From assembly GCA_020137815.1 (NCBI GenBank), contig CM035351.1, positions 2,356,001 to 2,420,000 of the forward strand: DNA of 64,000 nucleotides, written 5' to 3'. The notes beneath the pieces were generated by a model. The model searched no databases. It was given only the letters and a program-made list of their open reading frames with translations, and was not told the origin of the DNA. This stretch comes from Hormiphora californensis. Taxonomy: Eukaryota > Animalia > Ctenophora. How positions within the stretch are numbered: position 1 is the stretch's first letter; each line of letters opens with the position of its first letter. The position numbers and the translations under genes were made by a program. Below are positions 1 through 64,000 of this stretch, piece after piece.

Positions 1-11
1 AATGTAAATAA

Positions 12-973
12 AAGACAGTTGGGTGATCGGATAACTGTTTATTAGCCTCATGTTTGATATTCAGAGTTTTTGTTATTCTCTCTGTGGCTGGACAAATGAA
101 TCAGACGGGTATAATGACGCTACCAGTTTCGAGGATCTACCTCTTCATCGGGCTACAAAAATAAATAGTGTTAATTATAAAATATATATAGTAAAAACTA
201 AAATCACACACGTCAATCAAAATTATAAATCAGCACTTTAATAATAAACTAAACACTGTACAGAGGAGCAAGTCTCATATGATCAGTACAGAGTGAACTG
301 AAGTTACCGTTACAATACAGCAGGTGAGATGAAGTGATAAACAAATAGGGCGTGCATGAGGTGATACACAAGGACTATCACAAATTAATACAAACTATTA
401 CGCACACAAACACACGAACCCACTGGACAACAACAACAACAGCAACTAAATATTAAATTAAATATCTCGTAAGTTCGGAACATTCCTCTTTATTGTTCAT
501 ACCAGGTCTCAGAAACTGAGACCTGGTATGAACAATAAAGAGGAATGTTCCGAACTTACGAGATATTTAATTTAATATTTAGTTGCTGTTGTTGTTGTTG
601 TCCAGTGGGTTCGTGTGTTTGTGTGCGTAATAGTTTGTATTAATTTGTGATAGTCCTTGTGTATCACCTCATGCACGCCCTATTTGTTTATCACTTCATC
701 TCACCTGCTGTATTGTAACGGTAACTTCAGTTCACTCTGTACTGATCATATGAGACTTGCTCCTCTGTACAGTGTTTAGTTTATTATTAAAGTGCTGATT
801 TATAATTTTGATTGACGTGTGTGATTTTAGTTTTTACTATATATATTTTATAATTAACACTATTTATTTTTGTAGCCCGATGAAGAGGTAGATCCTCGAA
901 ACTGGTAGCGTCATTATACCCGTCTGATTCATTTGTCCAGCCACAGAGAGAATAACAAAAACTCTGAATATTA
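12..973. mobile_element. Penelope-like element (PLE) remnant: inverted pair of pseudo-LTRs forming a ~456-bp-arm palindrome in a serpin intron
   Basis: Arms 57-512 and 516-971 are reverse complements around an AAA spacer. From 513 the + strand reads KLRPGMNNKEECSELTRYLI*, resembling a GIY-YIG C-terminus. Each arm carries a minimal hammerhead motif. The direct repeat aatgtaaataa at 1-11 and 974-984 is a candidate TSD. Confidence 0.75.
873..912 (+). ncRNA. Minimal type I hammerhead ribozyme motif (PLE-type); mirror copy at ~116-155 on the - strand
   Basis: gc-CCGAUGA-A-GAGG(uagau)CCUC-GAAA-CUGG-UA-gc: core with a U4C variant, 4-bp stem II, GAAA, near-palindromic minimal stem III and a GUA site. 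Stem I is weak. Confidence 0.6.
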
Positions 974-1065
974 AATGTAAATAACTTTTATTCTGTTACT
1001 TTAAACTCTGTGTCGCTGTCCTATATCACTCTGCATGTATGTGATCCCCCTCTCTCTCTCTGCAG

Positions 1066-1295
1066 GAGATTCTAATGATCTATATGTATCGGATGCAGTA
1101 CACAAAGCAGCCCTCTCTGTCGACGAGAAGGGGACTGAGGCGGCCGCTGCTACGGGCATGATAATGATGACTCGGTGTGCCATGATCCCATCCCAGCCAC
1201 CAGTCAAGTTTCATGTGGACCAACCGTTTAGTTTTGTTATTGCCCGAGCGGGGAAGATCTTGTTCTCTGGACGGGTTGAGGAGCCATCCTGTTAA
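1066..1295 (+). CDS. Serpin terminal exon A (RCL ...GTEAAAATGMIMMTR/CAMIP, P1 Arg); upstream exons lie before the window
   Basis: Acceptor tctctctgcag|1066 (phase 1); hinge EKGTEAAAAT; serpin signature FHVDQPFSFVI...ILFSGRVEEP. Confidence 0.92.
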
Positions 1296-1517
1296 AGGTG
1301 TGCAGAGGGGGCTGTGTGTGTATCCGATATATCTCTCTGATTAACTTGTACTTATTGGTAGCACGCTAACCCCTACCAGCCAACTTTGGTTGGGACGGGA
1401 GTGCGTGCGGTTACACATAACCAGCAAGGAGCAGATAGCGTGCTACCAACTATCACTATTGTAACCACTAGCCCACTTCCTAAATTGTAACCACTAACCC
1501 ACTTCCCTTCCTATCAG

Positions 1518-1770
1518 GTGATGGTGGGTTTGTTTATCTCCGATGCCATACACAAGACTGCCCTGATTGTGGACGAATCAGGGAACAGAAGCAGCGGCTG
1601 CTACAGCCATGATGGCCACTTTCTGTATGGCATTTGAACCTGAGGAACCGGTTGAGTTTTTAGTGGACCAGCCCTTTATGTTAGCTGTTGTGAGGGTGTT
1701 CACCCCTGATAGCAGAAAGTGGAGGATTAACCCCCTGTTTATTGGACGTTGTGTTGCCCCTGAGTGTTGA
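1518..1770 (+). CDS. Serpin terminal exon B (RCL ...GTEAAAATAMMATFC/MAFEP), alternative to exon A; two apparent +1 homopolymer indels
   Basis: Acceptor ccttcctatcag|1518, same phase as exon A. Reads LFISDAIHKTALIVDESG, then GTEAAAATAMMATFCM...FLVDQPF...PLFIGRCVAP after removing one extra t (~1530) and one extra g (~1582). Confidence 0.85.
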
Positions 1771-3282
1771 GAGGTTTATTGTATAATCTTAGATGGTAAT
1801 TGTTAGGTTTTTACATTCATTTATCGATGTTTATAATCACTGATTTTTCGCGTGAAATTGTTATGTATGCTATTGTAGATTTGATTTTCATTTTTCGTTT
1901 GATTAGATCAAGTTGTTTTACGCTTATCTAAAACCCGTGGAAACAGCACTCTGGAAATCCGATTCCGTTTCTGGGCAAGTTGAAATTCATCTGCGAATTG
2001 CTGCCACGAGTTTTCATCAAAAGGGTCTACCGAGGAGGGCCGTTTGGAGGGTTCTCGGCGCGGACAGGCCTAAACCACGCGCGCGTCGCCAGTCTGATTT
2101 ATAATTTGAATTGGCGCTGACAAGGGTCATAATGCAGTTTGGCGCTGGAAAGGGCCTGACAACTATAACAGCGGCTTAGCACCGACAGTTGACAGTGTTT
2201 TTGTGAACGAGAATTCTCACCTAAACTGTCTAAAAGAACATGTGTGCTATAAAATCAGGAATAGGGAAAACTGGGGGAAACCTGGTCCAAGCCCCTCTCT
2301 AGTGAGTTTGGTTTTGAAATCAAACTTGGTGTTTCTAGAGTATTTATCCCCGGTTTCTTTCAGAGAAGTTCACAATATATACCCTGCATTGTAACTGGTC
2401 ACTGCACAAATCTCTACACCACCAGCTAATTAAGAGAAGAAGGAAGGATTTCTTTCTCTAAAATCTCTCTGCTGTTGTGCTGTGTAATCTCCGTGTCGTC
2501 TGAGTCCCAAAAGATGATGGAGGGCAAAGTTTATAGGTCCTGGTGAGTCAGTGGGGAGGGTGAGTGGATCAAGTTTCAGAAACATCCTTCTCATAATCAA
2601 ATCCCAACTCAATGAACCCCATTTTATCATGTGTGTGTGTGTTGGGTTGCCTTGTTCGACCCTCCCTCCCCGCGCCCCGGTTTTGAACAAAACAAGTGTT
2701 GGGCCAACTGCCAAGGCCAAGGACTCCATTCCAAGCTCTATACTACTAGTAGAAGTACTACTAGTACTAGTATTAGTAACATCCTTGACGCGAAAAAAGA
2801 GGGCGCGACGTGCCCAAGTAACCTCTTTGTTAGCTCCTGTGCTACTTTCATAGGCCACATATAAACGAAGTAGGAAACTAAATGACTAATAGTTTAGTCG
2901 GGTAGTCCCTTTGTCGACACTCACAATATTCACTTCCTAACATATCATTCATTAACCTGTACGGTTGTTTGCCCGTTGTGTCCTTTTGTGTGGCTTGCAA
3001 CAGCTCCCTTTCCCAAAATCTTGCTGCCCGCATTGCTATAAGTAGGCATGACACCCCTCACCCCGTTTTTAGGCGTGACACCCCCTCACCCCGTTTTTAG
3101 GCGTGACTCCCTCCCCCTGTTGCCAGGAGTGACCACTGAACCCCCCCCCCCCCCCCGTTGCTAGGCGTGACACCCCCCATTACTAGGCGTGACCCCCATC
3201 CGGCATCGCAATCCCCCCGTTGCTACTTGCTAGGCTTGACCCCCATCCCCCTCCCCCCATTGCTAGGCGTGACGCGGACCAC

Positions 3283-5093
3283 ATGCATCGTTCAGAAGAG
3301 ACCAGTCCCCTTCTTGGGACATCTGAGGAAAGAAGACAACAGGAATCTGGAGGATCTCGATTCTTTAATTCCCCGGCATTCGGTCTTATCCTTATCTCAA
3401 TATCAGGTGAGATCCCTTCCAATACACTTCCACTTGGGCCCATTCCCAAAGTATTTCCCCAAGAACATACTTGGTAAATGATCCATGACACTCTATACAG
3501 CGGTATCGTATGGTGTCAGTGCTAGCCTGGTATCAATGGAAAGTGATATAGCAACACCCCTAGTGGTGTCATCCAGATTCCTTGGCACCTTCCTGTTCAA
3601 TGTATTGGGTGAGTGGTAGTGAAACAGACAATGGAATGATCCGAAACAATCGAGATGAATCACTATTTTCCTATGCCCGAACCCCCCCCCCCCCCCCAAC
3701 CTACCAACTCCTAATAGGTTGTATAATTGGCCGGGTTGATCTAAGAGTGGCAAGGAAGGACTGGAAGCTGGTTGCAGTCAGAACAGTGACAGGATTCTGT
3801 TCATTTGTCTGTGGTAAGTTACACATCACTTGAGTATGAATCTGCTCAAACAAATCATCTTGATCCCACATTAATATGACCCGATCCTCCAGACCTTGTT
3901 TAATTAACTTTAATTTGCCATGGCTACCTATAACTAATTACCCTAATTACTAGTTAATTAACATCAACAATTACAGGAACGTATGCCTTCCAGAATATGC
4001 CAGTGGGGGAGGCAACTGTGATAATTTCAATGGCACCTGTCTTTGTCGCACTCTTCTCTATGTGCCTTTTGGGCGTCCGGGCCAAGTAAGACAACTAATG
4101 ACAACTTTGAGCTATATCTAGAAGAGCAACTAACAACTTAATGTGTTGCCAGGTGCTACAAGGTGCTAGTAGGAGGTGTTAGTTACACAAGGTGTTACAT
4201 CATACATGACACCTCTGCAGGTGCTACCAGGTGATCTTGATTGTTCTGAGTCTGGGTGGAGTGGTACTGATTGTAGATCCTGATTCCCTTGCTAAAAATG
4301 ATGGAACCCTCCCAAAACTTAACCTGATCGCTGCCACAGCTGCCATGAGTAAGTTGTAACATTTTTGTAACATTTTTAACGTGTGCAAAACATGTTTGTG
4401 CATGTTACATGTCTCAAAATGTTACGTGTCACCCCCCCCCCCTTCTGGAAAATATTGCATTGATTCTCTTTACTTCCATTTCTATAAACAATAAAAACCC
4501 AACAACCTCACGGGAAATTATTTCTCTCAAGGTCAGGCACTGTTCAAAAGTTTATCCTACATTTTTATAAAGAAGAGCAACAAGAGGGTTCACTTTATGG
4601 CCATGGTATTTTGGTACTCTCTGGTTGCATCTATCTTCACTATCACCTTTATTCTCATCATGTACTTCTCTCTGAAGACCGCAGGTACGTGCAGACTTTT
4701 ATAATTGATACCATGTGCCCATTTTCTTTCATATAACATGCTCCAAGTCCACACTAGACTATATACAGTATTGGTCATCTCTAAGTCGATCTAAACAACG
4801 TTATCATCTCAGGGAAGAGCACGGCCTGGGTTGTGAACGAGGTAGATAGAACTGACATCCTAATTCTCTCCTCCATCTCCCTTCTCGGTTTCATCTCTCA
4901 GTTCACCCTGACAAAGTCAACCCAACTGATTAACACCACCACGGTGTCCCTGATAAGAAATGCGGATATCCTCGTTACTATGGCATTCCAAGTGTTTTAC
5001 TTCCATGTTATCCCTTGTTGGCTGCAGATAACCGGTATGGTTATCATGGTGCTCTCTACTGTTGTTCTCCTGCTTACCAAGGACAGGCAGTGA
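3283..5093 (+). CDS. EamA/DMT transporter, SLC35G1-like (~7 exons)
   Basis: Exons at about 3283-3406, 3501-3608, 3718-3812, 3977-4085, 4221-4348, 4532-4684 and 4813-5093. Hydrophobic segments GTYAFQNMPVGEATVIISMAPVFVALFS and LLGFISQFTLTKS...VSLIRNADI. Confidence 0.8.
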
Positions 5094-5694
5094 GGAATAA
5101 TATATTGTCTGTGAGTATCACTGTCAGGCCAATGCTCTGACAGGAGGAGCCCGAGCTGGGACAATGTCAGATCTTAGATCCTATAAAGACAAGTTCCAAT
5201 GCAGAAATTGGGCTCAAAGACAGACGAGAATACTGCGAAAGCACGATACGAGTCATGATCAATGATGATACTGACCTATTTTTGTTGAAAACCATGAACA
5301 TTATATAATGTGAATTTATTTAACCACCAAAGATATTAATTCCATTTAAAACCAATTATCCCCCTTTGAGAGAAATCAAAACTATCATATCCTCACGAAT
5401 AAATTAAATTCGGCAACCGTATAACGATTACAACACGTAAAACATATCAGCTCAATTAAAAGATTCAACCACTCACCACCTTTAAACGATGGTATACAGA
5501 CTACAGAGACAGAGTAGAGAAAGATATTACCAAATAAGGTTCCTCTCTACAGGCCCGGCAACATATGATATGGAGCGAAAACCACACCAGATAAACGAAG
5601 AAACAAACAGTCCGGCTGCCTCTAAAAAATTCCCAAAATATAATCAACCTGTGTAGGGTATAACTCAGTCCCATTGCGACGGGGCAGGGGGTAG

Positions 5695-7942
5695 TCAGCC
5701 CCTCATTCCAGGTTCAGTACCCATAAACTTGCAGATAATACTCAACATGACCTCGTCCGCTCCTCCCCCGATACTCATTAGTCTGAGGTCCCGGTACAAC
5801 CTGCTCACAATCACGTCATCCGTGTACCCCATACCTGTGAAGGAGATGGTGGGGTGAGGGGAGAGATGTGGTGAGGGGAGAGGAGGGTTGGTGATTGAGG
5901 AGGAGTAGCTGGAGGGTAAATCACATTGGCATACTAGAAATTGAAATGTTGAAGCTGAAAGAAATAAAATTGAAGAAATTTAAATCTTATCGACACGTAC
6001 CTCCCCAAAACTGAAGGCACCCGTCCGTGATTTGTCGTGCAAGTCGTGCAGTTTTTAGTTTCAACATGGTTGCTATGGCAGTGATATCCTCTCCAGCCAG
6101 ATAGTCATCGATACACTTGTAATACAGGGCTCTGGTACACTCCAACTGATAGGAGGAAGGTTTGTTGAGTAAATGTTGAGTAAGGGGTGGGCGGGGTGGG
6201 GTGTACTTAAAAAAGGAGAGTCTGATATGTTGCTCATTGCTCATCCTTCTCTCATGAGTTTCAGTAAGGCGAGACCTCACACGTGTGTTCTTCGATAATG
6301 AATAACGGCACAAAATAAAAACTTCTTTACAACTCTTGTACCTCCGTTTGAAGCTCGGCAAGTTTGTAGTGAACATATTGGTTATCCAGGATGGATTTAC
6401 CAAAAGCCTGTCTCTGGGAGGTATATTCTATCGTGGATTCCATGCAGATATCCATGGCTGCTATCGTACCCGCTCCAATATATCTGAAGGAGCATTATTA
6501 TGGTGACTTACAGTTGTCATGGTGATTTTACAGAATTAACTTGCTGTACAAATTATCACATACCTAGTCCTACCATCTCGTAATTAGTTCGACGTAACGT
6601 GGATTGCGTTGGGAAAATAACGTGAAAACAACAAGAATTCGATTCTAACTCACATTCGTTCGTTTTGGAACTGCTGCATTTGGTAGGTGAAACCCTTTCC
6701 TTCCTCTCCAATTAGATGGTTGGCTGGTATCCTAGCATCTTCAAATGTTGTCTCAGTTGTATCAGACGCATGCATCCCCATCTTCTCTATCTTCCTGTGG
6801 TCAAGAATGTTCTTTATCGAATTGGTAGTGTGTCGACTGTCGCCATGAAACAATGTCGTCGGTGTTCGAAATCAATCTCGAACCCCGAAGATTGTTTGCC
6901 GTCCACACACTTGATCCCTACCTACACCCCCTTCTTTACCCTTTGCCCTTTACCCCCATCTCTTACCTGTGAACATTGACGCCAGGAGTATCCATGGGCA
7001 GTACAAACAGTGACTTGTTCTTGTGCACTGGACCCTCAGACGAGTTAGCCAGAACACACATCCAATCAGATTGGGCTCCATTAGTTGTCCACATTTTACC
7101 CCCATTAATCACCCACTCATCCCCATCCCTTCGGGCTGTTGTCTTCAGAGCTGCCACATCGCTACCACCTCCTACCTCACTGATACCCAGACACGCTACA
7201 ATGTCCCCTGATATAGTGGGTTTCAAGTACCGTTCCTTTAGTTCATCGTTACCGTACTTGACGAGGGCAGGGGTGGCAATGTCACATTGGATTCCAATAC
7301 CCATACCGACACCACCTGAGGTTATCCGGGCATATGCCTCGGCTGCTACCGCCTCGTAGCTAATGTCTAGGCCCATGCCACCGTATTCAACAGGTTTTGA
7401 GATTCCCAAGTAACCAGCATCACCTAGACAACGGGGGGTGGGGGGATTTAGTTGAAGGGATACAATTTGGTATTGTAGTTTTGGGCGGAGCGGGGAAACA
7501 CGACACTAAAACTACTAACTCCCTGACTGTCTGGTCCCTGAAACCTTACTCAGAAAGGGATGATGGTACAAACCGAGCACTAACCAAGAATTTTGAAGAC
7601 CTCCTTAGCAGGAAATATCCTATCTTTCTCCCACTGATCACACTTCGGGTTTATCTCCTTGTCTATTAACTTTATCAGGTTCTCTCTGAAGAAATACAGG
7701 GCATAAAATACAGATATCAAGCAAGTAAATTCATGACACAAAGAGAATGAAGACTAAACAGGGTGTTAGAATCATTAATTGAGGGTACAATATGGGTGAT
7801 TACAAGAAAATAAATTGAGTAGTACCACTTACTTTAGAGCCTCGTGTTCAGGGGTCATAACAAATCCTCTAGAGCATGACACAGTACCGACCCTAGCAGG
7901 GCTGAGTCGGTGGAGAATATTCCGGGAGAGAAGGGAGACCAT
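5695..7942 (-). CDS. Mitochondrial acyl-CoA dehydrogenase (multi-exon)
   Basis: Presequence-like MVSLLSRNILHRLSPAR; motifs CLGISEVGGGSDVA, INGGKMWTTNG, KMGMHASDT, CLQFWGGMGY, SRLYRDLRLMSIGGGADEVM; stop at 5695-5697. Confidence 0.92.
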
Positions 7943-8495
7943 GATATTGTGTGCAGCAGAACAGAACTTCTAGTTCCAACTGAGCAGCTGGGAGGGAGAT
8001 AAGAAGGTCATGCGATATATTTACACACGGGGGGAGTGTTTGGTATAACTTGACGTAACGGGGGCAGTTATAGTGATGGAGGGGTGAGAGACCTTAGATC
8101 CACTCTCAGGGAGAGAGAATTTAGTAAAAACACAGCATCTTATGGATGTTATAAATATATCAGAGTGTAAATGAGTTGTCAGAATTAGAGTCAAAACACT
8201 TTTCAACGGAAAGCTGATCGTCAACAAAAACTCTACAATTTGTCTCTCTATCTGAATTTTTATCACCCAGCTCCAGGTCTTTCTGTACAACTATATCTAC
8301 ACGCTAAAACACACACTTTACACACTCTGGGGTCTGATAAAACTATAAAATATGTTTAAGAGATCTGTTCACAAACTATATACATGCACCTATAGAATCG
8401 TGCGCTATAAAACATAAAATCAGGGTAAAATCTGGAATTATTAATGTGTAACACACATGGAGTAACCATGGTTACAGATTTAGTGGTAACCATGG

Positions 8496-15761
<7,266 letters not shown>

Positions 15762-16122
15762 TTTTGTGATCCCGGTGCATTCCCCTGGCTAGATACATGA
15801 GGCGGTTAGAGGTGAGATAGACTGGGGTGTTTCCCTGACTAGATATAGACACATGAGGCGGTTAGAGGTGATATAGGCATGAGATGGTTAGAGCTTAGAT
15901 AGATTTAGGTTAGGGGCTATACTAACTAGGCGGGGGAGAGATATATATTGCTTATTGGAAGATCAGGGAGGGTTGGAGGTTAGGGTTGGGATGTATCAAA
16001 TTGTAGAGAGGTGAATTGGAGCAAAAATAACTCGAGTAGAAAGTATTAATTTTGTCAAACGCAGTAAATTACCTAAGAAACAAATCTAAACAAAATACAC
16101 CCCATTCATTAATTTAATGACA

Positions 16123-18369
16123 TTACATATGAAGCATACCCGCTCTCCGTTTCTTATCTGCCCCTGCTCTCCTGTTATGATTTCCCCTCGAACTTTTATT
16201 TTGTTCATTTCGCCTCCTCTGTATCAAAATGTCCTTATCCGCTTTCTGTCCCTTTTGATCGACCTTGGCCGGTTTAAAGACACCACCAGCCCGTCCCCTT
16301 CCTCCTCCCCTTCCCTGATTCCTACCACTAGGACCCGGACTCTCATTATCCTCACCCTCTTCTTCCTCCTCCACGGGCAGGGGGGTGTTCAGAGGTTTAA
16401 TAACAAACCCAGCATCCTCAACCCCGGTCCCATCCGCTGCTGTCATCACCCCATCATATGTATCATCATACTCGTCATCGTAACCATCGTACTCGTAATT
16501 CAACACAGGGTTCCGTAACACGTAGTCCTTAGAGGCAGCAGCAGATGAGTCGTCACCATTGTTCTGGCGTTTACCAATGTGAATTTTACTGAAATCTAGA
16601 GCGGAGGGGTTGTTGAAGACATCAAACTGATCCCCATCAAACACGTTACGACGTGAATTGAGTAAAGCAGGCTGTGAGGGACCGGGAGGAGGTTGTGATG
16701 AACTACCAGCTGACAACCCTGGAGGCGGACCTGAATTAGATAGACCTGGTGGAGGTGGTCCTGCAGATAGACCAGGGGGTCCAGCACCTGGTAATGATGG
16801 CCACTGTTCGGGGGTCTGTTCCGGTGCAGGATTTGATTTCCGTAAGGCCTCCAAGTGAGGTGGCAGGTTTTCCTCAATCAGTGCTGCAATAACCTCCTCT
16901 GTCGAATTGTGATAGACAGCCAGACATTTCTCAAGGAAGTAAGGGCCATACTGGGGGAAGATACCCTGGATCTCCCTGATCGATTTGTCCACCAGCCGAT
17001 CCCCTCCTCCTCCTCCTCCTGTATCAGCTGTGCTAGGTTGAGATGTCGTGATGTCCACCGGATGTTGAGGCGATGTCGTGGTTGTGGTGTTATAGTGAAC
17101 CTTATCAATATCTCTCACCTCCTTGTCTCCCCCTGACTCAACATCTATAGCGTTAAGAATGTACTCAAAATGATCTGCCCCCACATTAGCACCGCTGTTT
17201 TTGATAAGCGCTATTGTTTTAGCCAGGTTGCACACATGATAGTACCGCGACATGAGATGCGTGTCACCCAACAGTTGTGAAAGGTGAGAGATGTAAAGTT
17301 CGGCTGCCTGTGTCTGCTCCTCCGGCTCACATGTCGGGTCAGATAGACAGTTCAGGTAGCTACTCTCCCATAGCAGCTGATGGATCAGTTTCACACTGGC
17401 CACCTGACCCCTACTGATAACACTCTTGAACGATCGGAGGTCTTGGAATGGGGTGGAGAGACGTTTTAATTTCGTTTTTATGTCTTGAAAGAGGTGGGCG
17501 TATAGAGAAGCAATGGCTGGTATGAGTTCGTGTGCCTGAAGGTATTGGGCTGTGGGAGGGTAGGTCTCAATTAGACACACTAGCGACATACAGGTATCGA
17601 AATAGTAGCATAACAAATCATATAGCCCGATAGTTGTTTGGCAGGAGTCATATTTACTGGTGATATTAGGGACAACTTCCTCTAAAATCTGGCACGCCAC
17701 CATTCTGAGATCCTGGACGTAGTTTGGTTGTTTGGTAAAGATATTCCTGACCATTCGAGTCACCAGGGCCCCATTACCTCCATACGGTTCCCCGTACAAA
17801 CTGCAAATATCCATCAGTTTGGGCACATCAAACATGAAGTTCTCGTAAATTGTAAAACCAAACGAGCTCTCCTCCAAAAAGTCCTCTTTGCTCTCCTTAT
17901 CCGTTGCCATCCTGAGAAGAGCCAGGAAAACCAGCCGGGTGAGTCTGTTATGGAGTCCGGTGAAACTCTCCGGGATTTGCCAGATGTCCCAGCATCGAGG
18001 TGCCTTCTGAAGGAATGTCGAGAGGAAGGTGTGGACTGTCTCGTCGTGTATCATCTGAACCCAGAACTTCTCATGAGACATCCGGAGCACTTGTTCAAGA
18101 TCGAAACACATGATTTGCACTTCCTTCCTCCACTCTGTTAAAATGACACTCCCTGTTGGCTCGTGGATCGGGAAGGGGTTGTATGATAAAAAGTTGATTT
18201 CCGATTTAAACCGTACATCAAGAACCGATATGTACTCTGTTTGGAGACCATCCTCTGTTTTTATGTTCACTTTCCGTTGGTCCAGTGGTATTATGAACTC
18301 CATAGCCCCACTTTTAGTAGCGATCCCCACCTTGTTCTGTCCCATAATGTCAGGTATAACGGTTGCCAT
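16123..18369 (-). CDS. ASCC2: Activating signal cointegrator 1 complex subunit 2 (intronless, CUE domain)
   Basis: 748-aa ORF: FTIYENFMFDVPKLMDICSLYG; CUE IREIQGIFPQYGPYFLEKCL; RRNVFDGDQFDVF; DEYDDTYD; NKSSRGNHNRR..ADKKRRAGM. Confidence 0.95.
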   Translation of the reverse strand: MATVIPDIMGQNKVGIATKSGAMEFIIPLDQRKVNIKTEDGLQTEYISVLDVRFKSEINFLSYNPFPIHEPTGSVILTEWRKEVQIMCFDLEQVLRMSHEKFWVQMIHDETVHTFLSTFLQKAPRCWDIWQIPESFTGLHNRLTRLVFLALLRMATDKESKEDFLEESSFGFTIYENFMFDVPKLMDICSLYGEPYGGNGALVTRMVRNIFTKQPNYVQDLRMVACQILEEVVPNITSKYDSCQTTIGLYDLLCYYFDTCMSLVCLIETYPPTAQYLQAHELIPAIASLYAHLFQDIKTKLKRLSTPFQDLRSFKSVISRGQVASVKLIHQLLWESSYLNCLSDPTCEPEEQTQAAELYISHLSQLLGDTHLMSRYYHVCNLAKTIALIKNSGANVGADHFEYILNAIDVESGGDKEVRDIDKVHYNTTTTTSPQHPVDITTSQPSTADTGGGGGGDRLVDKSIREIQGIFPQYGPYFLEKCLAVYHNSTEEVIAALIEENLPPHLEALRKSNPAPEQTPEQWPSLPGAGPPGLSAGPPPPGLSNSGPPPGLSAGSSSQPPPGPSQPALLNSRRNVFDGDQFDVFNNPSALDFSKIHIGKRQNNGDDSSAAASKDYVLRNPVLNYEYDGYDDEYDDTYDGVMTAADGTGVEDAGFVIKPLNTPLPVEEEEEGEDNESPGPSGRNQGRGGGRGRAGGVFKPAKVDQKGQKADKDILIQRRRNEQNKSSRGNHNRRAGADKKRRAGMLHM

Positions 18370-18692
18370 GACTACAGGGGAGAGAGGAATGGGAGACTAT
18401 TAATTAGGAGTAGGGGATATCACTTTAGGGAAATAACTTTCACACACTCACACACGTAGGAAGGGGAGTGAAATCAATCAATTTTAAATGTTTGGATATA
18501 AACGTGTAATTTTACTGTAGAAACATAATGATAAGATTGCAAATCTTTACAAAACCCAAAATAATGTTCGTGCAGCAAACAATTCCCAAAAAACAGAACA
18601 ACATATTTGATAAAATAATACAAGTGTAACACTGGACTGGAGATGAAACCATGTTCATGATATCCATTCGATGAAGACTCGCCAATTGTTGT

Positions 18693-19951
18693 TTAGTATT
18701 TTTCAATGAATTCCTTTATTTTCATCAGCTCCGCACGAGCTACCTTATTGACATCATAATTTCCCATAAACCCGTGACACTGCTGTCACCACGCTCAAGC
18801 TTGGCAGTCCAGCCCAAAATGCTCCATGTACTGTACCCACCAGACCCCGTGGTCCATGAGCGGGTCAGCTGTGGCAACGGTTACATACGCGGGTGGAACA
18901 TCCCTTCAAATCTCGGGAAGTGGAGGGGCATGAAATAGTAGTTAGCCAGGTCCTTGACCAGTTCGATCTTCTTCAAACTTCCCTCATCCTGCATCATCTC
19001 ATCCTCTTCAACCAGAACATTCTGTGTGACGGCCCAGAACTTGGGCACCCTGTCCATTATATCCCCATTACCCATGATGTTCGATAGCTTGTCCTGGCCA
19101 GTGGCGTAGTATGATCCAAACTTCCGGAAAACAGTGGAATTACCAGGGAAATAACCACCATTTGAGACCATGGTGCCGACATTAGTTTTGTAGCATTGGA
19201 GAACTGGGTATAGCAGAATCTGTCCAGCAGGAAGAGGATGTGTGACAGCAGTCTCGTTATCTAGCGCCATTCCCTTTCTGTCTCTATGCAGCAGGCAAAC
19301 AGCGGCAGTTAGATTACCCCCTGCACTATCACCGGATACAAAGACCTGCTCCTCCGCAACTCCGAGGGAGTCAGCATTAGCATATATCCACTGGAGAGCG
19401 TTGTAACAATCAGTGAGGGCAGCGGGGAAGGGGTGTTCCGGTGCTAGACGATATTCCACACTCACCACAACAACTTCTAGGTAATGAGCCATCCATGAGA
19501 TACTGGCATTGAAACCTTTGGCAGAGAGAAAACAGAAGCCCCCTCCATGGATGTACATTACACATTTCCGGCCCGTTGTTTTCTCAGGCGTGTACACAAG
19601 AACAGACGCGTGTTCGTTTATCTTTTCTTCTTTCATGGTAGTAGTAGGACATGCCCTACCTAGTCGCATAATACCATCCATTACAGCTCGGGGATAGTCC
19701 AGATCGATGCAGAAGAAGTCGCTAAACGTGAAAAGCGCTGACCACAAGTCGAAGAACATTAGGAGGATGATAGATCGTTTAATCAACTTATTGTCCGTCA
19801 TCACTGCAGCGAGATTTTTCATCAAGCTGTAGAGGAAGAGAACACCCACGGCAGTTCCTAAAATGTTCCTCCATCGCATCATGGTGTAGCACATGAACAG
19901 AAGGATGGGAACCCTCTGGAAGAGGAAGGATGCAATGCTCTTCAAATTCAT
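18693..19951 (-). CDS. AADAC/NCEH1-like HSL-family carboxylesterase; C-terminus continues across frameshifts
   Basis: N-terminal hydrophobic anchor, HGGG, YRLAPEHPFP, GDSAGGN. Beyond the called ORF the shifted frames give PPAYVTVATADPLMD (catalytic Asp) and CHGFMGNY...EFIEKY* (catalytic His). Confidence 0.88.
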
Positions 19952-21288
19952 TTTCCTGTTTCACCGGCTCTTTTATTACATGAATCCTAAAATGGAGATA
20001 AGTGTTATTTTATCGAAACTTAATTTAAAATTTTACTTGTCCGGGAAATACCTAAGCATTCAAAGGTGCCGCATAGTTATTTTTCAGGATCTTCAGATCG
20101 CGAGCCCGCGTCGACGATTCGCACGAGGTCAAATCAGACCATTATCACGACCGATTTCGGCCCTTTGGCAATTTTATTGTCCAAAGACAATATCAGGGAG
20201 GATACTACGTATCCGATACTTGACATGGAATCTAGGGCGGCAAAAATGTAAAATTCCGAATTCGGGATTTTCCTTCTCGTCGTCTCCACCGCTGGTTTGA
20301 CCTCCTCCATTTTCCTCCTCGTTCCAGCCCCCCCCCCCCTTTTTGATCCGGATCATCGTCTCGCCTCTTGCTCTTCTGTTGGCAGCGCTTTTCAATCATT
20401 TTTAAAACTTGTCAAAAAAAACTTGTGGATCACAAAATTTTTAGAATCCGAACTAAACAAAATTTTAAAACCGCCGCGCGCGCAGTTTAACTTCTTCAAT
20501 TCTGCGCGGCGCCATCTTGCATCGTATTTAAGTTTAAGCCGCATTTTCCAGCTACTCACCTACATAAAATTGTTGAGCATTACTCAATTTAACAACGTGT
20601 TGTAGGGCAAGCTTGTGAGTTGTGGTACCGCTAGGAAAGTCTTCGCTGTGTCCGAGAAAGTAGCTAGCCCTAAGCTTGCTCTACCAGTGGCACTGGCAGT
20701 ACCACAATATAAAAAAGTAAGACACGAACATAATCATACAAATACAATTACAATTTGAACTACATTTACAAAATATTATAATTCAAATTAAATAACCAAA
20801 TCCCAACCAAATTCAAATACAGAAAAACAACAAGTATAATAAGTCTGTCATGATGAAATATCCACCCTAATTCTAATTAGTTTCACACTCTCATTGTCTC
20901 TGTCGCCTAGACGAGGAAGTGTTGGTGAACTTGACAAGGCTAGCAGCCCCTCCCTCGGCTGTGATCATGCCTCCCTCCACGATACTAACCTTCCTTATAG
21001 GAGGTCTCCCTCCCTCCGCGGTGAGGTGTCGTGAGAAGTGGGAATCAGTGGAGCACCCCGTTATAGACTGGTTGCAGAAGGAAGGACGCCGTATCCGGCC
21101 CATATTCATACTGATACTGAAATATAATGTTGAGTTACTCAACAAGAAACATAGTGGATAGTATTTAGCTTCTAAAGTAGGTAGTGGGAAGTCGGGGTTT
21201 GACTTTGAGTGGAATTCGCTTTCGTAAGAAAGGGGTATTCTTTGTGTAACACTCTGTACTAGCTACCTACTTTGTTGGTGGGATTGAG

Positions 21289-21373
21289 CTGTCAGGCCAA
21301 TGCTCTGACCACAGTTCTCGCGCGCTCCTTATTTGAGAGAAATGAGAATAGGGTCAGGCCAATGCTCTGACAG
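21289..21373. mobile_element. 85-bp mini-MITE with CTGTCAG termini and 8-bp TSD; second copy 28715-28802, collapsed 23-bp copy 5121-5143
   Basis: ggattgag|ctgtcaggccaatgctctgac...gtcaggccaatgctctgacag|ggattgag. Confidence 0.75.
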
Positions 21374-21450
21374 GGATTGAGTGAGACGAAGAGAAGGGGT
21401 AGGGTGTACTAATATGTATACCTTTCCAGGTACTTTTTCTTTCCAGGTAC

Positions 21451-24400
21451 TTATACAACAAGAGGGGGTCGAACAAAGCAAGTATACTGTTGTTCTACTG
21501 ACCTGTTGAAGCTGCTGATGGAACTTTGACTGTTAGCACTACCAGCACTGTGTCGTCTCTTTAGTTTACTAGGCAGCATACTAACAATGGTAAACCTCAG
21601 CTCCCAATCCAGGGCGATAAAGATAACCGGCCTCACTGCACAACCCAACCTGAATACCAACTGAAAGGACAGATATCATGTTAACCCCATGTTAACTTTA
21701 ATTTGTGTGGAAGCACTGGAAGCAAAGAGACCCTTTTTGGGAAATGGGGTTCAGTGGTGGAAAAAATAATTATCGTTCTTCAGCAGGCCAGGGGAAAGAT
21801 TCTCAATAACGAAAAGAGCCCTATAAATACCTTGGCGATTGCGTAGTGTAGTGGCGGGGGAAGGTTAACAGTGAACCATGCCTTTAGATAGTACGTGTAG
21901 ACACCAGCTGTCGAAATGAGATGAACCAAGGACACGAATGTGAACATGTAGCAACTCTGAAACGGAGGGGTGTTTACTGTTCTGAAACCTATTACTTGTT
22001 TTTACTGTGTTAGCTGTTGTCTACGACTACAGGATTTATAAGAAAAATTTGAAATACATAACAGCTTCAGTGAAAATCATGAGAGATGAAATGTAGTATC
22101 AGATATCACTGATACTGATTAGCATTTCCAAATAATTGACTGGAGTGTTGATTGAATTGACTTATAAGCCATGAAGTCTCATTATCGTCTCCCAGTGTAC
22201 TCTCTGAGGCATTCCTCACATCACAAAGGCTCACTCGTGACAGACGACTAAAGAGAAACACCTTGTCTTCAACACACAACCGATTCTCAAGTGATGCCAT
22301 TACTTCCTTGTATGTCTTCTCGTGGTGCTTGAATAACTTGGCCAGCAACTTGACCTCAAAGAAACACTTATCGTTTTCTGTCAACTGGTAAGGCTCCTTG
22401 GATATCTCAGTTGATTCGATATTTTTCATCAACTCCATGTACAGAGTTTTTAGTTGAGAACCAGAAAGGGCAATACACATTTCAGTGTACACCGAATGCA
22501 GCTCATCTTGATTCAGGAACTCTAATAAGAGATTTGATCTCAGATCTGCACCCTTGTCAGTATACTTCAGACCACAGTTGAGAGCATACAGCAGTTTCTT
22601 ACTATTGGTCTCCCTCATCACAAATGCAGCCTCCTCGAACAAGAATCTAGCACAACCAATATCCAGTAACTCTTTCCTAGAACAGAGCTTACAGAAGAAC
22701 TTGGTACAGGACTTTTGGAGCCATTCAACTTTAAAGGCCACACTCAGCTTGTTCATATCCCTGAAGATTCCCTTTGTAATTCGCCCATCGGTGGATCCAG
22801 CGTAGCAAGATTGTACAAATCCATATACCCCATCCTTAGAGAACTCTGTCACAGGGATCTCCTTCATCCCCATTTCACCCACCATCTCCATTATAACGGG
22901 GCTGTTTTGGGCCATGATATAGGAGTTAGCTCCCACAGTGTCCTCGCCCGCTGTCTGTAGGGTCAGGTCATTGAACGCGTCCACCCTCCATAGATTGTCC
23001 CCAAAGCTAACTGGAACCTTGAATCCAGGAGAGGAGGTTTCAAGAATACTTTGAACTTTAGTACTCGACCCTCTCTCACCATCCCCCGCACCACCAAAAA
23101 GGAAAGGAGTAACTTGAAATGCACTGGATGTATTATTGCCCGACCCTCTTTGACCGCCCCCCGCTGCAGGGTTACCGAAAAGGCCAAATCCCGCCATTCC
23201 AGAATCCAGAATCAAGCTAAAAATAGTAATATTCATACTTTAGAAACTCACAACAAATAAACCCAACAACAGGATAAAATAGTGACTTGATTAAACAGAG
23301 AAAACAGAGAAAGCAACTCAACGCCAATAACACAGTGACAGTGTAAAAAACTATGCATGAAAAACTTGTATTGCACTTTTTAAGCTTAGGATGAGGAATT
23401 TATATAAGACATCGTATTATAACATAAACGGAAGTGTAATGTAAGGTGGTAGTCGTCAGGGGTATCATGTTTTCTTTGCCTTCTCTCTATCTTTCTTTTT
23501 CTATCTCTCCCCCCCCCCCCCTCAAATTTACATTCATGACCTAAAATGGGATGAGGAACTCATATAACAAGACATCTCAGGAGGGTGTATAATATGCAGT
23601 AAACATGGTAAAAGGACGTGTAATGTACTTTCACTAATGTAGGTACCTAAGGGGAAATTGATCCACTAAAAATTCTGCACAATACCTTTAGCCCCCCCCC
23701 CCCAAATCTTCACAATACCTTTAGCCCCCCCCCCAAAAATCTTCACAATACCTTTAGCCCCCCCCCCAAATCTTCACAATACCTTTAGCCCCCCCCCCCC
23801 CCCAAATCTTCACAATACCTTTAGCCCCCCCCCCCCCAAATCTTCACAATACCTTTAGCCCCCCCCCCCCAAAATCTTCACAATACCTTTAGCCCCCCCC
23901 CCCCCCAAATCTTCACAATACCTTTAGCCCCCCCCCCCCCCAAATCTTCACAATACCTTTAGCCCCCCCCCCAAATCTTCACAATACCTTTAGCCGGTTT
24001 AGCCGGTCATTAGCCAGTGTCTTGTCCGGTTTGAGCCGGAGGGAGGTCACGAAGGTGTGGCAGTAGAGGAAGAGTGCCGGGATTATCGGCAGTGTGAGGG
24101 TTATAATGACATCTAGCAGGGGGTAGACAGTCTCTCCAATACCATAAAATGAACACCTGGTAAGTAGAGGGGAAAGTTATAATCGGGACAAGGATATATT
24201 TGGGGTGGATCAGAATTAAAATGATTAATGATATCATAACTAATTCTCCCGCCCCTCCCAAAACTAACCTGTCTGTAACGAATGAGATGCCGGGACGAGC
24301 CCAGTCGAGTTGAGGTACAATGCACAGAACAAAGGATACCGTCCATATCAGGCACAACAGCAGTAGCGATCTGTGAAGTGATGAGGTGTTAGTAATAGAT

Positions 24401-24844
24401 ATTGTGGCCATTTTGCCCAAAATTTGGTTCAAAATTCAAGGAAATCTGAAAATTAAACTCATTTAAAACTCCCCCATTACCTGTCAATACCTCCCAGTAC
24501 CTCCAATTACCTCACAATACCCCTGAATACCTCCCAAGATCCCCAAGACCTCACAATACCTCCTTATCACTTATACCCCATCCAAATACCTCCCAATACC
24601 TCACAACACCTCACAATACCTCCCAATTATACCTCTCATTACCTCTGAAGTGAAATCTGTCCCTCCCTGTATCTCCTGGGATAGAGAACAAAGATGTATC
24701 TATCAAGAGCACATACATCCAGCGTTAGCATTGAGCATGTCACTGAGTAATGGTCTAGTGATGCCGTCACTTGACATAGAGTCACAGGTAATACATGGTC
24801 GCTAGGTAACCTGCAGAGAGAGGGGGATGAGAGGGGGAGTGAGA

Positions 24845-24925
<81 letters not shown>

Positions 24926-26119
24926 CCCACTTACAGGTGAAGGGATGCTGCGATAAAAGAAACGACACCCAGTAATAGATCGTTTAATGTCAGGTTGGTT
25001 ATGTAAACGTTGTGGAGCTGTTTTAAACGTCGTTTTACGAAGAATGTCAGAATGAGAAGAGTGTTTCCACAGACAGCTATGATACCACATAGAAATAGGA
25101 CTCCTGACATAATGTAGATAGTTGTATTGTCCAACTCAACACCGGGTGATGTGCCTGAGAGAGAGAGAGAGGGGCGGGTCAGAATGGTGGGTTGCCTGAA
25201 AACCGGATCCTATTGTTTTCCAAGACAAAACTGGGATAATATTATATGTATGATATCGGGATTTTCCAAGCCCATGCCTCGTGTGATAGATCATAGACGG
25301 GGGAAAGCAGCTAGCCCATGCCTCGTGTGATAGATGGGGAACAAGCAGCTAGCCCATGCCTCGTGTGATAGATGGGGAACAAGCAGCTAGCCCATGCCTC
25401 GTGTGATAGATGGGGAACAAGCAGCTAGCCCATGCCTCGTGTGATAGATGGGGAACAAGCAGCTAGCCCATGCCTCGTGTGATAGATGGGGAACAAGCAG
25501 CTAGCCCATGCCTCGTGTGATAGATGGGGAACAAGCAGCTAGCCCATGCCTCGTGTGATAGATGGGGAACAAGCAGCTAGCCCATGCCTCGTGTGATAGA
25601 TGGGGAACAAGCAGCTAGCCCATGCCTCGTGTGATAGATGGGGAAAAAGCAGCTAGCCCATGCCTCGTGTGATAGATGGGGAACAAGCAGCTAGCCCATG
25701 CCTCGTGTGATAGATGGGGAACAAGCAGCTAGCCCATGCCTCGTGTGATAGATGGGGAACAAGCAGCTAGCCCATGCCTCGTGTGATAGATGGGGAAAAA
25801 GCAGCTAGCCCATGCCTCGTGTGATAGATGGGGAACAAGCAGCTAGCCCATGCCTCGTGTGATAGATGGGGAACAAGCAGCTAGCCCATGCCTCGTGTGA
25901 TAGATGGGGAACAAGCAGCTAGCCCATGCCTCGTGTGATAGATGGGGAACAAGCAGCTAGGGAAACAATTTGGGCGGTGTTCATGTTGTTGGCTGACAAC
26001 GCCCTTGGCACCAGGCACATAACAAAGTTGCGGTTACAGCTAAATAGCAGTTCGCGGTTACCTCTGGTGACGTTGGTTACAGTGATGTTCTCGCTGCTAA
26101 GGTTGCTATACAGGAACAT
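21451..26119 (-). CDS. Class A (rhodopsin-like) GPCR, multi-exon
   Basis: Exon 26119-26062 MFLYSNLSSENITVTNVT (three N-glycosylation sequons); TM1 GN; TM2 NLTLNDLL; TM3 CALDRY; TM5 exon 24158-23988; TM6 exon 21956-21831; TM7 LVFRLGCAVRPVIF at 21660-21451. The splice phases checked are compatible. Confidence 0.85.
22106..23197 (-). CDS. Intronless BTB/POZ-domain protein nested on the same strand in a GPCR intron
   Basis: DLTLQT..VGANSYIMAQNSPVIMEM..EFSKDGVYGFVQSCY..LSVAFKVEWLQKSC is BTB-like. Likely ATG at 23197 after acceptor tatttttag (ORF track starts at 23236). Confidence 0.8.
   Translation of the reverse strand: MAGFGLFGNPAAGGGQRGSGNNTSSAFQVTPFLFGGAGDGERGSSTKVQSILETSSPGFKVPVSFGDNLWRVDAFNDLTLQTAGEDTVGANSYIMAQNSPVIMEMVGEMGMKEIPVTEFSKDGVYGFVQSCYAGSTDGRITKGIFRDMNKLSVAFKVEWLQKSCTKFFCKLCSRKELLDIGCARFLFEEAAFVMRETNSKKLLYALNCGLKYTDKGADLRSNLLLEFLNQDELHSVYTEMCIALSGSQLKTLYMELMKNIESTEISKEPYQLTENDKCFFEVKLLAKLFKHHEKTYKEVMASLENRLCVEDKVFLFSRLSRVSLCDVRNASESTLGDDNETSWLISQFNQHSSQLFGNANQYQ
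23676..23995. repeat. ~10 copies of a ~33-35-bp tandem unit containing the GPCR exon end and splice donor
   Basis: caaatcttcacaatacctttagc(c)n; on the - strand GCTAAAG|GTATTG. Confidence 0.9.
25270..25960. repeat. 38-bp minisatellite (~18 copies) in GPCR intron 1
   Basis: gcagctagcccatgcctcgtgtgatagatggggaacaa repeated almost perfectly. Confidence 0.95.
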
Positions 26120-26884
26120 ATCTTACACAGCAGCTGGTGGTCCTACTAGTAACAAGTTGCAATATACTGATCAGGAGCTGAGTAGGATGATTAGCATCCG
26201 GTCCGTGCAACCTGGGAGAGAGAGAGTGAGTGAGAGAGAGGGGAGAGAGAGGGAGAGAGAGAGAGAGAGAGAATTAGAGAAGAGAGATAGAGAGCCTTGG
26301 ATAGGCGTAGAAATGCAGATGGAGGATGACTCTGAGCGTACGTGCAGCTATGATAGGTCGTCATCGCAGTCGCTGCTCATCTCGCTCTTTCCTTCTCGTC
26401 TCTTTCCCTTTCTCTTCTGTCGCTCCTTGCTTTCTCCTTTCTTTTTCGCTCGCTCTTCTTTCTGCTCTCTCTCTTGTCCTTTCCTTCTCCTCTCTCTCTT
26501 CTCTTCATCTCTTTCTCTCTTCTCTCTCTCTCTCTCTCTCTCTCTCCGCTCGTCTTCTCTCTCTGTCTCTCCTCTGCTCGCTCTTGCTCTCTCTCTCTGC
26601 TCTCTCTTCCGTCTCGTCTTCTCTCCTCTCTGCTCTTCTTACTCTCCCCCCTTTGGCTTTCTCTCTCTCTCCTGCTCCCTCCGCCTTTCTCGCCCTCTTG
26701 TGTCCTCTGGAGAGTCAGGGTATTGACTGTGTTTTAATCTCTCTTCCCGACAGGTAATTAAAATTAATTATCTTAAAGCCAGGCATCCAATTGTCGTTGT
26801 ACCTCCCTCGCCGGTGCATGGTTGCTGCTGGACACCCTGTATTCTGTAATATATACTGACACACATGCAGCTGCCCTCTGAGAG

Positions 26885-27817
26885 ATGAACCCGTCTAGTT
26901 TTGGTAACAGGAGAGCTCTGGAGGATGCTCTTCACCGGCTCAGAGAAGTGGAGCCCAGGGATGAATTCCAGGCTGCTATGATGCAATACGCGGCAGCCTC
27001 ACTCTCCCTCCTGGACAGTTTAGGGGCAACTAATACTGCAGAGGCCGGGATGTTTGAAAGTAGTCAACTGGGGGCGAGTATCGCTCTGCCTACTACAACT
27101 ACTAGCAGTGATATGATGATGTTCACATCGGAGCAATTCAGACTAGATACCGGATCCACAATTATCCCCTCACCCCCGGACACCAGTCATCTCAACCTAG
27201 TCAGATGTCTCACAGATGATAGCAGGCTTACAATTGTAGCTGCGTTCCCTTCCACCCCTTTTGAGGATTCCGTAGCTACCGCTGGAGGTGTTCAGCCGAT
27301 CTACGAGCACCTAACCAGCAGTGACCCACCTACAACCTCCCTCATTCCATCCGAGTCTCACTCCCAAAATACCCTGCTATGCCAGGAGATAGCAGCTTCA
27401 GCCATAGCAGAACTCGCCCTGCCCGCCCCTGACCATCACCAGCCCAGAATCCGGCCACTTGCTGCGTCACGATCCTTCAGGAGACCCGTGAGGAGGAACG
27501 TTTCCAAGAGGAGATCTCTCCAAGAATCCCAATATGAAAGATATGGTACGGATCTAGAGGACCTACGTCGGGTTATTCCCAGTATGAACACCCTGGCCGC
27601 CCCTCCGAAACCCGCCCGGAAAAACAGCTGCAGGGATCAACAGATATCAATAATTGTAGCTGAACCTTCTGGCTCTACCGCCGCGGCCCCGAAATCCTCC
27701 CCCGGACTCAGTTACGCCACCAAGACCCTGTTTAGGAGGGCAGCCAGGTGGGGAAGTCAGAAACTGAAAAATAGAAATTCAGCATTTGTGCCGTTAAACC
27801 GAGCAAACACTTTGTGA
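26885..27817 (+). CDS. Orphan 310-aa Ser/Thr/Pro-rich protein with basic C-terminal half
   Basis: Long non-repetitive ORF with coding-like composition; no domain recognised. Confidence 0.55.
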   Translation: MNPSSFGNRRALEDALHRLREVEPRDEFQAAMMQYAAASLSLLDSLGATNTAEAGMFESSQLGASIALPTTTTSSDMMMFTSEQFRLDTGSTIIPSPPDTSHLNLVRCLTDDSRLTIVAAFPSTPFEDSVATAGGVQPIYEHLTSSDPPTTSLIPSESHSQNTLLCQEIAASAIAELALPAPDHHQPRIRPLAASRSFRRPVRRNVSKRRSLQESQYERYGTDLEDLRRVIPSMNTLAAPPKPARKNSCRDQQISIIVAEPSGSTAAAPKSSPGLSYATKTLFRRAARWGSQKLKNRNSAFVPLNRANTL

Positions 27818-28917
27818 CATAGGTTTGCCTTGCTTATCACGACGTTTAATTGATCAATGGTCAAGGACGGTTCTATGAGGAACATTTCAGGGGATTCTTC
27901 AGACAGTTGATTCCAGTTTTGAAACCACAACTATATCCTTCAGACAGTTGATTTCAATTTATGACCCTTGAAAACACAAATATGTTGTATGAACGTGTTT
28001 CTAATAGCAATGCTATGCTAGTTAATTTATGAGGGTGTGGTACCACGACCAGTTCTAATACTAGAGAGAAAGAGTGAGAAAGAAAGAGATAGAGCAGCAG
28101 TGTGTGTGGTTTGTGGTGAGCAACAGGGGGATAGTTTGTGGAACATTTCCAATTTGGTTTGCTGAAAATAACCCCAATTTAAATTGATTTTAAATACGGT
28201 TTGTCTCGAGATGTGTGGTACAACATAAAACAGAATTGCTATACATCTCTCTCTCTCTCTCCGTTTTCTGTACAGCCTTCTCTCTCAGCACCGTTTACAT
28301 CACTTTTGTAGTCGATAAAAGCACACACAAACACAAGATATTCTCTCTCTTTCACCGTGGCAAAAAACTTAACAAGCAAATGAAACATTGTCGTTTCATG
28401 AGTATTTCAGAGCCGCGGATTTCGAATGTATCATATATATTGTCGTCATAAGTTAAGTACACAGTACACGGACAGATAAACACACAAACAGATAGACACA
28501 CACACACACACACATTTTCAGAACTATATTATCTATTTCGTGTTCTGAACGGCCAGCGTTCATGTATATTAAATGTTCAATATTCATTAACTGTAAAAAG
28601 TCTGCACAATCAAATTTAATTTTCAAATTATTAAACTTCATGCAAGCGTTGTCATTATCTAATCAAATAATAAGGAAAAAAGAAATTTACATGTCCAGAT
28701 TTGCCTCAGTCCTCTTGTCAGGACAATGCTCTGACCAAAGTTCTTGTGCGCTCCTCTTTATTTGAAAGAAATGAGAATAGGATCAGGCCAATGCTCTGAC
28801 AGGTCTCCTCTATCTCAAGTTGTTCAGACGAGAACTCTCCCTCCGGGCTCCTGCATAATCCTGATAATGCACAATACAACTCACAGTCCCACACCTTCAC
28901 CACATTTCCCCCACAAC

Positions 28918-31855
28918 TCAACTATCAATCAGGGTCTGCAGCCGGAAGACCAGTTGTCGGGCGCTACTAAGAATCTTCTTCCCGTCATGTCTCTCGGCCA
29001 TTTCGTTGAAAAACTTGATAATATCGGTAAAGTCCATATTATTATCAAGGATGATATCCCGGTAATGCTCTACCAAAGCCAGAGCTATGAAGTGGGTGAA
29101 GTGGTCTGAGGTGGTCTGATATGCCGCCCAGATACCCTCCCAAACCCTGAATACATCCTCATACTCCAGCTCCCGTTTGAAATCCAACAAGAACCACCGG
29201 TAGGAAAAGTAAAAGTGGGAGTAGTCGCCATTCTGGTGCATGTGTTCAAACAGCTCGCTATCCAAGATCTGGATCAGAGATCTCATATTCGCAAAGTGGG
29301 CATCCATTTGACCACCATGAGGGAAGTTCATGGTCATCCTTCCCATGAGATTCCTAAAGCACGTGAAGGCCAGCGGTTCATCATCAAGGATCACCAGGAG
29401 AGGAGCGAGAATGTCACACATACCCTGGAGGTATCCTATTTCGAGGTTCTCCCACACATAGCTACACATGATCCGGCGGAGTCGGGCCAAATTGTCATCC
29501 GTGAAGAAATAGTAGTTCCGGTCACACCTCTGGACATCTTTATCAATGCGATGAAAGTTCAGGTCCACAAGAGCTATCATCTCGTCTGTATACTCCACAC
29601 CATCAATTGTAACTGCAATTGGAGGGCTAATGGGCCCGTTAGTGGGGGGATCACTGGTTTGGTCTTCCAACTCTTGATCTTCTACAGACTGCTCCTGGAC
29701 AGGGGTCAGATAGGCCTCACTGGCAGGGGATGTCAGCCCACTCCGGGTGATTGGCTCAGCGAGGTGACTCACATCCTCCTCCTCCTCAATACTGTTTGCA
29801 TCTCCATTCCCCTCCTCCCTCACCTCCTCCTCCCCCTCAGTTGGGGAAACTCTGGCCTGATCGGATAGCGGTGTAAACTTGCTCTTCGAGTTGGAGTAAA
29901 TATAACTCTCCACTTTGGTCCAAACTACCACAATCCTGTTATACTCCGTCTCCGCGGCTGAATCTTTCTCCTTTCGAATCTCAGGGGTGTCTCCTATACA
30001 GTGATGACCCAGCAAGTACCTCCACACCTCGGGCCTCAACTCCGCCTCGACCCCTCCGTGGTAGGTGTAAAACATCAGCTGCTGACCATCAGTAACTATC
30101 CCCTCCTCATTGTGGAGAGAGGCCCACACCTCACTGGTTATCCCTGAGTCTAGATGGGGGTATTCCACTTGTTTAGCCGGATAGACCATACTGGAGAGGT
30201 GCCGCCTGACCTCAGACAGGTGTCTACAGTAAGCTAACCAGCCGTAGAAAGCTCTCGATAATATCTGATATCTCATGGTCTGACACACCTCTCCTATTCT
30301 GGTTGGTAAATGAAACTCCTCAATTTCTGAGCTGTTGAGTGATATCGTCTCCTCACTTCCATCCTCCTTTGTCTTCTTACCCTTGATCTGATCTGAGTTT
30401 ATGCTCTGGGTACTCCCGATGCTATCCCGTTTCCTCTTGGCATCTGCCCGGGCATCCTCGGGAGATAGAACCGGCTGGGCATTCACTTGGAACACGAAGA
30501 AACTGTTTGACGTCTGTTTGACGGCATGTCGCTTCTTATCAGACCGCTGTGGGAAGGTGCCCATTGGGGTCAAGTAGACGCCCAGAGTGGGCTCCATACT
30601 GAACCCCTCGGACACCAGACCAGTCTCAAGGTTGGTCAGGAAGTCCACCAGGGAGGTCTGGGTGGGGAAGAGAACGGGAGGCCGCTGGACCCCGTCATGA
30701 CCTATAAACACAACACTACCCTCCTTTTCGTAGGGGTGAGCGTGTATGTAGGCCACTTCCTCCAGGTATACCACCCAGCTGTAGTCCCAGTAGAATGTGG
30801 GGTCCCGGTGGTGATCAACAAACCTGGTGAGAGGGGGATATCTGTTAGGACGGGTTAGGAAGAGTTGTTAGTGGTGGGGAGAACATTCTTTAGGACGGGT
30901 TAGGGGAGGAGGGATATGTTAGGACGGGTTAGGAAGAGGTGTTAGATATTTTAGAAACTAATGAGCTATGTTCCCGATATGTCAGGAAAACCCCATCAGT
31001 TTATCATCTAAATAACCACTCAAAAACTGTTTACCTGTTGCTCATCCACTTCATAAAGAATGTTTTCCCAGACTGGTGAAGGGCCAGGTACCCCGTCTGG
31101 TAGTCCCCCTCTGGTTTCTGTACCGTCACATTATTCTTCCCGAACAGCAGTACTGAGTTGGTGTTCTGATAGAGAGATGCAACCAGGCTCCTGGTGTGAC
31201 ACGCTGAGGGGTCGTTTTCCGTGACAAAATGAAGGGCACTAGGTGTACACACTGTTAGCGAGGAGTTGGGGTGTTTCAGGTGGCGGGGCTGGTCTCCCTT
31301 TGCCATTTGCCGCTCCAGCAACTCTGAAGCAGGGGGATCGCTCCAGAAATGATCGGGTGTTTTGGTTTTTGTGTAGTCCAGGGCTATCAGGCCACTAAGA
31401 AGGTCGAGGAAGAGGTTACCCGTGACGGGATTACGTATCAGAGAGTCATCGTGATACAACTTGGTGCACTGCTGTGTCACACTCTTCACTATATCAACTA
31501 TGGTTTTCTCTATCAGCGCCAGTCGGATCCAGTTGTAACGTGGTGTATGTCCTATCAGGCTCCTCGATTTAGCTACTGAGTTTTCCTTCCTAAAACCCGC
31601 TCTCTTTAGTGTATCAGCGGCTATTTCGTCATGTTTAGCGAGGGTGGTTAGAAGGACCATAGAGAGAGGGGTGCTACTGAGGGATACCCCGGGCTTCTTG
31701 AACCCGTGTACCAAACACTGTTCCATAACAATACACAGGGAGGCGATGGTGGCACTGTCCTCATGGATAAACTTCTTAGTGACACTCTCCTCCATCAGCA
31801 GCTTGATCTCTTTCTTGAGTCGGGCAAGCAGGTGCTCCCGCTCTCCTGCGTCCAT
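28918..31855 (-). CDS. SGSM2: Small G protein signalling modulator 1/2-like (RUN + PH-like + TBC Rab-GAP); two large exons
   Basis: LKKEIKLLMEESVTKKFIHEDS; RUN region WIRLALIEK; TKTKTPDHFWSDP; LLFGKNNV; QILSRAFYGWLAYCRHLS; IDKDVQRCDR; YLQGMCD; YRWFLLDFKRE. The SGSM1 versus SGSM2 paralogue cannot be resolved. Confidence 0.9.
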
Positions 31856-32143
31856 CTGAAACGAGGGGGAAGGGTAGAATATAGGGAGTAAGAGAGATGG
31901 CCTGAGGTTAGAATAGTTGAGGGGGTACGAGGGGCGGGAGGGGGGGGGGTAGCAGGTAGAATTTAGATGAAAAACTCAGAGGCAGTTCAGCAAATGAGCT
32001 GATATATTCAGTACCATTATAGGTTGCATTGAGAGTTGGTGTGGTGGTAGTTTAGTAGTATAGTGAGCAGAGAAGGGCAGTTATATTATCGAAAGTGGGT
32101 ATGGGGTTGGTGGGAGTGTATAACACCAGACTAACGATCCCCG

Positions 32144-32229
<86 letters not shown>

Positions 32230-32635
32230 GCACGTGCCGCTAACACATAGCTCTCTTGACAATGGCTAGCCTTGTTATAGGGTGTGGTCACATCACTATA
32301 ACACTATGTTCCACAAAAGTAAGTAAGAATGTTACACAAAGAGAGGGGTTCGAGGAAAAAAGGGGTGGCACCGAGGGGAAGAGGGATGAAATGGTAACAA
32401 AACAAAAACTTACCTTTAAATCGTTTTACACTACACTAAACGCATCTTGATGGACGAATCATACTCGCTGCTAGCTACGAAGGGGGAAAACTGGTGTAAG
32501 GAGGAAAGTTGAGAGAAGCGGTAAGAGGGGAAAACGAGGGAGAGAGAGAGAGAGAGAGAGGCAAGCAAGATTGGTAAAGAGGGAATTATTAAAGTAAGTT
32601 GAGAGACGAACATGGAAAAGAGAGTGAAGTAGAAG

Positions 32636-32711
<76 letters not shown>

Positions 32712-32908
32712 ATATAGAGAAAGAGAGATAAAATAAGAACGTTCCATGCAAGAATACTATGATCACTTGAAACTAATTACACATTCTAATGACACATGTA
32801 CATTTCCCTCACTTCCTCTCGAATATATAATTTATACAAAACCGGCACGACTAGACTTCCGCAAGAGCATGAGAACAGATGGGACATAGAGGGAGGGGAA
32901 TGGAAGAA

Positions 32909-32945
<37 letters not shown>

Positions 32946-33371
32946 CAGAGACAGAGAGAGAGAGAAAGCAAGGGAGAGAGAACGAAATGTAAAAGCCTAA
33001 TAGTGTGAAGAGAGATGCGGAAAATAAGGATAGTGAGACCAGAGAGACGAGATATTTCCGCACTCCTTGACAGCAAAAACGCTGGGTATTGCACCTGGTG
33101 TATTGCACCCCCTGCAATCAACAAATCACACGCGAGCTCACAACAAGACCTCTCTATCCTCCCCTCTCTTTCTTTTTATCTCTCTCTCTCTCACACCCCA
33201 TCCCTATTTCTCTCTATAGATTCACAATAATGATATTGCAGCATCTCGTCTCACACATGAGCACAAAACGCAAAGCACTCTGCGTGCACAGAGGACAGAG
33301 AGAGAAATCAGATAGAGAGAGAGGGGGAGAGAGGGGGAGGGAGAGAATCAGAGAGAAACAACAGAACAATC

Positions 33372-33437
<66 letters not shown>

Positions 33438-33447
33438 TGAGTGAGTT

Positions 33448-33519
<72 letters not shown>

Positions 33520-33696
33520 AGAGAGAGAGAGAGAAAGAAGGATAGTGAAATAGTGAGTGCCAGGGAGAATATTTTGTCGCAGGGGGAGAGATTGTACTAA
33601 TTGTAGAGTTTCAAAGTGAGAATAATACTGAGATAGAAGAGGGAGAGTTAGAGAAAGACAGAGATAGTGAGTGGGCCCCTCGCGTTTTCAATTAGG

Positions 33697-34447
33697 TTAA
33701 ATATGGTAAAAGTTGGACAAGAACGTCAAAGGTAGAACTGTTGCTCTACATATGGGGCATTGGGTGCTAGCAATTGCAGCTCTATGCAGACAATCCCAAC
33801 AACCAATATGACCACAGGGTGTAGTGGTTATCTGTCCCTATAGGAACTAACTCAGCACATACAATACACGTCAGACCTGACGGAGGCAGAGAAATATTCA
33901 CAGTTTCTAGCTCCTTTTTACATCCCTCTCTCTGCTTTAGAGCAGTGAGTAGCTGCAGAGCAGCGTTAGCTAAGTCCATTATCACGATCACATGAAAAGG
34001 ATGAATCTTTGGCACAGGGCCAAGGCGGCCATTCTTAATACCGAGCATGCCTTGTGATAGTTGAAATCCCTTCAAATAGGCAAGGATGGTAATGGGAGAT
34101 GATAAATGTTCCATGACCCACTTAAAGGTAGGATGGATATTGTTCAGAGTTGAGAGGAGTGACGTCAGTGTCTGTAACAACACGAATACTGCTCTGGTCC
34201 CTTTGGAAGGAGGTTGTCCTGCTGCAGTAAGAGGTACCACCTGATTACATTCCTCTCCCAGAGTCAGCACCCCTCGGCCGCTAGTAAACCCATAATACAA
34301 TGCTGTACCAAGGACGCTCTCGTTCAGTAACCCCGGGAGCCGTATGGCAGTGGGTGTCAGGAGGGCAGATACCTTGGATATCTCATCAGTATCTCTTTCC
34401 GCCGCACTGAATAGTTGGCCAACTGTCGGACGTGTGGTGGGAAACAT
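33697..34447 (-). CDS. PEX10: Peroxin 10-like RING E3 (frameshift inside the RING)
   Basis: LYYGFTSGRGVLTLGEE; CIVC, then in a shifted frame TPCGHIGCWDC...QCPICR...FYHI*. Confidence 0.75.
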
Positions 34448-35073
34448 GCAAACCTACAAACACACACACAGATCGGAGGGTACACAAAAGTAGAGGGTAG
34501 ACCCGCCGCGCTTCCCTGCTGTACTTTCCAATGAAGGGGCGGTCCGCGCGTTACTGCGGTGCGAGCCGGTCTGTGTAGTGTATTAGAAGAGTTCTGGCCA
34601 GACGGTGTACTGCAGCAGTGGTTAGAGTTGGCTATTATCCGGACGTTAGCGGTCGTGGAACATATGCCTAGAGAGGGAGAGAGAGAGGAAATGAGTAAGA
34701 GGATATGATGGTGTAAAATTAGACTGGGAAATAGAGGTTCTGTGAGAAGGAGCGGGTAGGCCCCTAACTAAGTAGAGTGGGGGATGGTTAGCAAGGGGTA
34801 AATTGGGTATGGTAAACGGGGGTGCGGAAGATGAAACTCGTAAAGAATGAGAATATAAAAGTGTGAATAACTTATTACATGTTGTTATTGCTGTTTAAGA
34901 AAGAGAATATAATTATTGCTTCTTCTCTCGCGCCATCCAATATCACACACTCACTCACACTCTTCCTTTAACCAACAAAGAAAGGAAAATAGGCCAAAAT
35001 ATTTGTTTTGATTTTTTTTCTCGCACATGTAACAGAGGGGTAGGTTATCTGATAAAATATGTACTCGCACACA

Positions 35074-36907
35074 CTACATAATTCCCGTCCTTTTTTTGTA
35101 CTCTGACAAGTTTAGGCCTCGTCTACTGGACCGGCTACTGGAATGAGGGGGCGGTGACTCGGCAGGTTTTGCGGGGGTAGTGGAATCTGACATACCGATA
35201 TCAATATCAATATCACATCCATTGTGGAGATCAAACGGATCAATAGATTTCTCTTTTGATAAACTGGGTGCAGCAGTCTCTTTCTTCTCTTCGACCTCCT
35301 CCTTATCCTGTAGTTGCTCCTGAGCTAACTTGGACAACACCTCCTTAAACTTGGAGGCATCTTCCTCTGCCTGGAATTTGGGGGTCACAACGACATTGCT
35401 TGTTTTACGTCTCATGAAGGGGTTTGGAGCGGCGCATTTTACAGAATTATACTCCTCCCTCAGCACCTCCTCTATCCGGTCCGTTGTCCTTGCCCTATTC
35501 TTGTCATTGATGTAACTGATAGCTTTGAGATCCCTGTTCCGGTCTTTGCTCAACCTGTTTGCATCTTCCTCCAGATCATCAATAGTCCGCCTTGAGTTTC
35601 TCGACCTCAGCGAAGTCACCAATCGCCTCGGCCATCTGTTTCTGTGAAAGGAGATCTGTTTTACGGGTAGCAAAGTTCAGTGGATTCTTCCTGAATTTCT
35701 GTTTTTCTTCACAATCTGGTCGATTTCCTGCTCCGTAAATTCGTGTTCCATCGTCTCCTTGATGCTCTTCATCTTCTTATCAACAAACTTGGTGGTAGGG
35801 AGTTTCAGGTTGTTAGCGTCCATTGTGGTCTTCCATTTTAGGAACTCAGATTCGGTGAAATCCTGGTTTGACACAAACTCCAGCCGATACATACTCTCCT
35901 GGAGACCGTGCCGGACCTTGAGGCCCTTGTTGGTTTTAGCCTTGCCCAGCGTATACACCTTGGGTGTATCTACCACATCAAAAATCTCAGCAACCCGATA
36001 AATTTTCTTGCCCATTTTGTCACCGATTCCTATCCTGATGTAGCACCCACAGCAGATGTTCTTGAAGAATGGGAAGTGTACCCACCTCTCCAACTTGAAT
36101 CTGGAGAGCCTGATCTTAGAAGAGCTTGTTCCTTGGTGGTGATGTATCTGAATGATCTCAGGACTGGGTGCCCGGCCGGTCCCCTTTTCTCCGTCTGATT
36201 CCGCGTCAGAGGAAGATGAAGGACAAAGATTTCTCGTCATCTTCCTCATCATCACTGTAAACGTCCTTAGTTTTCAGTAACACCCTATCTGGAGAACTCT
36301 CATAGTTCCTAATTTTGGCTTTATGAGCCTCCCTCTTAGCCCGTAACTCATCGATTGCCTTTCCCTTTCCCTTATCATCAGCCTGCTTTCTGGCCCGTTG
36401 TGACCGCATTGGTTTTGAATCGTGATCTTGTCTCTTTCGCTCAGCCTCCTGTTTAGCCGCTTCCTCTTTCTTCTTTTGCAGCTTCAACTTTCTCTGAATC
36501 TCTTGCCTTGTTTTCATGCTCTCTCGCTTTTCCAGCCGGTCAAACAGGACCCTCTCCCGCTCAGCCTCTGTCATACTGGCCAACTTCTTCCTATCCTCAG
36601 CATCTCCCATACAGTTCTCATCAAGACCATCATCGAAACCATCCGAATCATCACTTAGCGAGGCGTTATCTGATTCTGACAACTCTCCCTCCTCTGACTC
36701 TGTTCCTCCGCTCTCCTGAGACTTCTTATCGTCCCGTTTCAGAGCCTTTTTAGGGGGACCCTTCTTGGTTTCTCCTTTCAAAGTCCACTCCTCGCCCTCT
36801 TCACTCGATTCTGATAAACTGTCTGAAGAGTTTTTACTTCTACCGGGCTGTTCATCTTCACTGGCATCGCTATCGGTTACAAACTTTCGCCTCTTTCGAG
36901 TCATCAC
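35074..36907 (-). CDS. RTF1: PAF1-complex subunit RTF1 (Plus-3 domain), intronless, split by frameshifts
   Basis: DGFDDGLDENCMGDAEDRKKLASMTEAERERVLFDR; IRLSRFKLERW; YRLEFVSNQDFTESEF; ISYINDKNR; DPFDLHN; LNLSEYKKRTGIM. Confidence 0.93.
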
Positions 36908-36967
36908 TACCTGAGAGGCTGATAGTTATATGTAAACTCACAAATCGTGGGGAAAAGGGGAATTATA

Positions 36968-37582
36968 TCATACTATTATTAAAGCAAATAGGGAAATCCC
37001 ATGTCCCGTTTTTTTAACCAAATATGGCACAAAATTCCTGGAAATGGCCTTTTGCACGTGTTGTCCCTAGAGGGACCCTGGCAACCTGCCAGCTTGAGCC
37101 TTAAACTGCACGTGCATCCTTGATTCATCTTTCTGCCGGTTGTGTGATTGATCGTTTGCTCGATTTGATCTGTTCACCACGTTTCGTGAACATGACTACT
37201 GAACTTCAACACAATCGCCAGCGAGTTTGGAGGAGCCATATCTCCCAAACTGGCGCTGACGCCTATAGACTACGTGATAGAATCCTACAAAAGAGGTGAT
37301 TATTATTCAAAAAAAGTTGTCAACACACGTAATAACAAAGTATCAATGGCATTAATAAGAAATGATAGTAATACGTGAAAGTATTTTGCCAATGTACTCC
37401 TTCATAAAATACTTCAGGACCTGGCAAAAGAGGACCCGTGGTTTTTTGTTGAAAGAATCCCTGTGGTTAATTTACCTGATAAATTTACTGATTTTAAAAA
37501 TTTCAAATGATACTACACTATTTGCTTAGTTTACTGTATGACCATCCCTGATATTCGCCCGTAGGGCGAGCGGGCTTACTAG
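36968..37582 (+). mobile_element. Non-autonomous Helitron (~615 bp) just upstream of the RTF1 start acceptor
   Basis: A|TCATACTATTATTAAAG... 5' end; 3' hairpin tcgccc-gta-gggcga followed by CTAG|T; no TSD. Confidence 0.75.
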
Positions 37583-38447
37583 TAACTTTAACCCAAAATT
37601 ATATTGTTAGGCAACTAATTTACCGCAACTTTAAAGAAAAAAGCTTTACACCAATTGCAGACAACGGCCATCATTCAAAATCCTTTGCATTGCAATTCGC
37701 AAACGCCTTCTGATTGCTCAAGCAAGGTTCTAGCTTCGGAGTTCTGTCGGGCAGAATCTGCACGGAGGCCGGTCCTATACCCCTGCTTCTACTCTGTGGC
37801 TGTATGCAAGCATTCAAAAGGAACCCGAATTTACAGGATGTACCATAGGTCAAGGACACGGAGGGCAAGGCTCTCTACTTCTGCGACCTGTCACCTGCGT
37901 CTACTTGGCTTAAGTTTACGCACAATTTATCACAAAGTCACACAATTAACATATAACTTCGTCCCGCTCTTACACCGTACACCAATAAAAGTGATACAAG
38001 GCTGAGATGTGAAATTATACAGTTCACATCAGCGGTTTCCTAAGCAGTTTAAAGTTTAAACAATACAGACAGACAATAGAGACAGTGATGCACATCCTAG
38101 TAGCATTAGATGCACAAAAACGAGGAACAAGGAAAAATAGAAAACTGAAACGAGGTAATGAACAAACAAAGCAAGCAGACAGACAAAAAACAGGCTGTAT
38201 GCAAGCCATCAATCAATCAATCAATCAATCAAAATGTACATTTAACATCCCGCTTTTTGACTAATAATAGTAAGAGTGATAAACGTCATACAAAGTTACT
38301 CGATGAGCGCCAGAGCACTCCTACCAGCCTTCTAAAGCGGTGAACCCAAAGTGGAAAAGAAAGATGATATGAGTGATAATAATAGCCCAGATATGATGAT
38401 AATAAGTAGATAATAAATTAATGTTTTTGATTAAGTAAGAAATAATT

Positions 38448-38958
38448 GGGGGGGGGGGGGCCTGCCGCAAGAATCTCATGCCTCATTGGCGATTTTCAGG
38501 GTAGCTGGGATTTTTGAGATTTTCGATTTTTGTCTAAAAAACGTGGGATTTTTGAGATTTTTGAGGCAAATTTGCGATTTTTCGGGGAAAACCCAAAAAT
38601 TTTTCTCAAAAATCTCATAGAAAGCAAAAATTTCCATTCGAAAATTTGGAATAGAAACAATCCTTGTGTTTTTCTACCAAAAATCAAAATTCTGAATAGA
38701 AATGTTCCTTGTGTTCTAGTACAAAAGTTAATGTGAAGCTAAAACATGAAATCTACCAATTTAAAATTCTAAACTGGTATTATGATTCAGTTTTAAGCTA
38801 AAAAATATGTCGAAAAACTGAGTATTGGCAGCCAAAATTGTGCCAATTTACCACAAAAATCTCAAACGTAATTGAGCAAATTTTCCCAAAAATCTCAAAA
38901 ATCTCATCGGCCGAAAAGAGGGTAGCTGAGATTTTTGCGGCAGGCCCCCCCCCCCCCC
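38448..38958. mobile_element. MITE inserted in the LINE 3'UTR
   Basis: TIRs (g)n-cctgccgcaa.aatctca / tgagatttttgcggcagg-(c)n; TSD ataatt at 38442-38447 and 38959-38964. Confidence 0.85.
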
Positions 38959-40500
38959 ATAATTATATGTATGAAAATATATGTTAAATCAATGTAATAA
39001 GTTACATAGAAAAGAGATTAATCACGAAATAAAAGAGTGGAGCGAATCACTGCTCCGTAATTCTGAAGCTCAATGCATGCAGCGGACGTATAGATGTACA
39101 CATAAATTAATGGGACAGTCCATCCTAAACACCATACGACTTTTCAAACAGGTGGGTTTTGAGTCTGGATTTGAAAGTTTCCTCGTCTGAACAGTTGCGA
39201 ATGTTAATGGGAAGTTGATTCCAGATCCTCGGGCCTGAAACTTGAAATGCACGCTGTGTGGTTTTGTACTTGGTTGAAAAATCCCTTTCCAAAAGGGTCA
39301 GATCACCGTCGTGACGTAGTGATTTTCCTTTCCTCTGACGTTTGTTTATTAGATTTTGAAGATATTGTGGTGCTTGATTGTTTAGACACTTGAAAACCAT
39401 GAGACAGATTTTAAATTCAATTCTAGCATCAACTGGAAGAAATTGTAATTGCCGCCTAAGGTCTGTAACTCCCCTCCACTGCCACCTTCCAAACACAAAG
39501 CGAGTCGCTGCGTTCTGCACTTTTTGCAATCTGGCAATGTCACATTTATCGGCACCAATTAGTAAGCCGTTACAGTAGTCCAGACGAGAGTGGATGAGCG
39601 AATGGACCAGCTGAACCTTGTGTCTTCTCTGTAGCTTGTTTCCAATTCTACGGAGGTTGACAAGGTTATAGTTACATTCCTTCACAACTTTTGAAACATG
39701 TTCTTTCATGGTAAGTTTTTCATCAAAGACAACACCCAGATTCTTGGCACTCTGGGAGGGAAAGATGGTCGCCGAGAGGGGTCCTTCCTCATCACACAAT
39801 GTTAGAGGATCTGAATAGTCCAGTGGGTTTGGACTATTATCAGTTCGAGAGGAAATGAACATCAACTCAGTTTTTGCCGGGTTTAGTTTCAGGTAACTGG
39901 ATGCCATCCATGCTTTAATTTCCAAGAAACATTTTTTGAGTTGAGACTCACATTCGTTCCAGGCATCGTTTGTGAAGCTGACATACAGCTGAGAATCGTC
40001 AGCGTAGAGGTGAATCTTGGTTTTGTGTCGTGCCGCTATAGCTTCCAAGTCCTTAGTGAACAGAATAAAAAGTAACGGACCGAGGATGGATCCCTGCGGT
40101 ACACCTATTTCGATGTTAACAGGAAGTGATTGACTTTTGCCAATTTTGACAACTGCTACCCGGTCTTTCAGATATGACTGGAACCACTCAAGAGCCACCC
40201 CTTTGATTCCATACATCTTGTCCAATCGGCTAATGAGAATGTTGTGAGGGACTGTGTCGAAAGCAGCGGATAGATCCAAGAGGAGAAGAACGGCCTTATT
40301 CCGTTTATCAGTGAGAACTAGCAGATCATTGAATATACGTAGTGTTGCTGTTTCACAGGAGTGCTTCTGTCTGTATGCCGATTGAACTGAGGCAAGAAGT
40401 CCATGGCTTTCCAGATGTTAGCTGTAATCTGTAGAGCAACGCACTTTTCAATAATCTTTGAGATAAAACTCAGATTAGAAATCGGTCGATAACTTGACAT

Positions 40501-41464
40501 GTTTTATTAGTAGAGGGGTTGTAGCACCGGGAGGTAATGAGTAAACACACACACACGCATTGAGCAAGCTCAATGTTTAGCTATTCTCCGGCTGGGTATA
40601 GGGCTGAGGTACTGGCAAGATATAGTAGGATCGCTACTGCCCACATGTCAAGTCTATTCGGATATACAAGTTTAAAAGGTTGGGGGGTCACAGGGACCGT
40701 CTTAGCTTCGCTCCCCGTTAACATTGCCTGTAACCGGGGGTCCACTAAGCTCTCATATATACTCGGCCATTACTCCCAACCACTAGTAGTGGTTTTCAGT
40801 ACCTCTTATACTGGTAATTCCGTATAGAAACAATCCTTGTGTTTTAATAGCGATCACTCCGTATATCTTGCACTGACCCAGTATTACCACACATTAATTG
40901 TGCAATTGGCACTATGGGATTTCTCCACTGCGGCCGGCACTGTGAGTAATCAGCCACTATATAAGCTACATCTTGGTTGCTAACCAGTCAATACATTAGT
41001 AGAGGGGTTGTAGCACCGGGAGGTAATGAGTAAACACACACACACGCATTGAGCAAGCTCAATGTTTAGCTATTCTCCGGCTGGGTATAGGGCTGAGGTA
41101 CTGGCAAGATATAGTAGGATCGCTACTGCCCACATGTCAAGTCTATTCGGATATACAAGTTTAAAAGGTTGGGGGGTCACAGGGACCGTCTTAGCTTCGC
41201 TCCCCGTTAACATTGCCTGTAACCGGGGGTCCACTAAGCTCTCATATATACTCGGCCATTACTCCCAACCACTAGTAGTGGTTTTCAGTACCTCTTATAC
41301 TGGTAATTCCGTATAGAAACAATCCTTGTGTTTTAATAGCGATCACTCCGTATATCTTGCACTGACCCAGTATTACCACACATTAATTGTGCAATTGGCA
41401 CTATGGGATTTCTCCACTGCGGCCGGCACTGTGAGTAATCAGCCACTATATATATATATATATA
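40501..41464. mobile_element. Head-to-tail ~1.9-mer of a 489-bp non-coding unit inserted in LINE ORF2, with (TA)n at one end
   Basis: Identical copies offset by 489 bp. Host ORF2 rejoins as LDSNS|MSSYRPISNL when the insert is removed (target AT). Confidence 0.9.
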
Positions 41465-43355
41465 TGCTGTTCGAGTCGAGTCCTTTCCCTTTGTAAACCG
41501 GTCGTATCATGGCATTTTTCAATGTAGAGGGAAACACTCCACTAGTAAGGCTACCGTTGACAATAGCCAATATTATCGGCATCAGTTCGTGGATGCATTC
41601 TCCGACCAGTTTTGATGGTAGAGGGTCAAGGTCACATTGTTTGTAGTTCATTGATCGAACAATTTTAACTAGCTCCTCACTAGATAATGCACGAAAGGAA
41701 TCGAGTTGTGGTGGGCTGGGAGTTTCGGGTCCTCTGGTGACGTCTTCTGTCCGTAGTTTCTTGATGTCCAAATATATTTTGTCCACTTTTTCCTTGAAAT
41801 ACTGAACGAATTTTTGACAGAGATCAACTGGGTCATCATGTTCCGGTAGTGTGCTCGGATTCTTCTCCTTGCCAAGCAATCCATTCGTAATTCGATATAT
41901 TACCGATTGGTCATTCCCAGCCTCTTCCAGTTTCCTCCGATAGTAGTCGTCTCTGGTTGAAGTGATGAACCGTGATGCCTCTTTCGCCTCGCGTCTGAGA
42001 TTCCTCAGAGATTCAACCAGTATCTGCGAGGGAACATCTCTCTTCAGTAACGCCTTGAAATCACGCTCGGCTTTCCTGCGTCGCCGTTTTGCCGCCTGAC
42101 AGTCACTATTAAACCAGGGAGGGCTAGGATTTTCTGGAACAACCTTATTCTCAATCGGGGCAAGTTCGTCCAAAAACTCGGACAGAAGGTCATCATAGAG
42201 TTTAATGATCTCAACCAGTTCACTAGGGAATTCTTCTGTGTCGCAGAGTGGGGATTTCAGTATGGTGCATCGAAGTTCATCCACATCCAAATTCTTGATA
42301 TCCCGTCGTTGAATGGAGATGAAGTCCTTCCGCTGAATTGGAGCCCCGATTGGAAGGTTAAACGAAACCAGTGCGTGGTCAGGAGCTGCAGGAGTCATCT
42401 CTACAGCAAGATTTGATATTGGAAGAGCATCAGGGAGATTCTTCGTGAGAACTAGATCGAGTATTCCACCTGAGACATGAGTGGCGGTGTTTACCGACTG
42501 GTGAAAGTAGTGATCATCAAGGAGTCCACAGAAGGATTTGGCAAAACTATCATGTATGTTCTGTACATGTATGTTGAAATCACCAGTTATGACGACCTCT
42601 CCCGACCTTTCAGCCAGACCATGAAGTAGTGTCTCGAACTCCTCCAAGAAAACCGAATGGGATTGGGATGGGGAGCGGTATACACCAAGTAATCGAAGCG
42701 GCATGCAGTTTGAATGAGTCAGCAATAATTCAATACATTCCATTGATGAGAAAGAGTGATTGAACTGAGTGAAATGAAAGGAGTTTTTCATGAGAATAGC
42801 TACACCACCCCCTCTAGAACCACGTGCAACACTAACTAACCTATACCCAAGCTCACTAATTTGACTCTCAATAGCACTCTCAATAGCATGTAACCAAGTT
42901 TCGGTCAAACAAACAGCATCAATATCATTGTCTATGATAGTCAGTAAAATATCATCAACCTTGTTTCTCAGAGAAAAACAGTTCAGAGTGGCCAACTTTA
43001 CCTCTACTCGTTTTTTGACCTTGTAGCTTCATATATAGCTTTGTATGCCGGACACTCAGTGCTGTTTGCCCGGTGGGAGACATCGTCCTTTGACTTTCCA
43101 TTCAGGGAACAGTTTTTTTTTTTTTTGTTTTGGGGCATTAAGCTAAGGCGTACCAAGTCTCATACCACCCGGGTATAGACGGCATAGCCTGGAACCCTCC
43201 GTACGAACTCCCTTGAAAATTCAAGGGAGAGCAGTGCACATTGGAGGGCCCTACGCTTGTCTTGTGTCTGTCTTGGTCAGTCTAGATAGTTAAAAACTGA
43301 TCATAATAATACATAGATTTCAATGATTACGCAAGCTTTATCCTATAAAGTTACA

Positions 43356-43618
43356 GGGTCTGGAACAAGGTATCGTTTTGCCTTTGAGAGTTTCTTGAGT
43401 TTAGTTTGGTCTGGAACAAGGTAACGTTTTGCCTTTGAGAGTTTCTTGAGTTTAGTTTGGTCTGGAACAAGGTAACTTTTTGCCTTTGTGAGTGTCTTGA
43501 GTTTAGTTTGGTCTGGAACAAGGTAACGTTTTGCCTTTGTGAATGTCTTGAGTTTAGTTTGGTCTGGAACAAGGTAACGTTTTGCCTTTGTGAATGTCTT
43601 GAGTTTGGGTCTGGAATC
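43356..43618. repeat. 51-bp VNTR (~5 copies) inside the composite retroposon
   Basis: ggtctggaacaaggtaacgttttgcctttg...gagtttagttt unit. Confidence 0.92.
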
Positions 43619-44043
43619 CAGATGTATACCGTGTTTTGAATAGTCAATTACATTCACAATATAAACTTTACACAATCTGTGAACAGACAATACGAACAGG
43701 TGAACTTACAGAATTTTGATGGATGATTGTTACCGTGATGTTGGTTGGTGATGGGAATGGAGATGAGAGCCGAGAGGTGTATCCTTTTCCGTTAGAGATA
43801 AAGATAAACGAGAACAATCAAACACAAATAAGGGGTAGGACAGATTGTAGCACCACTAAAGTGTAAAATGTTCTAGAAGACAATTCGGATGAGATAGATA
43901 AGAACATTTGTTAGTTGTTACACGCGATAAGCGACTTAGTGCACCAAAACACAAGGATTGTCTCTGTAGTGTGGTGTTTAGCAATGTCCGCTATATTGGG
44001 AGAGGTGGGTGGGGGAGGGCGGGTGGGGGTGGGGCGGGGGGTA

Positions 44044-45616
44044 ATATTGGACAAAAATGTAGCTGTAATTTAGTGATGAGACCAGGCCAGGCCCGAGAGA
44101 CAGTTCAGTGGTAACTGGGAGGTCATGTGTGATGGAAATGAGAACTAAAGACAGATTTGAGTTGTATTTTATTGAGGAAAACAGCCCTTTTTGGTGTCTG
44201 AGACAAGCAAAAGTGAAACGAAATGCAACATAACGAACGAGTAATGAATAGAATTCTGCTCTGTGACTTGTTAGTGCTCCTTTATAAAACACGCAATGGC
44301 AAAGTACAAAGTTTCGCAAATTTAATTTAATGCGAAATTCCAAAGTTTTGGTCGATTTCGGCCAAAATTGCTGCCCTAAACTAACAATTGGACTGTGCGT
44401 TGCCGGGGAGACTGCTCGCTGGTGACTGAGAGATCATATGTTCTCGAATATTGGTACTTGAGGCGGATTTAAGTTGCATTTTAGTGTGGGGAAGAGGGGA
44501 ATATTGGACAAAAATGTAGCTGTAATTTAGTGATGAGACCAGGCCAGGCCCGAGAGACAGTTCAGAGGTAACTGGGAGGTCATGTGTGATGGAAATGAGA
44601 ACTAAAGACAGATTTGAGTTGTATTTTATTGAGGAAAACAGCCCTTTTTGGTGTCTGAGACAAGCAAAAGTGAAACGAAATGCAACGTAACGAACGAGTA
44701 ATGAATAGAATTCTGCTCTGTGACTTGTTAGTGCTCCTTTATAAAACACGCAATGGCAAAGTACAAAGTTTCGCAAATTTAATTTAATGCGAAATTCCAA
44801 AGTTTTGGTCGATTTCGGCCAAAATTGCTGCCCTAAACTAACAATTGGACTGTGCGTTGCCGGGGAGACTGCTCGCTGGTGACTGAGAGATCATATGTTC
44901 TCGAATATTGGTACTTGAGGCGGATTTAAGTTGCATTTTAGTGTGGGGAAGAGGGGAATATTGGACAAAAATGTAGCTGTAATTTAGTGATGAGACCAGG
45001 CCAGGCCCGAGAGACAGTTCAGAGGTAACTGGGAGGTCATGTGTGATGGAAATGAGAACTAAAGACAGATTTGAGTTGTATTTTATTGAGGAAAACAGCC
45101 CTTTTTGGTGTCTGAGACAAGCAAAAGTGAAACGAAATGCAACGTAACGAACGAGTAATGAATAGAATTCTGCTCTGTGACTTGTTAGTGCTCCTTTATA
45201 AAACACGCAATGGCAAAGTACAAAGTTTCGCAAATTTAATTTAATGCGAAATTCCAAAGTTTTGGTCGATTTCGGCCAAAATTGCTGCCCTAAACTAACA
45301 ATTGGACTGTGCGTTGCCGGGGAGACTGCTCGCTGGTGACTGAGAGATCATATGTTCTCGAATATTGGTACTTGAGGCGGATTTAAGTTGCATTTTAGTG
45401 TGGGGAAGAGGGGAATATTGGACAAAAATGTAGCTGTAATTTAGTGATGAGACCAGGCCAGGCCCGAGAGACAGTTCAGAGGTAACTGGGAGGTCATGTG
45501 TGATGGAAATGAGAACTAAAGACAGATTTGAGTTGTATTTTATTGAGGAAAACAGCCCTTTTTGGTGTCTGAGACAAGCAAAAGTGAAACGAAATGCAAC
45601 GTAACGAACGAGTAAT
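44044..45616. repeat. 457-bp tandem monomers (3 full + 1 partial)
   Basis: Identical spurious ORF ends at 44381, 44838 and 45295 (period 457). Confidence 0.95.
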
Positions 45617-46787
45617 CTCAGGGAACAGTTTACACATGAAGGAATAAAGTCTGTGTTCGATTTTTCTGGACAGTCCTTTGATTCGTGGTTTTTTTGAGCA
45701 GTGTGCACACACTGAGTCTCGATCACAGCCTGCTGCTGAGTGATGGAAGCCTTGACACTTGTAGCACTGTAACACGTGTACTCTGTCGACAACGTTACAC
45801 GCAGTGTATCCAACGAAGACTACCCTCTGGCGAAGGAGTTGTCTCTTTGTTTGAGTGGGTAGGCGTAGACCGATGGTAGCGAGTTCAGGATTCCGATAGT
45901 TTTTTCTGTAAGACACAACATCCACAGCAATGCCCTGTAGTTCCGGATTCTTCTCCTGTAGGACTTCTATGATGATTTCACTTCGTTTTCGTCTATCGTC
46001 TTCTTGATTAATAGAATCAGAGATGGGAAAATTTAGGACCGTGAGTTTGCTTGTTGGATCTGATCTCACTCTTACTGTCTTGGTACGTAGACCCGTGCTA
46101 AGGGCGTCAGCTGCTTTCTGACCCTCACTCTCTGGTACGGTCACGATGACCAAGTTTTTCTTTTTGTCCATTCTTGACACTTTCGTCTTGGAGAGAGCAT
46201 TTTCACTTAACTTCTGGACCTCGTCGATATCAATCTCTTCACAGTCAATGTAGATTTTTCGCCACGGAAGTGCTGGTTTGGGAATATCACTGAAAGACGG
46301 TTTAGGTGGTAGGGTAGGAGTGCGGACTGGCGTAAGGGTTGCAGCAGCAGCAGCAGCAGCAGTAGCATGAGCATATGGCGCTGCCTGGTTCAGAGGTATC
46401 ATCGCAGCAGTAATTCTGTCGGTTACTGCAGATAGTATATCTTCCTTGAATTTTTCTAGATGATTGTTCATGTCTTCTATAACATTGAGATTATCGAGAG
46501 GGTCATTTTCATTGGACGAAGGAGTTTGGCGAGTGTTGAGAGCTAGAGCATCAGTAAGTGCACATACCGCCTGGTATGACTGTTTTAGCAGTGCCCACAA
46601 TGATTTTCGGTCTGGGTTTCTCGGAGGAAGTTCAGAATCCTCGTCCAACAGGTGAAGAAGGTTCTCGTTGATCAGCGCTTGTTGGAGTTGGTGTGTGGGA
46701 TCAGGGACATGGGAGGAAGAAGCGGCTGCCCCGTCCATTAGCGTCGGACTGCCCATAAGGGGCGGTTCCATAAACCTAGGGCAAGAT

Positions 46788-46832
46788 CTCAATAAATAGT
46801 TTTACGTTGTAGTTGATGAAAGTTTGAAGCCC
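46788..46832 (-). other. Spliced-leader-like sequence at the LINE 5' end
   Basis: GGGCTTCAAACTTTCATCAACTACAACGTAAAACTATTTATTGAG resembles ctenophore SL exons as recalled (..TTCAAACTTTTCAACACTAC...ATTAATTTGAG); the comparison is from memory. Confidence 0.5.
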
Positions 46833-47553
46833 TTTGTTTAAAGGCCAAGATGTGTCTCTTCGCCTAAGTTGCAGCCCCTGTATCAGGCCGTCAAAAACCC
46901 GTGCAATCGTGGTTTGCATCACATGCGAAAGCGTTCCCCTTACATTTTACAAGTTTGAAGTTTCAGAGGACAAAAAACAGTTTTTGAACTTCAAAACTTT
47001 GGAACAAAATTTCGCAGTGCAGTTTGCGAAAAATTTATGATGAAAAAAAGTCAACGCCATGCAACGCAAAAGTAAAATATTTCGCGCGTGACGTCAAAAT
47101 CAAACAAATGCAGCGCATATTATTAAAAACTGAGCCGAAAATAAAGTTTTTATTTTGAAGTTTGTCTTTTTCAAAATTTTGATTTTTTTAAACCGTTTTT
47201 TTTCTTTAAAAACTGAAAAGTCCAAACTCCAAAATCAACTTTCTTGAAGCCCCGAATTCCATTATTGTGACCTGCGCTGAGCAGCGTTTCGTAACCGATT
47301 ACCGGCGGATGCACTTAATGCTGAAATGTTTTAAATGACTGAGCATTCCTCTGTGGTCTGTAGTCTGCCTCGGCAGTCGGCCCTCAGGACTCCCGACTCG
47401 ACCGGCGACCGCTCAGCAGTCACCGCTGGCCTGTGTACTGGCGTTAGTTAATTTCGCAGTTCGTACTTGTGTCAGACTGCCTCATGCTTGTTTCTTGTAC
47501 TAATGTATCATTTAATTTGCTTAAATTTATGACTGGTTAGCTGCGAAGTGAAA

Positions 47554-50500
47554 ATGTCCGCTGTAAACAGACGGAATGCTAATGAACTGCTATGTGGACC
47601 GATTGTCTCACCTCTTTTGGAATACTCCGTGGTTCTACTAGTTCATGGCGTTTCCTTCCAAAGTATCGACCAACTTAGAGCAGAGGTAAACATTTGGTCA
47701 TTTTTGATACCCACAATTATTATGTTTCGACCGATGATGCACCTACTCTTCCTTGATCCGCTGTCTGGCGGCCCTGACCCGATCTGAGCGGCACCAGACA
47801 GTGACTAATAGTAATTTGTTTTTTGTCCCAGGACGGTTACGACTTGAAGTTAAGTGTTCAGATAGCCAGAGTTAATGAAGAGCTGCCAATATTAAAAACA
47901 AAAACCGTCCCCCTCAGTAGGTAGGGAATCGATTGTTGAGTTACTCAGCAAGGAATTGATGAATCATACCCATAAAGAAATGAGCTCCTATCCGGTTACA
48001 TGATCATACTCATCATAGTAGGATATAAGTGTTGGGTATAATAAGTCTGTGTGGGTGTGTAAGTATCCCTTTTAACCTAAGCACATTACAGATCAGTATT
48101 TGAAGAGGTATTAGTTGTTCACACGGAAACACTTGAAGAACTAGAACTTCTCCTTTGTACTGCCGAGGAGGTGCTAGATGAGTATGCACTACGCCTTGGT
48201 GACTGGAGTTCCTTTACCTATAAACACCTGGCGCTGGCAGGGCAAAGCAGTGAATTGTTTATCACAGCAGTGGTCAAGTCAAGATCAATACCACCTGCTT
48301 TATCACCACATCTTGATCTACAGGTACTTTTCGGTGTTGGGGCAGGGTTCAGGAATCGCCACGCCTATTCTCCAACTTTCATTCGCCTTACTGGCTTGTT
48401 ACTCAACTGTTAGTTGAGTCAACTGGCCCCTTACTCAACAATTACCGGCAGGTTATGGTACAATATCTGGAGACGCCGATCAGCCACCCAAAGGAAGGAG
48501 TGATGATACTTGGCAGTGACAACTTTATAAAGGATCTTGCACAGCTCCCCATCAACTCGAACAGCAACGTAAGGATCAAGATTCAAGAGTCCATTTTTAA
48601 AATCCTGATAGTTACAACTTACAAGTTGCCCAAGCCCACTATTTTCCTTGGTTATGAAATACCCCGTTACCAACTATTTTCTCCCGTTCAGATCCAGGTG
48701 ACGGTACCTCAGGGACCCTCTGATCAGCCACAGTGGTACCATACCTTCCTGTTCCGCGGCTGTTCCCTGGAACAAACCATTGGCCTTCACTTCTTCCACC
48801 AGGCATATGTGATACAGGATACTGTGAGTAACGGCTTTTTTAATGTCAATGTATTAAGAAGTTTTATGATCTGACCTCTCTGAACCGAACTTTCTGAGGC
48901 TGTGTTATAGTGAGTGTATTGTGTGGTGTGCACTGTACACGAAGATACCGTCGTGTAGTTAGATCTAAGCCCTATAGCCAACCATTTCTCAATTTCATGA
49001 TTGTGGGGGGGGGCCACCACCTTTTTTTTTGCCCATTGCCCATAATCCCAGCGAATTTTGGTTTTGCCCATATGGGCAAAAATGGGCAAAAGTGGGCAAA
49101 AATGGGCAAAATGAAATTTTTAGTGTTTTTTGTTGTTTTTTCAACTCTATAACTTGATTTTAATTCTTTAAAGTGAGAGAGAACAGCCCTGATTTTGATA
49201 AAACTCGGTCAGAATGGTCTTTGGTGTCACATTAGAAGTCAAAAAATTGTTTAGTGGTCAAATCGTAAATTTAGGATTTTTTAAATTTTTTTAAAGGTTT
49301 TAGGCTTTATGGCTTTATTTTGTTCTAGGACGTTTCTGAAGCCCATGAAAGCCAAAAAACCTAAAAACCTAAAAAATTCTAAACTTAGGATTTGAGCACT
49401 AAAATTTTTTTGACTTCTAATATGACACCAAATACCATTCTGACAGAGTTAAATCAAAATCAGGGCTGTTCACTTTCACTTTGAATAAGTTAAATCAAGT
49501 TATAGAGTTGAAAAAACGACGTATAACACTGAACATTTCATTTTGCCCATTTTTGCCCATGTTTGCCCATTTTTGCCCAAAGTCCCACGATTTTTGAAAA
49601 TTCAGTTTTGCCCATATGGGCAAATATGGGCAAATATGGGCAAAAAAAAAGGTGACGGCCCCCCCTGATTGTGATATAGCAGGGACAAAACGATATGTAA
49701 CCCACTCATCCGGATATGTTTCCAGCAACAGTGGAGACTGGGTGAAAAGTTGGCTGAATGTCCTATGACCTTATCTCGAGGCTTAGTGGCCCTCCTGGAG
49801 TCTAATCCGGAGGGGGTGTGCTTCTCTCGAGTTCCACTTCTTTCCATCCAACCAACTCTCTTCGCCAGAATCTCCCTAAAACTAGGTAGGTACTTTTTAT
49901 GTTCTAGCCCTTTACAGGGTGCCGTGAGACAGGGTCGAGCAAGGCAAGTAGGTACTTCGTCCGGTAAATCTTTGTATTATGATTATGATGATGCTAAAAC
50001 ACTACCAAACTCACCACTCGTTTATACTCAGGTTGCACTCCTGCACTCTCGCCGAATGCCATTCCCAAAGTGACCAGACCGTGGGGCGAGTGGGAGGAAA
50101 TAGCACCAGAACCACCACGACCACAGACCACTGACAATGCTCCAAAACACATTCCCGCCAATGGAGAAGAGAGTCCACTCAAGGATCTCGTACTGCCTGA
50201 ACATTCGGCTATAATGAAACTGCTGGAGAGACACTCGACACCTCAAACAAGTCACCATCCAATAGCTGTGACTGGGCCAACAGCAGGGGGAGGGACTGGA
50301 ACGGGCCAGAACTCTGAGTATATGGGGAAAGTAATTGAATCTCAGGCGGCGGAACTCGCTCGATACCGGTAACTGTTCCTGAGATAGGACTTCTAATCTT
50401 CTAGTCGTACAATTAGTTCACTGCTTTATTTATTCTCCTCAGTCTTATTCCTAATTAGGAGAGGAAAAACTGAAAAATTTAGGCAACTAATTGTTATAAA

Positions 50501-52395
50501 AGCGAAAACCACTCTACCCGACTAATTTTGATACGCTGAATCCAATGAGCAACTTACGCAAGCGCTCAGAGGTGGAGAAAGTGCCCTAATTGGCCATAAT
50601 TGGGTACCTGTATTTTCAGCCTGAGGCCAAAACCATAAGTACCCTTAAAATAGGAGTAAAGACAAATCTGAGGGCACTAAAGTGATCAGCGTCCTCGCAT
50701 TAGTGGGGGTAGGTGCCGGAATTAAGTCTCTATCTCATCTGGTTAATTGAATAATTGGATAATTAGATAGGCGCATAACCGTATTTTGGCTATATGGCTA
50801 TAGCCACTTAGGAATGGTTTAGAGACGTTTCATTGGTGCCATTTTGTAGACAATGGCCAAGTTATGGGGGGTCGACGTCGGACTTCTAAGCTCTATCTTC
50901 AACCGTTTAGCCGTTATTTGGCTTTAAAGGTACTCAAAATCGGGCTTTTTACCGTTTTTCGCTCATTTTGAGTACCTTTAAAGCCAAATAACGGCTAAAC
51001 GGTTGAAGAAAGAGCTTAGAAGTCCGACGTCAACCCCCATAACTTGGCCATTGCCTACAAAATGGCACCAATGAAACGTCTCTAAACCATTTCTAAGTGG
51101 CTATAGCCATATAGCCAAAATACGGTTATGCGCCTATCTAATTATCCAATTATTCAATTAACCAGATGAGATAGAGACTTAATTCCGGCACCTACCCCCA
51201 CTAATGCGAGGACGCTGATCACTTTAGTGCCCTCAGATTTGTCTTTACTCCTATTTTAAGGGTACTTATGGTTTTGGCCTCAGGCTGAAAATACAGGTAC
51301 CCAATTATGGCCAATTAGGGCACTTTCTCCACCTCTGAGCGCTTGCGTAAGTTGCTCATTGGATTCAGCGTATCAAAATTAGTCGGGTAGAGTGGTTTTC
51401 GCTTTTATAACAATTAGTTGCCTTTTTGGCTTATTTTTGGGCAGTTTTTCCTCTACTAAATACAAATGTTTCTCAGGGAGGCAGTGCAGAAGATGGGACA
51501 GGATATTCTGGCGTGTCGGGATCACATAGTAAAACTAAAAGACTCCAACAGCTCATTAAAGAGACAGATCCGGGAGTTACAGAGTCCCATTGAAGGCGTG
51601 TCATCTGCCTCCAAAGAGGACTTGGCTAGAGAGGTTCGACGTTCAAGACAAATCATCAAAGACCAGGTACTTAACATTTTAAAGTTAACTTATTGTTCAT
51701 ATATGTTGGTCGTAGGGTTGGTTCCCTTAGCTCTACAGAGTTGTAAACCAATTCCAACTCATTTCTTCAGTCTCTTAGCTACTTATTATATATCTCCTTT
51801 CAGAATGCCAAAATGATTGAGATGGGTGATACAATGAAAACGATGAAGCAGGTAGCAGTAAAGTATGAGGGTGAGAGAAGGGAAATGGACGAGTTGCGAA
51901 ATGCTCACACTGCCCAAAATCAGCTACTGCAAAAGCTCCAGGAAAAGGTTTACAATCTTTACATTTCTCAGTCTCAGTAGTAACGCGGTGCCTAGTAACC
52001 GGCTATAACTTTGATTGTCTTATGATCAATGGTCCCATTTTCAGGTTAAAGTGACCCGACTATTGGAGAAGACATGCCGAGATCAAGAGAAAGTGATAGA
52101 GACATTAGAGGTGATGGTCCGGGAGGGAGCCCCAACTGGGAGACACGCAGCTCTACCCTCTACCTCTCAACTAGCCCTACCGGCACCAATCGCAGTACCC
52201 AAACTGGAGCCCCGAGAAACCACAGAGCCTGACCAGCCTGCAGGAGACCTGCCAAATGAGTCGAATATGAGGCTTAAAATCCGGGAATTAGAAAACAAAT
52301 TGAAGTTTTCAGAAGAGGCCCACCAGGAAGAACTTGCGGACGTGATGGCAACGAAAATGGACCTTCAGCTACAACTTGCCCGGTTTAGAAGGTGA
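47554..52395 (+). CDS. CCDC33-like C2-domain/coiled-coil protein (multi-exon)
   Basis: C2-like exons (VVKSRS..QPQWYHTFLF); AELARYR|EAVQKMGQDILACR; ELRNAHTAQNQLLQKLQ; LEKTCRDQEKVIETLE resemble the CCDC33 C-terminal coiled coil. Confidence 0.65.
49006..49665. mobile_element. Largely palindromic MITE with 8-bp TSD in a CCDC33-like intron
   Basis: TSD tgattgtg at 48998-49005 and 49666-49673; termini gggggggcc..caccttttttttgcccat / atgggcaaaaaaaaggtg..ggccccccc; internal tgggcaaa repeats. Confidence 0.8.
50460..51454. mobile_element. ~1-kb foldback element in a CCDC33-like intron
   Basis: Termini agaggaaaaactg / cagtttttcctct; near-perfect arms 50481-50940 and 50965-51423. Confidence 0.88.
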
Positions 52396-53350
52396 CGCGC
52401 ACCGTGCGCGTTCTGTGGAAAGTACACTTTTCAGCACTTGGTGTTCGATATGTGTAGACCCCGTGTGTGAATATGGTGCTACTGCTAACCGGGACTAGGG
52501 TTGGCAGTTGGACATATGGCCCCTTTTGAGCAAAACAGTAAACCGTAAACGGCTAATTTAGCAAATTACTGTGTGATAAACCGATTTTTTTTGCGTTGTA
52601 ACCGAGAATAATTCCATTCTGTAACAAAGAGATAAACAAGTTCTTTCAAAAAAGTGCAACCTGTTGACTTGATTCAAGATTGAAGAATGGTTCACAATTC
52701 AAACGGGGGAATGAAAAGTAGTGGACAATGAAGCATCGCACTACTAACACACACAGGGAAATAAGGGAAGGGGAATAGGGGGCAACATATCGTCTCTTTA
52801 AAAAACGTTTTAACTGATCAGTCCTGAACTGGCGAGTGTCTGAGTTCTATCATTAAAATCACGTGTCACAAACGTGTGCCAACTCACTGATCATCTAAAG
52901 ATCTAATATCTATGTGTCCTCTCTTGCTTGTATCATAATAGTATATAGGAGCTGTGGAGTCTCGTTTCATGCAGGAGGGAGGGAGGGGGAAGAAGGGGGG
53001 TGTGAACCAAGTCGGTAGGTTTAAAACCCTCTCTCGGTAATTATCGGAGGGATGAGGAGGTCTGGGGTTGTCTGGAGCTGTTTCATTTTATGTATGTTGA
53101 TACCGCACTTCCTATCAATATGTAACACACTTTGTAATCATCCACCTTATATATCATATACATCTGCAGTTCGTCTTGTAAATTCTTCATTTGTGTGTGT
53201 GCCACTCTGGGCATCTGTTGTTGTTTGTTGTTGGAAGAGAAAGAGAGGGAGCAGAGTGGTGGAACATAGTGCCATTGGGAACGGAGGAGGATAGGGTTTG
53301 CATCTTGTCGCATCAACAACACAGTGAGACACACTGCACTCCAGGGACCG

Positions 53351-54123
53351 CTAGACAAAACCGGGCCTGTCCGCCTGGTAGGTACTATCCTGGGAGAGCA
53401 GGCCATCACCCGGCTGTGACTTGAACTCCTCCAGCACGTATCTGGGTAGAGGGAGATGGGGTTACATGGAGTGTGGGAGAGGGATAGAAGGGGGGGGGGG
53501 TAACATGGTGTGTGGGAGAGGGAGGCGGGGTGAGAGGGTGTGTGGAGAGGGAGGCGGGGTGGTTAGGAAGAGGTCAACGATTAGGAAGAGTTGGGTTCTG
53601 ATTGGATCTCACTTACGTGTCTTGAGATAGTTCAAGTTGAGACAATGGTTGGCTCATGCTATGTTGACTCATGATGGGCTGGGTTAGTGGTGCAGAACCA
53701 GTGTACCCAGGGTACCCTCCATACATCTGACTCAGATCACTCCCATAGGGGACAGCAGCAGCTGCAGCAGCGGCCGCTCCTCCCTTGCCCCTCTTGGCGG
53801 TACCGGGGTAGTAGTTACGGTGGGGTGGAGGAGGGGCTGCCATGAACATTCCAACTGGTATGGGAACATTAGCAGGGATAGCAGCCGGGTTGGGAGCACT
53901 GTTTATGAAACCCATCTGGTCGTGGGGCTTGTAGTAGTCGTCCCGGTACATGTCAATACCTGGGCCAGAACCGGGCATTCTCTCGTACGTAGCACTAGAC
54001 ATGAACACCTGTAGGGAAGGAAGTGTCAAAAAAGTGAGATTGTTGCTTTTACTAAAGAGAGTAAAAGTGAGATTGTTGCTTTTAATTAAGAGAGTAAAAG
54101 AAAGATTTGTTACATTAACTAAG

Positions 54124-54187
<64 letters not shown>

Positions 54188-54949
54188 TAAAAGGTTCCTA
54201 CTGTAACACACCTCTCGGGCATCATACATAGCGGTCCTCATGAAGCTAGCTCCAGGGTTGTCCCTGTTCACCAGGGGTTTCTTGGGTTTACTGAAACTCA
54301 TCAGACAACTCTTCAGGTTATTCAGGGGTCCCTCAACCAGCAGATCGGCATCCTTGAAGTGGCCCAACAAACGGTGCCACAGAGCCTGTTTGGCCAGGAC
54401 CTTGGGGTTTCCAATGATAACCACACCATGCTTGGCTCGTGTCAGGGCCACATTTAGACGTCTAGGATCGTTTAGGAAGCCAATTCCTTGGTGCTCGTTG
54501 GCTCGCACACAGGATAGAATGATGAAGTCCTTCTCTCGACCCTGGAACGCATCAACTGACGCCACCTCAAGCTCCTGAAACGGGAAATGGGTAAACACGG
54601 ATAATTTAGGGCGCAATGATATCTGAATTTTCTTTCTCTTTCTCGAATGAAGACAGTGTCTCAACATGAAATTTGAAAATATTCGTTTTACCTTTTAAGT
54701 AAATGGAATTGGGGTAAAAACGGGGCATGAGTAAACATGTCCGTGGGTTGCGCAGGTGAAAATGATCTTCCCTTGTTCATATAAAAGGTACAAAATATCC
54801 TAGATTTTACATGGCCACGGCATCATTTGGGAAGCCATTAGAGAACCATTAGTGTCTGTTATGGCCTTAACCATGCATCACATGGTTGGTTTGGCAACCA
54901 TACAATCTGAGTGAGACAATCATGGGAATTTTCAGGTGTATAAATCACA

Positions 54950-55021
<72 letters not shown>

Positions 55022-58000
55022 TGTGTGTGTGTCACATCCGTCCTTCCCGTGACTTAATGATTGTTGACTTTGGAGGAACATCTAATAACATTGCCCCAGC
55101 TTGTGTCCCCCGTGTCACGCTGCCCTATTGTTTACTTTTAGTCTCTCTCTCTTTCTTTCTCTATCTCTCTCTTTCTCTATCGCTCTCTTTCCTTCTCATT
55201 CTCTCTCTTTCCTTCTCATTCTCTCTCTTTTTCCTTCTCTCTATCTATCTCTCTCCATTCCTTCTAGATCAAAAATGCTATAAAAGGAGGAAATGTAGCT
55301 TTCAAAACATTGCGTAGAAAGACTTCCTCACTCAACATTCGAATTCTCTGCGTTGATCAGGACTCCAATTTCTTTTGTACATAAAACCTTCCCTCAGTCA
55401 CTAAAATACTGTTATGTTTGTTTCTCGATCTAGTGATACAATCTCTGCATTTGCTGGCACTATGGTTGTTTGTCGCCCGGTTAGCTTTTTGCTATTATTT
55501 TGGGCCATTTTATGTCAGTGAAATTCTTAGTGATAACCGATATTGTAGATGAAAGGTGCTCCGTGTTCTCCACAACAATTTACGAGCACCCCGTGCAATG
55601 CCTTTGTGCAGTCTTGTCCGATTAAATCTTCAATTGAGCATTATCATGATAATAATATCAACTTTCTATTCCTGTTTTAGCCCAATTCCTCACCATGCCT
55701 GAACAACTTGAAACCTACGGAGAATTCGAGAATACGGTTCTCAAAGCATCAGCCGACAAACTCGTCGTTGTTGATTTCTGGGCTACCTGGTGCGGGCCCT
55801 GTGTCCGATTTGCCCCCACCTTCGGAAAGATGGCCGAGGAGATGACCGACGTGCTCTTCTTCAAGGTGGACGTGGACAAGAACACACAAGCTAGTGAATA
55901 TGCTGAGATCAGCTGTATGCCAACTTTCAAGATCTACAAGGCTGGAAAGTGTTTGGATACTATTGAAGGAGCGAATGAGGCTAAACTGAGGGCGAGCATT
56001 ACTAAACATAAATAACTCTTTCATGTGTTTGTATCCGATCACCGTGTATTCAATTGTGTTACTGTTAAGTTTTTGTTACTCATTACTTTAAAATATTACG
56101 TTTTTAATGGTTTCCTGCCCCTATTCCTGTGTATGAATACCCGTGATTATATACTCAATACGAGGGGGAGCCGGGAATATATTTACCTGGTATAGATTGG
56201 AGTGCATGCTTCCATGATACTGCATGTACTGCACCACGTACGCTCTCTGTCCCTCGTAAGGGGTAATCACTCCGATCTGGTCTGGTTTCACACCACACTT
56301 CATCAGACGAGTTACAATCTTCTCAACATTGGCCGCCTCGGTCCGGTTCAGATAACTCGTACCCGAGGATGAAATCTCCTCTTGTCCTGAAAAGAAGAGG
56401 AGGGTCAGCTATGGAAGGGGTGGATCCAGAACCAAATTAAGGAAGTTGTCGGGGGGGGGGGGGTTGCATGGCAACACTATTCTTCTGTTAGAGTCAGAAT
56501 AAACAATAAATGATGGGAGATGAGTATTCAGTGTTATGGAACACTTATGTAACTAACCGGTGGTAACCCAGAAAAACATGGGTTTATCGGGGATAGGCCA
56601 GGGGAAATCAATGTTGTTGTTGCCCCGTTCCGCGTGGGTTACTCCGTTCTGCAGGGTACCATCGTAGAAGATGTCACTGGGGAACTGCGACAGGGACGGG
56701 TGCATCCTGTACTGGACCTGAGGGTGATTAAGCTCATGGTAGGGGGACTCTCATTACCAATAACATAATGGAAGATGTTATTGGAAACTTGCTCATTGAT
56801 TAGATTGTTTAATTTTGTGAAAACTATCACTGACAATAATATTTTATCTTCCTGGGCCGGATTCAATGTGTTATGTAAGGAATGTTACCTGTAGCCGAAT
56901 TGGCCGAATCCCAAGAATAATAAGCCTCTCAAACAGAGACTGAGCGAGACCCGCCCGGGCTGCCTTCTTGCACATAACAACTGGTCCCAGCTGGCAATGA
57001 TCCCCAACAAGAATAACCTGTGAGATGGAGAGATAAAGATCGAAGGATTGGGGGCATCCCAGTGGTTTATAACTCAGACGTCACTTCTGAAAAAAAGCAT
57101 ACCTGTTTGGCTCCCAGAACGATGGGCACCATGCACTCCGGCTCCGTTGCCTGGGTACTCTCATCTATCAGGATGGTCCTAAACCTGAGTTTGGCCAACC
57201 TGGGATCCCCAGCCCCCACACAGGTACAACAGATAACATCTGCATTCTGGAGTAACTCCCTCTCCGCTTGTTTTCTCAGCGTCCTGAACCTCTTCTCGTC
57301 CGCACTTGACAGCTCACCCTGATCCTCTTTTAGGGCTTGTAGTTTCTCTAACTCACCGTAACCCTCCAGTGCTTTAACCTGGGGGAGATGGAGTGTTTTA
57401 TGACACAATATGCTTCACATTGTGTCGTTAAAGTGAGGGGGCTGTCGTTAAAGTGAGGGGGCTGTCATTAAAGTGGTTAGAGGGAATCACAGTAGCGGGT
57501 TGTGTGGTTAGGGGGGGGGGGGGTTAATTACAGTAGCAGGGTCGTATCATACTCGGTCTCAGTATTTACCTGGCGATGAAGGGAGAGGAATGCCACAGGA
57601 GACTCGATTGTTTCCCTGCTCTTGGCACACAACCTAACCACCTTCAGACCGGTCCGATGAACCTTGTCGGTCAGTTGATCGACAGCGGTGTTGGAGGGGG
57701 CACACATCAGCACCCTGCCTCCCCGATCACCAGCACCCCTACACAGGTGGTACACAATCGTAGCTGATGTAACTGTCTTGCCTGATGAGGGGGGGGGGTA
57801 ATTTGTTGTACTAATCAGTATATGGATACATCATACAAACGTCCTGGTAAACGAACTAAAACATTCAAATAACCAACACCGGGGGCACGGAGAAGTTGAG
57901 AAAAAACAAAACTCAATACCAGGATAGGAAGTGGGGTGTGATAAACATGATAGGAAGTGGGATGCGATAACCAACACTAGGATAGTAAGTGTGACAAACA

Positions 58001-61000
58001 ATACCGTACCAGTTCCGGGTGGTCCTTGAATCAGAGAGAGGGGTTTGTTTAGGACCTGCCTCACTGCGTACACTTGGGAGTGATTCAACTCAGGTAGACC
58101 CGGAACAGTATATCTCTTGGGATTACTAGCCTTGATCGTCTGCTCTGTCTCAATCTCGTGTCCAAGGAGTCTGTGGTACAGGAACGCGGACACACTTGTC
58201 TCGTCTACAGCAAACGTCTGGGAAAAAAAGGTGAAATTCAGACTTATTTGCCCCTTTTTGAAAAGTTCTGTCTGTGTTTGCAAATAAATTAGTGTTCACA
58301 GGTGTTTGACAAATAGAAATGTTTACCTTGAGAGATGCGAGCATACGGTCAAAACTAGTTGGCTTCCATACAAAGTCGACCGTGAAGTTCCGTGTACACT
58401 CAGTAGGTACATCTGACATTCCTTTGAGCTCAAGACCCACCTCCTCTCCAAATGAGTTGGGGATCTTAATCACGTGACCTTCGTCCGTCCAGGGCTTCCT
58501 CAAATCACCTGGTGGGAAATGGGTTAAATAGGGACAGAGCAAGATAAATCGGGGAAATAGAATTGGGATTTTAGAGACTTTGGGGGAAGGTCAAGGCGGA
58601 TATTATATGAGTTAGTTCTGGATGGATGGATTCATCTACAATAAACTGGGATTCTAAACAGATTCGACTAACCAGAGTACCGGAGTCTCAGTTCGTCTCC
58701 CTGCATGATCCTCATCTCACCATCCTGTTTGGGCAGTGCAAAGTAGGCAATCCACCGCTTATTCAGACCTCTATCCCACCTGATCACAATGTTGTCCTGG
58801 CTCTGGCTCTCCTTCAATTTCCGGTCATAGTCCGCTTCCATCTTAACGAGGGGAGCAAATACATTCTGGTACTGGTAGGCGTCCTCGTATCTCAGCATCA
58901 CTGCCTGGGGGTCCTCATCTATCCCTGGTTTATCCAGATCCTCCACAGTCTTTGCAGGGTCCTCCTTCCACATCTCCTCCAACTTGTTGATCTGGGCAGC
59001 GGTGATCTGCCTCACACGGAGTTGCTCCTGTTCCGTGGGGATCTTTACCAGCCAGGGAAGGAAGGATCGGTCGTTGATGAGGGGCTGCCATTGGGTCTGG
59101 TCCCAGTTCATGTCTTTGAGGGAGGTCTGGGCAGCACACGGCTGTCGGCACAGCAGAACGACTACACTGTCGGCCTTGGCGGGGATAAATCCTAGCAGGA
59201 AGACGTTCCTGCAGCCGCAGTTGTAGCACTCCAGGATGGTCTCACCCAGGGGTCCATCCATGTGTAGGGTTACCTGGTGGGTGAGAGAGAGGGAGGATGA
59301 AGAGAGGGGGATATGGAGGAGGGAGGAAAGAGATAAGGAGGGAGGAAAAATGATCCGAACGATGTCATTGCTATGGCAAAAGAAAGCATCAAAACTCGAC
59401 AAAGAAAACATCCAATTAATACCTCCTTGTGTTTGCTTCTAACAAGATGGTTGATGATGTGGGAGCCGCTGGTTGAACCCCGACCATTACAGAACCATTT
59501 CTTGCAGCTGTTACAGAGAACCACACTGGCAGGATCATGGATGTTGCAGTAGCTGCAGGCGTGGGAGGGAAGCTCCTAGAAGGGGGGGAGGGGGTTAGAA
59601 ATAAAGGAGGGGATTGGGAATCAAGGAGAGAGAGAGAGATGGGGGATAAAGAGTGAGTTGAAGAATTACCTTGACACATGGCGAATCATCCTCATCCCGT
59701 TCATCGAATGCCAGTGCACTAATTCCATTGACAGCCTCCTTCAAGTCCCCACCTGTACCACCTGTACCGGTATCTGACTGGCTGGGCTGGCTTTGTGTCT
59801 GGCTGGGCAAGGTGAAATCTGTGAATCCCACAAACTCACTGGCCTGGGTATCAGCCCCATAGTCGTGTTCCTCATTATCAAAGAAGGTGAGCGTCTGGGA
59901 AGACGGACCGTAACTTTCCACACCTGTGGGAATGATAGAGGAGGGGTCAGGCAGGGTTTGGGATTTGATCAGGCAGGGTTGGGGATCGGGCATGGGGAAT
60001 TGGGCCGGGAGGGGCTAGAGCTGAGAGAAAGAAGAAAGCTTGGCTATAGAGTTTAAGTATTATAGACGGCAGGATATGACAAAGAGAGTAGTGAGATAGC
60101 CGCCTAGGACGTGCATGACAGTTGGCCCCCCTCAGGAAAAGAAGAAGAACGGATCTGAGCTGAGGGGAAATGTCTGCTGGCACAAATGTGGGTGCGTTGT
60201 ACTTTGCACACAGATCTCGCAATTAGAGGGTGGTATTTTAGCAGCGCGCCACCGCGCGTCACATACACGCACGTGGAGAGGAGAGTAGCGGCAAACTGCT
60301 ACTGCAGAAAATGAGAGAGAAAGGTTCAGTATCACTATCACAACTATTATTATGATTACTGTCAATGATTGGGTACAATGGAGGAGGAACACACCCTGAT
60401 ATGTACCTAATACGTGGGAGGGGAGGGGCAGGGGGTCTACAGCAGCTATATGATTACAAGAAGATCTAAACAGACACTGGAAGATACAACGCAACGGTTC
60501 CTGATGAACATATATCGCCTGAACAACCTTCTATCCAAATTGGGTTTCTAAAACAGTCTTACATACTAATTGGTTTGTCTCAAGACTCAAGTAATTACTA
60601 ACTGATGTTCAATGGAAATGACATCAGAGAAGAAGAATGTAAAACTGAGGTGACCTCATCTCTGTCTCCCACACACACACACAAATGGGACCTTACAATG
60701 AGTTGTTATAACATTCAGACCGTGGTCATGGGATTTACTTGTACAGTCGGACCCCGATTTAGTGACATGCTCGGGGGAAAGGGTTTTGTCCACTAAATCA
60801 GGGTGCCACAGAACTGAGAACGTCAGTATACTTAACAGTAAGTATGAACGGTCCAAGAATTGCTATCTGTTGTGTATGGAGACATTATCACCCAGTGCAG
60901 TGATACTATTGGTAAAAAGAAGCTTTTAAATTCCCCATCTATTTTATAGATGGGGAACATAAAAGCTAGATTCTAATACTTATTACTTATCAGAATCTAC

Positions 61001-62088
61001 ATGCTTTTGGCCCTCTTTTATAAACATAACGGTATAGTACGATATGATCTTTAAAGGCATTAGCAGACTACCATCAATGTCTAGTACTAGAACAATGAAC
61101 ACAGTCAAACCAGTGGGGGTGTGAAAATTAGGAATTAGGAAAAATAGCACACCCCTGCAGGGGAGGAGGAGGAGGACTGGAACTAAAAACCCATATTGGT
61201 CCAATCATATACAAACCGAACAGACAACCACACGAGACAGTACAGTACAGCAACACGAGACAGTACAGTACAGCAACACGAGACAGTACAGTACAGCAAC
61301 ACGAGACAGTACAGTACAGCAACACGAGACAGTACAGTACAGCAACACGAGACAGTACAGTACAGCAACACGAGACAGTACAGTACAGCAACACGAGACA
61401 GTACAGTACAGCAACACGAGACAGTACAGTACAGCAACACGAGACAGTACAGTACAGCAACACGAGACAGTACAGTACAGCAACACGAGACAGTACAGTA
61501 CAGCAACACGAGACAGTACAGTACAGCAACACGAGACAGTACAGTACAGCAACACGAGACAGTACAGTACAGCAACACGAGACAGTACAGTACAGCAACA
61601 CGAGACAGTACAGTACAGCAACACGAGACAGTACAGTACAGCAACACGAGACAGTACAGTACAGCAACACGAGACAGTACAGTACAGCAACACGAGACAG
61701 TACAGTACAGCAACACGAGACAGTACAGTACAGCAACACGAGACAGTACAGTACAGCAACACGAAACAGTACAGTACAGCAACACGAGACAGTACAGTAC
61801 AGCAACACGAGACAGTACAGTACAGCAACACGAGACAGTACAGTACAGCAACACGAGACAGTACAGTACAGCAACACGAGACAGTACAGTACAGCAACAC
61901 GAGACAGTACAGTACAGCAACACGAGACAGTACAGTACAGCAACACGAGACAGTACAGTACAGCAACACGAGACAGTACAGTACAGCAACACGAGACAGT
62001 ACAGTATAGCAACACGAGACAGTACAGTTCAGCAACACAAAACAGTACATTATACAATATATTGATGCGGCTTACCGGCGCTTGTCAT
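53351..62088 (-). CDS. UPF1: Regulator of nonsense transcripts 1 (NMD helicase), multi-exon
   Basis: 13-nt first coding exon 62088-62076 (MTSA-G) joins [13 protein letters not shown]; CH domain [10 protein letters not shown]; GPPGTGKT; DESTQ; [10 protein letters not shown]; [10 protein letters not shown]; SQ-rich tail [12 protein letters not shown]. Confidence 0.96.
55695..56015 (+). CDS. TXN: Thioredoxin (intronless), nested antisense in a UPF1 intron
   Basis: 106 aa; [15 protein letters not shown]; FKVDVD; ISCMPTF; lies in UPF1 intron ~54576-56186. Confidence 0.95.
   Translation: MPEQLETYGEFENTVLKASADKLVVVDFWATWCGPCVRFAPTFGKMAEEMTDVLFFKVDVDKNTQASEYAEISCMPTFKIYKAGKCLDTIEGANEAKLRASITKHK
60744..60810. 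mobile_element. Tc1/pogo(Tigger)-like MITE terminal fragment; related fragment at ~15165-15238
   Basis: TA|CAGTCGGACCCCGATTTA; reverse-orientation match taaatcagggtccgactg ending at 15238. Confidence 0.5.
61230..62050. repeat. 23-bp minisatellite (~35 copies) in UPF1 intron 1
   Basis: cacgagacagtacagtacagcaa repeated; accounts for the four long repetitive ORFs here. Confidence 0.97.
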
Positions 62089-62339
62089 TGTGTTTCCAAA
62101 CTTCTCCTCAGTGGTTCATATCACCTAGCAGCGGAGGGGATTGTTATGTAATATGTTGTTTGTCATGTCATGATCGAGCAAGCGGAGGGGGTTGGAGCGG
62201 AGGGGAGAATTAATCTCGTTTCGGCGAAAATACCTAAAATAAAATGAAATGAATAATCAAATAACAAAATAAATGAAACGTGATGTTTATTGTACTTTAT
62301 TATGTTACAGGGCCCAATAATTGAAATCATAAATCCAAC

Positions 62340-63982
62340 AATTGCATTCCAAGTGTACAACTATAGTCTATACATGCAACAGCCAAGCATCAAAGCAGTA
62401 AACCGGACCTTTCAAATAAATAATATAACAGTAGGTATTATGCATCATTCATTGCCTATCAAATATGAATATTTTCCACCATCCCCAATTATAACATGCC
62501 TGTATTTCTTCTTAAAATCCTTACTAATAAACTTGCACTTTACCAAACTAAGACGCTTGAGATTCATTAGATTATCCATTAAAAACAGGCAATCTTCTTC
62601 CGTAACGTCTGTCTAGTGAGAGAGGTCCGAATTCGAGATACGGCGGGAACTTAATTTCATCTGACTCATAATCTCTGTCGTATGATATGCTAAGGTGTTT
62701 TAAGTTTTTACAGTGCTGAACCAAGTGTGGCATTATTTGAATCAGTGGTCAAATAAACAGTTCTTCTTCCCATTTAGTCTCATCTATACTCTCACCCCAG
62801 TTCATTGTTACACTCTCGAGATTCGGTGCTTTTCGCAAAAAAATCTCCAAAAGGTTTTTGTCACGACTTAGGTTCCTTCCAGTTTTAGTATTTTGATACC
62901 AGCATACGGAGGTACATACTAATTCTCTCAACGAAGTCAATCGAATGTCATCACGCTCCTCTATTTGAACGTAATTGGTTTTAAAGTTCGTGAGCGTGTC
63001 TTGAAACTTGGTAAGAATATCAGTCATCATGGGTACATTCTGTATGGCCAGATGAGTCAAACTTCTGTTCTCTACTTGGAGAAGAAACTCGCCTGATAGA
63101 TTGTCCCGTTTCTGTATATCCCAAATCAAGCTTCCTTAGATTAGGGAGTTTAGACAAAACCATCTTAAGGAGTTTGTCATCTGGGTCCGGCTCAATTTGT
63201 AGAAAACTAAGTGCTTCTATATTAGGCGGTGGACTCTCAAACAGGAACTTCATATACTGTTTATTCATTGATCTACCTTCCCTTAGTACACGTTCGAAAC
63301 AGGTTCCAAATTCGACTTCCCTCAGCGATGTACATGGGAAGATTTTAAAACGTAAGAGTCCTAATAAGAAAGTGTTTAAACTACCTGTAATATTTATACT
63401 TTCAACTTTTTGTCGAGATTTCAGAACCATGAATTCTGCCAATTTTTCACTGACAATATCCTCCCACTCATCCGCCACATTCCTATTCCCATTGGCATCA
63501 ATTTCACCGACATTGATACGCAATGACCTGCCCAACCTAAACATCACACTATCAGCAATCCTCTTCCAACGATGACATACAGCAGAATATTGAGCAAAGG
63601 CACGGTAACGACCACTAACAATATCATCATTTGATTCCAACAAAATCCTTTCGAGAATCTCATCTGGAAGGCAATCGATGGTTGTAACGTTTCGTACTGC
63701 TACGTCTTTTTCTACCTTCCTTCGTTTAGTTATGGGTTCATCAGCCTTGCTCGACCCTCTCTCACCGTGTTCATCAATCTCACAAGGTTCATCAATCCAG
63801 GGGGCGTGAAAGCACCGGGGACAGATTCAATTCTCAATACTCTGGACCATTGTGGTAGTCAGGCCACGCAGGGAAACACAGGAGGCGTGAAAGTTCTGCA
63901 AACATGAGGTACACCTGATTTCCACCTGATGTTCTAGGATCTTCGAGCCACAGGGACAGTAATTGTCATCGTGGTATGACAT
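62340..63982 (-). pseudogene. PHD-finger + F-box + LRR-like gene, intronless, with an in-frame TGA and frameshifts (pseudogene or assembly error); 3' end approximate
   Basis: tttacag|aATG MSYHDDNYCPCG..IRCTSCLQNFHASCV..EN*ICPRC; then TTIDCLPDEILERILL..AVCHRW; LRR-like LSKLPNLRKLDL and APNLESV. Confidence 0.7.
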
Positions 63983-64000
63983 TCTGTAAAGAGTTTTGAT

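What the first reader, a model, noticed from the sequence alone, without database searches (positions are those of the whole stretch)
40501..41464. Head-to-tail dimer of a highly base-paired 489-nt unit: retrozyme/circular-RNA-like mobile element with no recognisable ribozyme
Seen: two identical tandem copies (the second truncated at an internal TATATA that has expanded to (TA)n) inserted at an AT in LINE ORF2. The unit has many complementary segments: gcaagatata/tatatcttgc stacked with gatcgcta/tagcgatc, ctgggt/acccag, gaggtactg/cagtacctc, ggttggg/cccaacc, hairpins cattgagc-aa-gctcaatg and aaccact-agt-agtggtt, and a crossed pair ggacc/ggtcc plus cttag/ctaag (pseudoknot geometry). There is no credible ORF. 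Established: metazoan retrozymes are tandem non-coding monomers copied from circular RNAs and carry self-cleaving ribozymes. Inference: an RNA circle was reverse-transcribed about 1.9 times round. I could not fit a complete hammerhead, HDV or twister (only partial twister-like words UAACAUUGCC..GUCC..AAGC), so any processing motif may be new.
Basis: partly seen in the sequence, partly recalled or inferred. Interest (0 to 1): 0.8.

Follow-up and report, generated by a model that had tools for sequence, protein, structure and literature searches.

The report
Ribozyme-free tandem jumping element
This is a young, abundant 489-base non-coding repeat from a marine animal that recently landed as a near-double copy inside another jumping gene; it is likely copied through RNA by a borrowed Penelope-type enzyme, it carries none of the known self-cutting RNA motifs, and whether its RNA forms circles is untested.

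Summary
The dimer is real: 458 nt + 31 nt + the same 458 nt + (TA)n, 965 extra bases in LINE ORF2, with the empty site seen in another run. In two runs the unit assembles as one closed 519-nt loop (489+30), so it is an abundant head-to-tail repeat; a second family is ~87% alike. Folding is only moderately better than shuffles (z -2.3 to -3.0; 5 of 20 control values were -2.5 or lower); several listed helices exclude each other and the 'pseudoknot' is chance-level. No hammerhead (any block order), HDV, twister or hairpin ribozyme; Rfam finds nothing. The anatomy (partial tandem, 31-37-nt piece missing at one end, TA end, at most 3-nt duplication, no hammerhead) matches Naiad/Chlamys-type Penelope-like elements, so the best reading is a non-autonomous Penelope-mobilised retroposon (0.5); no partner element was found. 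Three copies start in one predicted 4-nt loop, which fits a defined RNA end better than random run-off from a circle. Circle and new ribozyme remain untested (0.15). The scan noted a similar ribozyme-less element in another genome (e1-9541180).

The parts
40499..40501 (+). ATG of the target, left copy (3-nt duplication or microhomology)
   Evidence: (empty site in X7)
40502..40505 (+). TTTT found neither in the empty site nor at the tandem junction; likely untemplated 5' junction bases
40506..40963 (+). Copy 1 of the 458-nt core (unit positions u1-u458)
40964..40994 (+). 31-nt piece present only between the copies (u459-u489); size of a Penelope-type 'tail' (31-37 nt, as the end lies somewhere in TATATA)
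   Evidence: comparison
40995..41452 (+). Copy 2 of the core, 100% identical, ending in TATATA
41447..41465 (+). (TA)n run of 19 nt, absent from the empty site
41464..41466 (+). ATG of the target, right copy
40967..41025 (+). Predicted imperfect hairpin across the unit junction (u462-u489 with u5-u31); its 4-nt loop u1-u4 (40995-40998) holds the three left boundaries seen
   Evidence: (loop probability 0.96-0.98)
40596..40962 (+). Predicted closing helix u91-u102 (40596-40607) with u445-u457 (40950-40962); one compensatory change in family B
   Evidence: by-hand comparison
40615..40871 (+). Predicted rod; best helices u110-u131 (40615-40636) with u343-u366 (40848-40871), p 0.98-0.99; both arms are also alike in family B
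40545..40575 (+). (AC)n stretch followed by an 8-bp hairpin
40958..40965 (+). TATA-box-like word 37 nt before the next unit start; not kept in family B
40719..40750 (+).
40825..40844 (+). 20-nt word shared with two other repeats of the window (38652-38671 exact; 43947-43966 minus, 2 mismatches)
41467..43028 (-). Host LINE ORF2, endonuclease half
39125..40501 (-). Host LINE ORF2, reverse-transcriptase half; this copy differs from most family copies by 2 bases near 40420

Best explanation
It is a young, abundant, non-coding tandem repeat unit without a known ribozyme that likely moves as a non-autonomous passenger of a Penelope-like retrotransposon (Naiad/Chlamys-type behaviour). Shown: the anatomy (4 T, 458, 31, 458, (TA)n, at most 3-nt duplication), a recent insertion into a LINE, head-to-tail organisation of the family, a second family, no known ribozyme. 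Inferred: tandem arrays are transcribed on the + strand into multi-unit RNA with a 5' end at about u1 (start site or cut site); a Penelope-type protein nicks AT-rich DNA and starts reverse transcription inside the RNA at about u458, just before the 31-nt tail of the second unit, runs to the RNA's 5' end, and leaves 2 x 489 minus the tail; the TA run comes from slippage on the terminal TATATA or from a donor copy that sat in a TA microsatellite. A circle is possible but not needed.
For: Missing piece 31-37 nt, inside the 30-40-bp 'tail' that PMC8557442 and PMC11167929 describe as specific to Penelope-like elements and explain by two internal RT start sites; chance of this size for random ends about 2%, post hoc. 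Naiads favour (TA)n, often show no clear duplication and lack canonical hammerheads; non-autonomous Chlamys make multicopy head-to-tail insertions. Closed 519-nt loops in X4 and X2 and a looped path in X6; junction joints in X1. Empty site in X7 and 100% identity: recent, dispersed insertion. Left boundaries at u1 (window), u2 (X16), u3 (X12). Both listed variants that fall in likely helices (u122, u149) give G-U pairs on the + strand only; two more fall at unpaired positions. No terminal or subterminal inverted repeats at the ends.
Against: No autonomous Penelope-like partner was seen: none among the window's ORFs of 150 aa or more (by reading), no whole genome held, and 5 of 6 words had no match in the Naiad/Chlamys/Hydra supplement, the sixth a single 11-mer inside unrelated sequence. 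The target held no TA microsatellite. Only one full insertion could be read; the X12 boundary sits on a fold-back contig and may be an artefact; X7 shows other boundaries (3 contigs leave after 40574, one enters at 40695, one skips 40555-40736) and 147 loose ends were not shown. RNA evidence is two short contigs at depth under 5 in mixed-community libraries. Structure conservation in family B is mixed (1 compensatory, 1 consistent, 1 helix kept by a slip, 5 pairs broken). The strand is inferred from two G-U changes.
Confidence: 0.5

Rival explanations
1. Satellite DNA captured at a break: a tandem satellite (or a small DNA circle from it) was copied into a double-strand break in the LINE by templated repair, with slippage giving TTTT and (TA)n. 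No RNA step; the fold is incidental.
For: Closed loops are what long arrays give; AT/ATG microhomology at the right end and ACAT just before both the target site and the unit junction; fold z is matched by 5 of 20 control values; another unrelated 457-nt, 3.5-copy, 99%-identical array lies 2.6 kb away.
Against: Three left boundaries within 3 nt; tail-sized gap; two families keep the same junction-spanning region and both arms of the rod; excess of 7-bp stems (4 of 300 shuffles).
Confidence: 0.2
2. True retrozyme analogue: multimeric RNA is cut in the u1-u4 loop by an undescribed ribozyme or a host nuclease, ligated to a 489-nt circle, and reverse-transcribed from the circle or from a cut dimer.
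For: The monomer defined by the observed boundaries folds with its two ends paired and the boundary in a 4-nt loop (p 0.96-0.98; 32 of 489 positions are in such loops); this domain is the part shared by both families; size, G+C under 50% and tandem arrays resemble metazoan retrozymes.
Against: No known ribozyme; junction domain z only -1.6 on both strands; run-off from a circle would not end at one place; contigs cannot show circularity, and the closed loops come from runs recorded as probable DNA.
Confidence: 0.15
3. Ordinary LINE-driven retroposition (L2/CR1 or RTE type) of a read-through transcript from an array, with TA repeats added by template slippage.
For: Active-looking, homogeneous LINE family in the genome; simple-repeat 3' ends are usual for such LINEs (recalled).
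Against: No similarity of the unit to this LINE's 3' end; no tRNA head, no exact A or B box; no poly(A) on the + strand; no long duplication; the tail is said not to arise in LINE TPRT.
Confidence: 0.1
4. Non-autonomous rolling-circle DNA element (Helentron/HINE or Helitron) inserted in tandem.
For: Microsatellite followed by a hairpin and T's at u40-u73, with 3 X7 contigs leaving the unit at u69; T-string at the left end; one CAGTATTAC word like a rolling-circle nick site (motif recalled).
Against: No subterminal inverted repeats, target not TT, ends not TC...CTRR; the insertion does not start or end at the u70 hairpin; the nonamer is not in a tight hairpin loop.
Confidence: 0.05

Closest known systems
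Naiad/Chlamys Penelope-like elements and non-autonomous Chlamys such as MRC1 (Craig et al. 2021, PMC8557442; passages, sections 10 and 15, supplement part 1 of 59 and word searches)
   Same: Partial tandem, 30-40-bp tail at one end only, (TA)n association, unclear duplication, no canonical hammerhead, multicopy head-to-tail non-autonomous forms.
   Different: No ORF; no sequence link to any autonomous element shown; non-autonomous forms are described there for green algae, not animals; target had no TA array before; no inverted 5' copy.
Metazoan non-LTR retrozymes (Cervera and de la Pena 2020, PMC7229834, parts 2-3 of 6; Li et al. 2026, bioRxiv 10.64898/2026.07.22.740005, parts 1-3 of 5)
   Same: Non-coding tandem units of a few hundred bases, G+C under 50%, self-paired RNA, proposed Penelope origin.
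   Different: Defined by a type I hammerhead in each unit, which is absent here; circular RNA not shown; duplication at most 3 nt rather than longer than 4.
Poseidon element PAc of Anolis (Frangieh et al. 2024, PMC11167929, parts 1-2 of 4)
   Same: Offers the mechanism: nick at AT-rich DNA (ATT preferred; the unit starts with ATT), RT start inside a multi-copy RNA at two sites that bound the tail, hammerhead cleavage not needed in vitro.
   Different: PAc is autonomous and has a hammerhead; nothing here was assayed.
HINE/DINE-1 non-autonomous Helentrons (Thomas et al. 2014, PMC4067079, passages)
   Same: Non-coding, microsatellite plus short hairpin, T-string at a boundary.
   Different: No subterminal inverted repeats, no TT target, whole unit repeated.

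Membership tests
Metazoan non-LTR retrozyme | Type I hammerhead in each unit | tested here: not met
   Rfam E<=10: 0 matches; three-block search in any order, up to 1 core mismatch: 0 on both strands
Metazoan non-LTR retrozyme | Non-coding head-to-tail units of about 150-1000 nt in many copies | tested here: met
Metazoan non-LTR retrozyme | Stable self-paired monomer | tested here: inconclusive
   z -2.3 to -3.0, matched by 5 of 20 controls; mixed conservation in family B
Metazoan non-LTR retrozyme | Abundant circular RNA and self-cleavage | not testable with these tools
   Only contigs were available; two short RNA-run contigs
Non-autonomous Penelope-like element | Partial or multicopy head-to-tail insertion | tested here: met
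Non-autonomous Penelope-like element | 30-40-bp tail present at one boundary only | tested here: met
   31-37 nt in the one full insertion readable; recurrence across copies not testable
Non-autonomous Penelope-like element | End shared with an autonomous RT/GIY-YIG element of the same genome | not testable with these tools
   No genome held; word search of published consensi negative, a weak test
Non-autonomous Penelope-like element | AT-rich or (TA)n target, no fixed duplication | tested here: inconclusive
   (TA)n at one end and 0-3-nt duplication, but the empty site has no TA array
Twister ribozyme | Cleavage block, P4/L4 block and P2-GA-T1 partner block all pairing | tested here: not met
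   Only partner for the u214 block is at u4 with a C-A mismatch in P2 and a 2-bp P1; Rfam 0. Consensus features recalled.
HDV-like ribozyme | Nested double pseudoknot P1-P4 with catalytic C | tested here: not met
   0 on +; 8 hits on - all use one (UG)n repeat as P3/L3; Rfam 0
Hairpin, pistol, twister-sister, hatchet ribozymes | Match to family model or loop motifs | tested here: not met
   Rfam 0; one hairpin loop-B half word without its partner; no descriptor run for the last three
HINE/Helentron, Helitron | Subterminal inverted repeats and TT target, or TC...CTRR ends | tested here: not met
tRNA-derived SINE | tRNA-like head with A and B boxes; LINE-related tail | tested here: not met

The most novel reading that the evidence does not exclude
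An animal retrozyme-like family that makes a 489-nt RNA circle without any known ribozyme: multimers are cut in the conserved 4-nt junction loop by a new catalytic fold or a host nuclease, the paired ends are ligated, and a Penelope-type RT copies the RNA back into the genome.
Probability: 0.15. Interest if true: 0.8.

Novelty: new variant of a known kind. Interest (0 to 1): 0.42.

Why it matters
Searches for animal retrozymes start from the hammerhead, so hammerhead-free tandem passengers of Penelope-like elements would be missed or filed as satellite DNA. A young, nearly uniform family with two variants and a mapped insertion is a small test system for two open questions named in the papers read: whether the ribozyme is needed for such elements at all, and how the Penelope tail and tandems form. 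If the junction loop turns out to self-cleave, it would be a new ribozyme class. If it is only a satellite captured at a break, it is ordinary.

Tried and rejected
Homologue hunts in prokaryotic, viral and metagenome collections: 9 pattern scans (on collections; 34 on the window) gave 34 loci; none extends beyond 14-37 nt of similarity, so all were taken as chance, and no alignment, covariance model or formal covariation test could be made. Rfam: 0 matches in three scans of the unit; 13 weak hairpin-type matches elsewhere in the window, none in the unit. X14 (organism B): one 179-nt contig with 1 difference at depth 2.3, likely carry-over; not taken as a second host. Summed contig depth (unit about 10-20 times the LINE flank in X1) is not a copy number and is used only as 'abundant'. 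The X12 fold-back joint (40608+ to 40811-) is not taken as proof of RNA structure, as X7 shows a similar joint. Spliced-leader or snRNA array: no Sm site, and the donor-like GT at u29-30 is lost in family B. Telomerase template: absent. TATA-driven promoter: not kept in family B, so not relied on. Host taxon: animal by its genes, nearest named proteins far off; a ctenophore was only a guess and is not claimed. Earlier notes by sequence or place: none. No whole genome and no protein-atlas answer were available.

Full report
Observation. Tandem Repeats Finder gives period 489, 1.9 copies, 100% matches at 40506-41452; the identical stretch is exactly 458 nt (40506-40963 = 40995-41452). Below, u = window position minus 40505. 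The insert reads: TTTT, u1-u458, a 31-nt piece u459-u489, u1-u458, then a TA run of 19 nt (41447-41465). It splits one minus-strand LINE ORF2 into an endonuclease half and an RT half. A 349-nt contig of run X7 goes from 40501 straight on to 41467: the empty site exists, 965 bases are extra, and ATG stands on both sides (3-nt duplication or microhomology). There are no terminal or subterminal inverted repeats. All six frames of the circle hold 4-14 stops, and 4 unit ORFs have no Pfam match at cut-off.

Host. The window holds intron-poor animal genes; one tested protein has its nearest relatives among unnamed sequences at 62-68% identity and only distant named animal ones. Runs that hold the unit are one organism and marine or seawater metagenomes (20 of 24 rows, 13 studies). 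I call it an unnamed marine animal. No whole genome is held.

The family. I laid 8 of the 24 listed runs. In X4, a run with only 1.6 million letters of contigs, and in X2, the unit is one 519-nt contig whose ends overlap, i.e. 489 + 30, a closed loop for 31-letter words; X6 follows the same loop through bubbles; X4 does not cover the LINE flank. X1 has 11 listed joints from the unit end to its start, and 11 loose ends before 40506 all match the junction. So the unit is abundant and mostly head-to-tail; this shows tandem DNA (the runs are guessed to be DNA), not an RNA circle. A second family is present in X4, X2 and X6, about 87% alike over u470-u170 and about 93% over u332-u374, with 100 letters where family A has 95: it is a loop of similar build. 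Both RNA runs laid hold short pieces at depth under 5: X16 has u2-u178 after 191 unrelated letters, X12 has u3-u103 after 21 loose letters and then folds back. With the window copy this makes three left boundaries at u1, u2, u3. Against a single fixed end, X7 shows other boundaries (3 contigs leave after u69, one enters at u190, one skips 180 nt), the X12 contig may be chimeric, and 147 loose ends were not shown.

Structure. The unit folds better than shuffles on both strands: z -2.71 and -3.01 linear, -2.25 and -2.58 circular; the rod alone -2.26, the junction domain -1.6 on both strands. Five of 20 control values from the same window are -2.5 or lower. Perfect stems of 7 bp or more number 13 against 6.4 (4 of 300 shuffles). 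In the circular fold the unit ends pair with each other (u462-u489 with u5-u31) and u1-u4 form a hairpin loop (0.96-0.98); 32 of 489 positions lie in such loops. By hand, from the variant table and one 30-letter contig end of family B against the pairs: in the 12-pair helix u91-u102/u445-u457, 8 pairs are unchanged, 1 is compensatory (A-U to G-C), 1 goes from G-U to G-C, 2 break; the helix u29-u31/u462-u464 is kept by a one-base slip; 2 G-U pairs at u24-u25 and 1 pair at u74 break; partners of u17, u19 and u105 could not be read. Eight of 16 listed substitutions fall at unpaired positions against 33% expected (p 0.12). Of the 4 substitutions listed, two give G-U pairs on the + strand only and two are unpaired. 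This is weak, mixed support for a + strand RNA fold.

Ribozymes. Rfam gives 0 matches at E up to 10 over the dimer, the junction and the apex. A three-block hammerhead search in any order, which covers the non-circular permutations of PMC10085705 (passages), finds 0 with up to one core mismatch; with two, 0 on + and 5 on - against 5.0 in shuffles. The twister-like words at u214-u245 have as only partner strand u4-u12, with a mismatch in P2, a 2-bp P1, and no way to reach across the rod (consensus recalled). HDV: 0 on +, 8 repeat-driven hits on -. No tRNA, exact A/B box, Sm site or telomerase template.

Mechanism. The insert is two units minus 31-37 nt. PMC8557442 (passages, sections 10 and 15) describes for Naiad/Chlamys Penelope-like elements partial tandems, a 30-40-bp tail at one end only that is not seen in LINE insertion, (TA)n bias, no canonical hammerhead, and non-autonomous head-to-tail forms such as MRC1. 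PMC11167929 (parts 1-2 of 4) shows that a Penelope protein nicks AT-rich DNA, starts RT inside a multi-copy RNA at two sites that bound the tail, and does not need hammerhead cleavage. The preprint 10.64898/2026.07.22.740005 (parts 1-3 of 5) ties animal retrozymes to Penelope terminal repeats. Applied here (inference): + strand multi-unit RNA with a 5' end near u1, RT start near u458 of the second unit, run-off at u1. This explains the gap size (about 2% by chance, post hoc), the shared left boundary and the TA end without a circle. What is missing is the partner: none in the window, and the published consensi gave no match for 5 of 6 words and one stray 11-mer. I put this at 0.5, satellite capture at 0.2, a true circle with new processing at 0.15, LINE-driven copying at 0.1, a Helentron-type element at 0.05 (features from PMC4067079, passages).

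Novelty. It works like a retrozyme in build but fails the defining hammerhead test (PMC7229834, parts 2-3 of 6), so it is not filed as one. Seven paper searches showed no description of a hammerhead-free tandem Penelope passenger in an animal; the library is incomplete, and the algal MRC1 is a precedent. PMC7761336 (passages) mentions unpublished truncated twisters in RTE elements; I could not compare them. This scan noted a similar element in another genome (e1-9541180), read after my Penelope reading was noted; it is not independent support. Two other notes prompted the rewired-hammerhead test, which was negative. Verdict: real, mobile, likely RNA-copied, a new variant of a known kind; the circle and a new ribozyme are open but unsupported.

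Noticed in passing
window 44029-45616: A second young tandem array, 457-nt unit, 3.5 copies, 99% identical, unrelated in sequence, at the end of a 435-aa minus-strand ORF that looks like a LINE ORF1; folds far better on + than - (-112 vs -74 kcal/mol) but z only -1.1; no exact hammerhead core, no Rfam match.
   Followed up: partly
window 38437-38970: MITE-like element with G-run terminal inverted repeats and a likely ATAATT duplication, just beyond the LINE's 3' end; holds the 20-nt word shared with the unit and a degenerate second copy.
   Followed up: partly
window 40825-40844, 38652-38671, 43947-43966: One 20-nt word occurs in three otherwise unrelated repeats (0 expected in 100 shuffles); may be a host-factor site or a captured fragment; unexplained.
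   Followed up: partly
window 40418-40421: This LINE copy has 2 bases more than nearly all family contigs in X1 and X7, shifting ORF2: a private change or an assembly error.
   Followed up: no
window 6963-37000 and 53000-59500: Host genes in long intron-poor ORFs (an SGSM-like protein confirmed; others resemble ASCC2, RTF1, UPF1 and an acyl-CoA dehydrogenase by reading, names recalled), with many (AG)n microsatellites.
   Followed up: no
window 43357-43606, 25293-25960, 61230-62049, 23674-23995: Further homogeneous minisatellites (51, 38, 23 and 31-35 nt units), suggesting frequent local tandem growth in this genome.
   Followed up: no
window 40879-40887: CAGTATTAC, like the nick-site nonamer of circular single-stranded DNA replicons (motif recalled), but not in a tight hairpin loop.
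   Followed up: partly
window 49028-49646: Inverted-repeat element built of 10-nt units.
   Followed up: no

Follow-up and report, generated by a model that had tools for sequence, protein, structure and literature searches.

In mouse and rat, the L1 subfamilies A, Tf and Gf carry head-to-tail monomers at their 5' ends, with the first unit truncated and the number of units variable. Among non-autonomous elements, full-length copies of the SVA type have an extra, untemplated G at the 5' end, and their mobilisation takes place in trans (PMC3287187, PMC4432496). EhSINE1 of Entamoeba is 500–600 bp long, has about 70 bp in common with EhLINE1 and has no 5' promoter array, and the trypanosomatid elements RIME and NARTc arose by deletion from their LINE, with which they have both ends in common (PMC2996970). 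Ctenophore transposable elements are barely described, and in the Hormiphora californensis genome paper they are given only as tandem-repeat and EDTA totals (PMC8527503).

The window analysed here is a stretch of 64,000 nt from the ctenophore H. californensis (contig CM035351.1, positions 2,356,001 to 2,420,000). An insert within it is likely a young copy of a family of non-coding, non-autonomous non-LTR retroposons, on which neither sequence search nor word search returned earlier findings. The element is probably a Pol II-type retroposon that depends on a LINE tail and carries monomers like those of mouse L1.

The likeness to mouse and rat L1 lies in the tandem 5' monomers, the truncated first unit, the variable number of units and what would be a repeated promoter inside the transcript. 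The monomers here are however found on a non-coding element and not on an autonomous LINE, the units of 457, 311 or about 70 bp have no similarity to the partner LINE, and the first monomer is truncated at the start site instead of at variable points. The initial annotation had described the insert as an SVA-like composite. Functionally this holds, as the element resembles SVA, LAVA, PVA and FVA in being non-coding, kilobase-sized and probably transcribed by Pol II, with an internal VNTR, poly(A), TSDs, an untemplated 5' G and apparent mobilisation in trans (PMC3287187, PMC4432496). The composite part of the description does not, since the element was not assembled from unrelated repeats, its VNTR and tail corresponding to a single LINE 3' UTR. 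SVA is moreover unrelated in sequence, consists of Alu-like and SINE-R pieces, is specific to hominoids and has neither an L1 tail nor a defined promoter array, whereas the VNTR and tail found here in a ctenophore match the partner LINE. The element is thus SVA-like by analogy only. EhSINE1/EhLINE1 and other stringent LINE/SINE pairs are similar in that the element is non-coding, polyadenylated and not tRNA-derived, has only its 3' end in common with the LINE and contains variable short internal repeats (PMC2996970); the differences are the 150–490 bp common to the LINE, the element length of 1–9 kb and the tandem 5' monomers. RIME/ingi and NARTc/L1Tc are likewise non-autonomous partners of RNase H LINEs with poly(A) tails, but here the 3' end alone is common to the LINE.

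A wider reading, which we consider evenly balanced between right and wrong, is that these elements form a non-coding superfamily in an early-branching animal. It would carry its own portable Pol II promoter in three monomer types, parasitise a near-extinct endonuclease/RT/RNase H LINE via the 3' UTR tail of that LINE and vastly outnumber it, with an integration machinery common to both making long TSDs of up to about 0.9 kb. If true, an L1-style monomer promoter would be described for the first time in a non-autonomous element. On the main reading already, two devices described so far mainly in mammals, the tandem monomer promoter and the large Pol II-driven non-coding LINE parasite, would have evolved independently here. 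One full-length LINE together with dozens of very young non-coding copies makes for a compact system, which is therefore suited to the study of tail recognition by RT, of gain and loss in monomer arrays and of TSD-length control. Arrays of up to 8 kb and dispersed TATA/start units are also relevant to ctenophore annotation, to apparent promoters and to lncRNAs.

A precise insertion in a host LINE

Direct reading and Tandem Repeats Finder placed the 2.5-kb insert at positions 43102–45631 of the window, on the minus strand, as a precise insertion. The features, from the host LINE to the far end of the insert, are as follows.

38208–46832, minus strand: host LINE, with ORF1 carrying Cys knuckles, endonuclease and RT
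45618–45631, minus strand: 5' TSD, AAACTGTTCCCTGA, of which the second copy is at 43102–43115
45617, minus strand: one untemplated G separating the TSD from monomer 1, at a position where the monomer carries C
45160–45616, minus strand: monomer 1 (457 bp), whose first base is A+1 of TTC/ATTACTCG, the inferred start of transcription
44703–45159, minus strand: monomer 2, with TATAAA at 45200–45195, 41 nt upstream of A+1 (45159)
44246–44702, minus strand: monomer 3, with TATAAA at 44743–44738 upstream of A+1 (44702)
44029–44245, minus strand: last monomer, truncated (positions 1–217), with TATAAA at 44286–44281 upstream of A+1 (44245)
43607–44028, minus strand: C-rich tract (about 43998–44038), then the family-defining non-coding core (Tandem Repeats Finder)
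43357–43606, minus strand: 51-bp VNTR of 4.9 units, homologous to the VNTR of 2.9 units within the 3' UTR of the partner LINE
43284–43356, minus strand: subfamily-specific spacer, different from the LINE spacer
43132–43283, minus strand: 3' tail common to the autonomous LINE L033 (97.7% over 172 bp)
43116–43131, minus strand: poly(A) tail, A4CA11, with up to 3 further A common to the TSD
43102–43115, minus strand: 3' TSD, repeat of the 14-bp AAACTGTTCCCTGA

The insertion point lies inside the third Cys motif of the host ORF1 (CVNCSL/NGKSK...H...C). A 40-nt empty site, made up of the 5' flank, one copy of the TSD and the 3' flank, had seven exact matches elsewhere in the genome, while its reversed sequence, used as control, had none. 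All seven matches are paralogous, uninterrupted copies of the host LINE in which the 14-bp target occurs once each, and the element in the window is a true, precise insertion. The exact 14-bp TSD at the insert ends, the single extra non-matching G at 45617 and the hairpin-rich 3' region followed by poly(A), all noted in the initial annotation, were borne out by direct reading, as was the splitting of the third zinc knuckle of the host ORF1. Upstream of the insert, the host ORF1 has a further 1-nt frame change in an A-run. The host LINE itself was considered as the partner and rejected, as its 3' end, read by eye only, appears to be (GATT)n without poly(A) and has no sequence in common with the element.

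The insert has no substantial ORF, the longest starting with ATG being 32 aa in sense and 47 aa in antisense, and its bacterial-code ORFs gave no Pfam match above threshold. The published spliced-leader sequence, which occurs 143 times genome-wide, was absent from the window at up to 3 mismatches. An Rfam scan of positions 42000–47000 on both strands at E≤1 returned no tRNA, 7SL, 5S or ribozyme, which together with 22 runs of at least four T argues against transcription by Pol III and against ribozyme processing. A strict SINE was rejected on the same T-runs and absence of Rfam Pol III matches at E≤1, and on the length of 1–9 kb.

Copies across the genome

The family comprises dozens to more than 200 copies with differing flanks. 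At least 44 genome matches were obtained for the 3' end and at least 158 for the monomer, over all chromosomes. The core gave 236 first-look candidates, and the 40 that were scored all had 83–100% identity, in most cases across the whole 412 bp. Monomer number ranged from 0.5 to 17.4 per copy and VNTR number from 2.5 to 4.9 units, with element lengths of 1–9 kb and arrays of up to 8 kb. All tails terminate in ...TTAATGCCCC, followed by A-runs of varying length and unique flanks. TSDs of 11–17 bp were found in 13 insertions, mostly at T/AA(A); leading A residues of the TSDs are inseparable from poly(A). Overall, TSD length is bimodal, with one class at 11–17 bp and another between 174 and about 890 bp. 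Dispersed copies with poly(A), distinct TSDs and variable monomer and VNTR counts had been predicted from the window copy, and each was seen. No ORF of 150 aa or more was present in the longest relatives, and at no fewer than 8 loci where monomer arrays were read into the downstream sequence no ORF came next, only the non-coding core. Scans of metagenomes with the tail hairpin and with the promoter block yielded no relatives.

The same copies could have arisen as repeated retrocopies (processed pseudogenes) of one or a few host lncRNA genes, dead on arrival and devoid of a portable promoter. Absence of coding capacity, poly(A) and TSDs would be found in any retrocopy, some copies are very similar (99.3–99.5%), which is compatible with a single master gene, and copies that consist of only half a monomer have no upstream promoter. 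We nevertheless consider this origin unlikely. The family contains several diverged subfamilies (at 99, 94, 87 and 81% identity), monomers of 457 bp, 311 bp and about 70 bp and at least two tail types; the LINE-derived tail is far better conserved than the body, and 1–16 complete promoter-plus-start units are retained in the copies.

Constant 5' ends and the monomer array

The 5' array of the window copy consists of 3.45 head-to-tail monomers of 457 bp that are 99% alike (45616–44029; Tandem Repeats Finder). This agrees with the initial annotation, in which about 3.4 such units were recognised with the 5' end on the A of an initiator-like motif. A TATAAA box precedes every internal start, its first base lying 41 nt upstream. 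Monomer 1 is without an upstream promoter because its first base is the inferred start. A last monomer truncated to positions 1–217 was found in every copy, and many matches span 1–217.

The 5' ends of the copies proved non-random, as the initial annotation had anticipated. In all 14 independent copies with a resolved 5' end, the end fell within −6 to +12 of one position of the monomer, mostly at A+1 or A+4; on the 457-nt unit the ends were at +1 (n = 7), +4 to +6 (n = 5), +12 (n = 1) and −3 (n = 1). In each of the three 5' array types, too, the element begins at one fixed place within the repeat. An untemplated 5' G is a mark of a reverse-transcribed cap. Such a G, or AG, was present in six or seven of the 14 copies, unambiguously so in the window copy and in L039, L042, L025, L029 and L030. 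In L040 an 8-nt filler ending in G precedes the start, and in four copies the preceding G could be derived from the target. Matches in RNA were confined to marine metatranscriptome contigs of 75–222 nt, which are weak and uninformative on starts or strand. One of these contigs carries A14 and a foreign flank and may thus be DNA or read-through, and an RNA run labelled H. californensis gave no match to the element.

That the monomers are putative promoters with their starts is suggested indirectly, by where the 5' ends lie, by the additional G, by TATAAA at −41 and by the pattern of conservation. The best-conserved monomer block across subfamilies is −107 to −48, and the 311-bp monomer variant retains the promoter half and about 60 nt of leader. 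Weighing against this, the −41 position of TATAAA exceeds the spacing usual in metazoans by about 10 nt, and some monomers carry GATAAA or GAAAAA in its place.

HDV-like ribozymes are established at the 5' ends of LINEs. Constant ends could accordingly result from RNA processing, for example by a self-cleaving ribozyme in each monomer as in R2, RTE and L1Tc, or from a fixed stop of reverse transcription, in which case the monomers would not be promoters. Such an origin would account for ends that are constant across copies, and the RNA contigs give no direct evidence of transcription starts. It is however highly improbable, as the Rfam scan (E≤1, both strands) found no ribozyme, an untemplated G would be unexpected on a cleaved 5'-OH end, the two starts lie 3 nt apart and each on an A, and a conserved TATAAA block precedes them. 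Efficient cleavage in each monomer would further be incompatible with the arrays of 3–17 monomers in new copies.

A functionless, satellite-like expansion of the 5' array, with transcription driven by flanking host promoters or by an internal leader promoter as in the Drosophila jockey and I elements, we consider very unlikely. The leader at +14 to +43 is also fairly conserved, many half-monomer copies start at +1 (L037, L039–L042) and monomers within a copy are homogenised to 99–100%. It is nevertheless the upstream half (−107 to −48) that is the best-conserved part of the monomer, this half is kept in the 311-bp variant from which most of the leader is deleted, and the start point within the repeat is fixed in three 5' array types.

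The 3' tail and a partner LINE

In the 3' tail of the window copy there is a 9-bp hairpin as well as an invariant one, ATACCCGGGTGGTATGAG; the hairpin CTCCCTTGAA-TT-TTCAAGGGAG was read ahead of poly(A). Tail identity is 93–98% even where bodies are only 76–88% identical. The tail hairpin is invariant also in the second tail type, which with 128 candidates is commoner than the first; a LINE was identified for the first type only.

This LINE, L033, is 6.3 kb long, is flanked by a 13-bp TSD and encodes endonuclease plus RT (864 aa) and RNase H. One full-length copy, at locus L033, and one 5'-truncated copy were found. The last 491 bp of L033 match the tails of L031 and L032 at 96.5–99% identity; against the window copy, identity is 97.7% over the last 172 bp. 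The initial annotation had proposed a search for an autonomous LINE sharing the 3' end or the monomer; L033 shares the 3' end, and the monomers are without similarity to it. Judged by sequence homology, the 51-bp VNTR and the terminal 150–490 bp of the elements come from the 3' UTR of this endonuclease/RT/RNase H LINE, and tracing them to it is what is new here. With no more than 490 terminal bp shared, an origin of the element as a deletion derivative of L033 was rejected.

Based on these results we infer the following course of events. RNA would start within a 457-bp monomer, on either A+1 or A+4 of TTCATTACTCG and some 41 nt downstream of TATAAA, through Pol II promoter activity, and would be capped. 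The transcript would then run through the remaining monomers, the non-coding core, the 51-bp VNTR and the structured 3' tail to poly(A). L033 LINE proteins would recognise the common tail, mobilising the RNA in trans, and would insert it by target-primed reverse transcription at T/AA(A) sites. As the putative promoter occupies the 3' part of each monomer, the promoter of the first start would be lost in the new copy and that of every downstream monomer kept. A tandem array would thereby let the promoter travel inside the RNA that it drives, as happens in mouse L1.

The initial annotation had attributed the insertion to an L1-type enzyme. This was not supported, because the endonuclease of L033 matches Pfam PF14529 (2e-21) and the TRAS1 endonuclease, while L1 endonuclease chains gave no match to it above threshold. 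The RT is matched equally by R2 and L1 (about 1e-10), and the LINE also has RNase H. Relatives in the protein database are unnamed and at most 26% identical. Searches of PDB and Atlas did not settle the clade, and the partner LINE is not demonstrably of L1 type. No ORF1 was visible in L033, and the LINE may be inactive at present, though retroposon copies are as much as 99.3–99.5% alike. A foldback element is nested in its 5' region, and the reading frame for RT overlaps that for RNase H at a C7 run.

Structure and insertion site of the window copy

The window copy is a retroposon of about 2.5 kb on the minus strand (43102-45631), in which the longest ATG-initiated ORF spans 32 aa in sense and 47 aa in antisense and no Pfam match above threshold was found. 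Its parts are listed here in element order.

Features of the window copy
45631-45618, minus strand: 5' target-site duplication (TSD) AAACTGTTCCCTGA, read directly
45617, minus strand: single G between TSD and monomer, read directly
45616-44029, minus strand: 457-bp monomers, three complete plus a truncated fourth ending at position 217, 99% alike
Down to 43607, minus strand: C-rich tract, then unique core
43606-43357, minus strand: 51-bp repeat (VNTR), 4.9 units
Between VNTR and tail, minus strand: spacer, 73 bp
After the spacer, minus strand: structured tail, 152 bp, terminating in ...TTAATGCCCC
After the structured tail, minus strand: A-tail, A4CA11
43115-43102, minus strand: 3' TSD, same 14 bp

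The insertion point lies in ORF1 of a host LINE encoding endonuclease and reverse transcriptase (RT), within a CX2C...H...C motif. The empty site, composed of the 5' flank, one TSD and the 3' flank, was found seven times elsewhere in the genome at 40/40 nt, each match being a further copy of the host LINE, while the reversed control gave 0. The seven exact sites against none in the control identify the element as a precise insertion with a 14-bp duplication, which bears out the initial annotation of an exact TSD and an interrupted zinc-knuckle ORF1.

Other features of the host LINE were observed. Its ORF2 is interrupted at 40501-41464 by a dimer of a 489-nt unit between the endonuclease and RT parts, known here from the gap between the ORFs, and its 3' UTR carries, at 38450-38958 (minus reading), an insert of foldback or MITE-like type bounded by terminal inverted repeats (G12-CCTGCCGCAAAAATCTCA). 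Its start (46790-46832, minus strand) resembles, without identity, the published 44-nt spliced leader of H. californensis (PMC8527503), no match being found between the two at ≤3 mismatches. The leader itself occurs 143 times in the genome at ≤1 mismatch (control 0), at dispersed sites and with differences nearly all in the first two bases, in keeping with a genome of H. californensis or a very close relative.

Family copies and target-site duplications

Genome searches, the counts of which are lower bounds, returned at least 44 matches to the 3' 241 bp and at least 158 to the monomer, on all chromosomes. The core gave 236 first-look candidates, and all 40 of the 40 scored were 83-100% identical. 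The tails share one terminal sequence followed by A-runs of varied length and unrelated flanks. Copies carry 0.5-17.4 monomers, as counted in the assembly, and 2.5-4.9 VNTR units, so that the dispersed family with differing repeat counts that had been predicted was indeed recovered. Relative to the window copy, subfamilies fall at about 99, 94, 87 and 81% identity; a core group at 88% is known from coordinates alone. In one subfamily the monomer is 311 bp long and present 14.6 times. In another, at L034:1640-1985 (minus strand), the 457-bp monomers of the 5' array are replaced by units of about 70 bp, some 4.5 in number, and the element starts at a fixed point in the unit, with the usual ATTACTC leader 36 nt downstream. 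Within the window subfamily, copies from two other chromosomes match at 99.3-99.5% over 2.2 kb, and activity has therefore been recent. Sequencing runs containing parts of the element came from marine samples only. At locus L030 (C2:9033000-9042999) three family copies form a cluster, one nested in another in opposite orientation, and at L031:4743-8355 a 3.6-kb insertion with a 156-aa ORF occupies the spacer between VNTR and tail of a monomer element.

The T/AAA target and long TSD noted initially recur across the family: in 13 insertions the TSD measures 11-17 bp and the site is mostly T|AA(A), with the caveat that leading A residues merge with the A-tail. Very long duplications were found in five further insertions, each beginning directly after the poly(A). 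Four of the five extend to the 5' junction or fall ≤8 nt short of it, while that of L037 leaves the locus first. The length distribution thus looks bimodal, with 11-17 bp (n=13) against 174 to about 887 bp (n=5).

Very long duplications
L032 (C8): 174-177 bp
L036 (C4), truncated LINE copy: 200-201 bp
L030 (C2): 510-511 bp
L040 (C9): about 337 bp
L037 (C8): about 887 bp, runs off the locus

5' ends and inferred transcription start

Every monomer junction of the window copy reads TATAAA-N35-TTC|ATTACTCG, and the first base of the element is exactly the A of TTC|ATTACTCG (position 1), preceded by G in place of the monomer's C. The 5' junctions were read in 14 independent copies. The common start anticipated from the window was seen at position 1 in seven (window copy, L037, L039, L040, L041, L042 and L050) and at position 4 (to 6) in five (L025, L028, L029, L031 and the minus copy of L030), the remaining two lying at position 12 (plus copy of L030) and -3 (L032). 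As these ends are clustered within a 457-nt unit, random 5' truncation cannot explain the pattern. The non-matching G is likewise not confined to the window copy: a G found in neither target nor monomer precedes the start in L039, L042 and L025, as does AG in L029 and the plus copy of L030. L040 has an 8-nt filler whose last base is G. The -1 G of L041, L031 and L028 falls within the duplicated target; that of L037 may be either target-derived or untemplated, the junction end of the long duplication being off the locus.

From these sequences we infer that family transcripts are capped, of Pol II type and start at A+1 or A+4. Both Pol III transcription and ribozyme processing are disfavoured, and the capped Pol II-type reading favoured, by the kilobase length, the 22 runs of at least four T in the window element and the lack of any match in it to Pol III-type or ribozyme families in Rfam.

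Probable partner LINE, shared tail and proposed mechanism

Several tail matches start abruptly at one common point, and this was pursued in L033 (C4:3164000-3173000). A 6.3-kb element with a 13-bp TSD, AAGTGCTGAGGTA, and a poly(A) end was found there. Its endonuclease (PF14529, PF03372) and RT domains lie in an ORF of 864 aa, and downstream, in a different frame that overlaps the first over a C7 run, is an RNase H ORF; no ORF1 is visible in its 1.65-kb 5' region. The 3' UTR holds 2.9 units of the element's 51-bp repeat and the element's tail. The autonomous LINE sought through a shared 3' end was thus found, its last 172 bp being 97.7% identical to the window copy and its last 491 bp 96.5-99% identical to the monomer elements of L031 and L032, with no sequence in common beyond the 3' end. 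At full length this partner is single-copy (next relative, 47% protein identity), and a single 5'-truncated copy, in L036, has this tail too. The L1-type enzyme proposed initially was not supported: the partner's endonuclease resembles those of the TRAS1, jockey or I kind more than that of L1, and the element also encodes RNase H.

Tail identity stays at 93-98% even where the bodies of the copies have diverged to 76-88%, as would be expected of a tail recognised by the LINE reverse transcriptase. The 18-nt hairpin ATACCCGGGTGGTATGAG does not vary, even in an otherwise different second tail type, and occurs 66 times in the genome (control 0); there is too little tail variation for covariation.

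In the proposed mechanism, transcription would start at any monomer preceded by another monomer, the RNA taking along all downstream monomers. LINE proteins would then bind the tail and prime at a nicked T|AAA site, the cap being copied on occasion as the extra G. A round from the first usable start would leave the array one unit shorter, and arrays would therefore have to regrow, by unequal exchange or slippage. Regrowth is consistent with monomer identity of 99-100% within a copy versus 94% between subfamilies. Half-monomer copies would be promoterless unless the leader has an internal promoter, which is a rival explanation to a monomer promoter. In a comparison of five subfamilies, monomer variation was lowest in the 60 nt from -107 to -48, adjoining TATAAA at -41, and the 311-bp variant retains the upstream half, with its leader cut to about 60 nt.

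The element works like rodent L1 monomers, LINE-tail parasites such as EhSINE1 (PMC2996970) and SVA (PMC3287187, PMC4432496), as a cross of the three kinds and a member of none. The SVA-like composite design put forward at first accordingly holds as to workings but not membership, the VNTR and tail matching the 3' UTR of the partner LINE. A non-exhaustive literature search yielded no description of such an element from ctenophores, nor of monomer promoters on any non-autonomous element.

The second tail type (L025:9705-9847) is about 80% like the window-type tail, the invariant hairpin being common to both. No LINE with this tail was found among candidates known as coordinates only; it occurs on the 94% monomer subfamily and gave 128 first-look candidates, many 100% identical. 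Nested in the partner LINE's 5' region (L033:2616-3072) is a 457-bp foldback element whose inverted ends span about 125 bp, for which 649 first-look candidates were obtained genome-wide at about 90% identity.
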